Positions 1 to 64,000 of a stretch of DNA of 64,000 bases are shown piece after piece. How positions within the stretch are numbered: position 1 is the stretch's first letter; each line of letters opens with the position of its first letter. The notes beneath the pieces are model-generated. The model searched no databases. It saw nothing but the letters and a program-made list of their open reading frames with translations, and was not told the DNA's origin. The position numbers and the translations under genes are program-made. This stretch comes from Acidimicrobiales bacterium (GTDB lineage: Bacteria; Actinomycetota; Acidimicrobiia; Acidimicrobiales; Bog-793), in NCBI GenBank assembly GCA_050015255.1, contig JBEKBT010000002.1, positions 13,545 to 77,544 of the forward strand. Direction: 5' to 3'.

Positions 1-700
1 ACGCCGGGGCGCGAGACGATGGCAGCTTCCGGGGCGTTCCGGCGTCCGATGACGGTGACGAGGGGCGGCAGCACCACGGAAGCGTCTTCGGGGTCCACGC
101 CGGTGAGCTCCCCGAGATAGGCCGCCACCGGTCCCGGCCCCGCGCCTGCGGGCGCCTCAGCCCAGGCGTCGACGAGCTCGAGGCCGACCTCGCGGACCAG
201 CCCGGGCAAGAGCGCGCCCACGTCGGGGTGGCGAGCTTCCGGCATCGACATCGGAGCTCCGTCGATCCGTCCTGCCGAGGTGATGGGCTCCTGGGCGAGA
301 AGAAAGCCGCCCGGGCGCAACGCCAGGGCCATCCGGACGAGGACCGAGCGGGGCTCCAAGACGTGCAGCAGCAAGAAACGGCAGTAGGCAAGGTCCACGC
401 TCTCGGGCAACGCCAGGTCCTCTCCGGCCTGGGTGATGGCCACGACCTGCGCTTCTCCGGCGGCGGCCGCGGCTGTGGCCACCGCGTCGCGCGCACGCGG
501 GTCGCTGTCGACGGCATACACGCGTCCCTCGCGCCCGACGAGCTCAGCCAAGGCGACAGATACGTCCCCAGCTCCCGCCCCGACGTCCGCGCAGCGCCAT
601 CCGGCCTGGAGACCAAGGCGCTCGAGGGCGGTCGCGAGGGGTCGCCGGTAGATGTCGTTGCGCAACCCGAGCTCGGCCACCGCGACGACGGTACCCGGCA
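1..700 (-). CDS. class I SAM-dependent methyltransferase (3' end runs off the window edge)
   Basis: Not in the ORF track because it is open to position 1. My own minus-strand translation from GTG at 700 gives VPGTVVAVAELGLRNDIYRRPLATALERLGLQAGWRCADVGAGAGDVSVALAELVGREGRVYAVDSD...LRPGGFLL. DVGAGAGD is SAM motif I. The start codon is uncertain. Confidence 0.6.
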
Positions 701-752
701 CAGCGGATCGACGATTGCGTGCCGGGCTACGGTTGGCTCCGTGCGTGTGACC

Positions 753-1178
753 ATGATGCTCTGTGACGCGGCGCAAGTGGCGGACGGGAAGCTCTTCATC
801 CTCGGCGGGGGTTGGAGCCTCATAGGGCCGGACCCGATGCCGTCCGCGATCGCCATAAAGGTGGATGTGGGCTGGCACGAGGCGGGGCAACCCCATCACT
901 GGGAGCTTTTCCTCGTCGACGAGGACGGGCGCTCCGTCGTCGTCGAGGGCGCGGACGGTCCTCAGCCGATCGAGGTCCGAGGTGACTTCGAGGTCGGGCG
1001 GCCCGAAGGAGTGCCGGAGGGAAGCCCGGTAGACGTTGCCCTCGCAGTCAACTTCAGCCCTCTGCCGCTCGCCCACAACACGCGTTTCACCTGGCGCCTC
1101 ACCATCGACGGGAACAGCGATGATGACTGGCAGCTGGCCTTTTCGACCAGGCCGCCACACGAGCAGCCGGACCAATGA
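753..1178 (+). CDS. hypothetical protein (~141 aa)
   Basis: This is the C-terminal part of track ORF 228..1178, starting at ATG 753 (MMLCDAAQVADGKLFILGGGWSLIG...). The upstream part of that ORF is antisense to the methyltransferase and is rejected. I could not assign a family with confidence. Confidence 0.5.
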   Translation: MMLCDAAQVADGKLFILGGGWSLIGPDPMPSAIAIKVDVGWHEAGQPHHWELFLVDEDGRSVVVEGADGPQPIEVRGDFEVGRPEGVPEGSPVDVALAVNFSPLPLAHNTRFTWRLTIDGNSDDDWQLAFSTRPPHEQPDQ

Positions 1179-1239
1179 CCACCTATGAGAGACCCTTCGG
1201 TCCTGGCGCGGAGGGCGAACCAGACAAGGAGGGCGACCG

Positions 1240-1791
1240 TTGACGAAAGTGGAAGCCTCGACGGTGATAGCGGACGTCATGATCGTCACCCCCGACGTCT
1301 TTGGCGACAGCAGGGGCAGGTTCATCGAGACATACCGGCGCAGCTGGTTCCCCCTCGGGCGGGAAATGGTTCAGGGAAATCGCTCGGACCGCCAGCAAGG
1401 GGCGCTCGTCGGGCTTCACTACCACTTTCACCAGGCCGACTACTGGTACGTGACAAGGGGCCGGGCCCGGGTCGTCTTGCACGACCTCCGGATCGGCTCA
1501 CCGACCGACGGTGCGACCGAGATCCTGGAGATCGGTGAGCACGACGATCGTGGGGTGTACATCCCTCCTGGCGTGGGGCACGGCTTCGCCGCAGTCACGG
1601 ACCTGACGCTCACTTACCTCGTGGACGCGTACTACAACCCCGCCGACGAGCTGGGCGTCGCCTGGGACGACCCGGAGCTCGAAGCGGACTGGGGCGTCGC
1701 CGACCCGGTCGTGTCAGCACGGGACCGCGCGAACCCGCGCCGTGCGGAGATCCCGGACCATCTCCGCCCGCGTTACGGCCTGAGAGTCTGA
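1240..1791 (+). CDS. rmlC: dTDP-4-dehydrorhamnose 3,5-epimerase
   Basis: 183 aa with cupin-type RmlC signatures: PDVFGDSRGRFIETY, GLHYHFHQADYWYV, PPGVGHGF. Confidence 0.9.
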   Translation: MTKVEASTVIADVMIVTPDVFGDSRGRFIETYRRSWFPLGREMVQGNRSDRQQGALVGLHYHFHQADYWYVTRGRARVVLHDLRIGSPTDGATEILEIGEHDDRGVYIPPGVGHGFAAVTDLTLTYLVDAYYNPADELGVAWDDPELEADWGVADPVVSARDRANPRRAEIPDHLRPRYGLRV

Positions 1792-1875
1792 GGGACCGTC
1801 TCAGCGCCCGCGGTGCCATGGCCTCGGCCTTCGGCTTGAATGGAGACTAAGTAGCCATTCGAGGAGCTGCGGGTC

Positions 1876-2919
1876 GTGATCGCTGTCGTAATTGTCGTCC
1901 TCGCGGTGCTCGTCATCGCCGCGGTCGTCTGGGCTCGCGTTAGTGCGGCCAGGTCCGAGCACAAGTCGGTCGAGACCTACGAACACGCTCTCGGCGTGCT
2001 CGGAGAGGTCTCGAAACGCACCGAGTCCACCGGGTTCCGCATCCTCCCCCATGAGGAGACGGGCCGGCCCCATGTCGGCAGGCCGATCGACCCGGCAGGC
2101 GGCGAGGCAGCCGAGGGTCGCAAGGAAGGCAGCTCGGGTGGGCAGGGCCCCTTGGTTTCGAGGCGGCTGCCACCGGCTGGCCAGCCGAAGCTCCGGTTCT
2201 CCGGGCCGACGCGCCCGGCGGACCGTTCGCCGGCAGCAAGTGAGGAGGCCGGTGAAGACGCCGACCTGGAAGCCGGAGCGCTGGCGGCGCGAACGGCGAC
2301 TGCCGGTGCTCGTCCTCATCTGCCCTCGCCCCACGGGCAAGCGTCCGGGACGGCCGAGGCGCGCGCTCGTAGCGCGGCCTACAGGTCGACGTTTGAGCGC
2401 CGCCGGCAGGTAATGGCGCGACGGGCCGCGACCGGCGTGGCCGCCGCCGCCGCCGTCGTGGCGGTCGTCGTTGCGGGGCTCTACTTGAGCGGCAGCGGTG
2501 GTACGCCGAGCAGCCGTGGTGGGCATGGCGCAGCGTCCGTGACCGGCACGACCGCGCACCACTCAGGTGGCGGGCGCACCAAGACGACCTCGACCACCAC
2601 GACGAAGTTGCCGACGAGCCTGCGGCCCACCTCTGTGTCGCCGGTCACCTTCACGGTGCCCTCGAGGGAATACACGCTGGCTTTCCAGGCGACGGGGGGA
2701 CGCTGCTGGGTAGGGATCGAGCACACCACGGCGGGCCCGTGGCTCTTCGCCCAGACCCTGGCCGCTGGGCGGTCGGTGACCTTCAAGGGATCGGGCACGC
2801 TCATAGTCAGGCTCGGTGCCCCGCCCTACATAGCTCTGACGGTCAACGGGCTCGCGGCGAAGCTCCCCAGCGGAGTCACGGCGGCCTACAGCGTCGAGCT
2901 CACGCCTGCCTCGGCCTGA
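1876..2919 (+). CDS. membrane protein with RodZ-like C-terminal (DUF4115-type) domain
   Basis: 347 aa. N-terminal TM helix (IAVVIVVLAVLVIAAVVWA), a second TM helix (GVAAAAAVVAVVVAGLYL), a Ser/Thr/Gly linker, and a C-terminal beta domain (YTLAFQATGGRCWVGIEH...VTFKGSGTLIVRLGAPPYIALTVNG). Confidence 0.7.
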   Translation: MIAVVIVVLAVLVIAAVVWARVSAARSEHKSVETYEHALGVLGEVSKRTESTGFRILPHEETGRPHVGRPIDPAGGEAAEGRKEGSSGGQGPLVSRRLPPAGQPKLRFSGPTRPADRSPAASEEAGEDADLEAGALAARTATAGARPHLPSPHGQASGTAEARARSAAYRSTFERRRQVMARRAATGVAAAAAVVAVVVAGLYLSGSGGTPSSRGGHGAASVTGTTAHHSGGGRTKTTSTTTTKLPTSLRPTSVSPVTFTVPSREYTLAFQATGGRCWVGIEHTTAGPWLFAQTLAAGRSVTFKGSGTLIVRLGAPPYIALTVNGLAAKLPSGVTAAYSVELTPASA

Positions 2920-3029
2920 GCCCGCCTCGGCCTCGGCCTGCGCCCGCCTCGGCCTCGGCCTGAGCCCGCCTGGGCCTCGGCCTCGGCCTGCCTGGGCCTC
3001 GGCCTCGGCCTGCAGCTGCCTGGGCCCAG
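2904..3029. repeat. GC-rich hexamer/22-mer tandem array (GCCTCG/GCCTGG units) beginning in the last codons of the RodZ-like gene
   Basis: Read directly: ...gcctgcctcggccTGA gcccgcctcggcctcggcctgc gcccgcctcggcctcggccTGA gcccgcctgggcctcggcctcggcctgc ctgggcctcggcctcggcctgc agctgcctgggcccagg. Confidence 0.9.
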
Positions 3030-3151
3030 GCACCGGTCCCGGTCTGGCTGAGCATTGCGGAGCCCCGCAGCGGCGAACGACGAGTGCGCTCGTCGGCCCC
3101 GTAGTTGTTACTATGTGCGTAGGAGAAACTCTCCCTCGAGAGGAACGCGTT

Positions 3152-4552
3152 ATGGCCATCACGGAGCTCGATCTCGGCAAGTACCAGCTCGGCTGGAGTG
3201 ACGTCGAGGACTACGTCTTCAAGCCGCGCAAGGGACTCTCAGAAGAGATCGTCCGGGAGATGTCGGCCATGAAGGGCGAGCCGAGCTGGATGCTCGAGTT
3301 CCGGCTGGCTTCCCTGCGCCGCTTCGAGCGCAAGCCGATGATGCGCTGGTTTGCGGAAAAGATGCCCGACCTGGACTTTGACGACATCTACTACTACATC
3401 AAGCCCACCGATGCCCAGGTCAACGACTGGGACAAGCTGCCCGAGTCGGTAAAGAGCACCTGGGACAAGCTCGGCATCCCGCAGGCGGAGCGCAAGTACC
3501 TGGCCGGCGTCACGGCTCAGTACGAGTCCGAGGTCGTGTACCACCGCAATCGCGAGGACCTCGAGCACATGGGCGTGCTCTTCACCGACATGGACACCGC
3601 TGTCCGCGAGCATCCTGAGATCGTTCGCAAGTGGTTCGGCAAGATCATCCCTCCCGGTGACAACAAGTTCGCAGCCCTGAACTCGGCCGTCTGGTCGGGG
3701 GGCTCTTTCATATACGTGCCGCCAGGCGTGACCGTCGACATGCCCCTGCAGGCGTACTTCCGCATCAATGCCGAGAACATGGGTCAGTTCGAGCGGACGT
3801 TGATCATCGCCGACGAGGGTGCGCAGGTGCATTACGTCGAGGGTTGCTCGGCGCCCGTCTACTCGTCGGACTCGCTGCACTCGGCCGTCGTCGAACTCGT
3901 GGCGCTCCCGGGCAGCCGTATCACCTACACCACGATCCAGAACTGGTCCACGAACGTCTACAACCTCGTCACCAAGCGGGCTCGGGCCGAGGCCGAGGCC
4001 CACGTCGAGTGGATCGACGGCAACATCGGCTCGCGGCTCACCATGAAGTACCCGTCTGTGTACCTGATGGGGCCCAAGGCTTCTGGTGAGGTCCTCTCCG
4101 TTGCCTACGCGGGGGCGGGTCAGATCCTCGACACCGGAGCAAAGATGTTCCACTGCGCTCCCGAGACGAGCTCGACCATCGTCTCGAAGTCGATCTCGAA
4201 GGACGGCGGCCTTGCCGCCTACCGCGGGAAGGTGCATGTCGACGAAGGTGCCCGTAAGGCGAAGTCATTCGTCCGCTGCGATGCGCTGATCCTCGACGAG
4301 AACTCGATCTCGGAGACCAAGCCGTACATGGAGGTCTCAGAGCGTGATGCCGAGATCGGTCACGAGGCAACCGTGTCCAAGATCGGCGACGACCAGCTCT
4401 TCTACCTGATGAGCCGTGGCCTCAGCGAGACACAGGCAATGGGCATGATCGTGAACGGCTTCATCGAGCCGATCACTCGCACACTGCCGATGGAGTACGC
4501 GGTCGAATGGAGCCGGCTGATCGAGCTCCAGATGGACGGCTCGGTCGGCTGA
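3152..4552 (+). CDS. sufB: Fe-S cluster assembly protein SufB
   Basis: Track ORF 3113..4552. MAITELDLGKYQLGWSD... from ATG 3152 shows full-length SufB-like sequence (FRINAENMGQFERTLIIADEGAQVHYVEGCSAP, FYLMSRGL). A TACTAT -10-like hexamer lies at 3109-3114. Confidence 0.95.
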   Translation: MAITELDLGKYQLGWSDVEDYVFKPRKGLSEEIVREMSAMKGEPSWMLEFRLASLRRFERKPMMRWFAEKMPDLDFDDIYYYIKPTDAQVNDWDKLPESVKSTWDKLGIPQAERKYLAGVTAQYESEVVYHRNREDLEHMGVLFTDMDTAVREHPEIVRKWFGKIIPPGDNKFAALNSAVWSGGSFIYVPPGVTVDMPLQAYFRINAENMGQFERTLIIADEGAQVHYVEGCSAPVYSSDSLHSAVVELVALPGSRITYTTIQNWSTNVYNLVTKRARAEAEAHVEWIDGNIGSRLTMKYPSVYLMGPKASGEVLSVAYAGAGQILDTGAKMFHCAPETSSTIVSKSISKDGGLAAYRGKVHVDEGARKAKSFVRCDALILDENSISETKPYMEVSERDAEIGHEATVSKIGDDQLFYLMSRGLSETQAMGMIVNGFIEPITRTLPMEYAVEWSRLIELQMDGSVG

Positions 4553-4628
4553 GTGCCACACCCGCAGCTAGTGGGGGTCGGGCGGGCCTGTGCGCGCTTC
4601 GCGGGTTTCCGAGGTAGCGTCCATCGTC

Positions 4629-5009
4629 ATGCCCATGCGGGAAGACTGTCGCCACTACCAGAGCCGCACCTACGCGAGTGGCGAGGTGGCCAGGTTCTGC
4701 GTGCTGGACATGGCCCCGGACGCGCCGTGGCGCTGCCCGGAGAACTGCCCGGTCTACGAGCGGCGGCTTGCGGACGCCGGGTGGACCCAGGCCAAGGTCA
4801 CCGAGCCCGCCCTGGAGCAGGAGCCGGCCGACGTGTCCGCTGCGGACGCCGCCGATCTGCTCGAGGATGCCGAGGAGATCGTCTCTGCGGTGGCGCCCGA
4901 GGCCCTCGCCGAAGCCGCGGAGCGCGAGCGCAAGGAGGAGCGACGCTCCGGCGCGAGCGGCCCGCGTCGCTGGTTCAAGCGCCGGGGTCCTCCGCCGCCC
5001 AGCCCGTAA
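4629..5009 (+). CDS. small Cys4 protein of unknown function inside the suf operon
   Basis: Track ORF 4590..5009. MPMREDCRHYQSRTYASGEVARFCVLDMAPDAPWRCPENCPVYERR has C-x16-C-x11-C-x3-C spacing, followed by an acidic/basic low-complexity tail. Same strand, between sufB and sufD. The start is uncertain (4590/4629/4635). Confidence 0.55.
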   Translation: MPMREDCRHYQSRTYASGEVARFCVLDMAPDAPWRCPENCPVYERRLADAGWTQAKVTEPALEQEPADVSAADAADLLEDAEEIVSAVAPEALAEAAERERKEERRSGASGPRRWFKRRGPPPPSP

Positions 5010-5041
5010 CGGGCATCCTGTAACGTCCTGACCTGATCACG

Positions 5042-6397
5042 ATGCAGTCATCCGTTTCTTTCACCGCTGACGTCGCGCGGAGCCTCGGCGGCCCGGAATG
5101 GATCTCCGAGCGGCGACTCGGCGCATTGGAGCGGTTCCGTGCGAGCCCGCCCCCGGCGCTGGACGAGGATCTCTGGCGGTACAGCCGGATCGCCGACCTC
5201 GACCTAGATCAGTACGTGCCGAGCGGCTCTGCCGCCGTTGCCAAGCTGCGGCCGGCGCTCCAGGCCGAAGCCTGGCCGCAGTCGGCTGCCCTGCTGGAGC
5301 ACGTGGGCGAGCGTTCCGGGCTCGCCGTGGTCGTCGACGGCGTCCCGGTCTCCTGCGAGCTGTCCGCCGCCGCGTCCGCCGCCGGGGCCGTCCTCGGTAG
5401 CGTCTTTGCTGACGCGCGTGGCCCGGCCGTACTGGACCAGGTGGCGAAGCTGAATGCCGAGACCGGTAAGGAAGAGCACGAGCCGGACGTCTTCGACCAT
5501 CTTGCCGACGCCTTCCTTCGTGACGCCCTCGTGCTGTCGGTTCCCCCTCGGGCGCGCATCGAGCACCCGATCGTCGTCGTGCACCTGCTCGGCTCGCGCC
5601 AGGCCTCCGAGGCGAGCGCCCTGGCCGTCTTCGAACGCACTGTGATCGAGCTCGGCGAGGCGGCCGAAGCGACCGTGATCGAGCTGTTCGTCTCCGGAGA
5701 GGACCCGCTCCTCGTCGTGCCGATAGTCGACCTTTTCGTAGGGGACGCAGCCGTCCTGTCCTACAACGCCATCCAGCAGCTCGGTGAGCGCGCTTGGCAG
5801 ATCGGCCATCAACGGATCCGTGCTGGCCGCGACGCCACGGTCCGCACCTTCACGGCGTCGCTCGGCGCCGAGTACGCGCGCTTTCGCACCGAATCGGTCC
5901 TGGCGGGCCAGGGAGGCAGCGCGGAGCTGCTGGCCGCCTACCTCGGCGACGGCTCACAGGTGCACGACTTCCGCACGCTGCAGGAGCACGGGGCGCCACG
6001 CACGACGAGCGACCTCGTGTTCAAGGGCGCTGTCGCAGGCACGGCCCGTTCGGTCTACTCGGGGCTGATCAGGATGCGGCACGGAGCCAGGGGCGCCGAC
6101 GCCTTCCAGACGAACCGGAACCTCGTCCTGAGCGAGGGGGCTCACGCGGACTCGGTCCCGAATCTCGACATCGAGGAGAACGACGTGCGGTGCTCGCACG
6201 CCTCAGCCGTCGGCCCGATCGACCGTGAGCAACGTTTCTACCTCGAGGCACGCGGCGTTCCCCCGGCAGTCGCGGAGCGGCTGATCCTGTTGGGCTTTTT
6301 CGACGACCTCTGGGCGCGTATCGCAGCACCGGGCATCCGCGCCCATCTCGTTGCCGCAGTCGCCGCACGTCTGGACGGTGTCACCAGTGGGGGTTGA
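5042..6397 (+). CDS. sufD: Fe-S cluster assembly protein SufD
   Basis: 451 aa. C-terminal SufBD beta-helix region (DLVFKGAVAGTARSVYSGLIRMRHGARGADAFQTNRNLVLSEGAHADSVPNLDIEENDVRCSHASAVGPIDREQRFYLEARG). Confidence 0.9.
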   Translation: MQSSVSFTADVARSLGGPEWISERRLGALERFRASPPPALDEDLWRYSRIADLDLDQYVPSGSAAVAKLRPALQAEAWPQSAALLEHVGERSGLAVVVDGVPVSCELSAAASAAGAVLGSVFADARGPAVLDQVAKLNAETGKEEHEPDVFDHLADAFLRDALVLSVPPRARIEHPIVVVHLLGSRQASEASALAVFERTVIELGEAAEATVIELFVSGEDPLLVVPIVDLFVGDAAVLSYNAIQQLGERAWQIGHQRIRAGRDATVRTFTASLGAEYARFRTESVLAGQGGSAELLAAYLGDGSQVHDFRTLQEHGAPRTTSDLVFKGAVAGTARSVYSGLIRMRHGARGADAFQTNRNLVLSEGAHADSVPNLDIEENDVRCSHASAVGPIDREQRFYLEARGVPPAVAERLILLGFFDDLWARIAAPGIRAHLVAAVAARLDGVTSGG

Positions 6398-6401
6398 TCA
6401 G

Positions 6402-6713
6402 GTGAGGGTCCGACTGTGCACGACCGGCGAGCTCGAGCTGGGACATGTTCGCCGTTTCGAGATCGAGACAGGCGCGATCGCGCTGGTTCACTGCGAGTCG
6501 GGGTTCCGGGCGCTCGTCGATGTCTGCAGCCACGAGGACTACCCGCTCTCGGAAGGCGAGGTCCTTGCCGAGGAGTGCGAGATCGAGTGCCTCCGGCACG
6601 GCAGCACCTTCTCCTTGCTGGACGGTTCGCCGCAGAGCCTGCCTGCCACCCAGCCTGTCAAGGTCATACCGATCGAGGTCGTCGGGGACGAGGTATTCGC
6701 GGTGATCACATGA
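6402..6713 (+). CDS. Rieske (2Fe-2S) domain protein, suf-associated
   Basis: Track ORF 6351..6713; GTG 6402 lies after a GGGGG SD-like run. Rieske motifs CSHEDYPLSEG ... CLRHGSTF. This position between sufD and sufC is typical of actinobacterial suf operons. Confidence 0.85.
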   Translation: MRVRLCTTGELELGHVRRFEIETGAIALVHCESGFRALVDVCSHEDYPLSEGEVLAEECEIECLRHGSTFSLLDGSPQSLPATQPVKVIPIEVVGDEVFAVIT

Positions 6714-7498
6714 GCGCGAGCGTGCTCAAGATCTCCGATCTTCACGCCGGAGTCGACTCCCGCGAGATCCTGCGGGGAATCGATCTCGAGGTGCGAAGTG
6801 GGGAGATCCATGCGGTCATGGGCCCGAACGGGTCCGGCAAGAGCACCCTCGCCCATGTGCTTATGGGCAGGCCCGGATACGAGGTGATGAGCGGGAGCGT
6901 GTCCCTCGACGGCGTCGAGCTTCTCGACCTCGCGCCTTTTCAACGCGCCCAGTCGGGGCTGTTTCTCACCTTCCAGTACCCGATCGAAGTGCCCGGGGTT
7001 CCGCTCGCGTCGGCGCTCGCCGAGTCTCTCATTGCCGCGGGCCGCGTCCTGGAAGCTGAGCCGGCGCCCCTGCGAGCCCGCCTTTTGGAGGAGGCAGCCG
7101 AGCTCGGGATCCCGTCCGAGATCCTGGCGCGCCCGATGAACGTCGACCTCTCCGGTGGCGAGGCCAAGAGGAACGAGACCCTCCAGCTCGCGATCTTGCG
7201 CCCACGAATCGCCATCTTGGATGAGCTCGACTCCGGGCTCGATGTCGATGCGCTCGGTCGAGTCGCAAGGCGCATCGAGCGGGCGACGCGCGAGGGTGAT
7301 CCTCCCCTTGGCGTGATTGCGATCACGCATTACCGGCGCCTGCTCGCAGAGCTGCCCGCGCAGCACGTCCACGTGCTGTCGGAGGGTCGCATCGTCGCGA
7401 GCGGGGGACCTGAACTCGCCGAGGAGCTCGAGCGGACCGGCTATGCCGCCTATCGGGAGGAGCCCGCGGCGCTCGAAGGGCGCGGTCGGCCGGTCTGA
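6710..7498 (+). CDS. sufC: Fe-S cluster assembly ATPase SufC
   Basis: In frame within track ORF 6416..7498. ATG 6710 overlaps the Rieske stop (ATGA). MSASVLKISDLHAGV..., Walker A GPNGSGKST, ABC signature LSGGEAKR, Walker B AILDELDSGLD. Confidence 0.95.
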   Translation: MSASVLKISDLHAGVDSREILRGIDLEVRSGEIHAVMGPNGSGKSTLAHVLMGRPGYEVMSGSVSLDGVELLDLAPFQRAQSGLFLTFQYPIEVPGVPLASALAESLIAAGRVLEAEPAPLRARLLEEAAELGIPSEILARPMNVDLSGGEAKRNETLQLAILRPRIAILDELDSGLDVDALGRVARRIERATREGDPPLGVIAITHYRRLLAELPAQHVHVLSEGRIVASGGPELAEELERTGYAAYREEPAALEGRGRPV

Positions 7499-7520
7499 CT
7501 GGCGGTCGGCCGGTCTAACT
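7481..7520. repeat. 20-nt imperfect tandem duplication spanning the sufC stop
   Basis: cgcggtcggccggtcTGAct (7481-7500) and ggcggtcggccggtcTAAct (7501-7520), 18/20 identical. The second copy abuts the stop of the convergent gene (7519-7521). Confidence 0.9.
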
Positions 7521-7755
7521 AGAGGTTCAGCACCGGGCAGGTCAAGGTCCGCGTGATGCCCTCGATGAGCTGCACCCGGCTGACGATGATCTTGCCGAGG
7601 TCGTCTACCGTTTCGGCCTCGGCCTCGGCTATGAAGTCGTAATGCCCGGTCACGTCCTCGGCACGCAGCACCCCGGAGATCTCTGCCACAAGCCATGCGA
7701 CCGTGGCGGCCTTGCCAACTTCTGTCTGGATGAGCACGTAGGCCCGAACTCCCAC
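7519..7755 (-). CDS. stand-alone Lrp/AsnC ligand-binding (RAM) domain protein, 78 aa
   Basis: C-terminal part of track ORF 7519..8028. GTG 7755 is preceded by GAGGAGG. VGVRAYVLIQTEVGKAATVAWLVAEISGVLRAEDVTGHYDFIAEAEAETVDDLGKIIVSRVQLIEGITRTLTCPVL has the RAM-domain pattern and no HTH. Confidence 0.8.
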   Translation of the reverse strand: MGVRAYVLIQTEVGKAATVAWLVAEISGVLRAEDVTGHYDFIAEAEAETVDDLGKIIVSRVQLIEGITRTLTCPVLNL

Positions 7756-7777
7756 TAGTGACCTCCTCGTCCTCGGT

Positions 7778-9268
7778 TTGCGCCGCATCGTAGCGGGGGA
7801 CCGGAAGCGATGCGCCGCCACGTACCATGACAACGTGGACAGCGCCGCGCGTTGGGCTCGCCTCACCCGGCTTGTTCGAAGCGCCATCCACGATCTGTTC
7901 GACCAGTCGGAGCCCTTCGGCAGGCTCGCGCTCGTCCACGCCATCTTCTCCACGGGCACGACGCTCGTGACCATCTCGCTCGCCGGGACCTTGTTCTTCA
8001 CGATCTCGCCGGAGGCTGCCAAGGGCAAGGTCGTCCTCTACCTGTTGCTCACGATCACGCCATTTGCCGTAGTCGCCCCGGCCCTCAGCCCCCTGCTCGA
8101 CCGGGGCAGCTATGCCAGGCGCACGAGCATGGCGGTCGCGTCGGTCGGCAGCGCCGTCCTCGTCCTCTTCATGGCCGGCGACATCAAGGGACTGCTCTTG
8201 TTCCCCGAGGCATTCGGGGTTCTTGTGCTCTCCAAGCTCTACCTCGTCGCCAAGGCCGCCCTCGTGCCATCGATGACCGAGACCGATGACGATCTCGCGA
8301 GTGCGAACGCGAAGCTTGCCGTGCTCGCCTCGCTCGCCGGCTTCATCGTCTCGCCGGTTGCCGTGGGACTCCTCCAGCTCGGGGCACCTTGGGTCTTGAG
8401 GCTTGCGTTCGCCGTGTTCCTTCTCGGCGGCGTGGCCGCGATGCGCCTTCCGAAGATCCTCGACACGCGCGTCTCCAGGCCAGTGGCCAAGCCGGCGGAG
8501 AGGACGCCCGGCGGTGAGCCCATCCTGGGGCCACCTGTTCCCGCAGGCGCCCCATCACAACAAGGCGCCGGGTTCCCGCCCCCCGACGACCCGGCCCGTT
8601 CCAGCCGCGACCCTCGGGCACGCTTCGACGTCGCTCGCGAGCGCCAGCGGCTGGGGCTCCCTCTCTATGTCCCCGAGGTGGTGCTCGGCCTGGCGGCGAT
8701 GTCCGTGATCAGGGGGGCAGTCGGTTTCATGACCTTCTTCCTGGCGTTCGCGCTGCGCTCTCTTCACGCCCGCACCTGGTGGTTCGGATTTGTCCTCCTG
8801 ACAAGCGCGATCGGCTCGCTGGCCGGATCGCTCCTGGTGCCGGTTCTGCGCAAGTATCTCTCCGAGCAGCAGCTGATCCTCTACTCGCTGATGCTGGCGG
8901 CGCTGGCGGGCATGCTCGTCGCGGTGGCGGGCTCGTTGTGGGCCCAGCCGTTTCTCACCTTCGCCATCGGGTTCGCGACCACGGCGGCAAAGCCGTGTTT
9001 CGACTCGATGGCGCAAAAGCACGTGGCTCCGGCTCTGCTCGGGCGCGCTTTTGCCCGCTTCGAGACGCAGTTGCAACTGGTCTGGGTCCTGTGCGCGTTG
9101 CTGGCCGTGATAGTCGGCTTCTCCCTGCAGGCAGGGGACGTCTTGATCGGTGTGACCTGTGCCGTCGCGGCAGGGTTCTACGTGTCGATGCGGAGGGCCG
9201 TGCTCCAGAGCCGCCCCGCGCAACCCCGATCGGGTCAGGGCGACATACCGGGCACGTCGCTGAACTGA
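7778..9268 (+). CDS. MFS-type transporter (12 predicted TM helices with a central loop)
   Basis: 496 aa ORF. Six hydrophobic helices, a Pro/Arg-rich central loop (RPVAKPAERTPGGEPILGPP...), then six more helices. The start is uncertain (TTG 7778 or GTG 7835). Confidence 0.75.
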   Translation: MRRIVAGDRKRCAATYHDNVDSAARWARLTRLVRSAIHDLFDQSEPFGRLALVHAIFSTGTTLVTISLAGTLFFTISPEAAKGKVVLYLLLTITPFAVVAPALSPLLDRGSYARRTSMAVASVGSAVLVLFMAGDIKGLLLFPEAFGVLVLSKLYLVAKAALVPSMTETDDDLASANAKLAVLASLAGFIVSPVAVGLLQLGAPWVLRLAFAVFLLGGVAAMRLPKILDTRVSRPVAKPAERTPGGEPILGPPVPAGAPSQQGAGFPPPDDPARSSRDPRARFDVARERQRLGLPLYVPEVVLGLAAMSVIRGAVGFMTFFLAFALRSLHARTWWFGFVLLTSAIGSLAGSLLVPVLRKYLSEQQLILYSLMLAALAGMLVAVAGSLWAQPFLTFAIGFATTAAKPCFDSMAQKHVAPALLGRAFARFETQLQLVWVLCALLAVIVGFSLQAGDVLIGVTCAVAAGFYVSMRRAVLQSRPAQPRSGQGDIPGTSLN

Positions 9269-9439
9269 GCAATACCCCGCCGGCAATTGCAAGCCGTCAT
9301 CCGGCCCCGCGTCCTGCGCCGTAGTCCCCTCCGAGACGTGCCCGGGACGAGCCCGGGGCCGGCGGCTCTCACATCAGGTGGCGACGTGTCCCGCCTGCGG
9401 TGCGGCCGTTGGCAACCTTCGGACAAGGAGGCCAGGTAG

Positions 9440-9730
9440 ATGGCAAGCATTTCCCGACGGATGTTCCTCAAGCAGGGCGGGACCGGGGTCGCAGCAGCCG
9501 GTTTCCTCGCCGCCATACCGTCCTTGCCGGGACGGGTGTGGGCGGCACGCAAGCCCGCGAGCGTTCACGCCAACGGTGTCGCCGCACCCCAAGGGCGCGC
9601 TGCCACTGGGCCGCTCGTCGTGCACATGGCCGACCCGCGCACCGGTGAGGTTCACCTCATGGTCGGCACCCGCGAAGTGGTCCGCCGTGACTCGTCGCTT
9701 GTCGCACGGCTTGTGCGAGAGGCGGGTTAG
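9440..9730 (+). CDS. small protein with twin-arginine (Tat) signal peptide
   Basis: 96 aa. AAGGAGG lies 9 nt upstream of the ATG. MASISRRMFLKQGGTGVAAAGFLAAIPSLPG carries the SRRxFLK Tat motif plus an h-region. The mature part is only ~60 aa. Confidence 0.6.
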   Translation: MASISRRMFLKQGGTGVAAAGFLAAIPSLPGRVWAARKPASVHANGVAAPQGRAATGPLVVHMADPRTGEVHLMVGTREVVRRDSSLVARLVREAG

Positions 9731-9824
9731 CCAGGCACCGCCGCCCGGCAGCGCCAGTCCCGGTCGCCGACAGGCGACCTTGATATCGCACTGCGATCCC
9801 AGACGAAAGGTGAGGTAACCGACC

Positions 9825-10343
9825 ATGTCTTCCCACCGAGAAGCTCCCGAGATCTCAAAGGATGCCGTCGCAGACAGCGCGGACCTTTATGCCTTCGTGA
9901 GCCCCGACAACCCCAGCACGGTCACGATCGTCGCGAGCTACGTACCCCTTCAACAGCCCGCCGGAGGGCCGAATTTCTACGAGTTCGGCGACGACGTGCT
10001 CTACGAGATCCACATCGACAACGACGGTGACGCTCGCGCGGACATCACCTACCAGTTCCGATTCAACACCGTGCTCGCAGACATCGGCGTGCACGACCTG
10101 TTCCTGTACAGCACGGGTCAGATCAAGCACCTGAGCGACACCACGTGGAACCGCAAGCACTTCTATTCGGTCACCCACACCGACAAGAACGGCTTGCCCC
10201 GGGTGGGCCGCAGCGCCACGGTCTACGCCGCGGTGTTCCCGAGCCTCCCGGCGGGCGACTACGCCGTGGTCGGGCCGGACGGCTCGATCACGGCGATCGT
10301 GCCAGTTCCCGCCAATCAGGTCACGAGTGCGACCTGGGGCTGA
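9825..10343 (+). CDS. DUF4331-family protein, N-terminal portion only (probably truncated)
   Basis: MSSHREAPEISKDAVADSADLYAFVSPDNPSTVTIVASYVPLQQPAGGPNFYEFGDDVLYEIHIDNDGDARADITYQFRF is the canonical DUF4331 N-terminus. The ORF stops at 172 aa, whereas family members I recall are several hundred aa. Confidence 0.7.
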   Translation: MSSHREAPEISKDAVADSADLYAFVSPDNPSTVTIVASYVPLQQPAGGPNFYEFGDDVLYEIHIDNDGDARADITYQFRFNTVLADIGVHDLFLYSTGQIKHLSDTTWNRKHFYSVTHTDKNGLPRVGRSATVYAAVFPSLPAGDYAVVGPDGSITAIVPVPANQVTSATWG

Positions 10344-10361
10344 CGGGAACGTGCCGGTCCC

Positions 10362-10407
10362 GCTCGCCCGGACGGCGCTCGCCGGGGACGGAGCTCGCCG
10401 GGACGGC
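10362..10407. repeat. three tandem 15-16 nt units in a convergent intergenic gap
   Basis: gctcgcccggacggc / gctcgccggggacgga / gctcgccgggacggc, lying immediately 5' of the pckG stop complement (10410-10412). Confidence 0.85.
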
Positions 10408-10409
10408 TG

Positions 10410-12200
10410 TCAATCGAGGCGTTTCTTGAGACCCTCGAGCTGGTCGGACATTGCGACGGGCAGCCGATCTCCGAACTGGCCGAAGTAATCGGCGATAGGG
10501 GGCAGCTCGGCGCGCCACTCGTCGCGGTGGACTCGCAGCAGCTCGGTCATGTCCTCTTCGGAGATGTCAAGGCCTTCGACGTCGATCGCGTCGGGGGCGG
10601 GCAGGTAGCCGATCGGGGTCTCGACGGCTTCACCGCGCCCGCCGCAGCGCTCGAACACCCAGGCCAGCACGCGGGAGTTCTCGCCGAAACCGGGCCACAG
10701 CCAGCGCCCGTCCGTGCCCTTCCGGAACCAGTTGACAGAGAAGATCCGGGGCAGATTCGCCTCGTCCTGGCTGTCGCGGAACGACAGCCAGTGCGCCCAG
10801 TAGTCGGCCATGTTGTACCCGCAGAAGGGCAGCATCGCGAACGGATCGCGTCTCAGGTTTCCGACCGCCCCCGCGGCGGCAGCCGTCGTCTCCGAGGACA
10901 TGGTCGCGCCGAGGAAAACGCCGTGGGCCCAGTCAAAAGCCTCGTGGACGAGCGGGACAACCGACGCCCGCCTGCCGCCGAAGAGGATCGCGGATATGGG
11001 GACGCCCTTCGGGTCCTCCCACTCGCTGGCGATCGCCGGGCACTGGCTGGCCGGAGCGGTGAAGCGTGAATTCGGGTACGCGGCCGGTGTGGAGGCCTCC
11101 GGGGTCCACTCATTGCCGCGCCAGTCGGTGCAATGTTCCGGCGGCTCTGTGGTCAGGCCCTCCCACCAGACATCGCCGTCGTCGGTGAGCGCCGTGTTCG
11201 TGAAGATGCAGTTGGCCTCGAGCGTGAGCACCGCGTTCGGGTTGGTGACCATGTTCGTACCCGGCGCCACACCGAAGAAACCGGCCTCCGGATTGATCGC
11301 CCGCAGCGTCCCGTCAGGACCGACCTTCATCCAGCAGATGTCGTCCCCGATCGTCTCGACCTTCCAGCCTGGCATCGTCGGGACGAGCATGGCGAGATTC
11401 GTCTTGCCGCAGGCCGAGGGAAAGGCCCCGGTCACGTAGCGGACCTCGCCGCCAGGTGAGGTCAGCTTCAAGATCAGCATGTGTTCGGCCAGCCAGCCCT
11501 CATCGCGCCCTATCACCGAGGCGATCCGCAGCGCGAAGCACTTCTTGCCCAAGAGGGCATTGCCTCCGTAACCGGAACCGAACGACCAGATCTCGCGAGT
11601 GTCGGTGAAGTGGGTGACGTAGACGTGACTTAATTGACAAGGCCACGCCACGTCCTGCTGTCCCGCCTCGAGGGGGGCGCCGACCGAGTGCAGGCACTGC
11701 ACGAAGTCCCCATCGTCGCCGATCACCTCGAGCACCCCCGTGCCCATCCTCGTCATGATGCGCATGTTCACTACCACATACGGCGAGTCGGTGATCTCGA
11801 CGCCGACGTGCGCGATGGGAGACCCGAGGGGTCCCATGCAGAACGGCACCACGTACATGGTCCGCCCCCGCATCGCCCCACAGAACAAGTCGGTCATCGT
11901 GGCGCGCATCTCGTCGGGGTCCACCCAGTTGTTGGTAGGGCCCGCATCCCTCGGGTCGGTTGGGCAGACAAAGGTACGGTCCTCGACGCGGGCGACGTCG
12001 GCCGGGTCCGAACGGGCCAGGTAGCTGTTCGGGCGCTTTGCATCGGACAACTTCGTGAAAGTTCCCCGGTCGACGAGGAGCTGGCACAGCCTGTCGTACT
12101 CGTCGGCCGAACCGTCGCACCACTCGACCCGCGCGGGTTGGGTGAGCGCCGCGACCTCGTCGACCCAGGCGAGGAGCTTGCGGTTGCTGGTCTTTGCCAT
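10410..12200 (-). CDS. pckG: phosphoenolpyruvate carboxykinase (GTP)
   Basis: Track ORF 10410..12236; likely start is ATG 12200 ([17 protein letters not shown]...). GTP-PEPCK motifs: [36 protein letters not shown]. Confidence 0.95.
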
Positions 12201-12298
12201 TGGCCGATCGTAGGCGAGCCCCCGGCAAGCGCCCAAGTCGCCTGGCCAGCCTTGCTGACGACCACTGCCCGCCCGTGTCGGCGGTAGCGTCCGAAGTT

Positions 12299-13231
12299 GT
12301 GTCAGGTGACGACGGCGAGATGGCTGCGATCGAGATCATCCGCCAAGCCGTGCCACAACCACCCCAGGGCCAGACCTGGATCGGTGACGATGCCGCCGTC
12401 GTGTCCAGTCCTCCGGGCGGGTCACTGCTGCTCGCAGCGGACGTCGTGGTCGAAGGCGTGCACTTCGACCTCGGTCTCGTGGACGCGGCGGACGTGGGCT
12501 GGAAGGCGCTCGCCGTCAACGTGAGCGACATCGCAGCTATGGGCGGCCGGCCCCTGCACGCCCTCGTGACGGTAGCCGGGGCCAGTGCCTCGATGATCGA
12601 CGGGTTGGCCCGCGGTCTCGCCGAAGCCTCAGCTGCCTACCAGTGCGCGGTCGTTGGCGGCGACCTCTCGTCGGGACCGTGCCTCGTCGTCTCTGTGGCC
12701 ATCACGGGCACCTCGGACAACCGGCCGGCGATCCTCCGTAGCAATGCCCGCCCAGGTGACGCGCTGTTCGTCACGGGGCCTCTCGGCCGCTCGGCGGCGG
12801 GGCTCCGGGCCCTTCGCGCCCAGCTCACCGGCGCCGGGCCGGCACCGGCCGACCTCGCCGCCGCTTATCGCCGCCCCGTCGCCCGGCTGGGCGAGGGGAG
12901 GGCAGCTTCAGCAGGCGGGGCGACAGCGATGATCGACGTCTCCGACGGGTTCGGGATCGATCTCGACCGCCTCGCGACCGCTTCTGGAGTCGGTGTCGTC
13001 CTCGACTCGCTCCCGGTGGCCGAGGGTGCGACGCGTGACGAAGCGCTGGGAGGCGGTGAGGACTACGAGCTCATCTTCGCCGCCGCCGATCCCGTCGCGG
13101 TCTCGAAGGCCTTCACGGCCGCCGGCCTTCGGCCGCCTATCCACATCGGTGCGTGCGTCTCGAACCCGGCGACGAGGCGGATAGGCGATGAGCCTCTGGA
13201 GGCCTCAGGGTGGGAGCACCGTCTCCGCTGA
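12299..13231 (+). CDS. thiL: thiamine-monophosphate kinase
   Basis: Track ORF 12194..13231. [11 protein letters not shown]...IGDDAAVV...[15 protein letters not shown]...[17 protein letters not shown]...GGDL...DVSDG are AIR-synthase-like ThiL motifs. The start is uncertain (GTG 12275/12299 or ATG 12320). Confidence 0.85.
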
Positions 13232-13238
13232 GCCTGTA

Positions 13239-13268
13239 GCTCAGCTCGGACTCTCGCTCAGCTCGGAC
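13239..13268. repeat. 13-nt perfect direct repeat (period 17) at the rpmB stop, adjoining a 7-bp hairpin at the thiL stop
   Basis: gctcagctcggac (13239-13251) tctc gctcagctcggac (13256-13268). Hairpin gctgagc-ctgta-gctcagc at 13227-13245. Confidence 0.9.
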
Positions 13269-13476
13269 GTCCGGCGAGGATCCGCCGCGGTGGCTTGACG
13301 ACCCTGCCCGCGCGGATGCAAGAGGTGCAGACGTTCAGATGTGTCGGGGTCCCCTCCACAAGCGCCCGGACGCGCTGGATGTTGGGGTCCCAGCGGCGCT
13401 TCGTGCGCCGATGGGAGTGGGACACGTTCATCCCGAAGCTCGGGTGTTTCTCACATATCTCGCATACGGCTGCCAC
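13258..13476 (-). CDS. rpmB: 50S ribosomal protein L28
   Basis: 72 aa: [62 protein letters not shown] start. Confidence 0.95.
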
Positions 13477-13617
13477 GATGACGCGTTCCCCAAGAGAGAG
13501 TTCCTACAAATGGACGAGGTGTCACGTTAGCATCCATTGGAATGGCGCCGTGCGTGACCGATCCGCGACCATCGGTACCACCATGCCGACGGCATCACCC
13601 CAAGGCGTCGTGAGCCG

Positions 13618-15417
13618 GTGACCGGACATCCCGCAGACGCCGATCCCGCCGACGGTCTGACTCCTGAGAGCCTGGTGAGGGTGATGCACGCCTTCTCCGA
13701 AGGCTTGGAGCGACACCGCTCCGTGGTGAACCGGCTGAACGTCTATCCGGTGCCTGACGGCGATACCGGGACGAACATGGCGCTCACGGTCGAGAGCGTC
13801 GTAAGGGCTCTGGACGGCCTCGACCTCCAGGCGGCAGACGGCGATGCGATGGGTGCCGCATGCCGGGCAATCGCCAGCGGGTCGCTCATGGGGGCAAGGG
13901 GCAACTCAGGGGTGATCCTCTGCCAGATCCTCCGCGGCATCTCGGGCACGTTCGCTCCCTGCCAGGTGGTCGGGGCCCACGAGGCGGCAGTTGCTCTCGC
14001 CGAGGGCAGCGCAGCCGCGCGGGCAGGGGTCATGCACCCCGTCGAAGGCACGATGCTGACTGTCGCCGCGGACGCGGCGGCGGCTGCGCGTGAGGTGGAC
14101 GAGATCGGCGGTGGGGACCTGTTGGGCGTGTTCGAGGCGGCGAGGCAAGCCGCGGTCTCCTCGCTTTGGCGCACGCCCGAACTGCTGCCTGTGCTGGCGC
14201 AGGCCGGTGTAGTCGACGCGGGCGGCGCCGGGCTCGTGTTGATGTACGACGCCTTCCTGCACGTGATCGACGGGCGGCCGCCCGTCGATGAGCTGCCTTT
14301 GCCGCCAGAGGTCGCAGACCAGATCACCGGCGGTTTCGCGGCCGACCACTTCGTGCCGCCGGCTGGGAGCACGGGTGCGCGCCATGGAGTGACCGGCAAC
14401 GGCGCACGCGATCACGACAGCGCCAGGGACCGGCCCGCGACCGGCAACGGCGAGGCGGGGAGCGTCGAGGGTCCGCGTTATGAGGTCATGTACTTCCTCG
14501 ATGCTCCCGACGAGACGCTCGGGGCGTTCAAGGCCGTGTGGGCCGGCATCGGTGACTCGATAGTCGTCGTCGGCGGCGACGGGCTGTGGAACTGCCACAT
14601 CCATACCGACGACATCGGCGCCGCGATCGAAGCGGCGCTCGACGTGGGCCGCCCGCGCGACATACGCGTCACCGACCTGCGCGACCAGGTCGAAGAGGAG
14701 TCCTGGGTACGTCGGGCGGCCGAGCTCAGCGCCCCTCCGCCGAGCGTCGAGGAGCCAGCACCGGTGACCTCGGTCGTCGCGGTGGCGACGGGCGACGGGA
14801 TCCGTCGCATCTTCTACTCGCTGGGTGTTCACCACATCGTGGCCGGGGGCCAGTCGATGAACCCCTCCACCGAGCAGATCCTCGAGGTCGTCGAGTCCGT
14901 GCCGGGCAGAGAGGTCGTGATCCTCCCCGACAACAAGAACATCGTGGCTGTTGCCGAGCAGGTACGCGGGCTGTCGACAAAGCCCGTGTACGTCGTCGAT
15001 ACCCCCGGGATCCAGGAGGGCCTGGCCGCATTGCTCGAGTACGACCCCGGGGCGACGGGCGAGGAGAACGCACGGGCCATGGCCGCAGCAGCCCGCCGGG
15101 TGCGGGCCGGAGAGGTGACCCGGGCAGTCCGGGCGAGCGATTCGGAGGCGGGCCCGATCGAGACCAGGGACTGGATCGGCCTGTCGCGAAGTGGGGTCGA
15201 GTCAGTCGCTGCGACTCTCTCAGGGGCTACCTGCGGCCTTCTCGCGAAGATGCTCGGGGACGGGGACGAGATCGTCACCCTGATCGAGGGTGCCGGCGCC
15301 ACCGCGGCTGACACCCGGCGGGTCTCGGAGTGGTTGCGGGAGAACTGGCCGGGCATCTCCCTCGAACTGCACCACGGTGGCCAGCCGCTCTACCCGTACC
15401 TGGTCTCTGTCGAGTGA
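13618..15417 (+). CDS. yloV: DAK2 domain fusion protein (YloV family)
   Basis: 599 aa. LNVYPVPDGDTGTNMALT, GARGNSGVILCQI, and a C-terminal DegV-like half. Classic position upstream of recG. Confidence 0.9.
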   Translation: MTGHPADADPADGLTPESLVRVMHAFSEGLERHRSVVNRLNVYPVPDGDTGTNMALTVESVVRALDGLDLQAADGDAMGAACRAIASGSLMGARGNSGVILCQILRGISGTFAPCQVVGAHEAAVALAEGSAAARAGVMHPVEGTMLTVAADAAAAAREVDEIGGGDLLGVFEAARQAAVSSLWRTPELLPVLAQAGVVDAGGAGLVLMYDAFLHVIDGRPPVDELPLPPEVADQITGGFAADHFVPPAGSTGARHGVTGNGARDHDSARDRPATGNGEAGSVEGPRYEVMYFLDAPDETLGAFKAVWAGIGDSIVVVGGDGLWNCHIHTDDIGAAIEAALDVGRPRDIRVTDLRDQVEEESWVRRAAELSAPPPSVEEPAPVTSVVAVATGDGIRRIFYSLGVHHIVAGGQSMNPSTEQILEVVESVPGREVVILPDNKNIVAVAEQVRGLSTKPVYVVDTPGIQEGLAALLEYDPGATGEENARAMAAAARRVRAGEVTRAVRASDSEAGPIETRDWIGLSRSGVESVAATLSGATCGLLAKMLGDGDEIVTLIEGAGATAADTRRVSEWLRENWPGISLELHHGGQPLYPYLVSVE

Positions 15418-17738
15418 GCGAGGCGGCTGGAGGCCGCACGTTGCGGTTTCTCCAGGACAAGAGCGTGACAGAGCTGCGTGCCGTCAAGGCGCGAAAGGCC
15501 TCTGGCCTCGAGTCGATGGGCATCGAGACCGTTCTCGACCTGCTCATGCACTACCCCCGGCGCTGGATCGACCGCCGCCACCAGTCCGAGATCGCCGCCC
15601 TCGCCGAGGACGAGGAGGCGATGGTCACCGCCACGGTGCGACGTGTCTCGGCCCGCCGTTTGAGAGGTGGGAGGACGATGGTGCAGATCCTCGTCGAGGA
15701 CGCGACGGGGCGCCTTCAGCTCGTGTTCTTCAACCAGCCCTGGCGGGCCCGCCAGCTGGTGGTCGGCTCGGAGGTGGTCGTCTTCGGCCGCACCGAGGTC
15801 TACCGAGGCGGGCGCCAGATGACCAATCCCGTCGTGGACCTCGTCGGCGACCAGACGGGCCGCATCGTCCCCGTCTACCCGCAGTCGGGCAAGGCCAAGA
15901 TCGGCTCGGTCGAGATCGCCACCTACGTGAAAGAGGCCCTGGAGCGCACCGGACGCCTGGCGGAGGTCCTGCCGGGGCGGTTCATCGACGAGATCGGCCT
16001 TGCCGGGCGCACGGAGGCGTTCCGGGGGATTCACGCCCCGGAAAGCTTCGAGGAAAGAGACGTCGCCCGGCGCCGCCTGGCCTTCGACGAGCTGTTGAGG
16101 CTCCAGCTCATCCTCGTGATGCAAAAACGCGCCGCAGCCGCCCAGACCCCGGGGATCCCCCACGTCCTCAGGCCGGGGCCGGGCAAGGCGAGCCTCGTCG
16201 AGGAGTTCCTCGGGCGCTTGCCCTTCCAGCTGACCGAGGCCCAGGAGCGGGCCATCTCCGAGGTGGCGGCGGATCTGGCCGCCTCGCACCCGATGCACCG
16301 CCTCCTGCAGGGCGACGTCGGCGCGGGAAAGACGGTGGTAGCGCTGGCGACGCTCCTCTACGGCGTGCAGGGAGGCCACCAGGGGGCGCTCATGGTCCCG
16401 ACGGAGGTGCTCGCCGAGCAGCACTATCTCGCGGCTCGGGGCTTCCTCGCCGGCTTGGAGGTGGAGGACGGCACTCGCCTCGGAGGCACCCGCGCCCTCG
16501 AGGTCGCACTGCTCACGAGCCGGACGACGGTCAGCGAGCGCACGAGGATTCAAGCCGAGCTGGTGGACGGGCGCCTGGATCTCGTCGTGGGCACGCACGC
16601 GCTTTTGACCGACAATGTCCGTTTTCATTCCCTCGGGGTCGTCGTGATCGACGAGCAGCACCGGTTCGGGGTCGAGCAACGCGCCGCCTTGCGGGAGAAG
16701 GGCCCGAGCGCCGGCGCCGCCGACGGCCTCGCCGAGGCCGAGGTGGGCTCCCGGCACCCCGACGTGCTCGTCATGACGGCGACCCCGATCCCGCGCACGG
16801 CGGCCATGACGGTCTACGGCGATCTCGACCAGACAGTCCTCGACGAATTGCCCCTCGGGCGGACTCCGGTCAAGACAGCCTGGCTGAACGGGCCCGAGGA
16901 GTACCCGGCCGCCTGGGACCGGGTGCGCAAGGAGATCTCAGCCGGGCGCCAGGCCTATGTCATCTGCCCGCTCGTGGGCGGTGGCCAACCCGAGGACGAG
17001 GAGCCCGAGACCCTCGACGAGGCGTCTTTGGAGGAGGACGATCCGGAGGAGGACTTCGGCCGGCCGCACGCCCAGGTCATGCGGCTGCCCCTCGCCGGCC
17101 TTGGCCTCGAGCCTGAGGCGACGCCCAAGCAGGCCCCTAAGTCGGCGGTGGAGGAGTTTGCCCGCCTTTGCTCGGGCGAGCTCGCCGGCTTCGCCGTCGG
17201 CCTCCTGCACGGGCAGCTTGCTTCGAAGGAGAAGGAAGCCACGATGGCGGCTTTTCGCCGCGGCGAGCTCCAGGTACTCGTCGCGACGACGGTCATCGAG
17301 GTCGGCGTGGACGTGGCGAACGCCACCGTGATGGTGATCGAGGACGCCGAGCGCTTCGGCATCGCCCAGCTCCATCAGCTCCGAGGAAGGGTCGGCCGGG
17401 GGAGGGACGAGTCGTGGTGCTACCTGCTCGCCGAGGCCGTGACACCCGGGGCGGAAAGGCGCCTACGGGCACTCGAGGATTCCAGCGACGGCTTCGAGCT
17501 GGCAGAGGTCGACCTCGAGCTCCGAGGCGAGGGCACCGTCCTCGGGATCCGCCAAAAGGGCCGGAGCGACCTGCGCCTGGCCTCTTTGCGCCGGGACAAG
17601 GAGCTGGTCCGTCAGGCTCGCCGGGTGGCCGAGGCGATCGTCGATGCGGACCCGTCCCTCGAGGCGCATCCTCTGCTCGCCGAGGAGGTCCACCTGTTCG
17701 TGGACGAGGAGTCCGAGGAGTTCGTCTTGAAGGGCTGA
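15414..17738 (+). CDS. recG: ATP-dependent DNA helicase RecG
   Basis: Track ORF 15330..17738. GTG 15414 overlaps the yloV stop (GTGA). LLMHYPRRWIDR wedge region, helicase motifs GDVGAGKTVVA, DEQHRFGV, MTATPIPRT, QLHQLRGRVGRG. Confidence 0.95.
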   Translation: MSEAAGGRTLRFLQDKSVTELRAVKARKASGLESMGIETVLDLLMHYPRRWIDRRHQSEIAALAEDEEAMVTATVRRVSARRLRGGRTMVQILVEDATGRLQLVFFNQPWRARQLVVGSEVVVFGRTEVYRGGRQMTNPVVDLVGDQTGRIVPVYPQSGKAKIGSVEIATYVKEALERTGRLAEVLPGRFIDEIGLAGRTEAFRGIHAPESFEERDVARRRLAFDELLRLQLILVMQKRAAAAQTPGIPHVLRPGPGKASLVEEFLGRLPFQLTEAQERAISEVAADLAASHPMHRLLQGDVGAGKTVVALATLLYGVQGGHQGALMVPTEVLAEQHYLAARGFLAGLEVEDGTRLGGTRALEVALLTSRTTVSERTRIQAELVDGRLDLVVGTHALLTDNVRFHSLGVVVIDEQHRFGVEQRAALREKGPSAGAADGLAEAEVGSRHPDVLVMTATPIPRTAAMTVYGDLDQTVLDELPLGRTPVKTAWLNGPEEYPAAWDRVRKEISAGRQAYVICPLVGGGQPEDEEPETLDEASLEEDDPEEDFGRPHAQVMRLPLAGLGLEPEATPKQAPKSAVEEFARLCSGELAGFAVGLLHGQLASKEKEATMAAFRRGELQVLVATTVIEVGVDVANATVMVIEDAERFGIAQLHQLRGRVGRGRDESWCYLLAEAVTPGAERRLRALEDSSDGFELAEVDLELRGEGTVLGIRQKGRSDLRLASLRRDKELVRQARRVAEAIVDADPSLEAHPLLAEEVHLFVDEESEEFVLKG

Positions 17739-17800
17739 GCCGGCGTTCCGATCGGCGCGCGATTCGGGCACCTGGCAGGCCGGAGCCCTACCGTGGTGGC

Positions 17801-18373
17801 ATGCGGGTCATAGGCGGCACGGCAAAGCGGCGCCGGCTGAGGGCTCCCGACATAGAAGGCCTTCGTCCGACGAGCGACCGGGTGCGCGAAGCGATCTTCG
17901 ACATCCTCGCCAGCCGCGGGGTCATCGAGGGCGCGGCCGTGCTCGACGCGTATGCCGGCTCGGGTGCGCTCGGCATCGAGGCGCTGTCTCGAGGAGCGGC
18001 GGCGGTGTGTTTCGTCGAGGCCGACCGCCGGGCGGTCGCCGCCATTCGCGCCAACCTCGCCTCGACCGGGTTCGCCACATCGTCGGCCGTGCGCGTCGTG
18101 CGGGCAGACGTCCCCGAGTTCCTCGCCGGCGAGACCGGCACCCGTTACGACCTGGCGCTCGTCGACCCGCCGTACTCATTCGACGACTGGCCCTCGCTGC
18201 TCAGGCTGCTGAGAGCCGACCTCGCCGTGCTGGAGACGTCCAGCCCTGTCGCTCTCCCCGAGGGCTTCGGGATCATCCGCGAGTACCGCTACGGCGGTAC
18301 GCTCGTCACGCTGGTCGAAGCCCGCGGGCTCGGCCGTGACGATCCCCGAACCACCGAGAAGGACTCCGTGTGA
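17801..18373 (+). CDS. rsmD: 16S rRNA (guanine966-N2)-methyltransferase RsmD
   Basis: In frame within track ORF 17168..18373, from ATG 17801. MRVIGGTAKRRRLRAPDIEGLRPTSDRVREAIFDIL...LDAYAGSGALGIEALSRGA...VDPPY. Confidence 0.9.
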   Translation: MRVIGGTAKRRRLRAPDIEGLRPTSDRVREAIFDILASRGVIEGAAVLDAYAGSGALGIEALSRGAAAVCFVEADRRAVAAIRANLASTGFATSSAVRVVRADVPEFLAGETGTRYDLALVDPPYSFDDWPSLLRLLRADLAVLETSSPVALPEGFGIIREYRYGGTLVTLVEARGLGRDDPRTTEKDSV

Positions 18374-18846
18374 CCATCGCTTTGTTTCCCGGCTCTTTCG
18401 ACCCGTTCCACAATGGGCACCTCGAGATCGCCGAGCGCGCCTCGAGGCTGTTCGACGGGCTCGTGGTGGCCGTGGTCCGCAACCCGCAAAAGGGCGAGCC
18501 CCTCTTCGATGTCGACGAGCGCGAGGCGATGATCGCCGAGTCACTGGCGCACCTGGGCTCGGTCCGGATCGTGGCGATGTCGGTCCTGGTCGTCGAGGTC
18601 GCCCTCGAGGTCGGAGCCAACGTCATCATCAAAGGACTGCGAGCGGTCTCCGACTTCGAGAACGAGCTGCAGATGGCGCAGATGAACCAGCATCTTTCGG
18701 GCATCGAGACACTGTTCCTGCCGACGAGCTCGGCGCACTCGTTCGTGGCCTCGAGACTCATCCGTGAGGTCGTCCGCCACGGGGGCGACGTGAGCGAGTT
18801 CGTGCCGCCCCCTGTTGCTAGCAGGTTGAAGGAGCTGCGACCGTGA
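18370..18846 (+). CDS. coaD: pantetheine-phosphate adenylyltransferase
   Basis: 158 aa. TIALFPGSFDPFHNGHLEI (T/HxGH motif), ...ISSSLIRE-like SRLIREV. The start overlaps the rsmD stop. Confidence 0.95.
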   Translation: MTIALFPGSFDPFHNGHLEIAERASRLFDGLVVAVVRNPQKGEPLFDVDEREAMIAESLAHLGSVRIVAMSVLVVEVALEVGANVIIKGLRAVSDFENELQMAQMNQHLSGIETLFLPTSSAHSFVASRLIREVVRHGGDVSEFVPPPVASRLKELRP

Positions 18847-19442
18847 CCGACGTGCACGACACCGAATCCCCCGAGCCCGACGCCGACGCCCCGCCCGAGG
18901 AGGGCAACGTCGAGGACCTCATCGAGGAGCTGATCGAGATCATCACCTCGGCGAAGTCGATGCCGCTCTCGTCCTCCGCCATCGTCACCCGCGACGAGGT
19001 GCTCGACTTGCTCGAGGCGATCCGCGACGACCTCCCCGAGGAGCTCCGCCGGGCGCGCCGCATGCTCAAGGACCATGAGGAGCTGCTCGCCGCGGCCAGG
19101 CGGGAGGCAGCCGACATCGTCGGTGACGCCCGGGTCCAGGCCGAGCGGATGGTGCAAAGGACCGAGATCGTCCGCCAGGCCGAGCACAGGGCGGTGCGGA
19201 TCGTCGAAGACGCCGAGGCGGCGGCACGCCAGATGCGCCACGAGACCGAGGACTACGTCGACCAGAAGCTCGCCGGCTTCGAGATCGTGCTCGACCGGAC
19301 GATCAAGACGGTGCGCACCGGCCGGGAACGGCTGGCGGCGGTGCCGGCCCCGCAGCCCCATCCGGGCGACGAGCCGCCGGACGAGCTCGGCGACGATGGT
19401 TGGCTCTCGGGGGACGGGCTCTTCGACCAGGATCTCGAGTGA
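18843..19442 (+). CDS. conserved coiled-coil protein (ATP-synthase-b/DivIVA-like helical protein downstream of coaD)
   Basis: 199 aa. Acidic N- and C-termini with a long helical core (ARREAADIVGDARVQAERMVQRTEIVRQAEHRAVRIVEDAEAAARQMRHETEDYVDQKL). Translationally coupled on both sides. Confidence 0.7.
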   Translation: MTDVHDTESPEPDADAPPEEGNVEDLIEELIEIITSAKSMPLSSSAIVTRDEVLDLLEAIRDDLPEELRRARRMLKDHEELLAAARREAADIVGDARVQAERMVQRTEIVRQAEHRAVRIVEDAEAAARQMRHETEDYVDQKLAGFEIVLDRTIKTVRTGRERLAAVPAPQPHPGDEPPDELGDDGWLSGDGLFDQDLE

Positions 19443-19978
19443 GCAGGAACGACCACCGCGGCCCGTTCGCCGTCGGCGTGGCGGTGCTGCGCAAGCACCC
19501 GGGCACGCGGCGCCGGGTAAAGGCCGTCGGGCCGATCGCCGAGCTCGAGGTGAGCAACTCCCGGATAGCGGAAGGTTCGGACGTCGAGGTGGACGTGGTG
19601 CTCGAGTCGGTGCCCGGAGGCGTGGTCGTGAACGGCACAGTCTCGGCTCGCTGGGAGGGCGAGTGCCGTCGCTGCCTCGAGCCTGCGACGGGTCGCCTCC
19701 TCGCCCGGGTTCGCGAGCTCTGCTCCGACGACGCCGACCCCGAGCTCGGCTACCCGATGACGGCCGACTGGCTCGACCTCGAATTGCTAGCCCACGATGC
19801 CTGTATCTTGGAGCTGCCGCTCGCGCCGCTCTGTAGGCCCGATTGCCTCGGGCTTTGCCCCGAGTGCGGCGCGAACCGCAACCACGAGACCTGTACCTGC
19901 ACGGAAACGACCGACCCGCGGTGGGCCGCCCTTTCCGGGCTCGGTGCTCCTCAAGCCGTACCCGAGTGGAGAGAATGA
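19439..19978 (+). CDS. yceD: YceD/DUF177 family protein
   Basis: Track ORF 19400..19978. GTG 19439 overlaps the upstream stop. CRRCLEP...DLELLAHDACILELPLAPLCRPDCLGLCPECGANRN Cys-rich C-terminus. Sits directly upstream of rpmF, as is usual. Confidence 0.85.
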   Translation: MSRNDHRGPFAVGVAVLRKHPGTRRRVKAVGPIAELEVSNSRIAEGSDVEVDVVLESVPGGVVVNGTVSARWEGECRRCLEPATGRLLARVRELCSDDADPELGYPMTADWLDLELLAHDACILELPLAPLCRPDCLGLCPECGANRNHETCTCTETTDPRWAALSGLGAPQAVPEWRE

Positions 19979-19980
19979 CG

Positions 19981-20160
19981 ATGGCCGTCCCCAAGAAGAA
20001 GACCTCGAAGTCGAAGAGCCGCAGCCGGCGGGCGTCGGCCTGGACGTTGAACGAGCCCTCGCGCAGCCTTTGTCCCCAGTGCAACCGGGCGAAGCTGCCG
20101 CACGTGGTTTGCCCCCATTGCGGGTGGTACAAGGGTCGCCAGGCAGTAGAGGTCGACTGA
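19981..20160 (+). CDS. rpmF: 50S ribosomal protein L32
   Basis: In frame within track ORF 19843..20160, from ATG 19981. MAVPKKKTSKSKSRSRRASAW...CPQCNRAKLPHVVCPHCGWYKGRQ. Confidence 0.95.
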   Translation: MAVPKKKTSKSKSRSRRASAWTLNEPSRSLCPQCNRAKLPHVVCPHCGWYKGRQAVEVD

Positions 20161-20165
20161 CAGTC

Positions 20166-21191
20166 GTGGCGCGGCCGACCAGCGGAGCGGGCGCGGTGCG
20201 TTCGTCTGTCAGCTCCTTGCCGGTCGCCGTTGACGCGATGGGCGGGGACCGTGCCCCTGGCGAGATCGTCTCCGGGGCGCGGCGCGCGGCCGAGGAGCTC
20301 GGGATCCCCGTCGTGCTGGTGGGCCCAACGGACGGATCGCTCGGTGACACCGGCGACCTGGAGATTCTGCCGGCCAGCGAGGTCATCGCCATGCACGACG
20401 ACCCCGCCCAGAGCGTTCGGGCCAAGAAGGACTCGACCCTCGTGCGCGCAGCCGAGGCGGTGCGCGACGGGCGGGCCTGTGCCGTGGTGAGCGCCGGCAA
20501 CACCGGGGCTGCCATGGCGAGCGCACTGTTGAGAATGGGCCGGCTCCCCGGCGTCGCCCGCCCGGCGATCGCGGCGCTCATCCCGGCCGTCACAGGGCAG
20601 CCGGCGGTTCTCGTGGACGCCGGCGCCAATGCCGACTGCCACGCCGAGTGGCTGGTCCAGTTCGCCCAGATGGGCTCTGCCTTCATGACACTGCGTTTCG
20701 GCACGCTCGTCCCCAAAGTCGCCCTGTTGTCCATAGGCGAGGAGTCCTCCAAGGGCAACCAGCTCGCCAAGGAGGCGCACGCCCTGCTGGCGGCCGGGGT
20801 CGGAGTCGACTTCGTGGGCAACGTAGAGGGCCGGGACCTGCTCGAGGGCAAGGTCGATGTGATCGTGACCGACGGCTTCACCGGGAACGTCGCCCTCAAG
20901 TCGCTCGAAGGGGCTCTCAGAGCCCTTTTTGACATCCTCGGCCGCGTGATCGGCGCCACCCCGGAGAGCCGCGCCGCTGGCGAAGTGCTCGGCCCTGAGC
21001 TGCTCGTCTACGCGCAACGGCTCGACCCTGAAGAGACCGGTGGGGCGATGCTGCTCGGCGTGGACGGTGTGTGCGTCATCAGCCACGGCAGCTCCTCGGC
21101 GAGGGCGATCCTGAACGCCGTGCGCGTGGCCCACGAGGCCGTGACCGGCGATCTCGTGGGATCGCTGCGTGACGCGGTTGCGGTTGTCTGA
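20166..21191 (+). CDS. plsX: phosphate acyltransferase PlsX
   Basis: In frame within track ORF 19797..21191. LPVAVDAMGGDRAPGEIV, SAGNTGA, VDAGAN, TDGFTGNVALK, ISHGSS. The start is uncertain (GTG 20166 or a downstream GTG). Confidence 0.9.
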   Translation: MARPTSGAGAVRSSVSSLPVAVDAMGGDRAPGEIVSGARRAAEELGIPVVLVGPTDGSLGDTGDLEILPASEVIAMHDDPAQSVRAKKDSTLVRAAEAVRDGRACAVVSAGNTGAAMASALLRMGRLPGVARPAIAALIPAVTGQPAVLVDAGANADCHAEWLVQFAQMGSAFMTLRFGTLVPKVALLSIGEESSKGNQLAKEAHALLAAGVGVDFVGNVEGRDLLEGKVDVIVTDGFTGNVALKSLEGALRALFDILGRVIGATPESRAAGEVLGPELLVYAQRLDPEETGGAMLLGVDGVCVISHGSSSARAILNAVRVAHEAVTGDLVGSLRDAVAVV

Positions 21192-21307
21192 CGGCGCCGT
21201 CGCCCGGGTGACCTCACCCGCCTCAGAGCGGCGCAAAGGCGGCGGGCAGTGGGCGAGGCCGCCCCGCAGGCCTTAACATGGGACAGAAGCAAGACGAAGG
21301 AGCCCAG

Positions 21308-21595
21308 GTGTCCGAGACGACCGGTGCGATCATGAGCCGCGACGAGGTGATCCAGCTCGTCCGCTCCCAGCTGGCGGAGATCCTCGAGATCGACATGTCG
21401 GAGATCAGCGAGTCGTCTTCGTTCGCCGACGACCTCAACGCGGACTCGCTCGCCCTGATCGAGCTGGTCGAGGCGTTGGAGGAGGAGCTCAGCGACCGGT
21501 TGCCCGGGTTCCGCATCGATGATGAGGACCTCGAGGAGCTGCGCACCGTGCGTGACGCGGTCGACTACGTGAGCGGGAAGGTCGGGGCGGCCTGA
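21308..21595 (+). CDS. acyl carrier protein
   Basis: Track ORF 21278..21595. GTG 21308 lies 6 nt after GAAGGAG. FADDLNADSLALIELVEALEEE contains the phosphopantetheine-attachment DSL motif. Confidence 0.85.
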   Translation: MSETTGAIMSRDEVIQLVRSQLAEILEIDMSEISESSSFADDLNADSLALIELVEALEEELSDRLPGFRIDDEDLEELRTVRDAVDYVSGKVGAA

Positions 21596-21660
21596 GCAAA
21601 CCCACAGGCGAGCCCGAGCCGAACGGCGAGAGGCTGCTCAGCGCGCTCAGCGAGTACGGC

Positions 21661-22317
21661 GTGAGCAGCAGCTTGCTCCGCCAGGCGCTCTCGCACCGTT
21701 CGTACTGCTCCGAATGGGGCGGCCGCCCTTCCAACGAGCGCTTGGAGCTGCTCGGCGACGCCGTATTGAGCCTTGTCGTGGCCGAGCACCTCTACCGGTC
21801 CTTTCCGGACCTGCCGGAAGGAGACCTCGCCCGGCTTCGCGCCTCGGTCGTGAGTACCGAGGCGCTGGCGCCGATCGCCGATGAGCTCGGCGTGGGCGAG
21901 GCGGTCCTGCTCGGCAAGGGCGAGGAGGCTTCGGGCGGCCGTGCCAAGGAGTCGATCCTCGCCGACTGCCTGGAAGCCATCATCGCCGCCGTCTACCTCT
22001 CCTCCGGGCTCCCGGCCGCGGCCGCCTTCGTGGTCGATCTGCTCAAAGGACCGATCGCGGGCATCGCCGCCGAAGGCCGGCTCGGCGATCCGAAGAACCG
22101 GCTCCAGGAGCTGGCGGCGCGGCTCAACCTCGAGATGCCGTCGTACGAGGTGAACGGCAAGGGCCCCGACCACGCCAAGGTCTTCTTCGCCGAGGTGACG
22201 GTGGGCGGCGAGGTCTTGGGCCGCGGTACCGGCACCTCGAAGAAACTGGCCGAGCGCGTCGCGGCGGCCGCCGCCCTCGAGGTCATTGGCGCCCGACAGG
22301 GCGATCCCAGCGCTTAG
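21661..22317 (+). CDS. rnc: ribonuclease III
   Basis: 218 aa from GTG 21661. ALSHRSY, NERLELLGDAVL (catalytic signature), and a dsRBD at the C-terminus. Conserved-looking N-terminal residues continue upstream with no canonical start (see findings). Confidence 0.9.
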   Translation: MSSSLLRQALSHRSYCSEWGGRPSNERLELLGDAVLSLVVAEHLYRSFPDLPEGDLARLRASVVSTEALAPIADELGVGEAVLLGKGEEASGGRAKESILADCLEAIIAAVYLSSGLPAAAAFVVDLLKGPIAGIAAEGRLGDPKNRLQELAARLNLEMPSYEVNGKGPDHAKVFFAEVTVGGEVLGRGTGTSKKLAERVAAAAALEVIGARQGDPSA

Positions 22318-23157
22318 GTGCCCGAGCTCCCCGAGGTCGAGACCGTGCGCCGGGGCCTTGAGGGCACCGTGATCGGCAGGCGGGTCACCGAGGTCCAAGT
22401 TCTCGGGCGCCGTACGGTCCGGCGCCAGTCGCCGGCTGAGCTGACGAGCCGGTTGGCCGGTCGCAGGTTCACCGGTGCCGGGCGCCGGGGCAAGTTCCTC
22501 CTGCTCTCGCTGGACGACGGCTCGGTGCTCGTGGTCCATCTGCGGATGACCGGCCAACTGCTCCACTTCGGGGGCACTGAGCGCCCGCCCCTCGCCGAGC
22601 ACACCCATGTGATCGTCGGCCTCGAGGACGGTACCGAGCTGCGCTTTGTCGACCCGAGGACCTTCGGAGAATGGTTCGTATGCTCCGAGCTCGACAGTCG
22701 GGGCGTCCCGTCCGAGCTTTCGCACCTCGGGCGCGACCCGCTGCTGGAAGGCCTGCCCGCGACCTATCTCGCCTCCCGTTTCTCGGGCCGTCGCGCCCCG
22801 CTCAAGGCGCTGCTCACCGACCAGCGCATCGTCGCCGGCATGGGGAGCATCTACGCGGACGAGACCTGCTTTCGGGCAAAGCTCCGGCCCGACCGCCCCG
22901 GCGGCTCGCTCTCCGCAGCCGAGCTCGCCTCCCTGGCAAGGGCGGCGAGGGCCGTGCTGCGCGACGCCGTGGCGTCGCGCGGGTCCTCATTGCGGGACCT
23001 GGGCTATCGCGATCTCGCCGGTGACCTCGGGTCCTATCAGGGTCGTCACGCCGTCTACGACCGGGCCGGCGAGGCGTGCCCGCGCTGCGGGCACCCGGTC
23101 GTGCGGCTGAAGATCGGATCCCGCTCCGCCTACTGCTGCGAAGGCTGCCAGCAATGA
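22318..23157 (+). CDS. mutM: formamidopyrimidine-DNA glycosylase
   Basis: 279 aa. (M)PELPEVETVRRGL N-terminus and a C-terminal zinc finger CPRCGHPV...CEGCQ. Confidence 0.95.
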   Translation: MPELPEVETVRRGLEGTVIGRRVTEVQVLGRRTVRRQSPAELTSRLAGRRFTGAGRRGKFLLLSLDDGSVLVVHLRMTGQLLHFGGTERPPLAEHTHVIVGLEDGTELRFVDPRTFGEWFVCSELDSRGVPSELSHLGRDPLLEGLPATYLASRFSGRRAPLKALLTDQRIVAGMGSIYADETCFRAKLRPDRPGGSLSAAELASLARAARAVLRDAVASRGSSLRDLGYRDLAGDLGSYQGRHAVYDRAGEACPRCGHPVVRLKIGSRSAYCCEGCQQ

Positions 23158-23232
23158 AGCGGGGGCGCGACCGATGCGATACGGCCGGCGAATCCGCTGG
23201 AAACCGCGCCACCCGGATAACGTGATCCCAAC

Positions 23233-26200
23233 GTGTTCCTGAAGACGCTGACTCTCAAGGGGTTCAAGTCGTTCGCCGATCCCACGACGATCGAGCTCGA
23301 GCCGGGCATCACCGTCGTGGTGGGACCGAACGGGTCGGGGAAGTCGAACGTTGTGGATGCCGTGGCCTGGGTGCTCGGTGCCCAAGGGCCGAAAGTGGTC
23401 CGGTCGACGAAGATGGACGATGTCATCTTCGCCGGCACCTCGAAACGGCCCGCTCTCGGACGTGCGGAGGTCTCCCTCACGATCGACAACGCCTCGAGAC
23501 GCCTCCCGGTGGAGCTCGCGGAGGTCACGATCACAAGGACGCTGTTTCGCACGGGCGAGAGCGAGTACGCCCTCAATGGTGCGCCGTGCCGGTTGCTCGA
23601 CATCCAGGAGCTTCTCTCCGACGCCGGAGTCGGTCGCCAGCAGCACGTGATCGTCAGCCAGGGCCAGCTCGACTCGGTGCTCCAGGCGCGCCCGGAGGAC
23701 CGGCGCATGGTGATCGAGGAGGCGGCGGGGGTTCTCAAGTTCCGCCGGCGCCGCGAACGCGCCGAGCGCCGGCTCGAGTCGAGCGAGCAGAACCTCCTTC
23801 GGCTGCAAGACCTGCAGCGAGAGGTGCGCCGTCAGCTCCGCCCGCTGGAGCGGCAGGCCGAGGCGGCCCGCCGCCACGACGGCCTCGTCGCGGAGCTGCG
23901 GGCGCTCCGGTTGCATCTCGCGGGTCGTGAGCTCGACTCGCTCGAGCGCCGCCTAGAACGCGCCGAACGATCCCATGGCGAGATCACCGAGCAGGAGGTG
24001 AGCCAGCGAAACGAGCTCGTGCGCCTCGACGATCTGGTCACTTCGACCGAGTCGGCGCTGACCGAGGTGCAGGCCTGGGACGGGGCTGACCGGCTCGGGC
24101 GCGCCGAGCGCCTGCTGGAGCGCCAACGGGGTCTCGCGAACGTGGTCTCCGAGCGTCGCCGCGCCGTCGCCGGCTCGCTCGCGGTTGTGACCGAGGCGGA
24201 TGTCGTTGCCTCGCTCGAGGCCGAGTCGTCCCGTCTCGCCGCGGACCTGGCTGCCGCCGAGACCGCCTCGGAAGCCCTCGAGCCCGAACGCGAGAGGCTC
24301 GAGGACCTCGAGGGGGAGCTGCGACGTGACGAGGCGGCTTTCGCGGCGGTTGCAGCCTCCGGCGAGCTCGGCGTGCCCTCCGGGCCGGAGGCAGTCGCGG
24401 GGCCGGCGCCTGGCGAGGGTGCTTCTTCGGATGCCCGAGCCGCCCGCCAAGAGCACGACGCTGCCCTCGCCCGCCTGTCGGAAGCACGCGAGTCAGTGGC
24501 AGGACTTGCCGAGCGACTTGCCAGTTTCGATCGCATACGCGCCGAGCACGAGCAGCGCTTGGCCGAGCTGGCGGCGACGCTCGAGGCCTGCGAGAGCGGC
24601 GAGATACAGTTGCGCGCCGAGCACGAACGGCTTGGGGCAGCCGAACAGGCGGCAGTTGCGACCGAAAGGGCGAGCGAGGCGCGCGCCCGGGAAGCGCTCG
24701 ATCGCTCGCACGCTCTCGAGGCTCGTGCCGAGGCGCTGCAAGCAGCTCTTGACGAGACACGGGCGCGCGCCGGTGTGGAGCGCCTCGCCGGCCTGCAGGG
24801 CGTGCTGGGGACTTTGGCCGACCTCGTCGACATCGACGACGGGTGCGAGCGGGGCTTCGAGGCGGCTGTCGAGGATGTCCTCGGCACGGTCCTCGTTGAA
24901 GGCACGAGCAGGGCGCGCGAGGCGTTGCGCCATCTGCATGACGCCGGCCTCCACGGTGGCGTGCTGCCCACAGGCAGGCCCGGAGCCGCCTCGGCGTCCC
25001 CCGAGCCAGTGCCAGATGGCGGGACCGAGCTGCTCCGCGCGCGTGTCAGGTCGGAGGTGGCTGGGGTCTCTGCCGTGCTCGACCAGTTGCTGGCTGGCGT
25101 CTTGCTCTGTCGGGGCGGGCTCAGCGAAGCGCTTGGCCTTGCCGAGGAGCTGCCGGACCGGACGATCGTCACGACCGAAGGCGACCGTTTCTCGGCGCGT
25201 GGATGGCGGATCGGGGCGGCGCGTACCGGGGCGACGCGCGCCGCTCTCGACGCCGTCCGTCGTGACGCCGAGTCCGCCGCAGGGTCCGCGCGCACGGCCG
25301 CAGCCGAGGCAGAAGCCGCTCGTGAGGCGCTTGCCGCCGTCCGCTCAGCAAGCACCGAAGCCGCGAGGCGTCTCGGCGACGCTGTCGCGGCGCGTACCCA
25401 GGCACAAGCCACCCAAGCCCAGTCGGCCGAGCGCCTCGTACGCCTCGCCACCGAGCACGCCGCCGCGGCGTCGGCCTACGAAGCCGCTTTGGGGCTCGTG
25501 GCGGCGAGCGAGGCGGAGCTTCGGCTACGCGAGGGCGAGCTCGCCAAAGCCGAAGGGGCGGAGATCGAGGCCCTCGCAGTGGCGGACGAGGCAAATCGTG
25601 CCCGCAAGAGCCTTGACGAGCGCGCCCGCGTGCTCGCCGCGGCGAGAGCCGATCTGGGGATACGCAGCGCGGGACTCGAAGAGCGGCGAGCGTTGCTAAC
25701 AGCCAGGCGCGAAGAGGTGGAACGGCGCCTCGCCGGGCTCGACGCGGCACGCTCGGGCGCCGCCGCCCGTCGAGAGTCGCTCGAAGCTGCCGGGCTCGCG
25801 CTCGGGCGTCTCGCAGGCGAGCTGGCCCGGCTCGCGAGCGAGCTCACGGGCGCGCGGGATCGCCTGCGCACCGAGCGCGCGGACCATGAGCTGGCTGTCA
25901 CCGAGACGACCGGTCGTCTGCGGCAGCTGCGTGAACAGCGCACCGCGGCCGAGCGCGCCCTCGCGGGGACCCGCGAGCTGCTGCAAAGGGTCGAGCTGGA
26001 ACGCGCCGAGGCGAGGCTGCGACTCGAGACCGCCGTCGAGGCGCTGCGCCGGGAACTCGAGTGTGAGCCGGAAGATGCCGTGGCGGCGCCGTGCCCGGAG
26101 CTGCCGCCCGGGATCCCCGCCCAGGCCCGGGTTCGTGAGCTCGACCGCGAGCTCCGCCTGATGGGCCCGGTGAACCCCCTGGCGCTCGAGGAGCTTGCCG

Positions 26201-26784
26201 CTCTGGAGGAGCGGGACCGGTTTCTCGCCGAGCAGCTCGAGGACGTCCGTGGCGCTCGTCGGGAGCTCGGACGGGTAATCCGCGCCGTCGACGAGGAGAT
26301 CGTGGGGGTGTTCACGCAGGCGTTCGCCGACGTGGCCGGGCATTTCGAGAACCTTTTCTCGATGCTGTTCCCCGGCGGCACCGGCCGGTTGAGCCTGGTC
26401 GAGCCCGAGGACCTTCTCTCGACAGGCATCGAGATCGAGGCCCGGCCGGCGGGCCGCAACGTTCGGAGGCTCTCGCTGCTGTCGGGAGGTGAGCGGTCCC
26501 TCGTGGCGCTCGCGTTCCTCTTTGCCGTGTTCCGCAGCCGGCCCTCTCCCTTCTACGTGATGGACGAGGTCGAGGCGGCACTCGATGACGTGAACCTGCA
26601 CCGTTTCTTGGACCTTGTCGACGAGTTCCGCTCCGACGCCCAGCTGATCGTCGTCAGCCACCAGAAGCGGACCATGGAGGCTGCAGACGTCCTCTACGGC
26701 GTCACCATGCAACCGGGCGGAGCCTCCAAGGTCGTGAGCGAGCGGGTCGAGACGGCGGCGGCTCGCAGCACAGCGCTCGAATAG
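23233..26784 (+). CDS. smc: chromosome segregation protein SMC
   Basis: 1183 aa. FLKTLTLKGFKSFADPTTIELEPGITVVVGPNGSGKSNVVDA (Walker A), long Ala/Glu/Arg coiled coils, a hinge, LSGGERSL signature, FYVMDEVEAALD Walker B. Confidence 0.95.
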   Translation: MFLKTLTLKGFKSFADPTTIELEPGITVVVGPNGSGKSNVVDAVAWVLGAQGPKVVRSTKMDDVIFAGTSKRPALGRAEVSLTIDNASRRLPVELAEVTITRTLFRTGESEYALNGAPCRLLDIQELLSDAGVGRQQHVIVSQGQLDSVLQARPEDRRMVIEEAAGVLKFRRRRERAERRLESSEQNLLRLQDLQREVRRQLRPLERQAEAARRHDGLVAELRALRLHLAGRELDSLERRLERAERSHGEITEQEVSQRNELVRLDDLVTSTESALTEVQAWDGADRLGRAERLLERQRGLANVVSERRRAVAGSLAVVTEADVVASLEAESSRLAADLAAAETASEALEPERERLEDLEGELRRDEAAFAAVAASGELGVPSGPEAVAGPAPGEGASSDARAARQEHDAALARLSEARESVAGLAERLASFDRIRAEHEQRLAELAATLEACESGEIQLRAEHERLGAAEQAAVATERASEARAREALDRSHALEARAEALQAALDETRARAGVERLAGLQGVLGTLADLVDIDDGCERGFEAAVEDVLGTVLVEGTSRAREALRHLHDAGLHGGVLPTGRPGAASASPEPVPDGGTELLRARVRSEVAGVSAVLDQLLAGVLLCRGGLSEALGLAEELPDRTIVTTEGDRFSARGWRIGAARTGATRAALDAVRRDAESAAGSARTAAAEAEAAREALAAVRSASTEAARRLGDAVAARTQAQATQAQSAERLVRLATEHAAAASAYEAALGLVAASEAELRLREGELAKAEGAEIEALAVADEANRARKSLDERARVLAAARADLGIRSAGLEERRALLTARREEVERRLAGLDAARSGAAARRESLEAAGLALGRLAGELARLASELTGARDRLRTERADHELAVTETTGRLRQLREQRTAAERALAGTRELLQRVELERAEARLRLETAVEALRRELECEPEDAVAAPCPELPPGIPAQARVRELDRELRLMGPVNPLALEELAALEERDRFLAEQLEDVRGARRELGRVIRAVDEEIVGVFTQAFADVAGHFENLFSMLFPGGTGRLSLVEPEDLLSTGIEIEARPAGRNVRRLSLLSGGERSLVALAFLFAVFRSRPSPFYVMDEVEAALDDVNLHRFLDLVDEFRSDAQLIVVSHQKRTMEAADVLYGVTMQPGGASKVVSERVETAAARSTALE

Positions 26785-26811
26785 GCGGCTCGCAGCGCAG
26801 CGCTCGAGTAA
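26758..26811. repeat. 27-nt in-frame imperfect tandem duplication including the smc stop codon
   Basis: gcggctcgcagcacagcgctcgaaTAG (26758-26784) and gcggctcgcagcgcagcgctcgagTAA (26785-26811), 24/27 identical. Confidence 0.9.
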
Positions 26812-26911
26812 GAGCGCGCCGTCGAGGGCTGCCGGCGAGCAGGGGGCGCCCGGGGGGCGGGGCGGGGCGCCCTTCGGCTCCCTGGCCCCGGGCCGGTAGT
26901 CTGCGCACCGC

Positions 26912-28105
26912 ATGACTCTCGTAATTGTCCTTGTCGCCGTCGCCGTCGTCTTGCTCGCCTCAGGTGGGCTCGTGATCAGCAAGCGCACGCGCCGGCGTCG
27001 CTCGGCACCCCCGGGCTCTGGCGCCTCTCGAGTCGGGACCACCCCGGCACCGCCCGCCGGGACCACCCCGGCACCGCCCGCCGGGACGCCGGCGCCGCCC
27101 CCTGCCCCCCCGGCCCCTGTGCCCGCACCGCCGCAGGCCGAGGTGACCCCTGCCCCCGCGGCGGCGGATAGCAGCACCCAGCTCGGGGAACAACTGGCTC
27201 GCCCGGCGCTCAAGGACAGGCTCGGGCGCGCCCGGGGCCTGCTGGCCGGCTACCTCGACCAGGTTCGCGGCCGCAAGAACATCGACGAGGCGACCTTCGA
27301 GGAGCTTGAGGAGGCGCTCATCCTCGCCGATGTCGGCATCACGACGACGACACGGATCCTCGACGACCTCCGGGCGAAACTGCGCTCTGGCGCCCTGCCT
27401 GCGACGGATCCCTCCGCCCTCCTCCAGGCCCTGCAGGCCGACCTGGTCTCGATGTTCGAGGGCGACGATGAATCGCTTTCCTTCGGCCAAGGCGACGGGC
27501 CGACGGTGTGGCTCTTCGTCGGGGTGAACGGGGTCGGCAAGACGACGACGATCGGCAAACTCGCCTTGCAGGAGACCCGGGCCGGGCGGACAGTTGTCCT
27601 GGCGGCCGGCGACACCTTTCGGGCAGCCGCAGGAGAGCAGCTCGAGTCCTGGGCCGAGCGCGCTGGGGCACGGATCGTCCGGGGCTCCGACGGGGCGGAC
27701 CCCTCGTCGGTGATCTTCGACGCCGTCCAGCACGCGGCCTCCCGGGGGGCGGATCTCGTGCTGGCGGACACCGCCGGGCGCCTGCACACCAAGGTGAACC
27801 TGATGGACGAGCTGCGCAAGGTGCGCCGCGTCGCGGAGCGGCCCCCGGGACAGTTGACCGAGGTGCTTCTCGTGCTTGACGCCACGACGGGCCAGAACGG
27901 TGTGGTCCAGGCACGCCAGTTCACGGAGGCTGTCGGGGTGACGGGCATCATCCTCACCAAGCTCGATGGCACGGCCAAGGGCGGGGTGGTCCTGGCCATC
28001 CGGTCCGAGCTCGGTCTGCCGATCAAGCTCGTCGGGGTCGGGGAAGGGCCAGGGGATCTGGTGCCGTTTGACCCGGTGGAGTTCGTGGCGGCCCTCTTTG
28101 GATGA
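26912..28105 (+). CDS. ftsY: signal recognition particle receptor FtsY
   Basis: 397 aa. N-terminal TM anchor, a Pro-rich repeat, and an NG domain (GVNGVGKTTTIGKLA, DTAGR, TKLDGTAKGG). Confidence 0.95.
   Translation: MTLVIVLVAVAVVLLASGGLVISKRTRRRRSAPPGSGASRVGTTPAPPAGTTPAPPAGTPAPPPAPPAPVPAPPQAEVTPAPAAADSSTQLGEQLARPALKDRLGRARGLLAGYLDQVRGRKNIDEATFEELEEALILADVGITTTTRILDDLRAKLRSGALPATDPSALLQALQADLVSMFEGDDESLSFGQGDGPTVWLFVGVNGVGKTTTIGKLALQETRAGRTVVLAAGDTFRAAAGEQLESWAERAGARIVRGSDGADPSSVIFDAVQHAASRGADLVLADTAGRLHTKVNLMDELRKVRRVAERPPGQLTEVLLVLDATTGQNGVVQARQFTEAVGVTGIILTKLDGTAKGGVVLAIRSELGLPIKLVGVGEGPGDLVPFDPVEFVAALFG
27035..27082 (+). repeat. perfect 24-nt tandem duplication inside ftsY (encodes GTTPAPPA x2)
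   Basis: gggaccaccccggcaccgcccgcc occurs twice back-to-back (27035-27058, 27059-27082). Confidence 0.9.
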
Positions 28106-28166
28106 CCGAGGTGCCCGTCGCCGCCCACCGTGCGCGCGTCGTAGCCCGACTAACCTGGTCTAGCCC

Positions 28167-29567
28167 ATGTTTGACACCCTGACTGATCGTTTCGACGCAA
28201 TCCTCACGCGCCTTCGTGGCCGCGGGCGACTCGGTGACGCCGAGGTCAACGAGGTTCTCCGCGAGATCCGAGTCGCACTCTTGGAAGCCGACGTCAACCT
28301 CGCCGTCGCCCAGGACCTCATAGGGCGGATCCGTGCTCGCTGCACGGGGGCGGAGCTTGCCAAGTACCTCACCCCTGCCCAGCAGGTCATCAAGGTGGTC
28401 GACGAGGAGCTGACCGCCACCTTGGGCGGTGAGGCGCTCAAGATCACCTACGCATCGAAGCCGCCGACCGTCGTGCTTCTCGCCGGCCTTCAAGGCTCCG
28501 GCAAGACGACCGCGTCCGCGAAGCTGGCGCGCTGGTTCCGCCAGCAGGGACGCCATCCCTACCTGATCGGCGCCGACCTGCAGCGCCCGGCGGCCGTGGA
28601 GCAGCTGCGGGTGCTAGGAGCCGAGATCGGCGTTGGAGTTTTCTCTGAGCCGACCGATCCGGTAACTGTCGCCCGCCGCGGGCTGGCCGAGGCAGAGCGT
28701 CTCGGGCGTGACGTCGTCATCGTCGACACTGCGGGCCGTCTCGCCATCGACCGGGAGCTGATGGACGAGGTGCGCCGGGTGTCCGCGACAGTGCGCCCGG
28801 ACTACACTTTCTTCGTCGTCGATGCGATGACCGGCCAAGATGCCGTCCAGACCGCAGAGGCCTTCCACCAGGCGCTGCAGCTCGACGGCATCATCTTGAC
28901 CAAGGTGGATGGCGACGCCCGTGGCGGCGCCGCCCTCTCGGTCAAACAGGTCGTGGGTCGACCCATCGCCTTCTTGTCGACCGGGGAACGGCTCGCGGAC
29001 TTCGAGGTGTTCCATCCTGACCGGCTCGCCAGCCGGATCCTCGGGATGGGTGACGTGCTCAGCCTCATCGAGAAGGCTGAGCACGAGTACGACGAGGAGG
29101 TAGCCGGTCAGGCCCTCGAGCGACTGCAGTCAGGACGGTTCACCCTCGACGACTTTCTCGACCAGCTCCGGCAGATAAAGAAGATGGGCCCGCTCACCGG
29201 CCTGTTGTCGATGATGCCCGGCATTCCCAAGGAGATGCGTGACGCTAAGGTCGACGAGCGCGACGTCGGCAAGGTCGAGGCGATCATCTGCTCGATGACA
29301 CCCCTCGAGCGGGCCGACCCGGCGGTGCTCGACGGTTCGCGCCGTCTCAGGATCGCCCACGGGAGTGGCACGTCTACGACCGAGGTCAACAATCTCCTGC
29401 GCCAGTTCAAGGAGATGCAGAAGATGATGCGGGGCGTTGGGCCGATGGCCAAGCTCGCCGGCGCCGGGCGCCCCGCCAACAAGGCCAAGCCCACCAAGGG
29501 CAACCGCAAGAAAGTCAAGGGCGGTCGAGTCACCCCGTCCTCCAAGGGCCTCGGCCCGGCCCGCTAG
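28167..29567 (+). CDS. ffh: signal recognition particle protein Ffh
   Basis: 466 aa. [52 protein letters not shown], and an M domain with Met-rich segments. Confidence 0.95.
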
Positions 29568-29599
29568 TTGTCTCCACCACGAAAGAAGGAAGAAACCCC

Positions 29600-30046
29600 G
29601 TGACCGTCAAGCTCCGCCTCATGCGCATGGGCAAGAAGAAGCAACCCACCTATCGTGTTGTCGTGGCCGACAGCCGTTCGCCTCGCGACGGGCGGTTCAT
29701 AGAGGCCGTCGGTACCTACGAGCCCCGCATGGACCCGTCCACCATCGAGATCGACAACGACCGTGTGCTTGGCTGGCTGGCCAAAGGCGCTCAACCCACC
29801 GAGACCGTACGCAAGTTGCTCGTCATCTCGGGAGCCTGGGAGCAGTTCGCGTCGACCCGCCCGCCCAGGCAGGCCTCACATCGCTACGCGCGGCCCGGTC
29901 GCGCCACCGCACCTGGCAAGAAGGCACCTGGCAAGCAGGCGCCCGCCAAGAAAGCGGCCGTCGCCAAGGCTCCCGCAGGCAAAGCACCGGCCACTGCGAT
30001 CCCCGCCGCGGACGCTGCCGCTGGCGACGCCGAAGCCGAAAGCTGA
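29600..30046 (+). CDS. rpsP: 30S ribosomal protein S16 with Lys/Ala/Pro-rich C-terminal tail
   Basis: 148 aa. (M)[41 protein letters not shown], then an AKKA/APGK low-complexity tail. Confidence 0.95.
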
Positions 30047-30054
30047 ACATCGAG

Positions 30055-30591
30055 ATGACCGACACCGGAAGCAACCCCTTCGCAGAGCCTGACTTCAGTG
30101 CTCTGCACACCTCGGGCGCCGCACAGGCGCCGGGCGAGGATTACAACAACGACGACGAGCTCGAGGAGGAGTTCGACGACGAGCTCGAGGAGGACGACGA
30201 CCTCGAAGAGGACGAGCTCGACGAGGAAGACGAGCTCGACGAGGAAGACGAGCGCGACGAGCTCGAGAGCACCGGCGAGCTCGCCAGACAAGGCTCTCTC
30301 GTGGAGGCGCGCGACGAGGTCGACGAGGACTACGCCGGCAACCGGATGACGGGCGGCACCGCACGATCGGTCCTCGAGCATGTCGCCCGCTCCATCGTGG
30401 ATGATCCTGAGGGCGTGGCGGTCGACGTCACCGAGACCCGTAGTGGCATTCACCTCTCCCTTCATGTCGCTCAAGGTGACATGGGTCGGATCATCGGCCG
30501 CCGTGGGCGCACCGCTCAGGCGCTCCGCACCCTCGTGCGAGCCGCCGCGGCCCGTGACAGCCAGGAGGCGTCGGTCGACATCGTCGACTGA
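30055..30591 (+). CDS. KH-domain RNA-binding protein (YlqC family) with ~100 aa polyacidic N-terminal extension
   Basis: In frame within track ORF 29437..30591, from ATG 30055. C-terminal LEHVARSIVDDPEGVAVDVTETRSGIHLSLHVAQGDMGRIIGRRGRTAQALRTLV is the KH fold. The N-terminus is DDELEEEFDDELEEDDDLEEDELDEEDELDEEDERDELE. Confidence 0.85.
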   Translation: MTDTGSNPFAEPDFSALHTSGAAQAPGEDYNNDDELEEEFDDELEEDDDLEEDELDEEDELDEEDERDELESTGELARQGSLVEARDEVDEDYAGNRMTGGTARSVLEHVARSIVDDPEGVAVDVTETRSGIHLSLHVAQGDMGRIIGRRGRTAQALRTLVRAAAARDSQEASVDIVD

Positions 30592-30598
30592 GGACGAA

Positions 30599-31162
30599 AT
30601 GGCGCCGCGGTCCGGTGGTGACGGCAACGTGCGGCCACTTCTCGAGGTGGGCCGGATCGCCCGGCCGCATGGGCTGGTCGGCGAGGTCGTGGTCGCGCTC
30701 GTCACGAACCGTACCGAGCGACTTGCTCCGGGAGCCGAGCTGACGTGCTACCCCTCCGCGCCGTCGGGCCTGCCTGGCGCCGTCACTTCGTCCCCCACCC
30801 GAGGCACGGCGCCCTCTCCGAATGCCCGGATCCTCAAAGTGCGCAGCTCCCGGCCTTTTCAGGGGCGGTACCTGGTCCAGTTCGAGGGGGTTCACACTCG
30901 CGAAGCCGCTGACGAGCTTCGCGATGCGCTCCTCGTCGCGCCGGTGTTCGAAGACCCTGAAGCGCTCTTCGTGCACGATCTCGTCGGCCGCGAGGTCGTC
31001 GAGATCGACGGGACGCGACGGGGGACCGTGGTCGCAGTGCAGGCGAACCCCGCGAGCGATCTTCTGGTCATGGAGGACGGGAATCTGGTCCCGCTGAGGT
31101 TCGTGCTCGGTCGGGAGGAGGGACGGCTCGTGGTCGACGTGCCGGCGGGGTTGTTCGATTGA
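30599..31162 (+). CDS. rimM: ribosome maturation factor RimM
   Basis: In frame within track ORF 30380..31162, from ATG 30599. LEVGRIARPHGLVGEVVV..., a PRC-barrel C-terminus (LVGREVVEIDGTRRGTVVAVQANPASDLLVME). Contains a Pro/Ser-rich insertion. Confidence 0.9.
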   Translation: MAPRSGGDGNVRPLLEVGRIARPHGLVGEVVVALVTNRTERLAPGAELTCYPSAPSGLPGAVTSSPTRGTAPSPNARILKVRSSRPFQGRYLVQFEGVHTREAADELRDALLVAPVFEDPEALFVHDLVGREVVEIDGTRRGTVVAVQANPASDLLVMEDGNLVPLRFVLGREEGRLVVDVPAGLFD

Positions 31163-32091
31163 GCGAGGCGAGCCTGCCGGCGAGGCCGGCCCCGCCCGAG
31201 ACCGCTCCCGCCGCCGCGCCGTCGGAGACGACGACGGCCCTGCGCATAGACGTGTTCTCGATCTTTCCCGAGGTGGTCGACGCCTACTGCACGACGAGTG
31301 TCGTCGGGCGGGCACGGCGAGACGGGCTCGTGGAGCTGCGCGTCCACGACCTGCGCGCGGCGGCGACCGATCCGCATCGCAGCGTGGACGACGCGCCCTT
31401 CGGCGGCGGGGCGGGCATGGTGCTGGCTCCGGCACCGGTCTTTGCCGCTGTCGAGCTCGTCGACCCGCCGCGCCCGTTGTACCTGCTCGCACCGGGCGGG
31501 CGGCGCTTCGACCAGGAAGTGGCGGCGGAGCTCGCCGGACTCGAACGCTCCGCCGGGGGCGCCGCGCCGCCGGCGTTCTCACTCCTCTGCGGGCGCTATG
31601 AGGGTGTGGACCAGCGCATCGCCGACCACCTCGTCGACGGTGAGCTTTCCATAGGGGACTTCGTGCTCGCCGGCGGGGAGCTGGCGGCCCTCGTCGTCAT
31701 CGAAGCCACCGTCAGGCTCGTCCCAGGGGTGCTCGGCAATGATGCCTCCGCAGGCGACGAGAGCTTCACGACGGGCCTCTTGGAGTACCCGCAGTACACG
31801 CGGCCTGCCGTGTTTCGGGGCTGGGGGGTCCCAGAAGTCCTGCGTAGGGGCGATCACGGCCGGGTCGAGCGCTGGCGCAGGGCGGCGGCGCTCTGGCGCA
31901 CGCTCGAGCTCCGGCCCGACCTGTTGGACGCCCGGGGCGGTCTCTCGGGGGACGAGGTGCGCCTCCTCGTCGAGCACGGCTATCCTCTAGGTGCCCACGG
32001 AACGGGACGAGCCGAACGGTCGGACGCCGCGTCCGGCAAGCGGCAGGGTGCCAGCGACCCGTCCGATCGCCTCGAGGAGCGTGACCTTTGA
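31159..32091 (+). CDS. trmD: tRNA (guanine37-N1)-methyltransferase TrmD
   Basis: 310 aa. TTG 31159 overlaps the rimM stop. [53 protein letters not shown]. Has N- and C-terminal extensions. Confidence 0.9.
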
Positions 32092-32441
32092 TGAACCCGA
32101 CCGACCTGATCGATCGCGAGAGCCTTCGCGACGACATTCCCGACTTCCGCCCCGGCGACACCTTGAAGGTGCACGTGCGCGTCGTCGAAGGCAACAGGGA
32201 ACGGGTGCAGGTCTTTCAGGGCGCCGCCATCCGCCGTCAGGGCTCGGGCATCCGCGAGACCTTCACGGTGCGCAAGGTGAGCTTCGGCGTCGGTGTCGAG
32301 CGCACATTCCCGGTCCACTCGCCGATCATCGCCAAGATCGAGCGGATCACCGAAGGCGATGTCCGCCGGGCGAAGCTGTACTACCTGCGCGATCGTGCGG
32401 GCAAGGCTGCCAAGATCAAGGAGAAGCGCGACGTCCGCTGA
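32091..32441 (+). CDS. rplS: 50S ribosomal protein L19
   Basis: Track ORF 32088..32441. ATG 32091 overlaps the trmD stop. [44 protein letters not shown]...RRAKLYYLR. Confidence 0.95.
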
Positions 32442-32538
32442 GCTGCGGTGCGAGGTTGGTCGTTATGGCCGTGTTTGAGCCTTTCGAGCGCTCCGGAGTG
32501 CACTTTCAGCCTGTCGCTGACCTGCCAGGGAGGCGGCC

Positions 32539-32835
32539 ATGAGCGCCGAAGAGGATCTCGACCAGTTCGAGGCCGAGGTGGAGCTCGAGCTCTACCGGGA
32601 GTACCGCGCCGTGTACCCGATGTTCCGCTACGTCGTCGAGACCGAGCGCCGCTTCTACCTGGCCAACAACGTCAAGGTCACCCCGAAGTCAGGGCCTGGT
32701 GCCACCTACTTCGAGGTCGAGCTCACTGATGCGTGGGTCTGGGACATGTACCGCCAGGCGCGCTTCGTGTCGTCGGTGCACGTTGTCACCTACAAAGACG
32801 TGAACGTGGAGGAACGGCCCGAAGACGAGGTCTGA
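32539..32835 (+). CDS. DUF2469 family protein
   Basis: 98 aa. MSAEEDLDQFEAEVELELYREYRAVYPMFRYVVETERRFYLAN... is a pattern conserved in actinobacteria upstream of yraN. GGGAGG SD upstream. Confidence 0.85.
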   Translation: MSAEEDLDQFEAEVELELYREYRAVYPMFRYVVETERRFYLANNVKVTPKSGPGATYFEVELTDAWVWDMYRQARFVSSVHVVTYKDVNVEERPEDEV

Positions 32836-33185
32836 TGGCGCCTTCCCCCGGTGGCTCGCGCCTGGGACGACTGGGTGAGGACGCAGCCGGCGCCTGGTAC
32901 CTCGCGCAGGGCTACGACGTCGTCCAGCGCAACTGGAGCTGTCGCAGCGGTGAGATCGACCTCATCTGCCGGCGCGGGCGCGTCCTTGTCATCTGCGAGG
33001 TGAAGACGAGGAGCGGCAACGAGTTCGGCTCTCCCTTCGAGGCCATCACCTCAGCGAAACGTCGTCGTCTTCGCCGTCTTGCCACGCTCTACCTCCTGGA
33101 GGCGGCACCGGGCACGACGATGGTGCGCTTCGATGTGGCCGCGGTGACAGTCGGCCGCGTGGAGGTGCTGGAGAACGCGTTCTGA
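32835..33185 (+). CDS. yraN: YraN family (UPF0102) endonuclease-like protein
   Basis: In frame within track ORF 32733..33185. ATG 32835 overlaps the upstream stop. GEDAAGAWYLAQGYDVVQRNWSCRSGEIDLICRRGRVLVICEVKTR... Confidence 0.85.
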   Translation: MAPSPGGSRLGRLGEDAAGAWYLAQGYDVVQRNWSCRSGEIDLICRRGRVLVICEVKTRSGNEFGSPFEAITSAKRRRLRRLATLYLLEAAPGTTMVRFDVAAVTVGRVEVLENAF

Positions 33186-33207
33186 CCCGCCGGGCGAGAC
33201 CCGGTCC

Positions 33208-33549
33208 TCAGCGCCCGGTCGGCCGCCTGCGCTCCCGATGTTCCCAACAAGGCGAGTGCCAGTGACGCCTGCTGGCAGGGTCTGACAACGGCACGATGAC
33301 GATATGGCCGGTCCCGGGCCAGATCTCCTGGTTGCACCCCGGGCAGATGTAGGTCTTGTCCGCCTGATAGGGCTGGATGCGGCGGATCTCGGCCGTGCCC
33401 AGCCCCATCGGGTCTTCTACGAACGAGTCCGTGCCGGTGCCTGCCCGACCGGCCACGCCGCCTCCAGTGCCACCGCGGGTCCTGCGCCCGCCAGGGCGCC
33501 CCGTCGTGGCCTCATCTCGCGACTGGCGGTCGGGGAAGCGTCGGGGCAT
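33208..33549 (-). CDS. zinc-ribbon protein with Arg/Gly-rich N-terminus (hypothetical)
   Basis: C-terminal part of track ORF 33208..34098. Conserved-looking core MGLGTAEIRRIQPYQADKTYICPGCNQEIWPGTGHIVIVPLSDPASRRHWHSPCWEHR (CPGC ... H..C). Start is either ATG 33549 (113 aa) or ATG 33408 (66 aa). Confidence 0.55.
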   Translation of the reverse strand: MPRRFPDRQSRDEATTGRPGGRRTRGGTGGGVAGRAGTGTDSFVEDPMGLGTAEIRRIQPYQADKTYICPGCNQEIWPGTGHIVIVPLSDPASRRHWHSPCWEHRERRRPTGR

Positions 33550-33719
33550 ACCACTGATTGTTACAGGCCTGCGTGGCCCGCCCGCTCGACGAGCCCCCTC
33601 GACCCCTCTGCTTGCGTTCCCCCATCTCCCACCGTCGCCAGCTGACGAGGCGACCTTGGCAAGACACCGCGAGAGCGCGGAGTTGCCCTTGCGCGCTTTG
33701 CTGTCGCCCATCCCGACGC

Positions 33720-34499
33720 TCAGTGTGCAAACAGATGCCAGCCGGCGTAGGTCCAGGCCACTACTAGGAAGACTCGGACTCCCACCGGTCGGGAGATGAA
33801 GCGCAGCAGCTCCTCGAAGGTGGCGATCCGGCCCGCCGACCGCCGCGCCACCAGATCTATGCCAGCGGCGCAGACGAGCACGCCTATCCAGAACGCCACG
33901 CCTACGGCTCGGCTGCGGCCCTCGAGGAGCGCCAGTGGGGGCACGAGGTGCCGAGCCAGCCACCCCGAACCGAGTGCAGTTCCGGCCGCGCTCGCCACCG
34001 GAGACCTTCCAGCTTCGCCGCCGTGGATCCGCGGCGGGGTCGGACTCGCCGGTGAGCGTGCCCGGGCCACGGCGAAGTACACCCCGATGTCCATCCACAC
34101 CGCCAGCATGGCGGCGCGAACGAGGCGAAACGCCAAGGTCAGGGCGCTGATGGTCAGGTGCGGCTCATGGGGGCCGGTGTCGAGACCGAGAACTTCCCAG
34201 GCCAGAACCACCACCGAGAGTGCGAGCCACGGAGCCGTTCCCGCCAGCGCCGGGCCGGCCCCTCCCCGCCCGGGGCGGGGCCACGACGGCTGGTCCGCCT
34301 CGATGCGCCAGCCGAGTCGGTGCCCGCTTCTTCCCAGGTAGACGGCGAGGTCGGCCACAAGCACGGCGAAGAGCGATACGAGCCAGGCGCACTGCCCGGC
34401 GCGGGTTCCCGGCCGGAAGCCGCTGGCCCACCCGCACCAGGCCAGGGCGAGTGCGCCCAGGAGCCAGGCGAGTCCTCGGCGCAGTGCCACGTCCACCAT
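33720..34499 (-). CDS. hypothetical integral membrane protein
   Basis: 259 aa with about 6 hydrophobic helices (LAWLLGALALAWCGW, WLVSLFAVLVADLAVYL, WLALSVVVLAWEVLGL, AMLAVWMDIGVYFAV, VAFWIGVLVCAAGIDLV, VFLVVAWTYAGWHLF). No family recognised. Confidence 0.6.
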   Translation of the reverse strand: MVDVALRRGLAWLLGALALAWCGWASGFRPGTRAGQCAWLVSLFAVLVADLAVYLGRSGHRLGWRIEADQPSWPRPGRGGAGPALAGTAPWLALSVVVLAWEVLGLDTGPHEPHLTISALTLAFRLVRAAMLAVWMDIGVYFAVARARSPASPTPPRIHGGEAGRSPVASAAGTALGSGWLARHLVPPLALLEGRSRAVGVAFWIGVLVCAAGIDLVARRSAGRIATFEELLRFISRPVGVRVFLVVAWTYAGWHLFAH

Positions 34500-34560
34500 C
34501 CTGGCGCGCCAACCCGCTCCGGGGCTTGGTCGTCACCGGCGTGGTTTGTTGTCGGGACCG

Positions 34561-35745
34561 CTAACTCGCACCTCGGGGCGGGAACTTCGCCAGATAGGGT
34601 CCGGACGGCGCGAAGTAGACCTTGGCGAGCTCAACCGGCCGGTAGTCATGGCCGTAGAGCGACCAAGGTGAGTAGACGATCCACCAGCCCTGTGCATCGC
34701 GGAACAGTGACTCTTCACCGGGCCCGCTGCCTTGGGAGTTCGCGCTGAGCCAGGGACGTGCTGAGGTCGCTTTGCACGGCCCGGCCGGTCCTGCGCAAGT
34801 TGCCACTCCGATCGAGTAACCGGGTCCGTTGAACCACGAGCCCGAGTAGAAGAGCCAGTAGGTTCGCTCGGCGTAGACCATGTCGGGCGCTTCGATCAGG
34901 CCACCGTTCCAGATGTGCCGGCTCCCGCTCATGAGCAGGTGCCTGGCTCCTATGAGCTGCTCACCGTTCCTCGACAGCTCTTGCGACCACAGATGCGTCG
35001 GGGGCGATCCTGGGCTGGCGTTGTCGTCTGACTTCCAATCGAGGTAGAGCTGGCCGTTCGGGGCGACGAAGGTCCGCGGGTCGATCGCACCGTGATGATT
35101 GAACTGGCAGACAAGTGGCGGGCCCGCCACCGGGGTGAACGGACCGGCGGGTTCTTTCGCCGTGGCGACGCCGACGCACTGGGCGCGCTGGGCGAACCCG
35201 GTCTCGTCGGCTTGGAAGTACATGGATTCTTCGGCCCAGGCGTCGAAGTACATGACGTACCGCCCGTCGATCAAGCGGACGTCGGGTGCCCAGGTGAAGC
35301 CCGTCTCGGCCCATGACGGCACGGTCGCAAGGGCCGTGCCGGTCCGGTTCCAGTGGAAAAGGGTCGCTCCGTCGCTCGTCGTCAACGACACCGGGGGCGT
35401 GGCGAACCCGGTCTGGCTCGAATACAGGTAATACCGGCCCTGCAGCTCCACCACCGCCGGGTCCGGCAGGTTGCGGTCGAGGATGAGCACTCCGGGAGCC
35501 GGGGCTTTCGCATGCGGCGGGAGAGAGCGGGGAGCTCTACGCTGAGCTGCGATTTGATAGGCCGCCGCGTGCACCGGTGGGGCGACGCTTGCCCCGACGC
35601 CGAGAGCGTGCTTTGTTGACGCACGGCTCAGCGATGACGTGAGCGCCCCACCGACAGCAAGGATCAGGGCACCTGTGACGGCCACCTTCCACAGGCCCTT
35701 CGCGCGCCGTGGCCTCGGCTGTGAGGTCGCCGGATCCTCCGTCAT
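34561..35745 (-). CDS. glycoside hydrolase family 43-like protein with N-terminal membrane anchor/signal
   Basis: 394 aa. Five-bladed-propeller GH43 hallmarks: LPDPAVVELQGRYYLYSS, WAPDVRLIDGRYVMYF, AIDPRTFVAPNGQLYLDWKSD, LIEAPDMVYAERTYWLFYSG. N-terminal helix WKVAVTGALILAVGGAL. Confidence 0.8.
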   Translation of the reverse strand: MTEDPATSQPRPRRAKGLWKVAVTGALILAVGGALTSSLSRASTKHALGVGASVAPPVHAAAYQIAAQRRAPRSLPPHAKAPAPGVLILDRNLPDPAVVELQGRYYLYSSQTGFATPPVSLTTSDGATLFHWNRTGTALATVPSWAETGFTWAPDVRLIDGRYVMYFDAWAEESMYFQADETGFAQRAQCVGVATAKEPAGPFTPVAGPPLVCQFNHHGAIDPRTFVAPNGQLYLDWKSDDNASPGSPPTHLWSQELSRNGEQLIGARHLLMSGSRHIWNGGLIEAPDMVYAERTYWLFYSGSWFNGPGYSIGVATCAGPAGPCKATSARPWLSANSQGSGPGEESLFRDAQGWWIVYSPWSLYGHDYRPVELAKVYFAPSGPYLAKFPPRGAS

Positions 35746-35899
35746 GGCATCGACATGTTATGTGCTTCCTGGTGCAAGGATGACGCTGATCGAGGCGAGC
35801 ACCCTGGCAGTTTGGAGATTCGCAGGAGGCGTCCGGAAACGCTCGGGGCCTCGAGTCGGCTTTGCGAAACCTGGAGGATTTCCACCAAGGAGGACCACC

Positions 35900-36469
35900 A
35901 TGAAACCGACGCTGCATGACGGCCGACGGCTCGCTGCCGTTGTGGCTCTGGCCTGTGGGGCGATTCTGCTCCCTACGGCCGTCCTGGCCGCCTCCGCAGC
36001 TTTGGCTGCACCGGCCGCGATGGCGACTTGCCGCGCCGCGAACACTGAGGTGTGGGCGGCGGTCGAAGGCAATGGCACCGCCGGCACTACCTACTACGAG
36101 CTGGAGTTCAGCAACATCGGGACCCAGCCCTGCACCTTGCACGGCTTCCCCGACGTATGGGCCGTCAGTGTGGGCGGCACCCAGATAGGTAAGCCCGCAT
36201 GGCACCAAAGCATCGTCCCGAGCACGGTCAAGCTCCAGCCTGGCGCGACCTCGCATGCAATCCTGGGCGTCGAAGACACTGGCGCGGTGTGCCAAGGCCC
36301 GGGCGTTAAGGCGGCAGGGCTGAGGGTCGTCCCGCCCGGCCAGCCGATGCCGGTGGGTGAAGCCGATGAGGTGGAGAACTTCCCCGTGCAGGTCTGCCCG
36401 CACGTCTCGTCGATGAACGTCCGCCCGATCCACTCCGGCACAGGGATCCCCAACTACACGTTCTCCTGA
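35900..36469 (+). CDS. secreted DUF4232 domain protein
   Basis: In frame within track ORF 35639..36469. ATG 35900 lies after AAGGAGG. Signal peptide LAAVVALACGAILLPTAVLAASAALA, then ATCRAANTEVWAAVEGNGTAGTTYYELEFSNIGTQPCTLHGFPDVWAV (the DUF4232 C...G.AG..Y.L.F.N.G...C.L.G.P pattern). Confidence 0.75.
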   Translation: MKPTLHDGRRLAAVVALACGAILLPTAVLAASAALAAPAAMATCRAANTEVWAAVEGNGTAGTTYYELEFSNIGTQPCTLHGFPDVWAVSVGGTQIGKPAWHQSIVPSTVKLQPGATSHAILGVEDTGAVCQGPGVKAAGLRVVPPGQPMPVGEADEVENFPVQVCPHVSSMNVRPIHSGTGIPNYTFS

Positions 36470-36593
36470 GCGTTGGTCGCTCCGGGACGCAGAGGTGTGA
36501 CACACCCAACCAGTAGCTTGCGGTCCGGTAGCTATCGAGCGCGCGATTCACCGGGCGCTCCGCAGACAACAGTCCCTTGTCGGGAGCCAGCTC

Positions 36594-38159
36594 GTGATCG
36601 CCTCCATCCCATCTGCGACTTTGCTCGGTGTCCGGGGTCGCCCCGTGCTCGTCGAGGTGCATGTCTCCAACGGCCTGCCCGGATTCACAGTCGTCGGGCT
36701 GCCCGATGCCGCGTGCCGGGAGGCACGGGACCGGGTCCGGGCGGCCCTGCTCTCGAGCGGCCTCCCCTGGCCGCTGCGGCGCGTCACAGTCAATTTGGCA
36801 CCCTCGGGTGTCCGCAAGACAGGCGCCGGGCTCGATCTTCCGATCGCCGTCGGCCTGCTCGTCGCGACCGGCGAGCTCGATTCGGCGGCAGTTTGCGGTT
36901 GCGCCTTCGTCGGAGAGCTCGGACTCGACGGCACGATCCGTGCCGTACCGGGGGTTCTACCGCTCGTTGACGCCCTCAGCTCCCCGGCGGTCGTCCTGCC
37001 GCCCGCGTGTATTCCCGAGGCCTTGCTCGTGGGGGGGCAGATCGTGCGCACGGCACGGTCGCTCCGTGAGCTCGTCGACGCCCTGTCGGGACGGATCGCC
37101 TGGCCGGACTTGGCACTGGCGACGCCGGTCCATCACCAGCGAGTCCCAGCGCCGAGCGGGACCACGGCCGCCGGCGGGTATCACGCTCGTGAGCCTCTCG
37201 ACCTCGCCGATGTGCGGGGCCAGCCGGTGGGACGTCTCGCCGTCGAGGTCGCCGCGGCCGGCGGCCACCACCTGCTCCTGTCGGGGCGGCCAGGTTCGGG
37301 AAAGACCATGCTGGCCGAGAGGTTGCCGAGCGTTCTCCCTCCCCTGGACGAGGCGCAGCTCCTCGAGACCTGTCGGATCCACTCGGCCGCGGCCCTGCCG
37401 TTGCCGCCTGCGGGCGAGCGCCGTCCCCCTTTTCGGGCTCCTCATCACGGGATCTCCGCGCCCGCCCTCATCGGCGGCGGTTCGTCGTGGATGCGCCCGG
37501 GCGAGGTCAGCTTGGCCACCAACGGCGTGCTGTTTTTGGACGAGCTCGGTGAGTTCCCTGCCGCGTTGCTCGACCTGCTTCGCCAACCGCTCGAGGAGGG
37601 AGTGATCCGGGTCGCTCGTGCCAGGGCGACTGTCAGCTTTCCGGCCCGGTTTCTCCTGGTCGGGGCGATGAACCCCTGCCCGTGCGGCGAACGGCAAGGT
37701 GTCGGCAGCTGCGTGTGCTCGGCCGCGCAGCTCGCCCGTTACTCGAGGAGGCTGTCGGGGCCGCTGTTGGACCGGTTCGATCTGCACGTTGCGGTCGGCC
37801 GGCCGGCCGTCCGTGACCTCCTTGACGCGACACCGGGCGAGTCGAGCAGCGTTGTCGCCCAGCGGGTCGAGCGGGTGCGAAGGCTCGCTCGCCGGCGAGG
37901 TGTGACTGCCAACGCTGAGTTGCCAACGGCGAGCTTGGACCAGCACGCGCCGCTCACAAAGGGGGCCCGCCTCCTGCTCGAACGTCAGTTGTGCTCGGGC
38001 GCGCTCTCGGCCCGTGGCCTAGATCGCGTCCGGCGGGTTGCCCTGACCCTCGCCGACCTCGAAGTTTCACAGACGACCGTCGACGAAGGCCACGTCGCGA
38101 TGGCGCTCGAGCTCCGCGCAGGGCGAACCGCTCTGTTGGGTGGCTCGAGAGAACCATGA
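36594..38159 (+). CDS. comM: YifB/ComM family Mg-chelatase-like ATPase
   Basis: 521 aa. (M)IASIPSATLLGVRGRPVLVEVHVSNGLPGFTVVGLPDAACREARDRVRAAL, Walker A GRPGSGKTMLA, LFLDELGEF, and a Cys cluster NPCPCG. Confidence 0.9.
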   Translation: MIASIPSATLLGVRGRPVLVEVHVSNGLPGFTVVGLPDAACREARDRVRAALLSSGLPWPLRRVTVNLAPSGVRKTGAGLDLPIAVGLLVATGELDSAAVCGCAFVGELGLDGTIRAVPGVLPLVDALSSPAVVLPPACIPEALLVGGQIVRTARSLRELVDALSGRIAWPDLALATPVHHQRVPAPSGTTAAGGYHAREPLDLADVRGQPVGRLAVEVAAAGGHHLLLSGRPGSGKTMLAERLPSVLPPLDEAQLLETCRIHSAAALPLPPAGERRPPFRAPHHGISAPALIGGGSSWMRPGEVSLATNGVLFLDELGEFPAALLDLLRQPLEEGVIRVARARATVSFPARFLLVGAMNPCPCGERQGVGSCVCSAAQLARYSRRLSGPLLDRFDLHVAVGRPAVRDLLDATPGESSSVVAQRVERVRRLARRRGVTANAELPTASLDQHAPLTKGARLLLERQLCSGALSARGLDRVRRVALTLADLEVSQTTVDEGHVAMALELRAGRTALLGGSREP

Positions 38160-39385
38160 GCAGTTCGGGCGACCCCACGAACCAAAGAGCCGCTCTGCCG
38201 GATCTGGCCTATGCGGCGACGCTCGCCGGGCTCGTGTCGATGACGCCCCAGCGCTTGCAGCGCTTGCTGCGTGGCCGACCGGCAGAGCAGGTATTCACCG
38301 ACTTGCGCACTCGGGCCCGTCTCGCTTCGCGCCTGATGCGTGCCGAGTCGATCCCAGGACATCGCGCTCTGCGCACCGCCCAGATCCTGGATGCTTGGCG
38401 AAAAGCCGCGATCGAGGCCAACCCCGCTCTCGTGTGGGAGCAGCTCTCGCTCTCGGGCACGACCGTGTGGCGGCGGGGGTCGCCCGGGTATCCGGCGCGC
38501 CTCGCCGAGGATCGTGCCGCGCCGGAGGTCCTCTTCGCTCGCGGATCGATCGCTCAGCTCGACGGGCCCTGTGTGGCGCTCGTGGGCACGAGGTCAGCGA
38601 CTTACTACGGCTCCAGTGTCGCCGCCGAGCTCGGAGCGAACCTCTCCGATGCGGGCGTCGTTGTCCTCTCCGGCCTGGCGGCCGGGATCGACGCGGCGGC
38701 TCACGAGGGGGCACTCGCTCCCGAAAGCCCGACGCCACCGGTCGCCGTCGTAGGTGGGGGAGTGGACGTCGTCTATCCCGCCAGCAGCGGCCGCCTCTGG
38801 GCTCGGTTGGAGGCGGCGGGCGGCATCCTCTCAGAAGCGCCACCCGGGGCGGCGCCGGAAAGGTGGCGCTTCCCCCTCCGCAACCGGCTCATCGCCGCCC
38901 TCGCCCACGTCGTCGTCGTGGTCGAGTCCCACAAGGCAGGCGGCGCGCTACACACAGTGGCAGCGGCGGACGAACGGGGCGTGACTGTGCTCGCTGTCCC
39001 GGGATCGGTGAGGAGCCCCGCCTCGGAAGGCACGAACTCCCTCATTGCAGACGGCTGCGGCATGGCACGCGATGCCGCCGACGTGCTCGCGGCCCTCGAG
39101 CTCGCCTGTGCCGGGGACAGCCGTCGCCTGGGTCCTGGTGTCGTCGCCGCCACCCGAGCGAGCGCGCCCCGCGACACGCTCCCGCCCGTCAGTGCCCGTC
39201 TTTCAGCCACCGAGCACTCGGTTCTGGAGGCGCTCGAGGACGTCGCGGTCTCCTTCGAGCTCGTGTGCGAGCGCTCCGGTCTGGAGCTCGCGACGACGGC
39301 CGTGGCACTCGAGCACCTGGCCGCGCTCGGCCTCGCCGTGAGATCCGGGTCCGGTTGGGAGCGGCGAGATGGCAGACGGGGCTAG
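38156..39385 (+). CDS. dprA: DNA-processing protein DprA
   Basis: In frame within track ORF 37991..39385. ATG 38156 overlaps the comM stop (ATGA). VALVGTRSATYYG, VLSGLAAGIDAAAHEGAL, FPLRNRLIAALA, VVVVESHKAGGALHT. Confidence 0.9.
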   Translation: MSSSGDPTNQRAALPDLAYAATLAGLVSMTPQRLQRLLRGRPAEQVFTDLRTRARLASRLMRAESIPGHRALRTAQILDAWRKAAIEANPALVWEQLSLSGTTVWRRGSPGYPARLAEDRAAPEVLFARGSIAQLDGPCVALVGTRSATYYGSSVAAELGANLSDAGVVVLSGLAAGIDAAAHEGALAPESPTPPVAVVGGGVDVVYPASSGRLWARLEAAGGILSEAPPGAAPERWRFPLRNRLIAALAHVVVVVESHKAGGALHTVAAADERGVTVLAVPGSVRSPASEGTNSLIADGCGMARDAADVLAALELACAGDSRRLGPGVVAATRASAPRDTLPPVSARLSATEHSVLEALEDVAVSFELVCERSGLELATTAVALEHLAALGLAVRSGSGWERRDGRRG

Positions 39386-39431
39386 GGGAACGCTCGCCTG
39401 CTCACCGTTGCGGATGATCAGGCAGCTTGCT

Positions 39432-40544
39432 TCAGCCGGACACGAGCGTCATCGGGTCGACCCAGTCGAGGTCGAGGGCGGACGCGACGGCAGCGTTCGT
39501 GCAGCTTCCGCGCATGGTGTTGAGCCCGCCACGCAGCACCGGATCAGCCGCCATTGCCGCCTCCACGCCGCGCTCGACGAGCTCGACAAGGTAGGGGAAC
39601 GTGGCGTTGGTGAGCGCGTATGTCGAGGTATGAGGCACAGCGGCCGGCATGTTCCCGACTGCGTAATGGAGCACGCCGTGCATGAAGTAGGTCGGGTCCT
39701 CGTGAGTTGTCTCGTGCGTCGTCTCGACGCATCCGCCCTGGTCGACGGCTACGTCGACTATCACTGCCCCGGGTCTCATGGCCGCGACCATCTCCTCGGT
39801 TATGACGACCGGCGCCCTTCCCCCCGCCACGAGGACAGCACCGATGACGAGATCGGCTTCGGATATGGCCCGCTCTATCGACCCACGGTTCGACGCCAAG
39901 GTCATGATCCGGCCCTGGTGGATCTGGTCGACCCAGCGCAGGCGGGCGATGTCCCGGTCCAGCAGCAGGACTTCGGCCTCCATGCCCTGGGCTATCCACG
40001 CCGCGCTCCAGCCCACGTTGCCGGCACCGATCACCACGACGCGAGCCGGCCTCACGCCCGGGACGCCGCCGAGCAGGATGCCTCGCGTCCCGTGTGAGGC
40101 CTCGAGGAAGTGGGCCCCGACCTGGGTCGCTATCCGTCCCGCGACTTCGCTCATCGGCGCCAGGAGGGGAAGTTCGCCTGAGGGGAGTTGAACGGTCTCG
40201 TATGCGACCCCGGTCGTCTCGGACTGGAGCAGCGCCTTGGCTACACCTGGGTAGGCGGCGAGGTGGAGATATGTGAAGAGCACGAGGCCGGGCCTCAGGT
40301 ACGAGAGCTCCGACTCCTGTGGCTCTTTCACCTTGCACACGAGGTCAGCTGACCACGCAGTCGGCGCGTCGACCAGAGTTGCTCCTGCTGCTGTGAACTC
40401 AGCATCGCTCAGCGACGACCCGGTGCCGGCCCCCGTCTCGACGAGGACCCGGTGTCCGTGCGCTGTCAGCTCACGGACTCCGTCGGGGGTGATGGCAACC
40501 CGGCACTCCGCGACCTTGACCTCCGCGGGCACCCCGACGATCAT
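39432..40544 (-). CDS. ald: alanine dehydrogenase
   Basis: 370 aa. MIVGVPAEVKVAECRVAITPDGVRELTAHGHRVLVETGAG and the NAD site VVVIGAGNVGWSAA. Confidence 0.95.
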   Translation of the reverse strand: MIVGVPAEVKVAECRVAITPDGVRELTAHGHRVLVETGAGTGSSLSDAEFTAAGATLVDAPTAWSADLVCKVKEPQESELSYLRPGLVLFTYLHLAAYPGVAKALLQSETTGVAYETVQLPSGELPLLAPMSEVAGRIATQVGAHFLEASHGTRGILLGGVPGVRPARVVVIGAGNVGWSAAWIAQGMEAEVLLLDRDIARLRWVDQIHQGRIMTLASNRGSIERAISEADLVIGAVLVAGGRAPVVITEEMVAAMRPGAVIVDVAVDQGGCVETTHETTHEDPTYFMHGVLHYAVGNMPAAVPHTSTYALTNATFPYLVELVERGVEAAMAADPVLRGGLNTMRGSCTNAAVASALDLDWVDPMTLVSG

Positions 40545-40839
40545 GGCTGCGTCTCGAGGTGCTCATGCCGCGCGGCTTTGGCTGTTTCAGTCATCATGGC
40601 TGCCACCTTCTGGTTCCCCAACCGCTCGATTGTCGTGCACGCGCCAGCAACGCTAATGGCTGTCGCCCAGGTTCGCGAAAAGCTGGCCGGTGCGCCCTAT
40701 CGGCGACAGATCCGTCGCTCGTGGCGGGGCGCGACGACCGGTCCGCGCGGGCGCCGCGCGTTTGAGGGACCGATCCCGTGTCATCCTGGGTGTCGTGCCA
40801 CTGAACCCGCTCCAGGGCTGACCGACGGCCGAGAGCCCT

Positions 40840-42285
40840 GTGTACCATCGCGGCGTGCCGCTGATCGGAGGTGTCGCGGCGCTCGTTGGTAGGCGGGTCG
40901 CGATGTTCGGGGCAGGCATGGAAGGCCAGTGCTTCGCCCGGCAGTTCGGTCCGAGCTGCTCCGAGCTCGTCGTCCTCGACGACCTTGCCGGTGATCCTGC
41001 CGCTGCGGGCGGCCCACGCCGACCTGTCGAAGCCGAGCTGGGCGGCCTCGATGTGCACTCGCCCTCGCTCCTAGAAGAGCGCCGTTTCGATTTCGTCATT
41101 CACTCGCCCGGGGTATCGCGCTACGACGAGCGTCTTGTGGGCGCGGCCCGGCTGGGTGCCGTGGTGACGACCCCGACCGCCCTCTTCATGGAGGACTTCT
41201 CGGACCGGCGGGTCGTGGCGGTGACCGGGTCCAAGGGAAAGACGACGACCGCGATGCTCACGGCGGCCGCTATTCGTGCCTGTGGGCTGGACGTCGCGCT
41301 TGCTGGCAACATCGGACGTCCTTTGACGGAGCTGTACGACGATGCCGCCCATGACGTGTTCGTGGTCGAGCTCTCGAGCTACCAGACGGCCGAGCTCACG
41401 ACCTCGCCCACCGTCGGCGTCCTCACCTTGCTCGCACCCGACCATCTCGAGTGGCACCGGAGCCTCGAGAATTACTACGAGGACAAGTTGCGCCTGTTCT
41501 CGCATCGCAACGGGATCCCCGTCGTCGTCAACGGATGCTGCGAAGAGGCGGTCGCCCGGAGCTCGCAACTGGCCGGCAGAGTCCTCTATGGCGAGGGCGG
41601 CCCGGTGCGCCTCGAAGAGGCCAAGGTCGTCGCCTCCGATCTCGGGCCCCTTGACCTCGAGGGATTTCAGCTGCTGGGGGAGCACAACCTGCTCAACGCC
41701 TGCGGTGCGGTCACGGCCGGTCTCCTGCTCACCGGCGAGTTGCCCGACAAGAAGCGGCTGGAGTACGAGCTGTCGGCAGTCACGGCACCGAGATCGAGGT
41801 TGGAGCCGATCGGGGTCGTCGACGGCGTCAGCTACATCGACGACGCGCTCGCCAGCAATCCCGAGGGGACGCTTGCCGCGCTCAAGGTCTTTGCCGGAAG
41901 ACAGGTGGCGCTGATCGTCGGCGGTCACGACCGAGGCGTCGACTACACGCCGCTCGCCCGAGCGATCCAGTCAAGCTCGCCGCAACCGTTTGTCTTTTGG
42001 ATCGGAGAAGCCGGAGCGGCCATCGCCACCGCCCTCGGGCGCATCTCCAGCACCGCCCAACGGCGGCCCGCACCTTCGCTCGAGGCGGCCGTCGCCCTCG
42101 CCGCCTCCTGTCCGGAGATCACAGCGGTGCTTTTCTCGCCGGCGGCGCCGACCCCGCATGACGAGGGGACCTACCTCGACCGCAGCCGGCGTTTCAGGCA
42201 CGTCGTCGGGCTCGAGCACGCTCTTGGGGCCGAGCGCGCCGTCAAGGCCGAGCATGGCGAACGGGGACGTCGTGACGGCGCCTGA
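40840..42285 (+). CDS. Mur ligase family protein, MurD-like (candidate MurD2)
   Basis: 481 aa. N-terminal Rossmann segment RRVAMFGAGMEGQCFA, HSPGV, the ATP site VAVTGSKGKTTTAMLTA, ELSSYQ, LAPDHLEWH. Located outside any dcw-type context and overlapping the next gene. Confidence 0.8.
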   Translation: MYHRGVPLIGGVAALVGRRVAMFGAGMEGQCFARQFGPSCSELVVLDDLAGDPAAAGGPRRPVEAELGGLDVHSPSLLEERRFDFVIHSPGVSRYDERLVGAARLGAVVTTPTALFMEDFSDRRVVAVTGSKGKTTTAMLTAAAIRACGLDVALAGNIGRPLTELYDDAAHDVFVVELSSYQTAELTTSPTVGVLTLLAPDHLEWHRSLENYYEDKLRLFSHRNGIPVVVNGCCEEAVARSSQLAGRVLYGEGGPVRLEEAKVVASDLGPLDLEGFQLLGEHNLLNACGAVTAGLLLTGELPDKKRLEYELSAVTAPRSRLEPIGVVDGVSYIDDALASNPEGTLAALKVFAGRQVALIVGGHDRGVDYTPLARAIQSSSPQPFVFWIGEAGAAIATALGRISSTAQRRPAPSLEAAVALAASCPEITAVLFSPAAPTPHDEGTYLDRSRRFRHVVGLEHALGAERAVKAEHGERGRRDGA

Positions 42286-43696
42286 GCTGGAGAACGTCGA
42301 GACGTTCAGGATCGTCAGCTTCGACTTCGACCCTGCGAAGAACACGGCCCGCTTCGACTACGCCTTCGACGACACCCACAGCTTTCGCGAGACCGTCGAG
42401 CTAGGTGGGCCGCCGCTCGGGTCGCGTTCGGGGAACGGCATCGAGCGCGCGCTGCGGCTCGTGCATCTTGCCGCCGGTGTCAGCTACTACAAGGCGGCGG
42501 CCCCGGAGAGGATCCTCGTCGAGACGGGGCCGCTCAGCCGGGCTGAGGCAGGGCTCGTCCACGACCTGTACGACAAGGGCCTGCGCGAGTTCGCGGTGGC
42601 CAACCAGCTGCAGGTGCCGGTTGATTTCGAGTTGAAAGTTGAGCAAGAGCGCGGACATCCGCCCGGCGGGGTGGCTGCCGGCGTGCCCACAGGGACTGGG
42701 GACGCCGCAGAGCAGGTTCGCGATGCCCCGCGACCTGGGATCGCGGTACCCATCGGCGGGGGGAAGGACTCGATCGTGCTGGTGGAAGCCCTGAAGGCCG
42801 CGGGCCCGCCGGAGGATGTCCCGACCTGGCTGGTGGCGATCAACAAGCGTCCCGCCATGGAGCGCATCGCTGATGTCGCAGGGTTGCCGTTCGCCTCCAT
42901 CACGCGAACCATCTCGCCCCGGTTGCTGGAGCTCAACTCGGCCGGGGCGCTGAACGGTCACGTGCCGATAACCGCCATCGTGTCGCTCATCGCCGTGGCG
43001 GCGGGGTACGTCTATGGCTATGACACGACGCTCATGGCGCTCGAGCGCTCGGCCGACGAGGCCACCGCGCTCATCGACGACGTTGCCGTCAACCACCAAT
43101 GGAGCAAGAGCACAGAGTGCGAGCTCGGGTTGCGCTCTGTCATCCGAGAATCGGTCTCCAGCTCGATCGAGTACGGCTCCGGGCTGCGCTCGTGCGGCGA
43201 GCTCGAGATCGCGAGGTGGTTCGCGGACCTGCCCGCCTACCACGCCGGTTTTCTCAGCTGCAATCAGGCTTACCGACCCGGCGCTCGTTTTGACGCTTGG
43301 TGCGGGCAGTGCCCGAAGTGCCGGTTCGTGTTCTTGGTGCTGGCGCCGTTTCTCGAGCCCGATCGCTTGGAGGCCATCTTCGGCCGCAACCTCTTGGACG
43401 ACCCCGAGCAAGTCGAGGGCTTCTGGGACCTGTGTGCCGCCGGGCGCAAGCCCTACGAGTGTGTCGGCGAGCAGCGCGAGTCGTTCCTCGCCTTCTTGCT
43501 CCTGCTCGAGCGCCCGAGTTGGCACGACCGCGCCGTCGTGGTGGCGCTCCGGCCCGAGCTCGAAGCCCGTCGTGGCCTCGTCTCCACCGATCTCGAGGGC
43601 GGTGTCCCGGTGATCGAGAGCGCATCGGCCACTCGCGAGCGCGTCGTGAGGCTGGTCACTCAGGCGCTCACCCGAGATCGCAGGCCAACCCGATGA
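42254..43696 (+). CDS. PP-loop (adenine-nucleotide alpha-hydrolase-like) protein, candidate MurL-type epimerase
   Basis: In frame within track ORF 41990..43696. ATG 42254 overlaps the MurD-like 3' end by 32 nt. GIAVPIGGGKDSIVLVEAL matches the SGGxDS PP-loop. C-terminal Cys motif WCGQCPKCRF. The functional assignment is inferential. Confidence 0.6.
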   Translation: MANGDVVTAPELENVETFRIVSFDFDPAKNTARFDYAFDDTHSFRETVELGGPPLGSRSGNGIERALRLVHLAAGVSYYKAAAPERILVETGPLSRAEAGLVHDLYDKGLREFAVANQLQVPVDFELKVEQERGHPPGGVAAGVPTGTGDAAEQVRDAPRPGIAVPIGGGKDSIVLVEALKAAGPPEDVPTWLVAINKRPAMERIADVAGLPFASITRTISPRLLELNSAGALNGHVPITAIVSLIAVAAGYVYGYDTTLMALERSADEATALIDDVAVNHQWSKSTECELGLRSVIRESVSSSIEYGSGLRSCGELEIARWFADLPAYHAGFLSCNQAYRPGARFDAWCGQCPKCRFVFLVLAPFLEPDRLEAIFGRNLLDDPEQVEGFWDLCAAGRKPYECVGEQRESFLAFLLLLERPSWHDRAVVVALRPELEARRGLVSTDLEGGVPVIESASATRERVVRLVTQALTRDRRPTR

Positions 43697-43762
43697 ACTG
43701 CGTGCCCGGCCCCGTCAGCGTGCGGACCGCCCAGGCACCCGACCGATCGCCTGTGGCCGGGT

Positions 43763-43776
43763 TGACCAGCTGGTCA
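43763..43776. promoter_or_regulatory. perfect 14-bp palindrome TGACCAGCTGGTCA upstream of dxs (candidate operator)
   Basis: Read directly from the sequence. It lies 45 nt upstream of the dxs ATG (43821). The regulatory role is a guess. Confidence 0.3.
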
Positions 43777-43820
43777 GACTCGCGCTGCGCCCGTCCGATA
43801 GCCTGAGATTCGATGCTCAG

Positions 43821-45881
43821 ATGATCCTCGAATCCATCAATTCACCCTCCGATCTCAAGGCCCTATCGCTTGCTGAGTGCGACCAGCTCGCGGGAGAGAT
43901 CCGCGACTTCATAGTGGAGACCGTCTCACGCACCGGTGGCCACCTCGGCTCCAACCTCGGTGTCGTCGAACTCACGCTCGCCCTGCACCGCGTCTTCAAC
44001 TCCCCTGATGACATCTTCCTGTTCGATACCGGGCACCAGGCTTACATTCACAAGCTCGTGACCGGCCGCCGTGACGCGTTCACCCAGCTCAAGCAGCAAG
44101 GTGGGCTTTCCGGGTACCCGTCGAGGGCCGAATCGCTTCATGACTGGGTCGAGAACTCCCATGCTTCCGCGGGGCTCAGCTACGCCCACGGCATCGCCAC
44201 GGCCCTTCGCCTCGAGGGCAGGACCGATCCCGAAGCCGGTGGTCGTTTCGTGGTCGCGGTGGTCGGCGACGGCGCTCTTACGGGCGGGATGGCATATGAG
44301 GCGCTCAACAACCTCGGCCATTCGGGCGCCCGGGTGCTCATCGTGCTGAACGACAACGGCAGGAGCTACGCACCGACGGTCTCGAAACTGTCGGTCTCGC
44401 TCACCCAACTGCGGCTCGACCCGCGCTATCTCCAGGTCCGTGAACGAGTCCGTCACTTGGTCGAGGACCTGCCGGGCGGCGTGTCCTCCCTCGCCTTCAC
44501 ATCGTTCCATGGGCTCAGCGCGGCCGTGCGCGAGGTCGTCGAGCCGCGCATGTTCTTCGAGGCGCTCGGCATCCGTTACACGGGACCCATCGACGGGCAC
44601 GACATCGGCGGGCTCGAGCAGTCCCTTCGCCGGGCCGCGAGCTGGAACGGCCCGATCGTGCTTCATGTCGTGACGACCAAGGGGAAGGGCTACGCCCCGG
44701 CAGAGGCCGACGACATCGCCTGCCTCCACGACATGAAGGCTTCGACCTCGCCGGTACCGGCGAGCCGCCCCGGCGGGCGCGGGCCGGCACGCCCCGGGTC
44801 TCTGGTGAGCGCTTCGACCGACGACGGCGGATTGCCAGGGCCACTTGGTGCCGGGGAGAGCTACTCGGAGGTCTTTTCCGCGGCGCTCGTGGATCTGGCG
44901 GCCAAGGACGAGCGCATCGTGGCGATCACGGCCGCCATGCCCGGCCCGACAGGGCTGCTGGCGTTCCAGGACCACTACCCTGAGCGTTTCGTAGACGTCG
45001 GGATCGCCGAGCAGCACGCCCTCACGGCGGCGGCGGGGATGGCGATGAGCGGCTTGCGCCCCGTCGTGGCGATCTATTCGACGTTCCTCGCCAGAGCGGT
45101 GGACCAGTGGAACCTCGACGTCGGCCTTCACAACCTGCCGGTCGTGATCTGTGCCGGCCGGGCTGGGGTCACCGGGGATGACGGGCCGAGCCACCACGGT
45201 ATCTACGATCTCGTGCAAGCGCTCCAGATACCGGGCTGCGCGATCTTCTGCCCCGCTGAGACCGCGGAGATAGCCCCGATGCTTGCCGAAGCCTTGAAGC
45301 TCCCCGGGCCATCGTTGATCCGGTACCCGAAGACTCCCTCGCCGGGTCCGCTCGCCAAGCCGGGGACCGGTCTCAAGGCGCGCCGGTTGAGAACCGGGAC
45401 CGGAGAGGTCGTCCTCGTTGGCATCGGCAAGATGACCCGCGCGGTGCTGGTCGCGGCGGCGGAGCTCTTCAGCGACGGCATCGAGACCGACGTCTTCGAC
45501 GCCCGGGTCATCCGCCCTGCCGACCCCGAGCTGCTGGAGGCGATCGCGCGCTCGAGGCTGGTGGTGACCGCCGAGGACGGGCTGGCACATGGTGGCGCCG
45601 GCTCGTACCTGCTGCGCGAGGCCGACCGGCTGGCCGACGCCGGTGGGCTTCCCGGTCCCCGTCAGATGGTGCTCGGCGTCCCGACCGAATACTTTCAGCA
45701 CGCCAAGCCCGACGCGATCCTTTCCCGGCTCGGGCTGGACGGCGCCGGCATCGCGGACGCTACGCGAAGAGCGCTTGCGAGGCGCCGCCGGATCGAACGG
45801 GCGCAACAGGCCGAGCAACTGGATCGCCCCGAACAGCAAGGCCTTGCCGGGCAACGGCACCCGCCCGGTCAGAACCGCTGA
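43821..45881 (+). CDS. dxs: 1-deoxy-D-xylulose-5-phosphate synthase
   Basis: 686 aa. MILESINSPSDLKALS, TGGHLGSNLGVVELTLALHRVF, FDTGHQAYIHKLVTGR, GDGALTGGMAYEALN, IAEQHA. Has a Pro/Gly/Ser-rich linker insertion and a basic C-terminal tail. Confidence 0.95.
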   Translation: MILESINSPSDLKALSLAECDQLAGEIRDFIVETVSRTGGHLGSNLGVVELTLALHRVFNSPDDIFLFDTGHQAYIHKLVTGRRDAFTQLKQQGGLSGYPSRAESLHDWVENSHASAGLSYAHGIATALRLEGRTDPEAGGRFVVAVVGDGALTGGMAYEALNNLGHSGARVLIVLNDNGRSYAPTVSKLSVSLTQLRLDPRYLQVRERVRHLVEDLPGGVSSLAFTSFHGLSAAVREVVEPRMFFEALGIRYTGPIDGHDIGGLEQSLRRAASWNGPIVLHVVTTKGKGYAPAEADDIACLHDMKASTSPVPASRPGGRGPARPGSLVSASTDDGGLPGPLGAGESYSEVFSAALVDLAAKDERIVAITAAMPGPTGLLAFQDHYPERFVDVGIAEQHALTAAAGMAMSGLRPVVAIYSTFLARAVDQWNLDVGLHNLPVVICAGRAGVTGDDGPSHHGIYDLVQALQIPGCAIFCPAETAEIAPMLAEALKLPGPSLIRYPKTPSPGPLAKPGTGLKARRLRTGTGEVVLVGIGKMTRAVLVAAAELFSDGIETDVFDARVIRPADPELLEAIARSRLVVTAEDGLAHGGAGSYLLREADRLADAGGLPGPRQMVLGVPTEYFQHAKPDAILSRLGLDGAGIADATRRALARRRRIERAQQAEQLDRPEQQGLAGQRHPPGQNR

Positions 45882-46717
45882 GCGACACCGCTCCTTTCAC
45901 CGTCATCGGGCGGTTTCCCAGCGGTCTCGGCGTGCGCAGCGGACCGTTCCTGACCAGGCCGTTCGCTGCCCGAGTCCCCACCGGGCTCGGCGTTCGCACC
46001 AGGCCCCTCGGCCAAGGGCTCGACGAGCTCGGGCCCTTCCTCGCGTGCGTCGTTGACCCGGGTCGACACCAGGAACGCCTCCAGAGCCGAGGGTGGAGCG
46101 GGACGGATCAGGCGGTCGAGCTCGCCGGATGAGAGCGGGTCGGGGGAAAGCCATTCCTCGAGGTCTTCTTCGGTGATCAGCACCGGCATGCGGTCATGGA
46201 CAGGGCCGACGACGTCGTTCGCGTCGGTGGTGAGGATCGTGCAGGTCCGCAGCGGTGGCGCGGACTGATCGTGGCGAGGCCGCCACTGGTCCCAGAGGCC
46301 GCCCAGCAGGAGCAACCCTGAGCCTGGCGCCGTGAAGCACCAGGGCTGCTTGCGACGAACCGGATCGCTTCGTGAAGCCGGGGCCCACTCAAAGAAGGCG
46401 TCCGCAGGAACGACGCAGCGTTGTTTTTCGATCGGGCCCCGGAACATGGGCTTGTCGCGGACGGTCTCCGCCTTCGCATTGAAAGCGCGTCCCCCGATCG
46501 AGGGATCCTTCGCCCACCAGGGGACGAGGCCCCAACGGAAGGCCGAGAGGCGTCTGTGCCCAGGCTCGGGGCGCGGCTCGGTCACGGCGAGCACCGTCGC
46601 CTGTGGTGCGACGTTCCAGCGCGGGAGAGAGAGCTCGGGGGGCACGTCCACCTCGTCCACCTCGAGCAGCCGGGCGATCTCCCTGACGGGGCGGCTGGCG
46701 ACGAAACGACCACACAT
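45869..46717 (-). CDS. SOS response-associated peptidase (SRAP/YedK family)
   Basis: 282 aa. MCGRF N-terminal catalytic Cys2, RWNVAPQ, FNAKAETV, FFEW. The 3' end overlaps the dxs 3' end by 13 nt. Confidence 0.9.
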   Translation of the reverse strand: MCGRFVASRPVREIARLLEVDEVDVPPELSLPRWNVAPQATVLAVTEPRPEPGHRRLSAFRWGLVPWWAKDPSIGGRAFNAKAETVRDKPMFRGPIEKQRCVVPADAFFEWAPASRSDPVRRKQPWCFTAPGSGLLLLGGLWDQWRPRHDQSAPPLRTCTILTTDANDVVGPVHDRMPVLITEEDLEEWLSPDPLSSGELDRLIRPAPPSALEAFLVSTRVNDAREEGPELVEPLAEGPGANAEPGGDSGSERPGQERSAAHAETAGKPPDDGERSGVAQRF

Positions 46718-46777
46718 CGGCTCGGACGCTATCGGCCCGACGATACGGCCGCCGCCTGGCGGCGGGAGTTTGCAGCC

Positions 46778-47680
46778 TCACCCGAGAGCGTGAGAGACGG
46801 GGTCGACCGCGCAGGCCTCGGCGACGTCCTCCGCACAGGGCTCGCATTCCATCTCCAGAGTCGTGTGGGCGACGTGGAAGCGTTCTGCGAGTGAGCTTTT
46901 CACCCGCTCCCCGATGACTTGTGCCTCTTCGAGGGTCGGATGCCCATCGAGCACGACGTGGGCCGAGAGCGCCCTGAAGTCGCTCGAGAGGCTCCAGCAG
47001 TGGAGGTCGTGGACGGCGGTCACTCCCGGGACGGCCGAGACGGCCGAAGCGAGGGCTGCCACGTCGAGGTCGGGTGGGGTCGACTCGAGCAGCACGTCCA
47101 GGCTCGCCCGAACGAGCCGCCAGGCCTCGGCGCCGATGAGCAGCGTGATGAGCAGTGCCACGGCCGGGTCGATCGCCTCGAAACGTCCCGTCGTGAGGAT
47201 CACCGTCCCCGCCACGACCACGCCGAGGGCGGCACCGGCATCACCGGTGAAATGCAGGGCCACGGCCCGGAAGTTGAGGTCGCGCGTGTGCTCTCGCAGA
47301 ACAAGGGCCGCGCCCGCGTTGCCGACGAGGCCGGCGGCGGCGAAGATCACCACGAGCCCGCCTTGGGTGTGGGCCGGGTGGGCGAGCCGGTAGGCAGCAA
47401 GCACGACCACGCCGAGGCCTACGAGAACGATCGCAGTCGCGTTCGCGAGCGCAGCGATGATCGTCGCCCGGTGGTACCCGAACGACCGCGCCGCTGTCGC
47501 AGGTCTGAGGGCGAGCCGGGTGGCGACGAGGGCGAGCCCCAGGGCGGCGGCATCTGCCAGGTCGTGGCCCGCGGTCGCCACGAGACCGGTCGAATGGGCG
47601 AACGCCCCTCCGGCGACCTCGACTGCCACCAGGACAAGGTCGACGATGAGAGCCAGCACAAGCCGGCGCGATCGCGACAT
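46778..47680 (-). CDS. cation diffusion facilitator family transporter
   Basis: Track ORF 46778..47761; likely start is ATG 47680 (MSRSRRLVLALIVDLVLVAVEVAGG...). HDLADAAALGLALVA, FGYHRATIIAALANA, and a C-terminal domain with VHDLHCWSL. Confidence 0.9.
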   Translation of the reverse strand: MSRSRRLVLALIVDLVLVAVEVAGGAFAHSTGLVATAGHDLADAAALGLALVATRLALRPATAARSFGYHRATIIAALANATAIVLVGLGVVVLAAYRLAHPAHTQGGLVVIFAAAGLVGNAGAALVLREHTRDLNFRAVALHFTGDAGAALGVVVAGTVILTTGRFEAIDPAVALLITLLIGAEAWRLVRASLDVLLESTPPDLDVAALASAVSAVPGVTAVHDLHCWSLSSDFRALSAHVVLDGHPTLEEAQVIGERVKSSLAERFHVAHTTLEMECEPCAEDVAEACAVDPVSHALG

Positions 47681-47688
47681 CGGACGGC

Positions 47689-48528
47689 TCAGCCGGTCGG
47701 CCCCTCGGCGATGAGCGAGCGGACGAGCGGTAGGTCGTCCGGGTGGGTGAGCCCGATGCAACGGCTGTTCGAGGGGACGACTCGGATACGGGCCCGCCCT
47801 TCAGCCACGGCCTTGCCGACGACCTCGGGCAGGAGGAGCTCGGGCGGCTTGCCCTCCTCGTGTGGGGCGGTGTCGGGATCGAACGCGTCGAGCCCGTCAT
47901 CGATCTCATCGAGCATCGATTCCGAGAAACCCCAGAGGTTCATGCTCACTTGCTCTTCCCCGCTCATGTGCTGCGTGCTTCCGGCGCCCCCCGCGATCGG
48001 GGAGCCTTCGAAGGTCCCGTCACCAAGGCGCCGCACCTTTCTTTCCACGATGCGATTCAGGTAGTCGTCGGCCTCGATCTGACAAAGCCCACGGGTGACG
48101 GTGTCGTCGGTGATGACCGTGTCCTTGAGGTGGTAGCCGACGAGTACGTGCTCGCCCGGGTTGCCCTTGCGGAGCTGATCTGCGAGCGTCGCCATCGCCT
48201 GCTTGCCGTAGAGGTCGTCCGCGTTGGCGACGCCGAAGGGCCCGTCGACGAAGGGCCGGGCGGACTCCACCGCTTGCGCGGTGCCTGCGATCGGTCCTTG
48301 GACGACAGGCACGACGGGCAGATCGGCCGGCCAGGAGGACCTTACATGGCTGAGCAGCTCGTCTTGGATCTCCTCGCGTACGATGAGGATGACGCCGTCG
48401 AAACCGGCGGCGAGGGCGTCGCGGGCCGTGTAGTCCATGAGCGTCTCGCCCTCCGGCCCGACAGGGACGAGCTGTTTCAGACCGCCGAAGCGGCGACCGA
48501 AGCCTGCTGCGAGCACGACGAGCTGCAT
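47689..48528 (-). CDS. sugar-phosphate nucleotidyltransferase family protein
   Basis: 279 aa. MQLVVLAAGFGRRFGGLKQL (the G-x-G-t-R-x NTP-transferase loop). The substrate cannot be called. Confidence 0.8.
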   Translation of the reverse strand: MQLVVLAAGFGRRFGGLKQLVPVGPEGETLMDYTARDALAAGFDGVILIVREEIQDELLSHVRSSWPADLPVVPVVQGPIAGTAQAVESARPFVDGPFGVANADDLYGKQAMATLADQLRKGNPGEHVLVGYHLKDTVITDDTVTRGLCQIEADDYLNRIVERKVRRLGDGTFEGSPIAGGAGSTQHMSGEEQVSMNLWGFSESMLDEIDDGLDAFDPDTAPHEEGKPPELLLPEVVGKAVAEGRARIRVVPSNSRCIGLTHPDDLPLVRSLIAEGPTG

Positions 48529-48600
48529 GATTGAAGCCTACGACCTCTTAACATCGGTGTGGGTCGACAAGCCCGAGAGACACGCGAGAGGAGGCGGTCG

Positions 48601-49014
48601 GTGCAGGACGATTCAACGAGGACAGCTGCGACTCCTCCTGGGGCGGGGCCAGCGGTCCCCGCGGCGGTCGATGTGTCCACCAGGTCCTCTGGCGATCCGA
48701 TGGATGAAGCCGAGCGCAATCGGCGCAAGGAAGCGCTCGATGATCTGCTCGATCTCATGCGCCCTGCCGTCCAGGCCGACGGGGGGGACCTCGCCGTCGT
48801 CGAGGTCGACTACGACACCGGAGTCGTCGAAGTGCAACTTCAGGGTGCCTGCGGCTCTTGCGCCATCTCCGCGGTGACATTGCAGGGAGGCGTCGAGCGC
48901 CTCTTGAAAGAGCGCCTGCCTTGGATCACCGAGGTCAGAGGCGGCGTCGACGAGTCAGTTGATCCCTTTGAGAGCGCCGCCATGGGCCGCGGGGGTTATA
49001 TGCCTCGCTGGTGA
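48601..49014 (+). CDS. NifU C-terminal domain (Nfu-type) Fe-S scaffold protein
   Basis: Track ORF 48559..49014. GTG 48601 lies 6 nt after AGGAGG. LLDLMRPAVQADGGDLAVVEVDYDTGVVEVQLQGACGSCAISAVTLQGGVERLL contains the CxxC Nfu motif. Confidence 0.8.
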   Translation: MQDDSTRTAATPPGAGPAVPAAVDVSTRSSGDPMDEAERNRRKEALDDLLDLMRPAVQADGGDLAVVEVDYDTGVVEVQLQGACGSCAISAVTLQGGVERLLKERLPWITEVRGGVDESVDPFESAAMGRGGYMPRW

Positions 49015-49105
49015 GGACCCAAGCCGGCGAGCCGCTCACCAGCGACCCGTCAGCAGCGAGGCGTCAGCCCGCGCTGGTGAAGGTCCAAGCCGGCGCCACG
49101 CTCAG
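49006..49105. repeat. imperfect direct duplication (~34 nt copies, 66-nt period) bridging two convergent stop codons
   Basis: cgctggTGAggacccaagccggcgagccgctcac (49006-49039) versus cgctggtgaaggtccaagccggcgccacgcTCAg (49072-49105), about 28/34 identical. Copy 1 holds the Nfu stop. Copy 2 holds the complement of the AKR stop. Confidence 0.8.
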
Positions 49106-50151
49106 CCGGCGGCACGTGTCTCGGGCGGCCGCCGGCGCCGCCAGGCCTGGGTAACCGATTCGCTCTGCCACCCGGCATCGGCGGGATTGATCGTGACCCC
49201 CGGCGGGACGATCTCGTCGAGACGGTCGAGGGTGGCGTCGTCCAAGGTGACCTCCGAGCCTGAGAGCAGGTCCTCTAGCTGGTCCATCGTCCTCGGCCCG
49301 ATGATGGCGGCGGTCACGGCCGGATGCGTGACCACAAAGGCCAGGGCGAGGTGTCTGAGCGGCACCCCGGCTTCGTCGGCCACGGCTTCGAGCTTTTCGA
49401 CGAGGTCCAACTTCTGCTGGTTCGCGGGCAGGCTCGGATCGAAACGCTGCGGGATCCGCGACGCACGTCCCGTGGTCATGTCGACCTCCTTGCCGTGCCG
49501 GTACTTGCCGGTCAGCCAACCGCCTGCGAGCGGGCTCCAGGCGATGACGCCCATGCCGTAGCGTTCGCAGACCGGCAGCACTCCTGCTTCGATCCCGCGG
49601 GCGAATAGCGAGTACGGCGGCTGCTCGCACCGGAATCGCTCGAGGGAGCGCCTCTCGGCCGCCCAGTGCGCCTCGACGATCAGCTCGGCTGGGAACGTCG
49701 AGCAACCGATGGCGCGGACCTTGCCCTCGCGGACGAGGTCGGTCAGCACCGACAAGGTCTCTTCTATGTCCGTACGGGGATCAGGGCGGTGGATCTGGTA
49801 CAGGTCGATCCGGTCGGTGCCGAGTCGCCGCAAGCTCTGCTCGACCTCATAGCGGATCCAGCGACGCGAGTTGCCTGAGCGGTTGTGGCCGGGGCCCATG
49901 TTGCTGTGGACCTTCGTGGCGAGCACGACGTCGTCGCGCCGTCCCTTCAAGGCCTTGCCGACGATCTCCTCGGACTCGCCGGCGGAGTACACGTCTGCTG
50001 TGTCTATGAAGTTGATGCCCGCATCGAGCGCGGCGTGCACGATGCGCACCCCCTCATCGTGGTCCGGGTTGCCCCATTGGCCGAGCATCATGGCGCCGAG
50101 GCAGTAGGGACTTACCTCGATGCCGGTTCCTCCGAGTGTTCGATAGCGCAT
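49102..50151 (-). CDS. aldo/keto reductase
   Basis: Track ORF 49102..50160; ATG 50151 gives MRYRTLGGTGIEVSPYCLGAMMLG. DTADVYSAGESEEIVGKAL, and IIGPRTMDQLEDLL near the C-terminus. Confidence 0.9.
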   Translation of the reverse strand: MRYRTLGGTGIEVSPYCLGAMMLGQWGNPDHDEGVRIVHAALDAGINFIDTADVYSAGESEEIVGKALKGRRDDVVLATKVHSNMGPGHNRSGNSRRWIRYEVEQSLRRLGTDRIDLYQIHRPDPRTDIEETLSVLTDLVREGKVRAIGCSTFPAELIVEAHWAAERRSLERFRCEQPPYSLFARGIEAGVLPVCERYGMGVIAWSPLAGGWLTGKYRHGKEVDMTTGRASRIPQRFDPSLPANQQKLDLVEKLEAVADEAGVPLRHLALAFVVTHPAVTAAIIGPRTMDQLEDLLSGSEVTLDDATLDRLDEIVPPGVTINPADAGWQSESVTQAWRRRRPPETRAAG

Positions 50152-50161
50152 GGCAGCCAAC

Positions 50162-51073
50162 TTAGGGTCCTGACGCGTGCCTCGGTGACACGGCGAAGTA
50201 GTCCTCCGTCCCTGTGACGTCGAACCCGCAGCTCAGATAGAGGCCGAGGGCGCTGTCGTTGGTGCACGAGACTTCGAGCCCCACCCTGGTCAGGCCTTCG
50301 GCGACGAGGTCCCGGGAGAGACCTGACAGCACCTGTCGGCCGATCCCGCGGCCCTGGAACTGCGGCGAGACCGCGAACCCGTAGATGTCTGCCGCGTCGT
50401 CGCTGCGTTCGACACGAACCGTCCCGACCAGCTCGTCTGAACGCTCGATGACGAGGGTCCCCGGGAAATGCTCGACGAGCGCCTCTATGTCGTCGGTCTT
50501 CAGTTGCTCGACGGGGAGGCCGAAGGCCTCCCCCAGGCATGCGACGACGAAGGCGACGTCGCCCCGCTCGGCCTGGCGCACCTTGACGAGCGGGTCGGGA
50601 ACGAAAGCGGCAGGTTCGCGCCGCAGCACCATGCGGTGCTCGGAATGCTCGAGCTCACCCCCGACCGACTGGGCAAAGGCTGTCCCGGCTGCGTAGAGCC
50701 GGTCCACGACCAAGAGTGCCTGCGGCGCGCCCCGGTTGTCCACCTCGGCGATCGCGGCCTCGAACAGCCGGGAGAAGACGCCCTGGCGACGGTGGGCGGG
50801 ATGGACCATCCCGCAGATCTCGAGCTGGTCCGACCGGAAGCCGTAGAGGCCGAGAAAACCGACGAGGCCACCGGGCCCGACCCACAAGAAGTCGTTGACC
50901 TGTTCGGGCGGTCTTGTCTGAAGGGTTCGTCGCTCGAGCTTGAGACGCCCACCGTCCGCTGCGATGCAGGTCGAGGCAAGCTTGTCGATCTCGCGAAGAT
51001 GCTCCGGCGAGAGCCCCGGCTCCGCCAGGAGCTGCCCTGGAGGCTTTCTTCGCTCGTCGCCGGGGGGAGCCAC
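50162..51073 (-). CDS. tandem-GNAT N-acetyltransferase (MshD-like architecture)
   Basis: 303 aa. Two acetyl-CoA motifs: HPAHRRQGVFSRLFEAA and VSPQFQGRGIGRQVLSGL. The identity as mycothiol synthase is not established. Confidence 0.8.
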   Translation of the reverse strand: MAPPGDERRKPPGQLLAEPGLSPEHLREIDKLASTCIAADGGRLKLERRTLQTRPPEQVNDFLWVGPGGLVGFLGLYGFRSDQLEICGMVHPAHRRQGVFSRLFEAAIAEVDNRGAPQALLVVDRLYAAGTAFAQSVGGELEHSEHRMVLRREPAAFVPDPLVKVRQAERGDVAFVVACLGEAFGLPVEQLKTDDIEALVEHFPGTLVIERSDELVGTVRVERSDDAADIYGFAVSPQFQGRGIGRQVLSGLSRDLVAEGLTRVGLEVSCTNDSALGLYLSCGFDVTGTEDYFAVSPRHASGP

Positions 51074-51145
51074 CTGGGGGAGGTTAGCCCGCCGGGGTCC
51101 TGGCCGAGAGTCCGCGGAGACCCTGCGCCTGGGCCTGAGCCGGCG

Positions 51146-52882
51146 TCAATGAGCCGTGCCGAGCTGCACCGCCTTGACGATGAGCAGGAGCACGGCCGCG
51201 ACCAGGTAGAGGCGGAGGATCCACATCGCCGAGGTGCGCCCACGCGACCAGACGGGTCGCTCGAGGAGGGCGAGCGGTGGCATCCGCCAGGTCTCGCGCC
51301 GTACAGGGTGCTGGGAGGCAGCGGCCGCGGCAAGGCGGGCGGTGGCCTGGCGACGAGCGCGCTGGGCCGGCAGGACCGACCAGAATCCCACACCCAAGAA
51401 CCCTGCCGCGATGATGGCACCCAGGACCAGGGCGAACGTGACGACCTGAAGACTCGGGAAGACCGTCGTCGCCATCAGTATCAGAGAAAGGGCCAGCAGC
51501 ACGGCCACGATGAAGCCGGCCAGCACGTTCAGCCACGGGCGGTTGACCCAGGGCCCGAGGACTTCCTTGTCGTTGCAGAGCAAGAGCAAGAACACCGTCG
51601 CACTGGGCAGAAGCACCCCCGCCAGAGCTTGCACCGAAGTCGTGATCAGCCCCAACGGCGCCCGCGGTATCAGCACGATTGCCGCCGCGCAGATCACCAG
51701 CGAGCTGAACAGGATGTAGAACTGCTTCGCCTCGGCGAAGCTTCGGTGGAGAGAATGGTGGAGCCCGAACACGTCACCGAAGGCGTACGAGGTGGACAAG
51801 GTCACGGCGGCGGCTCCGATTATCGAGGCGTTGAGCAGCACGAGCGCGAACAGCGGCCCCGTGCCGTGCCCGACGACGTGCTCGAGAGCGCGGGCGACCT
51901 GCTCCGCGTTCACGAAGTGACCGGCGAAGGCGGTGCCCCGGAAGGCGAAGGCCGGGGTGACGACGAGCGCCGTGGCCGCGATCACTACGACGAGGGAGCC
52001 GATGACGGTGTCGGCACGCTCGTAGTTGATCCAGCGAGGCGTGATCCGCTTGTCGACGATGTTGGACTGCTGGAAGAAAAGCTGCCAGGGCGCCACTGTC
52101 GTTCCGACGATGGCGATGATCAGGAGCACAGCCGTCGACGACATACCGCCCTGGGCGCCCGGTACCAGGAAGCCGTGCAGTACAGGGCCGGCGTGGGGGT
52201 GGACCAGGATCACGAGCGGGATCACGAGGAAGTTCATCGCCACGAAGATGAACATGAAGCGTTCCCAGCGGCGGAAGCTGCCCGAGGCGGTTATGGCGAT
52301 CAGGCCGATCGCTGCGATCGGGACCGAGATGTAGGGGGAGATGCCGAAGTAGCCGAGGGCGAGGCCCACGCCGATGAACTCGGTGACGATCGTGAGGAAG
52401 TTCAAGATGAACAGGTCGCCGACGGAGAATGCCCCCCAGAACTTTCCGAATCGCTCGTTGATCAGCCTGGCATGGCCGACGCCTGTCACCGCTCCGAGGC
52501 GCACGACCATCTCCTGGTTGACGATGAGGACAGGGATGAGCAGGGGCAGGGTCCACAGCAGGCTGAGGCCGAAGTTCTGCCCGGCCTGGGCGTATGTGGA
52601 GACGCCCCCGGCGTCGTTGTCGCCCACCATCACGATGAGGCCCGGCCCGATGATGGCGAGCAGCGTGAGGAGCTTTTTCCCCCAGGACCGCCGGGCAGCG
52701 AGGTCGTGCTCGCGGATCGTTCCGAAAGCCCCCTGGATGTCGCCCACGTGCGCGCTGTCGAGGACGGCGCTGGGCGCGTCGAAGTGTCCTTCGGGCTCGG
52801 TTTCGTCGCCGAGGAGGGTGTCGTTCACCTCCTCCTCGTCGCCTGGAAGCAGCTTTTCGACCATGGTGACCTCTCGCGCCAT
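51146..52882 (-). CDS. Nramp/SLC11 family transporter with NRMT-type (Mg2+-like) site substitutions and extra C-terminal helices
   Basis: Track ORF 51146..52930; start is ATG 52882 or 52864. LLAIIGPGLIVMVGDNDAGGVSTYAQAG (TM1), IVNQEMVVRLG, IVGTTVAPWQLFFQQS (TM6). The canonical DPGN and AxxMPH motifs are replaced. Confidence 0.85.
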   Translation of the reverse strand: MAREVTMVEKLLPGDEEEVNDTLLGDETEPEGHFDAPSAVLDSAHVGDIQGAFGTIREHDLAARRSWGKKLLTLLAIIGPGLIVMVGDNDAGGVSTYAQAGQNFGLSLLWTLPLLIPVLIVNQEMVVRLGAVTGVGHARLINERFGKFWGAFSVGDLFILNFLTIVTEFIGVGLALGYFGISPYISVPIAAIGLIAITASGSFRRWERFMFIFVAMNFLVIPLVILVHPHAGPVLHGFLVPGAQGGMSSTAVLLIIAIVGTTVAPWQLFFQQSNIVDKRITPRWINYERADTVIGSLVVVIAATALVVTPAFAFRGTAFAGHFVNAEQVARALEHVVGHGTGPLFALVLLNASIIGAAAVTLSTSYAFGDVFGLHHSLHRSFAEAKQFYILFSSLVICAAAIVLIPRAPLGLITTSVQALAGVLLPSATVFLLLLCNDKEVLGPWVNRPWLNVLAGFIVAVLLALSLILMATTVFPSLQVVTFALVLGAIIAAGFLGVGFWSVLPAQRARRQATARLAAAAASQHPVRRETWRMPPLALLERPVWSRGRTSAMWILRLYLVAAVLLLIVKAVQLGTAH

Positions 52883-53228
52883 CGTTGGCGTAGTGGGTGT
52901 GCGTGGGCGTGATTGGTTGCGCACGCACACCAGAGGTCAAGCAGGCCTCAGCGGAGCAGTCGCTCCTCCTTGGTTGCGCACACGTGAAGTTGGTCCGGTA
53001 ACCAACCGTCGGTACTCAGGGTTGCTCCGTTTCCTGACCCATCGTCAACCTGCCTTTGAGCGAGTGGCGCCGGCGGGTACCGGCTTCAGCCCGGCGATGA
53101 CACCGGGTACACTGCGCCCACCGTCTCCGGAGAAGGCGTGGCTGCTTGCGGGCACAATCCTAGCCGTCTGAGCTCACTTCCGGTCCACTTGCCGGAGGTA
53201 TCCCGGCCCAGCGGGCGAGCCGGCGCTC
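52883..53228 (-). promoter_or_regulatory. long structured 5' leader / intercistronic region upstream of the Nramp homolog (candidate riboswitch)
   Basis: 346 nt without a convincing ORF between two same-strand genes. Perfect 10-bp stem GGUGUGCGUG/CACGCACACC (52896-52931). Duplicated 12-mer GUGCGCAACCAA (52913-52924, 52970-52981). GGAGC-GACU-GCUCC hairpin next to AAGGAGG. Confidence 0.35.
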
Positions 53229-54515
53229 TTACTCGTCGGAGGTGGTCATCCCGAAGTCGCGTCGCCACCCAGTCGGCAGGAGAAGCTCGAGCACGTCGTC
53301 GACGGTGACGACACCGATCATGTGGTGCTCATCGTCGATGACGGGCGCGGCGGCGAGGTTGAAGTCCGACATTCTCCGGACGATGGAGTGCAGGTCGGCG
53401 TCGGGTCTCACCGCCTGAGGGTCGAGGTCGGCCACGTCACCGATGCGCGCCCCCGACGGGCTCTTCAGGAGACGGACGACCGAGGCCGTGCCGGTGAGCC
53501 GGCCCTCCTCGTCCGTGGTGTAGATGACTCCGAGCGCCTCGGGTGCCACCGGGCTTCGGCGGATCTCCTCGAGCGCGTCCGAGACGATGGTGTCGCCGTG
53601 CAGGGAGAGGAATTCGGGGCTCATGAGCCCGCCCGCGGTCTCGGGGTTGTAGCTGAGCAGGGCCCGGACCTTGACCTGGTCCGGCTGGGGCAACGCCTCG
53701 AGGACCGCGAGCCGGCGGTCCTGCTCGAGGTCGGCGATCAGGTCGGCTGCATCGTCTGGTGCCATCGTCGCCAGCAGCCGGGCCGCTTCCTTGTCCGAGC
53801 GCGTGCTCAAGAACTCGAGCTGATGGCCCGTGTCCAGCTCCTCGAAGACGTCCGCCTCGAGCTCGAGGTCCTGACCGACGGCATTGATGATCTCCTCGCC
53901 CTCCTCGTGCGAGGCCGCCTCGACGAGGTCGGCGATCTGGGCGGGGTGGAGGCGGGCGAGCTTGCGGTAGGGGATGCGGAGCATGGCCGTCGGCACGTGG
54001 GCGACGAACGGCTGGATGCTCTCCCAGTCCACGATGGCCTTGGCCGGTATGCGCTTGGCGAGCATGCGCGGGAGCAGCCTGCGCAGGACCGGCCGACTCG
54101 ACGGGTCGACTCCGATGACTTCCAGGGTGCCGTCGACGGCGGCCAGCTCGATCTCGTTCGCCCGGATGAGCCGTGCGCCGACGATGTTGATCAGATGCCT
54201 CGCCGACAGGTCCCTTGCCAAGAGCAGCTCGCCCGGTCGCCGCTCGAAACGGGCCAGATTGAGGGTCTCGCCCTGGAGCTGGACGGAGCCGGGGCTGACG
54301 GTCCCGATGAGCGACATCGGCACGAAGAGCTGCCGGCGGCCGATCGTCGCGACGATCCCGCTCACGGGGGGATGTGCCTGTTCGCCAGGACGCGCGATCA
54401 GGTCCTCGACCCGGCCGATGCGTTCCCCGTCGCCACCGAGCAGCGGGCTGCGGACGATGTCGGAAAGGTGGATGATGTCGGTTGCCATCAGGAGGAGGCC
54501 CAGCGCGATCGGCAC
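53229..54515 (-). CDS. soluble MgtE-N domain + CBS-pair protein with PRC-barrel-like N-terminus (no membrane domain)
   Basis: 428 aa. N-terminal IHLSDIVRSPLLGGDGERIGRVEDLI (PRC-like), an MgtE_N-like helical region (LARLHPAQIADLVEAASHEEGEEIINAV...AARLLATMAPDDAADLIADL), a CBS pair (...IGVVTVDDVLELL), then a stop. No TM helices. Confidence 0.85.
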   Translation of the reverse strand: MPIALGLLLMATDIIHLSDIVRSPLLGGDGERIGRVEDLIARPGEQAHPPVSGIVATIGRRQLFVPMSLIGTVSPGSVQLQGETLNLARFERRPGELLLARDLSARHLINIVGARLIRANEIELAAVDGTLEVIGVDPSSRPVLRRLLPRMLAKRIPAKAIVDWESIQPFVAHVPTAMLRIPYRKLARLHPAQIADLVEAASHEEGEEIINAVGQDLELEADVFEELDTGHQLEFLSTRSDKEAARLLATMAPDDAADLIADLEQDRRLAVLEALPQPDQVKVRALLSYNPETAGGLMSPEFLSLHGDTIVSDALEEIRRSPVAPEALGVIYTTDEEGRLTGTASVVRLLKSPSGARIGDVADLDPQAVRPDADLHSIVRRMSDFNLAAAPVIDDEHHMIGVVTVDDVLELLLPTGWRRDFGMTTSDE

Positions 54516-54633
54516 GCGGCGATCCGCACGGCTCCATAGTAGTGAGAACTTCGCCGGGCTGGAAGGGTTCCGGCGCTCGTCGAGGCGGGCGACCGCTTGC
54601 TTATGGGAGCGGTGCGGGAGAGGCTAGACGGCT

Positions 54634-55893
54634 ATGCCAGAGCCGTACCGGCCCCGCTGCCTGCGAATTGCGTACCTCGTCTACAGAGGCAATCCGCGCT
54701 GTGGCGGCCAGGGTGTCTACACGCGTCATCTGACGCGCGAGCTCACGGCGCTCGGGCACTCGGTGACGGTGTTCTCCGGGCCGCCCTATCCCGAGCTCGA
54801 GGAGCCGGTGGAGCTGGTCAAGGTCGCGAGCCTGGACCTTTACCGGGAGCCGGACCCGTTTCGTGTCCCGAAACTGCGCGAGTTCACCTCTCCGACCGAC
54901 GTCCTCGAGTTCGCGCTCATGTGCACGGCAGGCTTTCCCGAGCCGCTCACCTTCAGCCTGCGGGCGCGCCGCTTGCTCGCCGGGCGCCGCTCGGATTTCG
55001 ACCTCGTCCACGACAATCAGAGCCTCGGGCGGGGTGTCGCCGGCATGATGAAAGACGGCTGGCCGGTGCTCGCCACGATCCATCATCCCATCACTGTCGA
55101 TCGCGAGCTCGACCTCGCTCACGCGGACCGATGGCAGCGGCGCCTGACACTGCGGCGCTGGTACGGCTTTGTCGGGATGCAGGCGCGGGTGGCGCGCAAG
55201 ATCCAGCGCGTGGTGACCGTCTCCGAGTCGTCGCGGCGCGACATCGCCGATCAGCTCGGCGTCGAGCTCGAGCGCATTGCCGTCGTCCCCGTCGGCGTCG
55301 ACAGCTCGGTCTTCCGGCCGATGCCGGCTGTCGCGCGGGTGCCGGGCAGGATCATGACGACGGCGAGCTCCGACGTGCCGATGAAAGGGCTCGTCCCGCT
55401 TCTAGAGGCGCTCGCGAAGGTGCGCGCCGAGCGCGAGGACGCCCATCTGGTGGTCGTGGGACGGCTGCGAGACGGCAGCACGATCCCTGCCGCGCTGGAC
55501 CGGCTCGGCCTGGCGCGGGCGGTCCGTTTCGTCTCCGGGCTGAGCGACCAGGAGATCGTCGATCTCTACGCCGAGGCGGAGCTCGCCGTCGTGCCGTCGC
55601 TCTACGAAGGCTTCTCTCTGCCGGCGATCGAGGCGATGGCTTGCGGCGTGCCGCTCATCGCCACCACCGGCGGCGCCCTGCCCGAGGTGGCGGGCCCGAG
55701 CGGCGTGTCGGCGCTGCTCGTGCCACCCGACGATCCGGACGCGCTCGCCCGGGCGATCGGGGCGGTCCTCTCGGACGAGGTGCTCCGCCATCGCCTCGGC
55801 GACGCCGGCCGCAGGCGCGTCGCCGAGCGCTTCACCTGGCCGGTGACCGCCCGGGCCACCGCAGAGCAGTACCTCGAGCTTCTGGCGTGCTGA
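54634..55893 (+). CDS. glycosyltransferase family 4 protein
   Basis: 419 aa. RIAYLVYRGNPRCGGQGVYTRHLTRELTALGHSVTVFSG, and a C-terminal GT-B E-x7-E region (VVPSLYEGFSLPAIEAMACGVPLIAT). Confidence 0.9.
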   Translation: MPEPYRPRCLRIAYLVYRGNPRCGGQGVYTRHLTRELTALGHSVTVFSGPPYPELEEPVELVKVASLDLYREPDPFRVPKLREFTSPTDVLEFALMCTAGFPEPLTFSLRARRLLAGRRSDFDLVHDNQSLGRGVAGMMKDGWPVLATIHHPITVDRELDLAHADRWQRRLTLRRWYGFVGMQARVARKIQRVVTVSESSRRDIADQLGVELERIAVVPVGVDSSVFRPMPAVARVPGRIMTTASSDVPMKGLVPLLEALAKVRAEREDAHLVVVGRLRDGSTIPAALDRLGLARAVRFVSGLSDQEIVDLYAEAELAVVPSLYEGFSLPAIEAMACGVPLIATTGGALPEVAGPSGVSALLVPPDDPDALARAIGAVLSDEVLRHRLGDAGRRRVAERFTWPVTARATAEQYLELLAC

Positions 55894-56603
55894 CTGTCGC
55901 CTTCGGCCGTCTCGGCCTGCGCCCGGGCGAGCGCGTCCTCGACCTGGGCTGTGGCGCGGGCCGGCACGCTTGTGAGTGCCTGCGTCGCGGGGCGCTCGTC
56001 GTCGCCCTCGATTCCGACTCGGTCGAGGTCAAAGGCGTCACCGGGTTGATGGCAGCGATGATCGCGGCCGGAGAGGTTCCCGAGAGCGGGGCGGGGGTGG
56101 CGGTGAGAGGTGACGCGCTGGGGCTGCCGTTTCCTGACGGGGCTTTCGACAAGGTCATCTGTGCCGAGGTGCTCGAGCACCTGCCCGACGACTCCTCGGC
56201 CATGGCCGAGCTCGCCCGGGTGCTTCGTCCCGGAGGCCTGCTCGCCATCAGCGTGCCCCGCTACGGGCCCGAGCTCGTCAACTGGGCGCTCTCGGAGCGC
56301 TATCACACCGTCCCGGGCGGTCATGTGCGTATCTACCGGCGCCGCCAGCTGCTCGAGCGGTTCGACAAGGCAGGTCTGGAGCTCGTCGCGACCCATCACG
56401 CGCACGCCCTGCACAGCCCTTACTGGTGGCTGCGCTGCCTCGTGGGAGTGGACAACGACCGCTGCCTGGCCGTGCGCAGCTACCACCGTCTCCTGGTGTG
56501 GGACATAACGGCTCAGACGCCGCTGACGCGTGTCCCCGAGAAGATCCTCAACCCCTTGTTGGGCAAGAGCCTCGTCGTCTACCTGGTGCGCGCAGAGCGA
56601 TGA
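55887..56603 (+). CDS. class I SAM-dependent methyltransferase
   Basis: In frame within track ORF 54597..56603. GTG 55887 overlaps the GT4 stop. ERVLDLGCGAGRHA (motif I), VVALDSD, FDKVICAEVLEHL, LRPGGLLAISVP. Confidence 0.85.
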   Translation: MLTVAFGRLGLRPGERVLDLGCGAGRHACECLRRGALVVALDSDSVEVKGVTGLMAAMIAAGEVPESGAGVAVRGDALGLPFPDGAFDKVICAEVLEHLPDDSSAMAELARVLRPGGLLAISVPRYGPELVNWALSERYHTVPGGHVRIYRRRQLLERFDKAGLELVATHHAHALHSPYWWLRCLVGVDNDRCLAVRSYHRLLVWDITAQTPLTRVPEKILNPLLGKSLVVYLVRAER

Positions 56604-57775
56604 TGACGCCCCTCCGTCAGGTCGCCGGCGACCCGATCGCCAGGGCGCCGATCGCCGGGACGCCGATCGCCAGGGCGCCGATCGGCGACACGATCGAGTG
56701 GATCCGCGCCGTCCAGTTGAGAAACGGCATGATCCCGTGGTTTGCCGGTGGCCACGCCGACCCGTGGAACCACGTCGAGGCGGCCATGGCGCTCAGCGTG
56801 GGGGGTGCGGTGCGCGAGGCCGAGCGCGCCTTCGAGTGGCTGCAGGCGACCCAGCGCGCCGACGGGGCGTGGCACACCTACTACCTGGCGAGCGGCCAGG
56901 TCGAAGAGCCCCGCCTGGACACCAACGTCTCTGCCTACGTGGCGACGGGTGTGTGGCACCACTTCCTCGTCACGGGTGACTCCGGTTTCCTGGAGGATCT
57001 CTGGGAGCCGGTCGAGCGGGCCATGGGCTTTGTGATCGGCTGGCAGCGCCCTGGCGGGGAGCTGGTGTGGTCGGTCGAGCCTGACGGGACGCCGGGGAGC
57101 TACGGGCTGCTGACAGGCTCCGCCTCGGCGTACTTCAGCCTCCGGTGCGCCATCGCCTGCGCCTTGCAGCTCGGCCTCGAGCGCCCGGAGTGGGAGCTTG
57201 CCGCCGGCCGCCTGCGCCACGCCGTCGCCCACGGCTCGGGCGGGTTCGCGCCCAAGGACGAGTTCGCGATGGACTGGTACTACCCGGCGCTGGTGGGAGC
57301 CCTCGAGCCCGAGACGGCCGCAGGCCGCATCGACGAGCGGTGGTCCGACTTCGTGATCGGCGGGCGAGGGGTGCGCTGTGTCTCGCACCGCCCCTGGGTG
57401 ACCGCGGCGGAGACGGCCGAGTGCGCCATCGCCCTGGCGTCGATCGGGCGGCGCGACGAGGCGGTGGACCTGCTCGGTTGGGCACGCCAGCACCGCCTCC
57501 CGGACGGTTCTTACGTCACCGGCATGGTCTACCCGCAAGGCTCGAGCTATCCCCCGGGGGAGCGCTCGAGCTATACGGCAGCGGCGATCGTCCTCGCCGA
57601 GGACGCCTTGTCCGGGCTGAGCCCGGCCGCTCAGCTGTTCGTCGACGGGTCGCTTCCCCGGGGCCTCGATCTCGATCCGACCGACGCCCCCACCTCCCGC
57701 CTGAGCACTCGCAGGCTTCCTATGCCGGCCGAGGCTTCCTCCACGAACTCGCCCCCGCTGAGCGCGCGCTTGTAG
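56600..57775 (+). CDS. prenyltransferase / terpene-cyclase-fold (alpha/alpha toroid) protein
   Basis: In frame within track ORF 56426..57775. ATG 56600 overlaps the upstream stop (ATGA). QW-like repeats QLRNGMIPWF, QRADGAWHTYY, WQRPGGELVW, HRLPDGSYV. N-terminal PIARA/PIAGT pentapeptide repeats. Confidence 0.75.
   Translation: MMTPLRQVAGDPIARAPIAGTPIARAPIGDTIEWIRAVQLRNGMIPWFAGGHADPWNHVEAAMALSVGGAVREAERAFEWLQATQRADGAWHTYYLASGQVEEPRLDTNVSAYVATGVWHHFLVTGDSGFLEDLWEPVERAMGFVIGWQRPGGELVWSVEPDGTPGSYGLLTGSASAYFSLRCAIACALQLGLERPEWELAAGRLRHAVAHGSGGFAPKDEFAMDWYYPALVGALEPETAAGRIDERWSDFVIGGRGVRCVSHRPWVTAAETAECAIALASIGRRDEAVDLLGWARQHRLPDGSYVTGMVYPQGSSYPPGERSSYTAAAIVLAEDALSGLSPAAQLFVDGSLPRGLDLDPTDAPTSRLSTRRLPMPAEASSTNSPPLSARL
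56635..56694 (+). repeat. four tandem 15-nt units inside the prenyltransferase-fold gene (PIARA-PIAGT-PIARA-PIGDT)
   Basis: gatcgccagggcgcc / gatcgccgggacgcc / gatcgccagggcgcc / gatcggcgacacgat, read directly. Confidence 0.9.
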
Positions 57776-58353
57776 ATCTCAAAGGGGGGGCGCCCGCCGT
57801 CTCTGGGGTCAGGGAACACGTCGTGGATCGCAAGCCAGCCGCCCTCGGCGACGCGCGGGGCCCAGCCCCGGTAGTCAGCCCAGGCGGGCACTTCGCCGTG
57901 GCCTCCGTCGATGAACACCAAGCCTGCGGTGACGTTCCAGCGGGCGGCGATCGCCGGCGAGTCACCGACGACGGCGACCGCGAGGTCCTCCGCCCCGGCG
58001 GACTCGAGCGCCCTTCTCCAAAACGGCAGTGTGTCGATGCGGCCGGTCTCGCGGTCGAGGAGCGTTGCGTCATGATGCTCCCAGCCGGGCTGGTTCTCCT
58101 CGGAGCCGTGATGATGGTCGACGCTGAAGATCAGGGCCGGTGGCGCTCCGGCGTCCATCGCCTGGGCGGTCCCCGAGGCCAGGTACAGTGTCGACCGGCC
58201 GCAGTAGGCGCCGACCTCGACGATCGAGGAGAAACCAGCCATCACGGCGCGTCGGGCGACGGCGGCGAGGGCAAGGCCCTCCTCATCGGGCATGAAGCCC
58301 TTGGTGGCACGTGCCGCCGCCAGCAGCAGCTGTGGTCTCGACTGAGGGCTCAT
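57631..58353 (-). CDS. class I SAM-dependent methyltransferase (CmcI / O-methyltransferase-3-like)
   Basis: 240 aa. IVEVGAYCGRSTLYLA (motif I-like), LVFIDGGHG, WLAIHDVF. The 3' end overlaps the convergent gene by 145 nt. Confidence 0.8.
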   Translation of the reverse strand: MSPQSRPQLLLAAARATKGFMPDEEGLALAAVARRAVMAGFSSIVEVGAYCGRSTLYLASGTAQAMDAGAPPALIFSVDHHHGSEENQPGWEHHDATLLDRETGRIDTLPFWRRALESAGAEDLAVAVVGDSPAIAARWNVTAGLVFIDGGHGEVPAWADYRGWAPRVAEGGWLAIHDVFPDPRDGGRPPFEIYKRALSGGEFVEEASAGIGSLRVLRREVGASVGSRSRPRGSDPSTNS

Positions 58354-58389
58354 CGGCGCTCCATCCTCATCGGCCTCATCGCAGGTGGC

Positions 58390-58999
58390 TCAGCTCGTGG
58401 CGAGCGAGACGATCGTGTAGATGCCGAAGCCCAAAAGGGCCAGTCCCGACACCCGCCGTACGACAGTGAGAGGCACCCAGCGCGTGATCGTGCGGCCGGC
58501 GAGGACCCCTGCGACGGTGACCCAGCGCAAAACCAGCCGTCGCGCCCGCGAACACTGCTGCCCTGTCCCGATAGTGGGCGGCCAGGTTGGCTATCAGCAC
58601 CTGGGTGATGTCTCCGAACTCGGCGATCGCGACCACGCCGAATGTGACGGCGGCGACGCGCCAGAAGCTCGAGCCAGCGGCCAACGACCGGTCCTCCCCC
58701 GAGGCCAGCAGCTCGCCGCGCTCCTGCTCGGCATGTTCGGTCGTCGCCAGCAGGTAGACGGCACCTCCCAGGAACAGCGCCGTCACGACCGACTGCACCG
58801 CCGGCTTGGGAAGCAGGGCGATCAGCCCGCCGGCGACCACAACGATGCCGGCCTGGAGGACGAGCGCCGCCACGGCACCGCACCAGACCGGTACCGGGCG
58901 GTGACGCGAGGAGAGGACCAGGCACGCGACGAAAGTCTTGTCAGGCAGCTCCGCCGGTATGACGAGCGCGAACGTCGTCGCCGCCATGGCGAGGTTCAC
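58390..58999 (-). pseudogene. UPF0016 / GDT1 (TMEM165-like) cation transporter gene carrying a +1 frameshift
   Basis: Track ORF 58376..58999 has both E-x-G-D-(K/I)-T motifs (ELPDKT, EFGDIT) but ends in a non-membrane Arg/His tail. Shifting frame at the GGG run (58521-58523) restores ...ALVTVAGVLAGRTITRWVPLTVVRRVSGLALLGFGIYTIVSLATS* with a stop at 58390. Confidence 0.75.
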
Positions 59000-59014
59000 C
59001 GACGCCCTCCAAGC

Positions 59015-61633
59015 TCATGCCTTGGCGAGGAAGGACCGCAGGTGGGGCCGTAGCCTGAGCACGAAGCGGACGTTGATCTCGAGGCGTTCGATGCTCTGGT
59101 CCACCGTCCGCTGCTGGCCGCCGAGGCGATGCGTCTCCAGGAAGGCCGTGACCTCGCGCGAGAGCCGGGGACTGCCGTCGGGATCCAGCTGGCAAAGACG
59201 CGACACCTCGATCATTTTCGGGACCGCGTTCTCCGGGTACAGCTCCAAGAGCTTGTCCCAGTGAACGGTGACGAACTCCCAGACGTCTGGACCGACGAGC
59301 CGGTTCATGAGGAGCTTGCGCAGGAGATAGGGGGCGTCCTGGGTCCGGACCTCGCTCAGGCACAGCTCGCAGGTCTCAGCGGCGAGCTCCGGGTCGCGCA
59401 CATAGCTGAGCGAGTCGAGGTAGCGCTGTTCCTCCAGCGGGTCGGCGGGAGACCGGAAGCGGGCGAGGAGGGTCTCGTACTCGGCGCGCCCTGCCGTGGT
59501 GGCTACGACGTGCAAGACGGCCGAGGCGATGTCCGCGTCCAGCGACACCCCCTGGCCGAGGGCGAGGAAGCGCTCGCGGCTCTCGGCCCGCACGCCAGCG
59601 TCGGCGCCGATCGTGCCCAGGGTTCCGATGAGGACCGCGCGGCGCCGGGCCGCCTCGTTGTCGTCATCCGGACGCTGGTCCCACCCGACGCGCGCGAGCT
59701 CAGGCCCGAGCAACGACTGGATGAACGATTCGAGCGCGCCGCGGTCGTCCTCGGCGACCGCGAAGTCCAACAAACCGAGCGCCCCGGCGACCATCGCCCA
59801 CACGCTCGGGTCCTTCTCGCCCTCGAGACGGCGAACGACGCTGAGGAACTGCTCGAGCGGCGTCCGGCCGGCGAGCACACAGGCCCAGGTGTCCGCCACG
59901 AGCTTGAAGCGCTCTAGCGGCTGGAGACGGTCAAAGCCGGCGAGGAGGTCACCGAGCAGCCCATCGTCGTAGCGCAACCGGTAGACGCCACTGCCACCGA
60001 CGTTGACCACGAGCATCCCGTCGCCTGCCGGGACGCGGACGGGCTCCGAACGGAGCAGCTCGTAGTGGCACCCCGTACCGGCGCCCTGGCCGTGAGCCGG
60101 CCGCCTCTCGATGGCCACCGGTACGAGCCAGCTCAAGCCGATGGCGCTCGGTGCGGAACCGGCGGGTCTGTCGTGCTCGGGCAGGTAGGAGAAGGGCTCC
60201 TGGGAGAAAAACACCTCGTGATCCTGCGCCCGCGCGCTCACGAGCGGATGTCCGCCCTGGCGGATCCACGAGTCCATGAGCGCCCGGATCGGCTTGCCGT
60301 CTGCCGCCTCCTCGATGGCGTCCCACAGGTCGCTCGTCTCGGTATTGCCGTAGCGATGGGCGGCTAGGTATCGGCGGACGCCGTCGCGGAAGCGGTCCGT
60401 GCCGAGGTACTGCTCGAGCATGCGGAGAAGGCTGGCCCCCTTCTCGTAGGTGAGGGCGTCGAACATCGACTCGACCTCTTCGGGCGTGTGCACCGGGAAC
60501 TCGATGGGCCGCGTGGAGTGGAGCCCGTCGAGGGAGAGCGCCATCTCGCGATCGCGGCTGAAGCTCACCCAGCACTCGTATTCGGGCTTGAAGTCGTCCA
60601 AACAGCAAAGGGACATGTAGGTCGCGAAAGACTCGTTCAACCAGACGCCGTTCCACCAGCTCATCGTCACGAGGTCCCCGAACCACATGTGCGCGATCTC
60701 GTGCTCGACCGTGGTGGCGATGTTCTCGCGCTCGATGCGCGCCGAGCGGGTGGGGTCGATCAGGAGATCGACCTCACGGAAGGTGACGCAGCCGAGGTTC
60801 TCCATGGCTCCGGCGGCGAAGTCCGGGATCGCGACGAGGTCGAGCTTGTCGCCCGGATAGGGCTGGTCGAAGTACTGGGCGTAGAAGCGCAACGCGTGCT
60901 CCGCAGCCTCGATGGCGGTGCCCGTCAGCCGCTCCTTGCCGGCGGTGTGGACCACCCGCAGCGCGGTGCCGTCCACGCTCCCGGCGTCGGTGATCTGGAG
61001 AGGGCCGACGACGAAGGCGACGAGATAGGTCGACATCGGGATGGTGTCGGCGAACCAGAGGCGACGTTTGCCACCGGAGAGGTCAGAAGAGGAGCGCTCG
61101 GCGGCGTTCGAGATAGCCAGCAGGCCGGCATCGACCTCGAGCGAGACCGAGAAGACTGCCTTGCGGTCCGGCTCGTCCCAACACGGGAACGCCCTGCGTG
61201 CGTCGGTCGACTCGAACTGGGTCGTGGCAAGGACCTGCTCATGGCCTTGCTCGTCCCGGAACGTGCTGCGATAAAAGCCGCGGAGTTTGTCGTTGAGCAC
61301 GCCCGCGAAATCGCATTCGAGGACACAAGGCCCGGGCAGGATCTGGCGAGGCGGAGTGAAGGTGACCCGCTCCAGCTCCTCGTCGAAGGAGATCGCAAGC
61401 CCGACCGGCTGAGGTGAGCCGCCCGGCCAGCTCAGCATGGCGTTGGAAACCTGCAGCTCAGAGGCGTTGCAGACGATCGAGCTTGTCGGCGTCGTCACCT
61501 CGAGCTCTATCCGCTCATGACCCAGGAACTTGGCGGCGTCGAGGTCGGGAGCGAGGGTGAGCTCGTAGCGAGTGGGCACGACGTCGCGGGGAAGCCTGAA
61601 GTCCGTCTCGTCTGTGTTCGAAGTCACGAGCAC
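59015..61633 (-). CDS. pepN: aminopeptidase N (M1 family)
   Basis: 872 aa. GAMENLG exopeptidase motif, the HEIAHMWFGDLVTMSWWNGVWLNESFA zinc site (HExxH-x18-E), and an ERAP1-like C-terminal domain. Confidence 0.95.
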   Translation of the reverse strand: MLVTSNTDETDFRLPRDVVPTRYELTLAPDLDAAKFLGHERIELEVTTPTSSIVCNASELQVSNAMLSWPGGSPQPVGLAISFDEELERVTFTPPRQILPGPCVLECDFAGVLNDKLRGFYRSTFRDEQGHEQVLATTQFESTDARRAFPCWDEPDRKAVFSVSLEVDAGLLAISNAAERSSSDLSGGKRRLWFADTIPMSTYLVAFVVGPLQITDAGSVDGTALRVVHTAGKERLTGTAIEAAEHALRFYAQYFDQPYPGDKLDLVAIPDFAAGAMENLGCVTFREVDLLIDPTRSARIERENIATTVEHEIAHMWFGDLVTMSWWNGVWLNESFATYMSLCCLDDFKPEYECWVSFSRDREMALSLDGLHSTRPIEFPVHTPEEVESMFDALTYEKGASLLRMLEQYLGTDRFRDGVRRYLAAHRYGNTETSDLWDAIEEAADGKPIRALMDSWIRQGGHPLVSARAQDHEVFFSQEPFSYLPEHDRPAGSAPSAIGLSWLVPVAIERRPAHGQGAGTGCHYELLRSEPVRVPAGDGMLVVNVGGSGVYRLRYDDGLLGDLLAGFDRLQPLERFKLVADTWACVLAGRTPLEQFLSVVRRLEGEKDPSVWAMVAGALGLLDFAVAEDDRGALESFIQSLLGPELARVGWDQRPDDDNEAARRRAVLIGTLGTIGADAGVRAESRERFLALGQGVSLDADIASAVLHVVATTAGRAEYETLLARFRSPADPLEEQRYLDSLSYVRDPELAAETCELCLSEVRTQDAPYLLRKLLMNRLVGPDVWEFVTVHWDKLLELYPENAVPKMIEVSRLCQLDPDGSPRLSREVTAFLETHRLGGQQRTVDQSIERLEINVRFVLRLRPHLRSFLAKA

Positions 61634-61649
61634 CGAAGACTAGTCGGCC

Positions 61650-62735
61650 ATGGCTCTGCACCCGCTACGGTCAGGACTCGTGCCTGAGCCCGGATCGTCT
61701 CACGTTGCCTCGAATGGCTCGGGCGAGCCGCTCGGCAGTCGGACGGCCGAGGTTGTGTGCATAGGCCATGCCATCGTCGACCGGCTCGCGCACGTGGATG
61801 CAGCGACCGTTGCCGCATCGGGCGTCGAGCCGGAGTCGATGACCCTTGTCGACGGCGAGCAGATCGCGAGGATCCTCCAGCTCGTGCCTTCCTGGGTCCA
61901 AGTCGCCGGCGGATCGGCCGCCAACACTGCTGCCGGGCTCGCCTCTTTGGGAGACCATCCGACCTTTGTCGGCTCGGTGGGTGCCGACCCGCTCGGTGAG
62001 CGCTATGAGCGCGACCTCTCCGCGGTCGGCGTGCGCTGCGTGCTGAGCCACAGCGCCACCGGTCTGCCCACCGGCCAGTGCCTGGTGCTCGTCACCGAGG
62101 ACTCGGGCCGCACGATGGCGACGAACCTTGGCGCGGGCGTCGTGATCGACCCCGAGGCGGTCGAGCGGGTTGACATGGGCACCGCCGCCGGGTTGTACAT
62201 CGAGGGCTACCTGCTCGACTCGCCTGGGACCCTTGCTGCGCTGGAGCGGATGATCCAGCTGGCGAAGTCGGCCGGCGGGTTGGTGGCTCTGAGCCTGTCG
62301 GACCCATTTCTCGTCGAGCGCCACGGCGAAGCACTGAACGCGCTCGTCGATGACAAAGTGGACCTGCTCTTTGCCAACGAGGAGGAAGCACGGCGCTTCA
62401 CCGGGGCAGGCGACCTGTCCGGGGCACTCGAGGCTCTCGAACGGCCGGGTCTCGTGGTGGCGGTGACCCTCGGGCCTCGGGGCGCCGTGCTGGTGGACGG
62501 CAACGAGCGAGCCAGTGTCGCGGCCTGGTCGGTCGGCCCGGTGGACGACACGACCGGAGCTGGCGACATCTTCGCGGCCGGCGTCCTCCACGGCCTTGTG
62601 CACGGGGCGCCGCTCGAGGTCGCGGGCCGGCTCGGAGCCCTGGCGGCGGCCGAGATCGTCTCCCATCTCGGCGCCCAGCCCCGAGTCTCGCTGCGCTCGT
62701 TGGCAGCGCGAACCGGCCTTGCCGCGCCCTTCTAG
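61650..62735 (+). CDS. PfkB-family carbohydrate/adenosine kinase
   Basis: 361 aa ORF. VVCIGHAIVD, GGSAANTAAGLASLG, and the C-terminal DTTGAGDIFAAGVLHGL motif. The start is uncertain (ATG 61650, GTG 61680 or GTG 61755). Confidence 0.85.
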   Translation: MALHPLRSGLVPEPGSSHVASNGSGEPLGSRTAEVVCIGHAIVDRLAHVDAATVAASGVEPESMTLVDGEQIARILQLVPSWVQVAGGSAANTAAGLASLGDHPTFVGSVGADPLGERYERDLSAVGVRCVLSHSATGLPTGQCLVLVTEDSGRTMATNLGAGVVIDPEAVERVDMGTAAGLYIEGYLLDSPGTLAALERMIQLAKSAGGLVALSLSDPFLVERHGEALNALVDDKVDLLFANEEEARRFTGAGDLSGALEALERPGLVVAVTLGPRGAVLVDGNERASVAAWSVGPVDDTTGAGDIFAAGVLHGLVHGAPLEVAGRLGALAAAEIVSHLGAQPRVSLRSLAARTGLAAPF

Positions 62736-62769
62736 CCGGGCGCTTCGGACCAGCCGGGCTCTTCAGACC
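62734..62769. repeat. 18-nt imperfect tandem duplication bridging two convergent stop codons
   Basis: agccgggcgcttcggacc (62734-62751) and agccgggctcttcagacc (62752-62769), 16/18 identical. The kinase stop TAG is at 62733-62735. The complement of the minus-gene stop is at 62763-62765, inside copy 2. Confidence 0.9.
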
Positions 62770-63371
62770 TGGTCGCTGTCCTCGTCCGGCGGGAGGAAGG
62801 CCAGGTCGAGATCTGCCAGGCGCACGAGTGCGGAGGCGACCCAGCGGGCGAGGCCCGCGACCTGACCGTCGAGCTTCGTCGGATCGTCCAGAACAGGCTC
62901 CTCGAGCCGGATGCTGCCCTGGTAGGCGATCTCGATGGCGCAGGCGGGAGTCGCCGAGGAAGGCTCGTAGAGCTGCTCGATCATCGGCCCGGACTGCTCC
63001 AAGCGCTCCGAGCCGAACTCGGGTCCCTCACCTGCAAGCGCGGAGAGCACAAGGGCCGGGTCGGGCACCGCGGCGAGACGCTGCACGCGAAGCGCGATCT
63101 CGACGACGAGCTCCGGCGGTTCGGCGGGAGGCTCGCCGATCGACCACGACCGGTAGGCGCTCTGGCTCCAGGTCGGCCAATCCAGGCTGAGGTCTGCCCT
63201 GACTCGCGGGGGGCTGTCCTCTCCAGGGAGGCTGTAGGAGGTCTCGAAGGCGACGTCGCCGAGGAAGACGTCAACCTGGAAGCGCTCCTCGACCGCTTGC
63301 TGTTCCAGCAGCGCGCCCTCGAACGCCTCGCGGAGGGCCGCGATGACGTCGAGGAGAATGTGATCGATCAT
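62763..63371 (-). CDS. hypothetical acidic protein
   Basis: 202 aa ORF in a coherent frame with G/C-rich third positions. No family recognised. Confidence 0.55.
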   Translation of the reverse strand: MIDHILLDVIAALREAFEGALLEQQAVEERFQVDVFLGDVAFETSYSLPGEDSPPRVRADLSLDWPTWSQSAYRSWSIGEPPAEPPELVVEIALRVQRLAAVPDPALVLSALAGEGPEFGSERLEQSGPMIEQLYEPSSATPACAIEIAYQGSIRLEEPVLDDPTKLDGQVAGLARWVASALVRLADLDLAFLPPDEDSDQV

Positions 63372-63431
63372 GGCGAGCCGAGGCTACCCGCCTGCCGAGC
63401 GAGAAGCGTATTCAGCTGGTAGACAGCGATC

Positions 63432-64000
63432 GTGCGTGACAACCCCTGGCTGGAGCGGCGGGTGATCGCCTTCGCGCACCAAGGGGGCGCGAGAGAGGCT
63501 CCTTCCAGCACCCTCTACGCGATCCGGCGGGCCCTCGAGCACGGAGCCACCGGGATCGAGCTCGACGTTCATGCCACCAGCGACAGGCGACTTGTCGTCA
63601 GCCACGACCCGACGCTCGACCGCACGACCAACGCCAACGGGGAGATCGCCCGTTCTCGCCTCGAGGACCTGCGCCAGCTCGACAACGCTTACTGGTTCTG
63701 CCCCGGCGAGAATGCCGTTCGAGGTCGCCCTCCCGAGGACTACGTGCTCAGGGGGAGAGCACCCGCCGATCGGGACCTCGGCGTCGCAACGCTCTCGGAG
63801 GTGCTGGAGGCCTTCCCCGGCGTCGTGCTCAACCTCGACATCAAGCTCACCGCCCCCGAGGTCGTTCCTTACGAGGAGGCCCTGGCCCGGGAGCTGGCAG
63901 AGCACGGCCGGAGGGACGGGGTGATCGTGGCCTCCTTCTCGGACACGGCGACGGCGGCGTTCGCCAGGTGGGCACCCGAGGTCGGCATCGTGGCCGGCCA
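63432..64000 (+). CDS. glycerophosphodiester phosphodiesterase family protein (3' end beyond the window)
   Basis: Not in the track because there is no stop in the window. My own translation from GTG 63432: VRDNPWLERRVIAFAHQGGAREAPSSTLYAIRRALEHGATGIELDVHATSDRRLVVSHDPTLDRTTN... shows the GDPD catalytic pattern (H-x-G ... E-x-D-V ... H-D). Confidence 0.8.
   Translation, partial: MRDNPWLERRVIAFAHQGGAREAPSSTLYAIRRALEHGATGIELDVHATSDRRLVVSHDPTLDRTTNANGEIARSRLEDLRQLDNAYWFCPGENAVRGRPPEDYVLRGRAPADRDLGVATLSEVLEAFPGVVLNLDIKLTAPEVVPYEEALARELAEHGRRDGVIVASFSDTATAAFARWAPEVGIVAG

Follow-up and report, generated by a model that had tools for sequence, protein, structure and literature searches.

Within the window, i.e., the whole 64,000-nucleotide stretch of the Acidimicrobiales assembly that was analysed, two forward-strand genes overlap between positions 40840 and 43696. 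The sequence-only reading had described a MurD-like frame running about 32 nt into a 480-aa frame, and both frames are indeed present, with an overlap of 32 nt. The features of the locus are as follows, the two flanking genes being named from sequence alone:

39432-40544, reverse strand: putative alanine dehydrogenase gene
40545-40839, no strand: intergenic region between the alanine dehydrogenase gene and murD2, from the ORF map and the sequence; the flanking genes are divergent
40840-42285, forward strand: ORF A, murD2, encoding a complete MurD-family ligase of 481 aa
42254-42285, forward strand: murD2/murL overlap of 32 nt; the murD2 stop codon TGA lies at 42283-42285
42254-43696, forward strand: ORF B, murL, 480 aa, with its ATG at 42254 and its stop at 43696
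42707-43369, forward strand: PP-loop-like (QueC-like) central domain of MurL, residues 152-372; domain model pLDDT 89
42755-42772, forward strand: PP-loop-like GGGKDS motif of MurL, residues 168-173
43256-43321, forward strand: Cys cluster of MurL, S-C336-N ... W-C350-x2-C353-x2-C356
43448-43468, forward strand: KP-x-EC403VG motif of MurL, in the C-terminal helical part, with invariant columns
43821-45881, forward strand: putative dxs gene

The ligase motifs picked out beforehand are all in place, i.e., GSKGKTTT (K134), ELSSYQ (from E177), and DHLEWH (D201/H202), as are GGGKDS and WCGQCPKC (residues 349-356) in the second protein. The ligase was also rightly placed outside the dcw context, with alanine dehydrogenase and dxs (both putative) as its neighbours and the dcw cluster on contig C10. 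On the MurD2 side the overlap is confined to a C-terminal tail that is not conserved, the match to the murD model TIGR01087 stopping at residue 456 of 481, and the two genes are likely translationally coupled. The intergenic region is presumed to hold the promoter of the pair; its sole sigma-70-like consensus match (40516-40544) is weak and lies at the edge of the region, within the start of the neighbouring gene. The order murD2 then murL is rare and lineage-specific.

ORF B had been called MurL from gene context and its PP-loop motif only; a profile search now bears this out, with a full-length match to NCBIfam NF041275 (E 5.2e-112, 374.6 bits, model positions 5-415 of 447). As the equivalog cut-off of that model (700 bits) was set for Xanthomonadales and the window protein scores about half of it, membership holds at the level of the family and not at that of NCBI's Xanthomonadales equivalog. 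The motifs GGGKDS, NGHVP, NHQxSKS, SCN, WCxxCxKC, and KPxECVG all occur in the protein and are invariant in an alignment of 24 sequences (A1); those of the central domain are also invariant in a second alignment (A2; 28 sequences from several phyla), and GGGKDS is found at 79 of the 79 MurL loci listed. Given this invariance across phyla, the presence of GGGKDS and the Cys cluster is not a matter of chance. MurL homologues carry precomputed PF26298 and PF26299 assignments; the Pfam set searched here holds neither, and ORF B, whole and in three pieces, found no match in it up to E 10. Against the sequences of the PDB, phmmer returned no match to MurL and a profile search only a designed repeat protein (E 0.15).

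Compared with the known MurL (Xanthomonas XOO_1319 / NF041275), the window protein shares full-length homology, the invariant motifs, an adjoining MurD2-type ligase, and a genome in which no MurI was found. It differs in its modest identity of about 40% to proteobacterial and Micromonospora members, in a longer low-complexity linker (residues ~130-160, low pLDDT), and in the position of its gene downstream, not upstream, of the ligase gene. Identities run to 40-42% with MurL of Micromonospora, Rhodanobacter, and Dyella, all named in PMC8788868, where the Micromonospora system was assayed.

The full-length AlphaFold2 model of MurL is of high confidence (pLDDT 90.1, pTM 0.90). Submitted whole to Foldseek, it returned nothing at E <=1e-3, with LarE and NAD synthetase at a probability of 0.33; once the central domain had been excised, the top match was QueC (3bl5_A; E 7.1e-6, probability 1.00, TM 0.55/0.61), followed by NcsA, asparagine synthetase, NAD synthetase, argininosuccinate synthase, MnmA, LarE, and pantothenate synthetase, such that below QueC the matches comprise PP-loop enzymes and related nucleotide-binding alpha/beta enzymes only. 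In the model, GGGKDS sits between a strand (residues 163-166) and a helix (171-183) as in PP-loop enzymes, with Gly replacing the first Ser of the SGGxDS-type loop. The PP-loop idea, previously based on the motif, thus holds at the level of predicted structure, since the modelled core matches QueC and then other PP-loop enzymes; a PP-loop ATP-pyrophosphatase-like (QueC-like) fold of the MurL core is supported by this model, and such a fold would suit a reaction that yields AMP.

QueC (7-cyano-7-deazaguanine synthase; PDB 3BL5), the closest structural neighbour of the MurL core, is a PP-loop ATP pyrophosphatase that has a Zn site of the Cys4 type. It shares with MurL the motif order SGGxDS-type loop, then SC(Y/N), then CGxCxxC, and, on the mechanism proposed for MurL, the activation of a carboxylate by ATP with formation of AMP. 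The two proteins lack significant sequence similarity, with no match of MurL to the Pfam QueC model and a weak sequence-profile signal from hhalign (co-linear over 180 columns, P 0.049; score 21.9 vs 16.2 +/- 2.0, maximum 22.2, for a column-shuffled null, with 1 of 30 shuffles as high). In this co-linear alignment the Cys cluster of MurL falls one-to-one on the SCY...CGxCxxC of QueC, and it is probably a Zn site. QueC is without the extra N-terminal (~150 aa) and C-terminal (~110 aa) domains of MurL, and the substrates and reactions differ: amidation and nitrile formation by QueC, epimerisation and then hydrolysis by MurL. In the C-terminal part of MurL, K399, P400, E402, C403, V404, and G405 are invariant columns in A1, and C403 may be a catalytic residue.

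Turning to ORF A, the ligase matches Pfam Mur_ligase_M and Mur_ligase_C and scores 233 bits against TIGR01087, above the cut-off of 212 bits. Alignment to E. coli MurD places K134, N157, H202, and K216 on the catalytic K115, N138, H183, and K198, all intact; the binding residues for UDP-MurNAc-L-Ala and ATP are likewise conserved. In a quick IQ-TREE search, 32 ligases encoded next to MurL, spanning at least six phyla and including the window ligase, form one clade (SH-aLRT 100) that holds the Micromonospora and Xanthomonadales ligases, with the canonical MurDs of its own order placed separately; within this clade, the Acidimicrobiia form a subclade (SH-aLRT 100) that is weakly (81) sister to Micromonosporaceae. 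The ligase thus resembles X. oryzae MurD2 in its MurD fold, in its full set of catalytic residues, and in clade membership. Canonical MurD, which operates alongside MurI in E. coli and most Acidimicrobiia, belongs to the same ligase family and occupies the same place in the pathway; in the same order, its gene lies between mraY and ftsW, its TIGR01087 scores are 300-404 bits vs 233 for the window ligase, its pocket sites read D(N)/K/T/K/A/S, and its host genomes have MurI and lack MurL.

The assembly (90.9% complete, 197 contigs) contains no other match to TIGR01087 at murD level, in answer to the question of a second, canonical copy. A further "murD" match on contig C10 (114 bits, in a 780-aa open frame) was rejected as MurC. 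The dcw cluster on that contig runs ftsI-murE-mraY-ftsW-murG-murC-murB-ftsQ-ftsZ and is contiguous, with no room for murD between mraY and ftsW, a slot that murD fills (murE-mraY-murD-ftsW) in 30 of the 30 canonical Acidimicrobiales loci. In line with the suggestion that the organism may lack murI, neither murI (TIGR00067) nor the Asp/Glu racemase family (PF01177) has a match in the 90.9%-complete assembly; at this completeness, a murI could still have been overlooked in this genome taken alone. MurE is of the ordinary meso-DAP type, which expects a D-Glu stem, and the suggestion of an alternative stem peptide found no support. Contig C5 encodes a class IV aminotransferase (locus L008) that scores 125 bits vs a cut-off of 320 and 96 vs 277 in two D-amino-acid transaminase models. 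None of five relatives has a close orthologue of it, and NCBIfam scores, orthologues in relatives, and gene neighbours did not assign it a type; formally, it may be a D-amino-acid transaminase.

The same complementarity extends across relatives. Among 201 genomes of the class, 18 (this one included) have a strong MurL match and none of the 18 has MurI, which is found in 160 of the 201; four further MurL-positive genomes are likewise devoid of MurI, bringing the total to 22 of 22, at 92-99% completeness. Conversely, a genome of the same family (G223) has canonical MurD and MurI and no MurL. One weak MurL match (80 bits), in a genome that has MurI (G027), was excluded from the MurL count. A MurD homologue adjoins MurL at 77 of 80 MurL loci examined, and the two proteins are fused in one Acidimicrobiia family. 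Counted at species level, no fewer than 589 genomes have a relative of MurL, with the route seen in Acidimicrobiia, Solirubrobacterales/Thermoleophilia, Chloroflexia, Sericytochromatia, and candidate-phyla bacteria.

The Glu pocket of the ligase reads D201 / L337 / S339 / R365 / P437-T438-P439. The mapping of these columns is valid since Rhodanobacter, Dyella, and Lysobacterales show E/R/P/F in them, matching what a review gives for X. oryzae. R365 corresponds to R358 of X. oryzae MurD2 (K348 in E. coli), and P437 to P433 (A414 in E. coli); D201, at the site of MurD2 Glu197, aligns with E. coli D182 and is the Asp of canonical MurD. Like all MurL-linked ligases, the window ligase has Arg at the K348 site, Pro at the A414 site, and a hydrophobic residue in place of K319; X. 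oryzae MurD2 has the same Arg and Pro and likewise a non-Lys residue at K319. Per a published review, K319T allowed E. coli MurD to accept L-Glu, and mutations of P433 and F435 left the specificity of X. oryzae MurD2 unchanged. The window ligase departs from X. oryzae MurD2 in having D201 for Glu197, Ser where that enzyme has Thr (T321 site), Thr where it has Ser (S415 site), and P439 for the Phe/Tyr of the F435 site (Phe435 in X. oryzae). The D/L/S/R/P/T/P signature is found in 8 of 9 Acidimicrobiia MurL-linked ligases examined, the ninth having Ala at the last site, and is absent from all other groups in the alignment. All nine have Asp at the Glu197 site, alongside R348, P414, and L319. Where MurL and MurD2 are fused, in another Acidimicrobiia family, this site is Cys, which indicates that Glu is not required in MurL-linked ligases.

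The MurD2/MurL pathway was reportedly published by Feng in 2017. As reviewed in PMC8788868 and PMC5808125, L-Glu is ligated and then epimerised unidirectionally with conversion of ATP to AMP, the formation of AMP being reported in PMC8788868. We consider the overlapping pair to be this alternative route to peptidoglycan D-glutamate, with a probability of roughly 85%. The sequence-only reading had proposed the same or a related system, and what now speaks for it is the homology of both proteins, the sole MurD with the gap in dcw, the lack of MurI with the MurL/MurI complementarity across genomes, the ligase clade, and the PP-loop model. This uncultured peat Acidimicrobiales bacterium thus appears to make its cell wall without glutamate racemase, and the pair adds one more ordinary example, with a few details particular to its lineage, to a known pathway. 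In this genome, it would have replaced both glutamate racemase and the murD of the dcw cluster. MurL would convert the terminal L-Glu to D-Glu with consumption of one ATP and release of AMP, work most likely done by its QueC-like PP-loop domain, which may activate the alpha-carboxylate of that L-Glu by adenylation and so acidify the C-alpha proton; adenylation is a proposal from the literature, and the chemical steps beyond it are our inference.

Of the other ways to account for the pair, the likeliest concerns the ligase, which might have dual specificity or prefer D-Glu, with D-Glu coming from elsewhere (e.g., from L008 acting as a D-amino-acid transaminase) and MurL serving only to correct mis-added L-Glu. 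Its attraction lies in Asp201, which sits where E. coli has D182 and MurD2 has Glu197; per a published review, E197D altered the stereospecificity of X. oryzae MurD2 and E197D/R358K switched it completely to D-Glu. With Asp201 considered alongside the E197D results, strict L-Glu specificity of the window ligase is not assured, and the untyped aminotransferase, without a close orthologue in the five relatives, might serve as a source. Nonetheless, we hold this account unlikely: the Asp is paired with R348, P414, and L319 in every Acidimicrobiia MurL-linked ligase examined, the fused proteins do with Cys at the same site, L008 falls far below both transaminase cut-offs, and the absence of MurI from strong-MurL genomes across the class fits replacement and not proofreading.

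Much less probable is that the pair makes another product, i.e., a stem with a different residue at position 2 or a UDP-sugar peptide outside peptidoglycan, with the true MurD and MurI in the 9% of the genome that is unassembled. An incomplete assembly in 197 contigs and the lineage-specific pocket changes S339, T438, and P439 leave some room for it, which is narrowed by a dcw cluster contiguous on one contig without murD between mraY and ftsW, by the 22 independent MurL-positive genomes without MurI, by the conserved residues for UDP-MurNAc-L-Ala and ATP, and by a MurE that expects D-Glu. We give still less credence to ORF B having an unrelated function (e.g., nucleoside or cofactor modification), as a PP-loop enzyme of the QueC or another type that merely sits beside a Mur ligase. 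Structurally the core comes closest to QueC, and the Pfam set, without PF26298/PF26299, gives ORF B no family, yet the protein matches the MurL model over its full length, is not matched by the Pfam QueC model, has N- and C-terminal domains absent from QueC, and belongs to a family that adjoins or is fused to MurD homologues.

On the preferred MurD2/MurL reading, this Asp-bearing ligase would be L-Glu-specific. The "D-Glu-type" Asp is kept at the site reported to determine stereospecificity, the Ser/Thr pair is swapped, and a Pro has entered the pocket. More tentatively, and with the balance slightly against it, the Acidimicrobiia MurL-linked ligases may embody a third natural solution to specificity, making other contacts to L-Glu than X. 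oryzae MurD2 does or accepting both enantiomers. If so, L-Glu ligases would be recognised by an Arg at K348, a Pro at A414, and the absence of Lys319, and not by Glu197, a residue then unfit as a diagnostic in annotation.

Published reviews call the mechanism of MurL unclear, and in the open literature we found no MurL structure and nothing on MurD2/MurL in Acidimicrobiia. Taken with such a specificity in the ligases, a QueC-like core with PP-loop and Cys4 would, if true, provide a structural basis for that mechanism, and the predicted fold points to testable residues, namely the GGGKDS loop, the four clustered Cys, and C403. With a MurL relative in that many species-level genomes, the route is a widespread alternative and not a rarity; its standing as a narrow-spectrum antibiotic target stems from its having been thought confined to Xanthomonadales, a few Alphaproteobacteria, and Micromonosporaceae. 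For annotation, the joint absence of murI and the dcw murD should not be taken for an assembly gap where a murD2/murL pair exists. Some MurL proteins carry the NCBI labels "endonuclease domain-containing" or "hypothetical".

Two ORFs on the same (+) strand occupy positions 40840–43696 of the window:

40840–42285, +: ORF A (candidate murD2), GTG start to TGA stop, 481 aa; motifs GSKGKTTT, ELSSYQ, and DHLEWH
42254–43696, +: ORF B (candidate murL), from ATG, 480 aa; motifs GGGKDS (residues 168–173) and WCGQCPKC (residues 349–356)
upstream of the pair, divergent: putative alanine dehydrogenase gene, named from sequence
124 nt downstream of ORF B: putative dxs, named from sequence

ORF A matches Pfam Mur_ligase_M and Mur_ligase_C and scores 233 bits against NCBIfam TIGR01087 (murD), exceeding the 212-bit cut-off; scores against the MurC, MurE, and MurF models lie far under each cut-off. 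The ORFs overlap by 32 nt, which on the ligase side fall entirely within its unconserved C-terminal tail. A TTG start for ORF B, giving a 568-aa frame, is unlikely because homologues are 460–480 aa and align from approximately residue 4. Neither neighbour is a cell-division gene. The sequence-only reading had described a Mur-ligase ORF with these three motifs away from any dcw context, overlapping by about 32 nt a 480-aa ORF with GGGKDS and CGQCPKC; with the ATG at 42254, this observation is confirmed in every detail.

The same reading had assigned MurL from gene context and a PP-loop motif, and homology to MurL is borne out by profile and sequence comparison. ORF B had no match in the local Pfam copy; it matched the NCBIfam MurL model (NF041275) at 374.6 bits, short of an equivalog cut-off of 700 bits that was set on Xanthomonadales. 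It is 40–42% identical to MurL of Micromonospora and Rhodanobacteraceae, in genera for which the pathway has been assayed or listed (PMC8788868). Thousands of relatives are present in a large protein database (E <= 1e-5 for 6552 of the 8000 candidates scored), with precomputed PF26299 in 120/120 relatives listed and PF26298 alongside in nearly all; the closest among the matches listed are from Acidimicrobiales metagenome bins (72–79% identity). With each species represented by one genome, at least 589 genomes were found to encode a relative; among the best 80 of these are Acidimicrobiales, Solirubrobacterales, Micromonospora, Rhodanobacter, Dyella, Frateuria, and Lysobacterales, as well as Alphaproteobacteria, Chloroflexia, Sericytochromatia, and one Peribacteraceae bin. 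Some relatives are labelled "endonuclease domain-containing" or "hypothetical" by NCBI, and epimerase by JGI. The former label on two Acidimicrobiales MurL proteins (P0028 and P0030) is an apparent misannotation that could spread.

The ligase, for its part, belongs among the MurL-linked ligases. Across the order, canonical MurDs score 300–404 bits against TIGR01087, with a lower group at 221–292 bits formed by the window's ligase and those of seven related genomes (G028, G216, G202, G234, G218, G236, and G233); MurL is present in all five of these relatives tested (G028, G216, G202, G236, and G233). A MurD homologue adjoins MurL in 77/80 MurL loci. The window's ligase scores 150–200 bits against MurL-adjacent ligases of other phyla and 82–125 bits against canonical MurDs of its own order. 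In a maximum-likelihood tree of 44 ligases (quick search, SH-aLRT as the only branch support), all 32 ligases adjacent to MurL group in a single clade (SH-aLRT 100, stem length 1.05), with canonical MurDs apart; within it, the nine ligases from Acidimicrobiia make up a subclade (SH-aLRT 100), to which Micromonosporaceae are weakly sister (81).

The pathway itself is already known, and the window's pair would join it as a further member. First found in X. oryzae, it has been verified in Micromonospora and Salinispora, and its published distribution comprises Xanthomonadales, three genera of Alphaproteobacteria, and four of Micromonosporaceae (PMC8788868); "low-similarity" orthologues elsewhere are also reported in the review literature. 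In the open literature, we found no paper placing the pathway in Acidimicrobiia and none describing a MurL structure. What the present locus adds is modest, i.e., an Asp-type pocket, an inverted gene order, a clean loss of the dcw murD, and model-based structural support for a PP-loop core in MurL.

Regarding the pocket, a review gives E197, R358, P433, and F435 of X. oryzae MurD2 as the replacements for D182, K348, A414, and L416 of E. coli MurD; it reports that E197D and R358K altered stereospecificity, that the double mutant switched to D-Glu, and that K319T made E. coli MurD accept L-Glu. The E/R/P/F set is seen in our alignment in Rhodanobacter, Dyella, and Lysobacterales ligases, validating the column mapping.

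Table. Residues at ligase pocket sites (E. coli numbering: D182 / K319 / T321 / K348 / A414 / S415 / L416)
Canonical MurDs of the order: D(N) / K / T / K / A(S) / S / F(Y)
MurL-linked ligases, other phyla: E / I(L) / T / R / P(A) / S / F(Y)
MurL-linked ligases, Acidimicrobiia: D / L / S / R / P / T / P
Ligase of the window: D201 / L337 / S339 / R365 / P437 / T438 / P439

Every MurL-linked ligase examined has Arg at K348 and lacks Lys319, and all but one carry Pro at A414. Glu197 is not universal: fused proteins of another Acidimicrobiia family carry Cys at the D182 site, and the window's ligase has Asp (D201). The window's ligase also has Pro (P439) where X. oryzae MurD2 has Phe435. The last site is Ala in 1/9 Acidimicrobiia ligases. 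Glu197 is the one tested defining MurD2 feature that the window's ligase does not share, which makes strict L-Glu specificity less certain and leaves confidence in pathway membership unaffected.

In the assembly that contains the window (on contig C2; 3.39 Mb in 197 contigs, 90.9% complete), the window's ligase is the sole murD-level match, the remainder being MurC, MurE, and MurF. A second, canonical murD, whose presence in the dcw cluster was to be checked, is absent from this 90.9%-complete assembly; the cluster (contig C10) reads ftsI-murE-mraY-ftsW-murG-murC-murB-ftsQ-ftsZ, without murD between mraY and ftsW. In the order to which this genome belongs, each of the 30 canonical MurD loci retrieved has murE-mraY-murD-ftsW, so a dcw cluster without murF is normal for the order, while the lack of murD is peculiar to this genome. 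No murF lies between murE and mraY in this cluster (L007, G000:C10:8000-24000) or in any of the 30 relatives checked; the best MurF candidate is on another contig (L004, G000:C4, 982–2529), at 207 bits versus a TIGR01143 cut-off of 289.

It had further been suggested that the organism may lack murI, and the 90.9%-complete assembly indeed matches neither TIGR00067 (MurI) nor PF01177 (Asp/Glu racemase), each of which most control genomes match. Among 201 Acidimicrobiia genomes, each at least 90% complete, MurI was found in 160; strong MurL matches occur in 18, and MurI is absent from 18/18, namely family f4 (9/9), family f31 (6/6), G158, G197, and the window's own genome. Four more MurL-positive genomes (G216, G202, G236, and G233) likewise lack MurI. 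Conversely, G223, from another genus of the window's family, has a canonical dcw MurD and MurI and no MurL. This MurL-without-MurI pattern spans at least nine families, the window's own included, and is a pattern rather than a statistic because related genomes are not independent. G027, which has MurI, was not counted as MurL-positive, its match to the MurL model being weak and partial (80 bits).

As a caveat regarding D-Glu sources other than MurI, three class IV aminotransferases are encoded in the window's genome: IlvE, a PabB-PabC fusion, and a 301-aa protein on contig C5 (L008, G000:C5:16550-20245, 1408–2310, −) that fits no NCBIfam subfamily. The last scores 152 bits for BCAT, 127 for PabC, and 125 for D-amino-acid transaminase, all far under cut-offs, including both D-amino-acid transaminase models tried; no orthologue above 39% identity was found in five relatives, and the flanking genes (GlpD-like FAD oxidoreductase and MsrA) are uninformative on function. 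Separately, 23/201 class genomes (at least 90% complete) have neither MurI nor MurL, including f21/g42 (12/12, genomes of about 1.1 Mb), G071, G122, and G182, perhaps implying another D-Glu source such as a D-amino-acid transaminase or divergent racemase.

The AlphaFold2 model of full-length MurL (pLDDT 90.1, pTM 0.90) has three parts, i.e., N-terminal β/α, central α/β, and helical C-terminal, with GGGKDS between a strand and a helix of the central part. Foldseek with the whole model returned nothing significant, and neither the PDB nor Pfam gave a match to sequence or profile queries. Residues 152–372 modelled alone (pLDDT 89) retrieved B. subtilis QueC first (3bl5_A; E 7.1e-6, probability 1.00, TM 0.55/0.61), followed almost entirely by PP-loop or related nucleotide-binding α/β enzymes (NcsA, asparagine synthetase, NAD+ synthetase, argininosuccinate synthase, MnmA, LarE, and pantothenate synthetase). 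An hhalign comparison with the QueC profile was statistically weak (P 0.049; 1/30 column shuffles equally high) and co-linear over 180 columns, pairing SGGLDS with MurL GGGKDS, and S-C-Y...C-G-x-C-x-x-C with S-C-N...C-G-x-C-P-K-C. In QueC, these four Cys reportedly bind Zn. MurL is thus predicted from these models to be built around a QueC-like PP-loop domain, supporting the PP-loop/alpha-hydrolase-superfamily reading of ORF B. Per reviews, MurL "lacks known conserved domains", consumes one ATP with AMP release, and probably adenylates the α-carboxylate. A PP-loop core fits this proposal, as such enzymes use adenylation to activate carboxylates or carbonyl oxygens.

In gene order, murL precedes murD2 in 63/80 MurL loci, the two are divergent in 11/80 (Micromonosporaceae), and one locus of the 80 is in a dcw setting, flanked by ftsW and mraY. 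Among these loci, the window's order murD2-murL-dxs is shared only by L011 and L012, its two nearest relatives, the former from a SPRUCE peat bin. Family f31, with genomes of 1.5–1.8 Mb, carries true MurL-MurD2 fusions of 871–913 aa with MurL N-terminal, the ligase halves having Cys at the E. coli D182 site; in the two f31 loci fetched, GC is 40–47%, a low value which means that high GC does not account for the long frame:

L147 (G120:C1:148500-155000), 1232–3970, −: f31/g57 fusion, one ORF
L148 (G041:C3:88500-95500), 1479–4091, −: f31/g57 fusion, one ORF

The order's highest MurL match, at 490 bits (G216:C109:75860-77182, −), contains one in-frame TGA, which could reflect sequencing error, a pseudogene, or recoding.

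Follow-up and report, generated by a model that had tools for sequence, protein, structure and literature searches.

The locus analysed here is a further ordinary instance of the published pairing of an NRMT-type carrier gene with a gene for a soluble MgtE-like protein, and its novelty, as judged from sequence, is a conserved unannotated leader lying between both genes in this lineage. The window, i.e., the whole stretch of 64,000 nt of Acidimicrobiales bacterium DNA (GCA_050015255.1, contig JBEKBT010000002.1, positions 13,545-77,544, forward strand), carries both genes on the minus strand, with the partner gene (ORF B) upstream of the transporter gene (ORF A) and a 364-nt spacer separating them (Table 1). 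The reading preferred here, with a probability of roughly 0.55, is that of an NRMT-type carrier whose influx is gated by a soluble Mg2+-sensing partner, a second layer of control being held in the leader. The earlier note on this DNA had described an Nramp homolog with an NRMT-type site and a gene for a membrane-less MgtE-N/CBS protein, and both protein identities proved right in profile and structure-sequence alignments. Its statement that the pairing was functionally uncharacterised does not hold, as the pairing had been reported, together with a co-expression test, by Shin et al. 2014 (PMC4072509).

The maximal frame of ORF A begins at GTG 52930 (594 aa); the most likely start is ATG 52864, giving 572 aa, since a 100% identical database protein (P0121) is 572 aa long and the Shine-Dalgarno context GAGAGGTCACC-ATG ahead of the gene is conserved. 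Pfam Nramp (PF01566; LeuT-type fold) is matched at E 3.1e-77 with 355 of 357 profile positions covered, and the closest solved relative in the comparison with PDB sequences is EleNRMT (7qia, E 7.2e-64), the other solved Nramps, including NRAT, following at E 7e-21 to 1e-8; by such matches the homology of ORF A to Nramp and EleNRMT is beyond chance. The score against the NCBIfam MntH model is 107 bits, with a cut-off of 430. On the match scores to the solved Nramps and to this model, by which the clade was assigned, ORF A belongs to the NRMT clade, nearer to NRMT than to MntH, NRAT or the eukaryotic Nramps, so that the comparison of clades proposed earlier sends it with NRMT (E 7e-64) and away from MntH (about 1e-12).

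In the HMMER alignment to 7qia_A (GNDAGG), D84 and G87 of ORF A (572-aa numbering) correspond to D55 and G58 of EleNRMT, the TM1 Asp being kept and the Asn replaced by Gly, and T255 and A258 correspond to T224 and A227 (GTTIAPW), with Ala to Thr and Met to Ala in TM6; the Trp after the TM6 motif is common to both proteins (W229 in EleNRMT). Since the motifs GDNDAGG and TTVAPW align onto D55/G58 and T224/A227/W229, they lie inside the metal site and not outside it; the coordinates first given for TTVAPW (52085-52102) are correct, while those for GDNDAGG (52604-52621) stop short of its true end at 52624. No variation in the TM1 motif occurs among the 68 homologs, the Eggerthellaceae protein included, and all five site residues of EleNRMT (D/G/T/A/Q) are kept in ORF A, this signature being invariant among the homologs (n=68). 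The role of T224 and G58 in EleNRMT has been described, with T224 specifically required for Mg2+, and the substitution Q379A impairs transport (PMC8806188). EleNRMT carries Mg2+ and Mn2+ without H+ coupling, and by analogy Mg2+ would be a substrate of ORF A.

Compared with EleNRMT (7QIA; Ramanadane et al. 2022, PMC8806188), for which transport is known and with which it shares about 33% identity over 403 residues, ORF A is about 135 residues longer and has an N-terminal motif, a C-terminal loop and hydrophobic helices in addition. The N-terminal motif (consensus aVLD.AH.GDI.GA.GtI in 67 long-form homologs) is lacking in the Eggerthellaceae NRMT; the C-terminal extension, with hydropathy segments at 442-500 and 544-572, is absent from both EleNRMT and the Eggerthellaceae protein, and its Arg-rich loop holds the conserved TWRMPPLALLERPVWSRGR at nt 51236-51292 (consensus WrMPpLaLL.rp.wS.gr).

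Table 1. Features of the locus, in window coordinates
Feature	Position	Strand	Basis or remark
ORF A	51146..52864	-	NRMT-clade Nramp/SLC11 transporter gene, 572 aa
C-terminal extension of ORF A, Arg-rich loop and final extra hydrophobic helix	51146..51364	-	hydropathy, consensus
Q412 codon (EleNRMT Q379, helix 10)	51629..51631	-	alignment; invariant 68/68
TM6 metal-site motif T-T-V-A-P-W	52085..52102	-	translation; alignment to EleNRMT
TM1 metal-site motif G-D-N-D-A-G-G	52604..52624	-	translation; alignment to EleNRMT
Cytoplasmic N-terminal extension motif SAVLDSAHVGDIQGAFGTIR	52712..52771	-	conserved
Conserved leader (5' UTR) of the NRMT gene, ~285 nt	52865..53150	-	alignments
Predicted hairpin sequestering the ribosome-binding site	52867..52939	-	folding
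Candidate upstream ORF	52948..53019	-	invariant GGAG and CUG 5-6 nt apart, then 23 codons and TGA
5' structured leader domain	53029..53147	-	per-clade consensus folds and pair counts
Promoter-like -10 hexamer TAGGAT (TANNNT type)	53157..53162	-	position kept in 33 full-length leaders
ORF B	53229..54488	-	soluble PRC-like + MgtE_N + CBS-pair protein gene, 419 aa
C-terminal tail LPTGWRRDFGM, in place of the MgtE plug helix	53247..53279	-	conserved
CBS pair (~aa 288-405)	53274..53627	-	profile and structure matches
MgtE_N domain (aa 180-282)	53643..53951	-	profile matches
N-terminal beta-barrel region, PRC-barrel-like (~aa 1-130)	54099..54488	-	AF2 model and Foldseek

Begun at GTG 54515, ORF B would have 428 aa, and the most likely start is ATG 54488 (419 aa), since most homologs are 419 aa long. 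Its Pfam matches are MgtE_N (E 7.5e-20) and two CBS domains (E 2.7e-14), with PRC (PF05239) as a weak match (E 0.0017; 18.8 bits, under the cut-off of 21.2); 42 of 60 members of the ORF B family match Pfam PRC, the best at E 7e-8. Modelling of aa 1-185 by AF2 (pLDDT 83.4, pTM 0.79) gave a structure whose top Foldseek match is the archaeal PRC-barrel pair CdpB1/CdpB2 (8qzo; E 2e-5, TM-score ~0.5), a heterodimeric complex by its annotation; reaction-centre H subunits and other PRC-barrel proteins come next. As the maximum 19-residue Kyte-Doolittle hydropathy is only 1.22, no membrane helix is predicted in ORF B, and the MgtE pore domain (five helices, Mg1 site D432) is absent, the protein ending 16 residues past the CBS pair; TIGR00400 is matched over profile positions 26-251 of 450 with a score of 108.6 against a cut-off of 232.75. 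Of the composition claimed in the earlier note, MgtE_N, the CBS pair and the lack of a TM domain are confirmed, the N-terminus is probably PRC-like, and the length of 428 aa most likely gives way to 419 aa.

The MgtE_N and CBS-pair fold of ORF B is that of the cytoplasmic domain of Thermus thermophilus MgtE (2YVY/2YVX; profile E 1.8e-37 over TtMgtE residues 58-252, with a Foldseek match too), the N-terminal PRC-like region being extra. With the metal sites as defined in PMC5882242, D213, D245 and D249 of ORF B correspond to MgtE E59, D91 and D95 in the MgtE_N domain, and D398 and E401 to D247 and D250 in the CBS pair, where N377 replaces D226. Accordingly, ORF B retains the acidic ligands of Mg4 (D91/D247), Mg6 (D95) and Mg7 (E59), as do 67-68 of the 68 homologs, and Mg5 (D226/D250) is half lost, D250 being kept as E401. 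The plug-helix sites Mg2/Mg3 (E258, D259) are missing from the alignment of ORF B, which has instead the tail with the pattern LPxxWRR, kept in the Actinomycetota and Chloroflexota homologs. The ATP-binding residues of MgtE, Y170, R187, D188, N203 and F227 (PMC5529423), align in sequence with V321, V338, R339, D354 and L378, and across the ORF B family four of these positions are variable and the fifth is Leu. The 'Mg2+/ATP sensor' proposed from the letters is therefore half supported, as the Mg2+ ligands of Mg4, Mg6 and Mg7 are present, and both the plug-helix sites and the ATP-contact residues are missing.

A homolog of ORF B was found upstream of NRMT and on the same strand at 72 of the 76 assessable GTDB species loci, from Acidimicrobiales, Solirubrobacterales, Streptosporangiaceae, Pseudonocardiaceae and Mycobacterium/Nocardia to Chloroflexota, Dormibacteraeota and Acidobacteriota, and the linkage is thus shown to be conserved across phyla. 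The pair stays intact where the neighbouring genes are rearranged, and at six loci (L054, L056, L061, L068, L073, L075) the end of one gene overlaps the start of the other by 4-8 nt; an Eggerthellaceae NRMT with 91% identity to the EleNRMT construct of known structure has a three-domain partner gene (PRC + MgtE_N + CBS) 4 nt upstream. The adjacent partner is missing at 4 of the 76 loci, and another gene is inserted within the pair at four or five. The two-gene Mg2+ system suggested in the earlier note is borne out as regards conserved linkage, and is not a tight operon in the window, where the spacer with its -10 box and leader intervenes; any regulation of the permease by the partner is putative. 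Most nrmT genes adjoin a gene for an MgtE fragment, for which feedback regulation or a chaperone function was speculated, and in the pairs described (C. acetobutylicum Ca_c0685 operon; Acidobacterium capsulatum Acp2976/Acp2977) the fragment lies upstream of the carrier, as in the window (Shin et al. 2014, PMC4072509). In the clostridial nrmT operons, an M-box riboswitch precedes the pair and the MgtE fragment is split in two genes (PMC4072509), whereas in the window there is no M-box, the partner is one 419-aa protein with an added PRC-like domain, and the leader, unrelated to the M-box, sits between the genes.

By its alignments the 364-nt spacer is not neutral and holds a conserved -10 box and leader: the first ~60 nt past the ORF B stop are unalignable, and the following ~290 nt show conservation at 12-30% protein divergence. 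The -10 hexamer, with the variants TAGGAT, TAAGAT, TACGAT, TAGCAT, TAATAT and TAGGCT, is a putative promoter element; a scan for the sigma-70 consensus found nothing. Of 80 pattern matches in metagenomes, the leader profile hits 40, and each of these 40 true matches either immediately precedes NRMT or sits at the end of a contig. No Rfam 15 family (including M-box, Mg_sensor and yybP-ykoY) matched the leader, none was found at E <= 1 over nt 46000-58000, and no M-box appeared in the spacer at E <= 10; the leads STnc390, IRES_L-myc and mir-938 were set aside as chance level (E 0.2-2). The folding z-score of the leader is -2.2. Its 5' domain is predicted to fold into a closing helix, a single hairpin and a two-hairpin stem, with an invariant CCC loop and an invariant GGG just 3' of the domain; 96.8% of cells are paired (22-43% in slid controls), and two-sided changes occur at five pairs, where shuffles give 2.1 +/- 0.9.

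The 23 codons of the candidate upstream frame encode LSTDGWLPDQLHVCATKEERLLR. All 45 leaders keep the frame open, at lengths of 18-28 codons; its indels are whole codons, and its stop is retained, as UGA except for UAA in 3 and UAG in 1; no codon-position bias was found at third positions, and the non-AUG start (CUG) counts against coding. Near the ribosome-binding site a hairpin is predicted with an outer pairing of TGACCTCT (52932-52939) with AGAGGTCA (52867-52874) and a further pairing of GGTGTGCGTG (52922-52931) with CACGCACACC (52896-52905), CACGTGTGCGC at 52976-52986 being a predicted alternative partner. Since this pairing is not significantly above that of shuffled controls (0.83 vs 0.72), the case for sequestration of the ribosome-binding site is weak.

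It is possible, if doubtful, that the spacer is a promoter with an ordinary UTR, its conservation coming from kinship and the frame and helices being by-products of GC-rich sequence. In favour of this alternative, two clades supply most of the leader sequences and covariation is modest. A covariance model of clade I hardly finds the leaders of clade II, the pairing at the ribosome-binding site arises in shuffles too, and third-position bias is missing, three points that suit this alternative and also count against a leader layer of control. Against it stand the passage from unalignable to conserved sequence, the invariant blocks that persist between clades while loops vary and stems hold, and the open frame with its whole-codon indels and stop-to-stop substitutions.

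Under the preferred reading of a gated carrier, ORF A would work like EleNRMT, taking up Mg2+ in hydrated form, and probably Mn2+ as well, with no coupling to protons. Its partner, which is probably dimeric through the CBS domains, would bind cytoplasmic Mg2+ at the acidic sites retained between MgtE_N and CBS and, so loaded, dock on the cytoplasmic face of the carrier and throttle the influx when Mg2+ is replete, the WRR tail of the partner and the lineage-specific N- and C-terminal extensions of the carrier being candidate contacts. The rationale for such a gate would be that EleNRMT is not H+-coupled. In this Acidimicrobiales lineage, a second layer of control may have been inserted between the genes, comprising a separate promoter and the ~285-nt leader with its 5' domain, its upstream frame and, close to the ribosome-binding site, its alternative helices, and would tune transporter synthesis. 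Several observations speak against gating. NRMTs work without the partner, as seen in the complementation by C. acetobutylicum NrmT on its own (PMC4072509) and in the transport by EleNRMT in proteoliposomes; in a single test, co-expression of the A. capsulatum pair left the Mg2+ rescue no better, the NrmT (which lacks an M-box and has an MgtE-fragment gene beside it) rescuing the Mn2+ defect and only weakly the Mg2+ defect (PMC4072509). The sites lost from the partner (Mg2, Mg3, half of Mg5, the ATP contacts) and the loci with a missing partner or an inserted gene point the same way.

The A. capsulatum rescue, the Mn2+ carried by EleNRMT and the absence of an M-box by Rfam at the window locus would also fit a system mainly for manganese or another transition metal, with an MgtE-like partner responding to Mn2+ and not to Mg2+. 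This is unlikely in view of the full invariant D/G/T/A/Q signature, with the Thr specifically needed for Mg2+, of the difficulty of accumulating a scarce ion without H+ coupling (PMC8806188), and of the acidic sites kept in the partner, which are the Mg2+-binding ones of MgtE (PMC5882242).

Shin et al. (PMC4072509) raised a second possibility, in which the partner is no gate and would instead chaperone or buffer, in the cytoplasm, the metal ions released by the carrier; this appears improbable. The several acidic Mg2+ sites kept and the pore-coupling sites of MgtE missing (plug helix, Mg2, Mg3) agree with it. Against it, the codon overlaps between the two genes seen in several lineages point to production in fixed stoichiometry, as would befit a complex, and the conserved tail together with the conserved cytoplasmic extensions of the carrier suggests docking. 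Cytoplasmic Mg2+ is millimolar and needs no chaperone. That the genes are mere neighbours in the window, separately transcribed and regulated, with the partner acting elsewhere through its PRC-barrel domain, as the spacer with its own promoter-like box, the inserted genes or lack of a nearby partner in some genomes and the likeness to the 8qzo pair might suggest, is most improbable, given that 72 of 76 species from several phyla keep the two genes adjacent in this order and on one strand, through rearrangement and with overlapping codons.

Long leaders with alternative helices precede Mg2+-uptake genes in the M-box (ykoK) and mgtA cases, and the Salmonella mgtA leader holds a short proline-rich frame, mgtL, the translation of which is used in control. 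The window leader has, by prediction, alternative helices as in both and a short upstream frame as in mgtA; however, it matches neither M-box nor Mg_sensor of Rfam in sequence or structure, and its frame would start at CUG. As for the partners, the tail of the Eggerthellaceae protein is hydrophobic and membrane-anchor-like, whereas the partner in the window is fully soluble.

The window has a GC content of 0.66-0.73, and the closest database proteins of both the putative Mg2+ carrier and the MgtE-like partner encoded upstream of it are named Acidimicrobiales bacterium. The carrier is matched by Pfam Nramp across the whole profile (E 3.1e-77), and its NCBIfam MntH score of 107 bits lies far under the 430-bit cut-off. 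Among all solved structures its top match is EleNRMT, the Nramp-related Mg2+ transporter of Eggerthella lenta (PDB 7QIA; E 7.2e-64), whereas the canonical Nramps and the plant aluminium transporter all score 7e-21 or worse, which bears out the NRMT assignment of the earlier note. The residues that the note had placed in the metal site do fall there: G-D-N-D-A-G-G of the carrier aligns on G-N-D-A-G-G of EleNRMT (D55, G58), G-T-T-V-A-P-W on G-T-T-I-A-P-W (T224, A227). Q434 (594-aa numbering) aligns on Q379, and the five EleNRMT site positions together with the Trp are invariant across 68 homologs of the carrier. Ramanadane et al. (PMC8806188) have shown that transport by EleNRMT depends on D55, Q379 and T224, with T224 specifically required for Mg2+, that the double change T224A/G58N shifts the site toward Nramp behaviour, and that Mg2+ and Mn2+, not Ca2+, are transported without H+ coupling. 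We infer Mg2+ to be the physiological substrate of the window carrier.

The maximal frame of the carrier was abandoned as a gene model in favour of 572 aa with ATG 52864 as the most likely start, because a database protein 100% identical to the carrier has 572 aa and the sequence GRGAGGT, followed within about 10 nt by the start codon, is kept in the relatives. Relative to EleNRMT, the carrier of the window and its 67 long-form relatives are extended at both ends (see table): the N-terminal one carries the conserved motif aVLD.AH.GDI.GA.GtI, while the C-terminal one consists of an extra helix, an Arg-rich loop (WrMPpLaLL.rp.wS.gr), predicted to be cytoplasmic by the positive-inside rule, and a final helix.

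Features of the NRMT locus in window numbering
Feature	Position	Strand	Remark
Carrier (ORF A), maximal frame	51146-52930	minus	594 aa
Carrier C-terminal extension, loop motif WRMPPLALLERPxWSRGR	51146-51364	minus	in all 67 long-form relatives, not EleNRMT
TM6 motif T-T-V-A-P-W	52085-52102	minus	translated ORF A
TM1 motif G-D-N-D-A-G-G	52604-52624	minus	translated ORF A
Carrier N-terminal extension	52712-52771	minus	common to all 67 long-form relatives, not EleNRMT
Spacer: TANNNT box and ~285-nt conserved leader	52865-53162	minus	no Rfam match
Candidate CUG-initiated upstream frame	52948-53019	minus	open in 45/45 leaders
TANNNT box	53162-53157	minus	fixed position in relatives
Partner (ORF B), maximal frame	53229-54515	minus	428 aa
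Conserved C-terminal tail LPTGWRRDFGM of partner	53247-53279	minus	occupies place of MgtE plug helix

The upstream gene is, as the earlier note had it, an MgtE_N plus CBS protein with no predicted membrane helix. Pfam finds MgtE_N (E 7.5e-20) and a pair of CBS domains (E 2.7e-14) in it, and a profile of 60 homologs matches the cytosolic domain of Thermus MgtE over residues 212-403 (E 1.8e-37), which the AF2 model of the partner (pLDDT 82.8) also resembles. The N-terminal PRC match is weak in the window protein (18.8 bits against a cut-off of 21.2), and Pfam PRC is found in 42 of 60 family members; residues 1-185 modelled alone (pLDDT 83.4, pTM 0.79) give PRC-barrel matches, the best being the archaeal CdpB1/CdpB2 pair (E 2e-5), with reaction-centre H subunits ranking next. 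This N-terminal region recovers 1494 cluster representatives at E <= 0.001, the full-length members having about 410-460 aa. The 428-aa model of the partner was replaced by one of 419 aa, with ATG 54488 as the likelier start, because most homologs have that length. The C-terminal tail, LPxGWRR(D/R)FG, is conserved, with LPxxWRR shared across phyla, and this WRR tail and the N- and C-terminal extensions of the carrier are natural candidates for docking surfaces.

The partner had been described as an Mg2+/ATP-sensing module, of which the first half is plausible and the second is not sustained. With the sites as defined by Maruyama et al. (PMC5882242) and a gap-free alignment to Thermus MgtE, the residues of Mg4 (D91/D247), Mg6 (D95) and Mg7 (E59) correspond to D245/D398, D249 and D213 of the partner, which 67-68 of 68 homologs retain. 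Mg5 is half kept (D226 replaced by N377, D250 by E401), and Mg2 and Mg3 (E258 and D259 of the MgtE plug helix) have no equivalent in the partner. Since the Mg4, Mg6 and Mg7 residues are kept, it is plausible that Mg2+ is sensed at the N/CBS interface. The ATP contacts of MgtE are Y170, R187, D188, N203 and F227, ATP binding being abolished by F227A (PMC5529423); the partner has V, V, R, D and L at these positions, which are variable in its family apart from the Leu at the F227 position, and MgtE-style ATP sensing was therefore rejected.

Linkage of the two genes in related genomes, which the earlier note had named as a check, was scanned with one genome per species over 80 loci with long-form NRMT genes, spanning Acidimicrobiales, Solirubrobacterales/Thermoleophilia, Streptosporangiaceae, Pseudonocardiaceae, Mycobacterium, Mycolicibacterium, Nocardia, Chloroflexota, Dormibacteraeota and Acidobacteriota. 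After the exclusion of four loci with too short an upstream sequence, a partner homolog lies upstream on the same strand in 72 of the 76 assessable loci, the others (L027, L043, L047, L069) having no adjacent partner. The two genes overlap by 4-8 nt in six loci and are elsewhere up to about 440 nt apart, with an inserted gene in four or five loci. In locus L009 the gene between partner and carrier (3875-5458) is an ORF of 527 aa whose start resembles a signal peptide, and a gene in this place is also found in L017, L045 and L076. The whole neighbourhood is retained in close relatives, and in two loci (L091, L092) the neighbours are rearranged and the pair is still together. These neighbours are, downstream in the window (46778-51073), a two-domain GNAT acetyltransferase, an aldo/keto reductase, a NifU-like protein, a nucleotidyltransferase and a cation-diffusion-facilitator efflux protein, and, upstream of the partner (54634-55893), a divergently transcribed GT4 glycosyltransferase. 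A Streptosporangiaceae genome carries, just upstream of the regular pair and on the opposite strand, a second divergent partner copy (L060 2683-3870, 31% identity).

An Eggerthellaceae NRMT that shares 91% identity with the solved construct of EleNRMT is also preceded, 4 nt upstream, by a 450-aa gene with PRC (weak), MgtE_N and CBS domains. The C-terminus of the product of this gene (L093 2644-3996) is a strongly hydrophobic segment, IIGAVLFLVLYTMALFQII (hydropathy 2.46), which probably anchors it in the membrane, whereas the window partner is soluble.

Thus, the observations of metal-site motifs and a neighbouring MgtE-like gene are confirmed by alignment and domain matches, and the interpretation as a Mg2+ uptake pair with an MgtE-type sensor is partly supported; the pairing is not new, because the pair of nrmT and an MgtE fragment was already reported by Shin et al. 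2014 in PLoS Genet (PMC4072509), who named NrmT and whose published hypothesis the note's regulatory inference repeats. In that work NrmT was functional without the MgtE-like partner, co-expression of the A. capsulatum pair gave no added rescue, the A. capsulatum carrier rescued a Mn2+ defect, and "cytoplasmic feedback regulation" or chaperone activity was speculated for the partner (PMC4072509). The partner goes unmentioned in the 2022 structural paper (PMC8806188), and no later literature on it was found in the library searched. Among bacterial Mg2+ importers the NRMTs form a fourth class, one that is not proton-coupled, and since 2014 the MgtE-like partner has stood as the obvious candidate for keeping influx through them in check. 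The window leaves it a candidate, and the comparison sharpens the experiment: nearly all carriers of the clade have the partner, which is often translationally coupled to the carrier, and its conserved tail and the conserved cytoplasmic extensions of the carrier are targets for mutagenesis.

Between the two genes lies an unannotated leader. Judged by its conservation, the 364-nt spacer is not neutral: the first ~60 nt past the partner's stop are unalignable, while the next ~290 nt are conserved in relatives whose carrier is 75-94% identical, with conserved blocks still present at about 70% protein identity. A degenerate pattern of the leader core retrieved 113 metagenome stretches; among 80 of these 113, 40 were recognised by the leader profile, 39 of them being immediately followed by an NRMT gene and one lying at a contig end, and the 40 unrecognised ones, with no NRMT, are in line with the number expected by chance, roughly put beforehand at a few tens. 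The 45 distinct leaders form two main clades, one of them window-like. Neither an M-box nor another Rfam family was matched in the spacer or upstream of the partner, and a scan for standard sigma-70 promoters and intrinsic terminators gave nothing useful.

Against shuffled versions, the fold of the window leader is somewhat better (z = -2.2), and the consensus folds of the two clades have an identical topology of the 5' domain, with changes on both sides in 10 and 7 pairs. In the 22 window-like sequences 96.8% of the cells in this domain are paired, against 22-43% in slid controls, and double changes occur in five pairs against 2.1 +/- 0.9 in shuffles (0/500). Since the sequences are related and the structure was derived from the same sequences, this evidence for a fold is moderate. 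The covariance model R1, built on the 22 window-like leaders, found no further leader in the 80 species loci at E < 0.01 and, with filters off, barely recognised the second clade (10-15 bits), so that structural conservation across the clades is not demonstrable by it. Weak full-length matches to the leader model lie directly upstream of NRMT genes in two Acidimicrobiaceae genomes, at L027 5656-5814 (E 0.025), where no partner is adjacent, and L002 5729-5871 (E 0.05). A column-wise helix scan (MAFFT, both clades) was confounded by register shifts and repetitive GC-rich segments, and a 5'-terminal helix GCCCG:UGGGU was discarded as probably upstream of the transcription start. Near the 3' end, GGYGUGCGYG is predicted to have two alternative partners, one on its upstream and one on its downstream side, and pairing with the latter extends into a helix over the ribosome-binding site; sequestration of that site is not unusual in the predictions (0.83 paired against 0.72 shuffled), a measure with no discrimination in GC-rich RNA.

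The leaders also share an invariant GGAG, followed after 5-6 nt by an invariant CUG, from which a frame of 18-28 codons stays open in every one of them, the length differences being whole codons, while the remaining two frames stop early in most leaders. The stop, which is conserved, lies some 85-92 nt ahead of the start of the transporter and is UGA, three leaders having UAA in its place and one UAG. Against coding stand the non-AUG start and the even spread of changes over codon positions; with no third-position excess of substitutions in the frame, selection on the peptide was rejected; its translation may matter all the same. A nine-codon mini-frame (53016-53042, minus strand: ATG GGT CAG GAA ACG GAG CAA CCC TGA) overlaps the GGAG/CUG core in the window-like clade only, the ATG being missing in the second.

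The reading that joins these parts, to which we give about one chance in four, is that the leader is an undescribed regulatory RNA for the Mg2+ carrier and the MgtE-like protein its gate, so that uptake would be under two independent feedback layers. In this scheme the short CUG-initiated frame would be translated or not depending on the structured 5' domain, and this would set the choice between alternative helices hiding or exposing the ribosome-binding site of the transporter, and the soluble MgtE-like protein would act as a detachable Mg2+-dependent gate on the SLC11 uniporter. The leader resembles that of Salmonella mgtA/mgtL, a lead only, and would be the actinobacterial counterpart of the M-box or mgtA/mgtL leaders; if it proves regulatory, uncultured Actinomycetota of soil and peat would have in it a new RNA element linked to Mg2+ homeostasis.

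In front of NRMT carriers, leaders that are long, specific to their lineage and equipped with short frames may be a general pattern, as suggested by the Solirubrobacterales spacers, which differ in their conserved sequence and yet carry a short frame, there with a canonical SD-ATG start (MDREQPRSTQPxAR...). These spacers (L022 from 5817 onward; L028, L029, L039) contain a TAGGCT-type box, GAAAGGAGG, and then the ATG/GTG frame of about 19-22 codons; in three of these four cases the transporter is read in another frame. By blastn, spacers of this type cluster over fourteen loci, with a separate group of seven.

Follow-up and report, generated by a model that had tools for sequence, protein, structure and literature searches.

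A probable 3-O-methylmannose polysaccharide cluster in the chromosome of an uncultured Acidimicrobiales bacterium from peat

A four-gene cluster for 3-O-methylmannose polysaccharide (MMP), encoding ManT, pMeT3, MmpH and MeT1, is known from nontuberculous mycobacteria, where it has been dissected biochemically (Maranha et al. Commun Biol 2023, PMC9883506); the same cluster is treated, as cited there, in Ripoll-Rozada et al. PNAS 2019 (reference 24 of PMC9883506). It corresponds to MHAS_04402-04405 in M. hassiacum and MAV_2755-2758 in M. avium. Long-chain fatty acids and acyl-CoAs are the presumed ligands of mycobacterial MMP, which has also been linked to growth in the cold. The role of MeT3 is termed 'putative' even in this reference system (PMC9883506).

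We identified a locus in the window (the whole 64,000-nucleotide stretch of DNA that was analysed) that is probably a cluster for the biosynthesis and recycling of MMP, composed of manT-meT3-mmpH and a convergent meT1 (Table 1). Its host is an uncultured Acidimicrobiales bacterium from peat, and the locus belongs to the core chromosome. The operon architecture is identical to that of the mycobacterial system: gene order is as in M. hassiacum MHAS_04402-04405, and a Mycolicibacterium cluster has both the order and the orientations of the window, including the convergent meT1, with each of its four proteins 49-53% identical to the window's over nearly the full length. The 7-nt manT/meT3 overlap likewise occurs in Mycolicibacterium (locus L081), as ATGCTGA. 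The original prediction had called these four genes, their GTGCTGA and ATGA overlaps and the convergent, overlapping fourth gene, and we confirmed the coordinates and junctions. It had also held that no characterised pathway combines the four activities, a claim that falls because the exact four-gene cluster is described in mycobacteria (PMC9883506) and both the toroid protein (MmpH) and the glycosyltransferase match that characterised pathway.

Table 1. Genes, junctions and repeat of the cluster, in window coordinates
Feature	Coordinates	Strand	Size	Description
manT	54634..55893	+	419 aa	GT4 (GT-B), orthologue of GDP-mannose-dependent alpha-(1->4)-mannosyltransferase
meT3	55887..56603	+	238 aa	GTG start; class I SAM-dependent methyltransferase, pMeT3 orthologue
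mmpH	56600..57775	+	391 aa	(alpha/alpha)6-barrel, orthologue of MMP endo-alpha-(1->4)-mannosidase
meT1	57631..58353	-	240 aa	Methyltransf_24-type, orthologue of reducing-end-capping MMP 1-O-methyltransferase
manT/meT3 start/stop overlap	55887..55893	+		GTGCTGA, translational coupling; context gcGTGCTGAct
meT3/mmpH start/stop overlap	56600..56603	+		ATGA; context cgATGAtg
mmpH/meT1 3'-end overlap	57631..57775	.	145 nt	convergent, tail-to-tail
Tandem repeat in mmpH	56622..56684	+	period 15/30 nt	in frame; encodes PIARAPIAGTPIARAPIG

Pfam agrees with the family 4 glycosyltransferase and the two methyltransferases first proposed for this locus. ManT contains Glyco_transf_4 and Glycos_transf_1 domains (GT4), is 52.6% identical to the Mycolicibacterium ManT over 405 aa, and matches 7QSG, which is the M. 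hassiacum ManT according to PMC9883506 (phmmer, E 1e-128, residues 7-415). When aligned with 7QSG, it keeps all of the functional residues named in that study (M. hassiacum=window: G15=G24, H142=H150, K240=K251, L291/D293=L303/D305, E313-G-F-x-L=E325..L329 and E321=E333). MeT3 carries Methyltransf_11/23/25 matches (class I SAM methyltransferase) and shares 53.2% identity with the product of the same-position gene in the Mycolicibacterium cluster (233/238 aa, E 3e-93). Its nearest solved structures include 3BUS and 6UV6 ('D-glucose O-methyltransferase'), which bear the names of sugar/secondary-metabolite methyltransferases. MeT1 has a Methyltransf_24 domain and matches 6G7D/6G80/6H40 (phmmer, E 1.1e-56, residues 10-223), of which 6G7D, from the M. 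hassiacum MMP cluster, is taken as the MeT1 orthologue; the Mycolicibacterium product at the same position is 50.2% identical and itself matches 6G7D (E 8e-118).

By orthology with the mycobacterial system, ManT would use GDP-mannose to lengthen primers that are alpha-(1->4)-oligomannosides with a minimum of 3-4 units, putative MeT3 would methylate the 3-OH of the added mannoses in a SAM-dependent manner, and MeT1 would cap the reducing end by methylating its free 1-OH. Internal cleavage by MmpH would then split the mature 11-14-mer MMP into a 4-5-mer that is capped and a 7-8-mer that is not, and each fragment would prime a new chain ('partially conservative replication'). In the Acidimicrobiales host, the product would be a soluble, cytoplasmic polymethylated polysaccharide, in line with the cytoplasmic methyl-polysaccharide-type product that the original prediction had offered as a hedge; nothing points to the isoprenoid substrate it had also named. 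Each of the four proteins is predicted to be soluble and cytoplasmic, and the view that they lack transmembrane helices was upheld, as none was detected from 19-residue Kyte-Doolittle means (maximum 1.23-1.54; the neighbouring membrane proteins GDT1 and NRAMP reach 2.49 and 2.90).

MmpH matches 7QSJ, the M. hassiacum MmpH according to PMC9883506 (phmmer, E 3.8e-98, residues 29-359; 49% identity), and keeps eight of the 11 pocket residues named in that study (M. hassiacum=window: D47=D54, W49=W56, N101=N109, T163=T172, M215=M224, Y219=Y228, the catalytic base E262=E271, and E265=E274), with the glycosidase catalytic glutamates invariant across the aligned homologues. The other three of the 11 subsite residues are changed, namely D50 to N57, F102 to V110 and W315 to Y325, and these changes are fixed or nearly so in the clade (117/117, 116/119 and 119/119, respectively), while mycobacterial MmpH sequences have D/F/W at these positions in 120/120. 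D47 and D50 are the two candidates for the catalytic acid, and a D50A enzyme is still ~29% active (PMC9883506). Nonomuraea MmpH has N/H/Y, and D/F/W is thus confined to the mycobacterial sequences among those compared.

It is conceivable, albeit unlikely, that the locus, though homologous to the MMP cluster, makes a variant polymethylated mannan with a different chain length, cleavage register or methylation pattern or with extra acylation, and that this variant is what the altered subsite residues of MmpH reflect. The clade-fixed N57, V110 and Y325, the mycobacterial restriction of D/F/W and an identity of only ~50% to the characterised enzymes are all compatible with this, as is the acetylated MMP that PMC9883506, in citing earlier work, reports for Streptomyces griseus together with a homologous cluster. 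Conversely, the retention of the catalytic base, D47 and most of the MmpH pocket, together with every ManT donor-site residue, argues against a variant, and no tailoring gene (e.g. an acyltransferase) is consistently inserted within the cluster among related loci. The GNAT gene (50162-51073) is separated from the cluster by 3.5 kb and two transporter-related genes.

The arrangement that we read as an MMP cluster was found again in 80 related loci, which we count as more than chance. The co-conservation on which the original prediction could be checked is borne out: the manT-meT3-mmpH core is present in 61/61 related loci with enough upstream flank, all of these tested loci being Acidimicrobiia-type MAGs, and a convergent meT1 follows it in 62 of the 80, with meT1 upstream in three; nine loci whose downstream flank is 1.7 kb or longer have no copy nearby. 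The 7-nt RTGYTRA manT/meT3 overlap recurs in frame in 25/73 related loci, and the 4-nt NTGA meT3/mmpH overlap, in frame with mmpH, in 42/78. The cluster also occurs in Nonomuraea (Streptosporangiales). We consider it highly improbable that these genes form a salvage or catabolic module degrading methylmannans taken up from other soil actinobacteria, without synthesis; MmpH is indeed a hydrolase and the source organism comes from peat, which is also a mycobacterial habitat, but the proteins are all predicted to be cytoplasmic, the conserved block of related loci includes no transporter or binding protein, and the glycosyltransferase and both methyltransferases, three of the four gene products, are biosynthetic enzymes whose genes show translational coupling to that of the hydrolase.

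The mmpH start is backed by N-terminal alignment with the closest homologues, P0011 and P0025, which lack the encoded tandem repeat (Tandem Repeats Finder: period 30 x 2.1 copies, 94% matches). In the AlphaFold model (pLDDT 88.6), the N-terminus has low confidence (residues 1-15 below 50; repeat region 42-73; 10-residue block means over residues 1-30 of 42, 48 and 73), as do residues 364-391 (below 50). Homology to 7QSJ stops at MmpH residue 359 (nt 57676) and that to 6G7D at MeT1 residue 223 (nt 57685); judged by these limits, the stretch coding for each protein's C-terminal tail would lie opposite, in antisense, the last part of the other gene's folded-domain sequence. The overlap is 145 nt, as opposed to 4 nt in the mycobacterial MMP system, because both window proteins have extra C-terminal tails. 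An overlap of this length is otherwise found only in the closest relative (L001), the junction in most related loci being -4 to +100 nt.

A Foldseek search of the PDB with the MmpH model placed 7QSJ at the top (E 1e-33, TMt 0.93, TMq 0.82-0.83, rmsd 0.9-1.0 Å), followed at about 1e-7 to 1e-8 by other (alpha/alpha)6 carbohydrate-active enzymes, with terpene cyclases only at ranks 31 and 43 (TMq 0.49-0.55). Hence the hydrolase-like (alpha/alpha)6 enzyme that was first suggested as a hedge stands, and the headline prenyltransferase or terpene cyclase is ruled out by MmpH orthology, the 7QSJ fit and the absence of both DxDD and DDxxD motifs. NCBI names mycobacterial MmpH homologues 'prenyltransferase', and JGI names them 'MMP endo-(1,4)-3-O-methyl-alpha-D-mannosidase'. 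An uncharacterised isoprenoid glycosylation and methylation system is barely credible, since the features that could suggest it, namely that NCBI name, the low-ranking terpene cyclases, the QW-like motifs (present as predicted: QRADGAW at residue 85, WQRPGGELVW at 148 and HRLPDGSY at 298) and a sub-threshold SQHop_cyclase_N match that is the sole Pfam match (E 1.8e-4; 21.2 bits, where the cut-off is 26.2), are set against near-perfect structural agreement with a biochemically characterised endomannosidase, a TM of ~0.5 to terpene cyclases versus the target-normalised value for MmpH, and the invariant catalytic glutamates.

We know of no report of MMP isolation from any Acidimicrobiia, and none of the papers in the collection searched links methylmannose with Acidimicrobi*. 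The role proposed in mycobacteria is the buffering of FAS-I products, which may have no counterpart in the Acidimicrobiales host. The locus would place a known, characterised pathway (PNAS 2019; Commun Biol 2023) in a class from which no earlier MMP report is known.

Among more distant systems, squalene-hopene cyclase/class II terpene synthases and protein prenyltransferase beta subunits have in common with MmpH an alpha/alpha-barrel and QW-like G-x-W turns. GH15 glucoamylase/glucodextranase and GH125 exo-alpha-1,6-mannosidase (clan GH-L) are (alpha/alpha)6 hydrolases with ~10-15% identity and a -1 subsite conserved only in part; unlike them, MmpH cuts in endo fashion, with specificity for 3-O-methylated alpha-(1->4)-mannan. 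Against TIGR01577, the window MmpH scores 56 bits, far short of the cut-off (820.7). Closer is the non-mycobacterial actinobacterium Nonomuraea gerenzanensis, which has manT-meT3-mmpH(-meT1) as in the window, proteins 46-55% identical to the window's and the same N and Y at the D50 and W315 positions, yet ~1.1 kb between meT1 and mmpH. Relative to the mycobacterial MMP system, the locus differs in its host, which belongs to the Acidimicrobiales (class Acidimicrobiia) rather than the Mycobacteriales, and in the N-terminal tandem-repeat insertion of MmpH; the one notable departure is the N/V/Y in place of D50/F102/W315, a clade-fixed change of the active site.

The four genes of the locus, manT, meT3, mmpH and meT1, agree with the cluster for 3-O-methylmannose polysaccharide (MMP) in gene content, order and orientation, in the residues of ManT, in the fold and catalytic base of MmpH, and in the homology of MeT1 and pMeT3. 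All four open reading frames and the start/stop overlaps of the original prediction are present, its family assignments for the GT4 and both methyltransferases hold (Pfam, see table), and none of the four products has a hydrophobic stretch like those of the membrane proteins GDT1 and NRAMP encoded nearby. Read from the sequence, the manT/meT3 junction is gcGTGCTGAct (55887-55893) and the meT3/mmpH junction cgATGAtg (56600-56603), and overlaps as tight as these are consistent with the three forward genes being translated together. The convergent mmpH and meT1 share 145 nt at their 3' ends (57631-57775). Scanned against Rfam at gathering thresholds, the whole window gave zero matches, and thus no riboswitch or leader ahead of manT, and a promoter/terminator consensus scan of 54300-58700 found none, such a scan being uninformative at the ~70% GC of this actinobacterium. 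The NCBIfam scan of the four proteins returned no equivalog above threshold, only generic GT4 and methyltransferase matches and a partial 'oligosaccharide amylase' match for MmpH; NCBIfam therefore has no model for these families.

Coordinates of the MMP cluster and other features in the window (JBEKBT010000002.1) and in compared loci
Locus	Feature	Position	Strand	Description
Window	ORF	41990-43696	+	568 aa; high GC3, no Pfam match at E<=1e-5
Window	DXP synthase	43821-45881	+	MEP isoprenoid pathway
Window	CDF cation-efflux	46778-47761		
Window	NTP_transferase	47689-48528		
Window	GNAT	50162-51073		
Window	NRAMP	51146-52930		
Window	MgtE_N+CBS(+PRC-barrel)	53229-54515		
Window	manT	54634-55893	+	419 aa; Pfam Glyco_transf_4 + Glycos_transf_1 (GT4)
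Window	meT3	55887-56603	+	238 aa, GTG start; Pfam Methyltransf_11/23/25
Window	mmpH	56600-57775	+	391 aa; Pfam SQHop_cyclase_N below threshold only
Window	tandem repeat in mmpH	56622-56684		period 15/30 nt, in frame
Window	meT1	57631-58353	-	240 aa; Pfam Methyltransf_24
Window	GDT1 family	58376-58999		
Window	PfkB kinase	61650-62735		
Window	ORF	62763-63371	-	202 aa; high GC3, no Pfam match at E<=1e-5
L081 (Mycolicibacterium)	manT	4054-5289	+	
L081 (Mycolicibacterium)	meT3	5283-6008	+	
L081 (Mycolicibacterium)	mmpH	6001-7065	+	
L081 (Mycolicibacterium)	meT1	7062-7766	-	
L083 (metagenome contig)	ORF	16164-16772		counterpart of the 202-aa ORF, no Pfam family
L087 (Nonomuraea gerenzanensis)	ORF	6187-7194		335 aa, between mmpH and meT1

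Searching the products against PDB sequences settled what the locus is. The third product matched 7QSJ, 'Methylmannose polysaccharide hydrolase (MmpH)' (E 3.8e-98, residues 29-359), and it was 48.9% identical over 327 aa to MmpH of L081, a Mycolicibacterium locus retrieved through a mycobacterial MmpH homologue (E 6e-102). An AlphaFold2 model (mean pLDDT 88.6, falling below 50 at residues 1-15 and 364-391 and nowhere else) was searched with Foldseek against the PDB, where 7QSJ ranked first (E 1e-33, TMt 0.93, rmsd 0.9-1.0 Å over 330 columns), followed at E of about 1e-7 to 1e-8 by (alpha/alpha)6 carbohydrate-active enzymes, namely rhamnosidases, cellobiose phosphorylases, AGE-type epimerases and GH63. 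The original prediction had headed this gene as a prenyltransferase or terpene cyclase, naming a hydrolase-like (alpha/alpha)6 enzyme as its fallback. The three QW-like motifs that it noted are all found in MmpH, and SQHop_cyclase_N scores 21.2 bits, short of its cut-off of 26.2, with no single stretch of the protein passing alone; none of SQHop_cyclase_N, SQHop_cyclase_C or Prenyltrans stands above gathering. In the Foldseek ranking terpene cyclases come no higher than ranks 31 and 43 (TMq 0.49-0.55), and a regular-expression search found neither the class II motif DxDD nor the class I motif DDxxD in the 391 residues. Given the Foldseek ranking and the missing motifs, we reject the headline; it is the fallback that the structure bears out.

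The same error is common in databases. MmpH-family proteins carry the NCBI names 'prenyltransferase' or 'prenyltransferase/squalene oxidase repeat-containing protein' (homologues P0051, P0078, P0081, P0109 and P0121-P0237), a few are called 'glycosyl hydrolase family 95 catalytic domain-containing' or 'oligosaccharide amylase', and JGI names some 'MMP endo-(1,4)-3-O-methyl-alpha-D-mannosidase'. The NCBI name 'prenyltransferase' is a systematic and widespread misannotation of a characterised MMP endo-alpha-mannosidase family, which this locus flags and into which the original prediction also fell. The DXP synthase gene about 9 kb upstream, the only isoprenoid-pathway gene seen nearby, is unrelated to the MMP cluster.

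The 5' end of mmpH holds a tandem repeat encoding PIARAPIAGTPIARAPIG. The closest MmpH homologues lack it, and in the model it falls in the low-confidence N-terminus (mean pLDDT of 42, 48 and 73 for the 10-residue blocks of residues 1-30); for these two reasons it has the look of a recent insertion by slippage.

The other three products also have mycobacterial counterparts. The meT1 product matched 6G7D, 6G80 and 6H40, structures assigned to a MeT1 orthologue (E 1.1e-56, 214 residues, PDB sequence search), and was 50.2% identical over 209 aa to the Mycolicibacterium protein (E 1e-63). The Mycolicibacterium gene in the MeT1 position in turn matches 6G7D (E 8e-118), and it is by this gene position and homology that 6G7D is assigned to MeT1, an enzyme treated in a PNAS paper of 2019. 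Window MeT3, a class I SAM methyltransferase, shares 53.2% identity over 233 of 238 aa with the gene in the Mycolicibacterium pMeT3 position (E 3e-93), the pMeT3 activity being only putative in the mycobacterial system (PMC9883506). The GT4 protein, of the GT-B type, matched 7QSG, ManT of M. hassiacum, at E 1e-128 in the PDB sequence search and the Mycolicibacterium ManT at 52.6% identity over 405 aa (E 5e-132). Aligned to 7QSG, it keeps every ManT residue named in the published study: G15, H142, K240, L291/D293, E313-G-F-x-L and E321. Of these, G15 belongs to the glycine loop, L291/D293 to guanine recognition and E313-G-F-x-L to mannosyl recognition, and the mutants K240A and E321A are inactive (PMC9883506).

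In MmpH, by M. hassiacum numbering, eleven subsite residues (D47, W49, D50, N101, F102, T163, M215, Y219, E262, E265 and W315) have been called highly conserved, with E262 as the catalytic base and D47 as a candidate for the acid (PMC9883506). Eight are kept in the window, including E262 (window E271), E265 (E274) and D47 (D54), and three differ: D50 is N57, F102 is V110 and W315 is Y325. Among the top matches of two homologue searches, one Acidimicrobiia-type and one mycobacterial, E271 and E274 are invariant and the D47 position nearly so. At position 50, Asn occupies 117/117 Acidimicrobiia-type sequences and Asp 120/120 mycobacterial ones; position 102 holds Val in 116/119 and Phe in 120/120, and position 315 Tyr in 119/119 and Trp in 120/120, respectively. 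MmpH of Nonomuraea gerenzanensis carries Asn, His and Tyr at these positions, so that the D/F/W state is found only in mycobacterial sequences among those compared. These clade-fixed substitutions amount to a natural mutagenesis experiment on whether D47 or D50 is the catalytic acid: with Asn fixed at position 50 and D47 nearly invariant, the alignments favour D47. The corresponding mutants D50A and D47A retain ~29% and ~34% activity (PMC9883506 source data).

The closest homologues of window MmpH are metagenomic and, where named, come from an 'Acidimicrobiales bacterium'. Searching one genome per species turned up at least 600 matching stretches, and the best 80 of these are nearly all metagenome-assembled genomes (MAGs) labelled Acidimicrobiia/Acidimicrobiales or only with higher actinobacterial ranks; labels include Microthrix, Ilumatobacteraceae, Iamiaceae, Aquihabitans, Ca. 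Aldehydirespiratoraceae and Ca. Poriferisocius, with one MAG labelled Acidobacteriota and one merely 'uncultured bacterium'. The nearest locus listed, L001 ('Acidimicrobiales bacterium isolate SPRUCE 405'), is 75-86% identical across the four proteins and syntenic with the window in its flanking NRAMP, MgtE_N/CBS, GDT1 and aminopeptidase N genes. Conservation of the neighbourhood was a check proposed with the original prediction: within the best 80, manT-meT3-mmpH is collinear on one strand in 61/61 loci with enough upstream sequence, and meT1 is convergent downstream in 62/80, overlapping mmpH in 13, lying 0-300 nt off in 27 and more than 300 nt off in 22. It stands upstream on the same strand in 3/80 and was not found in the available flank of 15/80, six of which end within 1.3 kb of mmpH. 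Of the start/stop overlaps, that of 7 nt between manT and meT3 is seen again in 25/73 loci and that of 4 nt between meT3 and mmpH in 42/78. A convergent mmpH/meT1 overlap on the 145-nt scale is common only to the window and L001 among the loci compared, and one of 4 nt is seen in Mycolicibacterium and six Acidimicrobiia loci. Large negative overlap values at L072 and L009 (possibly also L012, at -169) are probably due to frameshifted assemblies. Four JGI metagenomes have contigs that encode the identical MmpH (L083-L086); meT1 is called on L083 only and absent from the gene calls on L084, L085 and L086; the 145-nt overlap seems to defeat gene callers.

Outside the class, Nonomuraea (Streptosporangiales) carries the cluster with ~1.1 kb inserted ahead of meT1. 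In N. gerenzanensis (L087; NZ_LT559118.1, 10.96 Mb region) manT-meT3-mmpH...meT1 is unannotated, with a 335-aa ORF between mmpH and meT1. The 11.85-Mb record is filed as 'plasmid I', with 10 annotated features in its gene table, and given its size is probably a chromosome. The cluster at L003 (JAGWSF010000005.1), from a MAG named 'Acidobacteriota bacterium', is 58-64% identical to that of the window, with meT1 upstream on the same strand; either mis-binning of the contig or a genuine transfer may lie behind this. For the window cluster, recent horizontal transfer is rejected on its GC (0.70-0.71, equal to its surroundings), its core-gene flanks and the branching of identities by class; elsewhere in the window the genes are those of core functions (SMC, FtsY, Ffh, RimM, TrmD, PlsX, RecG, PEPCK and Dxs). 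Mycolicibacterium and Nonomuraea share 56-61% pairwise identity and the window 46-55% with either, and this agreement with class-level phylogeny argues for an old and largely vertical inheritance. With at least 80 species-level MAGs and Nonomuraea, the cluster gives the MMP pathway a wider taxonomic reach.

The cluster sits amid divalent-cation homeostasis genes of the CDF, NRAMP, MgtE_N and GDT1 families, of which the MgtE_N+CBS(+PRC-barrel) protein beside it is soluble and lacks the MgtE membrane domain. NRAMP, MgtE_N and GDT1 homologues adjoin the cluster again in L001, L006, L024 and L050, and more distant ones, in another orientation, in L004, L007, L010, L025 and L040. Mg2+ stimulates ManT about five-fold in vitro (PMC9883506); any functional link between the cation genes and ManT is hypothetical. 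The NTP_transferase, GNAT and PfkB kinase genes were considered as pathway members and rejected, having generic matches and no consistent linkage to the cluster. The 202-aa ORF is also called on matching metagenome contigs.

By analogy with mycobacteria, where this cleavage was shown, MmpH in the window organism would cut mature MMP of 11-14 units internally, yielding 1-O-methyl-capped tetra-/pentamannosides and uncapped hepta-/octamannosides. ManT would elongate these fragments, or any alpha-(1->4)-oligomannoside with three or more units, using GDP-mannose as donor, pMeT3 would presumably 3-O-methylate the newly added residues and MeT1 would cap the fragments bearing a free 1-OH, such that one parental chain may seed two daughter chains. 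The comparison shows orthology, cluster architecture, retained catalytic residues and co-conservation, and from these the activities and the product in this organism are inferred. Among the papers searched, none links methylmannose with Acidimicrobi* or reports an MMP product from Acidimicrobiia. The class is unmentioned in the main text of PMC9883506, and Acidimicrob* homologues are listed in its supplementary ConSurf alignment.

We give an even chance to the hypothesis that MMP-type polysaccharides are an old vertical trait widespread in uncultured Acidimicrobiia, not a speciality of nontuberculous mycobacteria and Streptomyces, and that the N/V/Y pocket could set a distinct cleavage specificity or product. 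Streptomyces griseus is reported to make an MMP in acetylated form. The habitats concerned are peat, soil, freshwater, marine and sponge, and these Acidimicrobiia are not known to have mycolic acids and perhaps lack FAS-I. If this is so, the core function of the polymer would be decoupled from mycobacterial FAS-I regulation, and might instead be that of a general lipid chaperone or lie in cold adaptation. Acidimicrobiia clusters offer a way to ask if the function of MMP requires a mycobacterial-type lipid metabolism, and they bring a pathway so far investigated as mycobacterial into a deep-branching class of actinobacteria.

The original prediction held that no characterised pathway combines these four activities, and this novelty does not survive comparison with the published MMP cluster: a match of the toroid protein and the GT to a characterised pathway is what the prediction itself had named as refuting it. 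Both structures, 7QSJ (MmpH) and 7QSG (ManT), come from Mycobacterium hassiacum, whose four-gene cluster encodes the alpha-(1->4)-mannosyltransferase ManT (MHAS_04402), the putative 3-O-methyltransferase pMeT3 (MHAS_04403), the endo-alpha-(1->4)-mannosidase MmpH (MHAS_04404) and the 1-O-methyltransferase MeT1 (MHAS_04405), which together make and recycle cytoplasmic MMP (Maranha et al. 2023, PMC9883506). This published biochemistry accounts for the locus, which opens no new class of system. Gene order in MHAS_04402-04405 is identical to that of the window, and the Mycolicibacterium locus L081 has the same order and orientation, with meT1 convergent. Even the 7-nt manT/meT3 start/stop overlap is shared, as ATGCTGA in Mycolicibacterium and GTGCTGA in the window, whereas the convergent mmpH/meT1 overlap measures 4 nt in the former and 145 nt in the latter.
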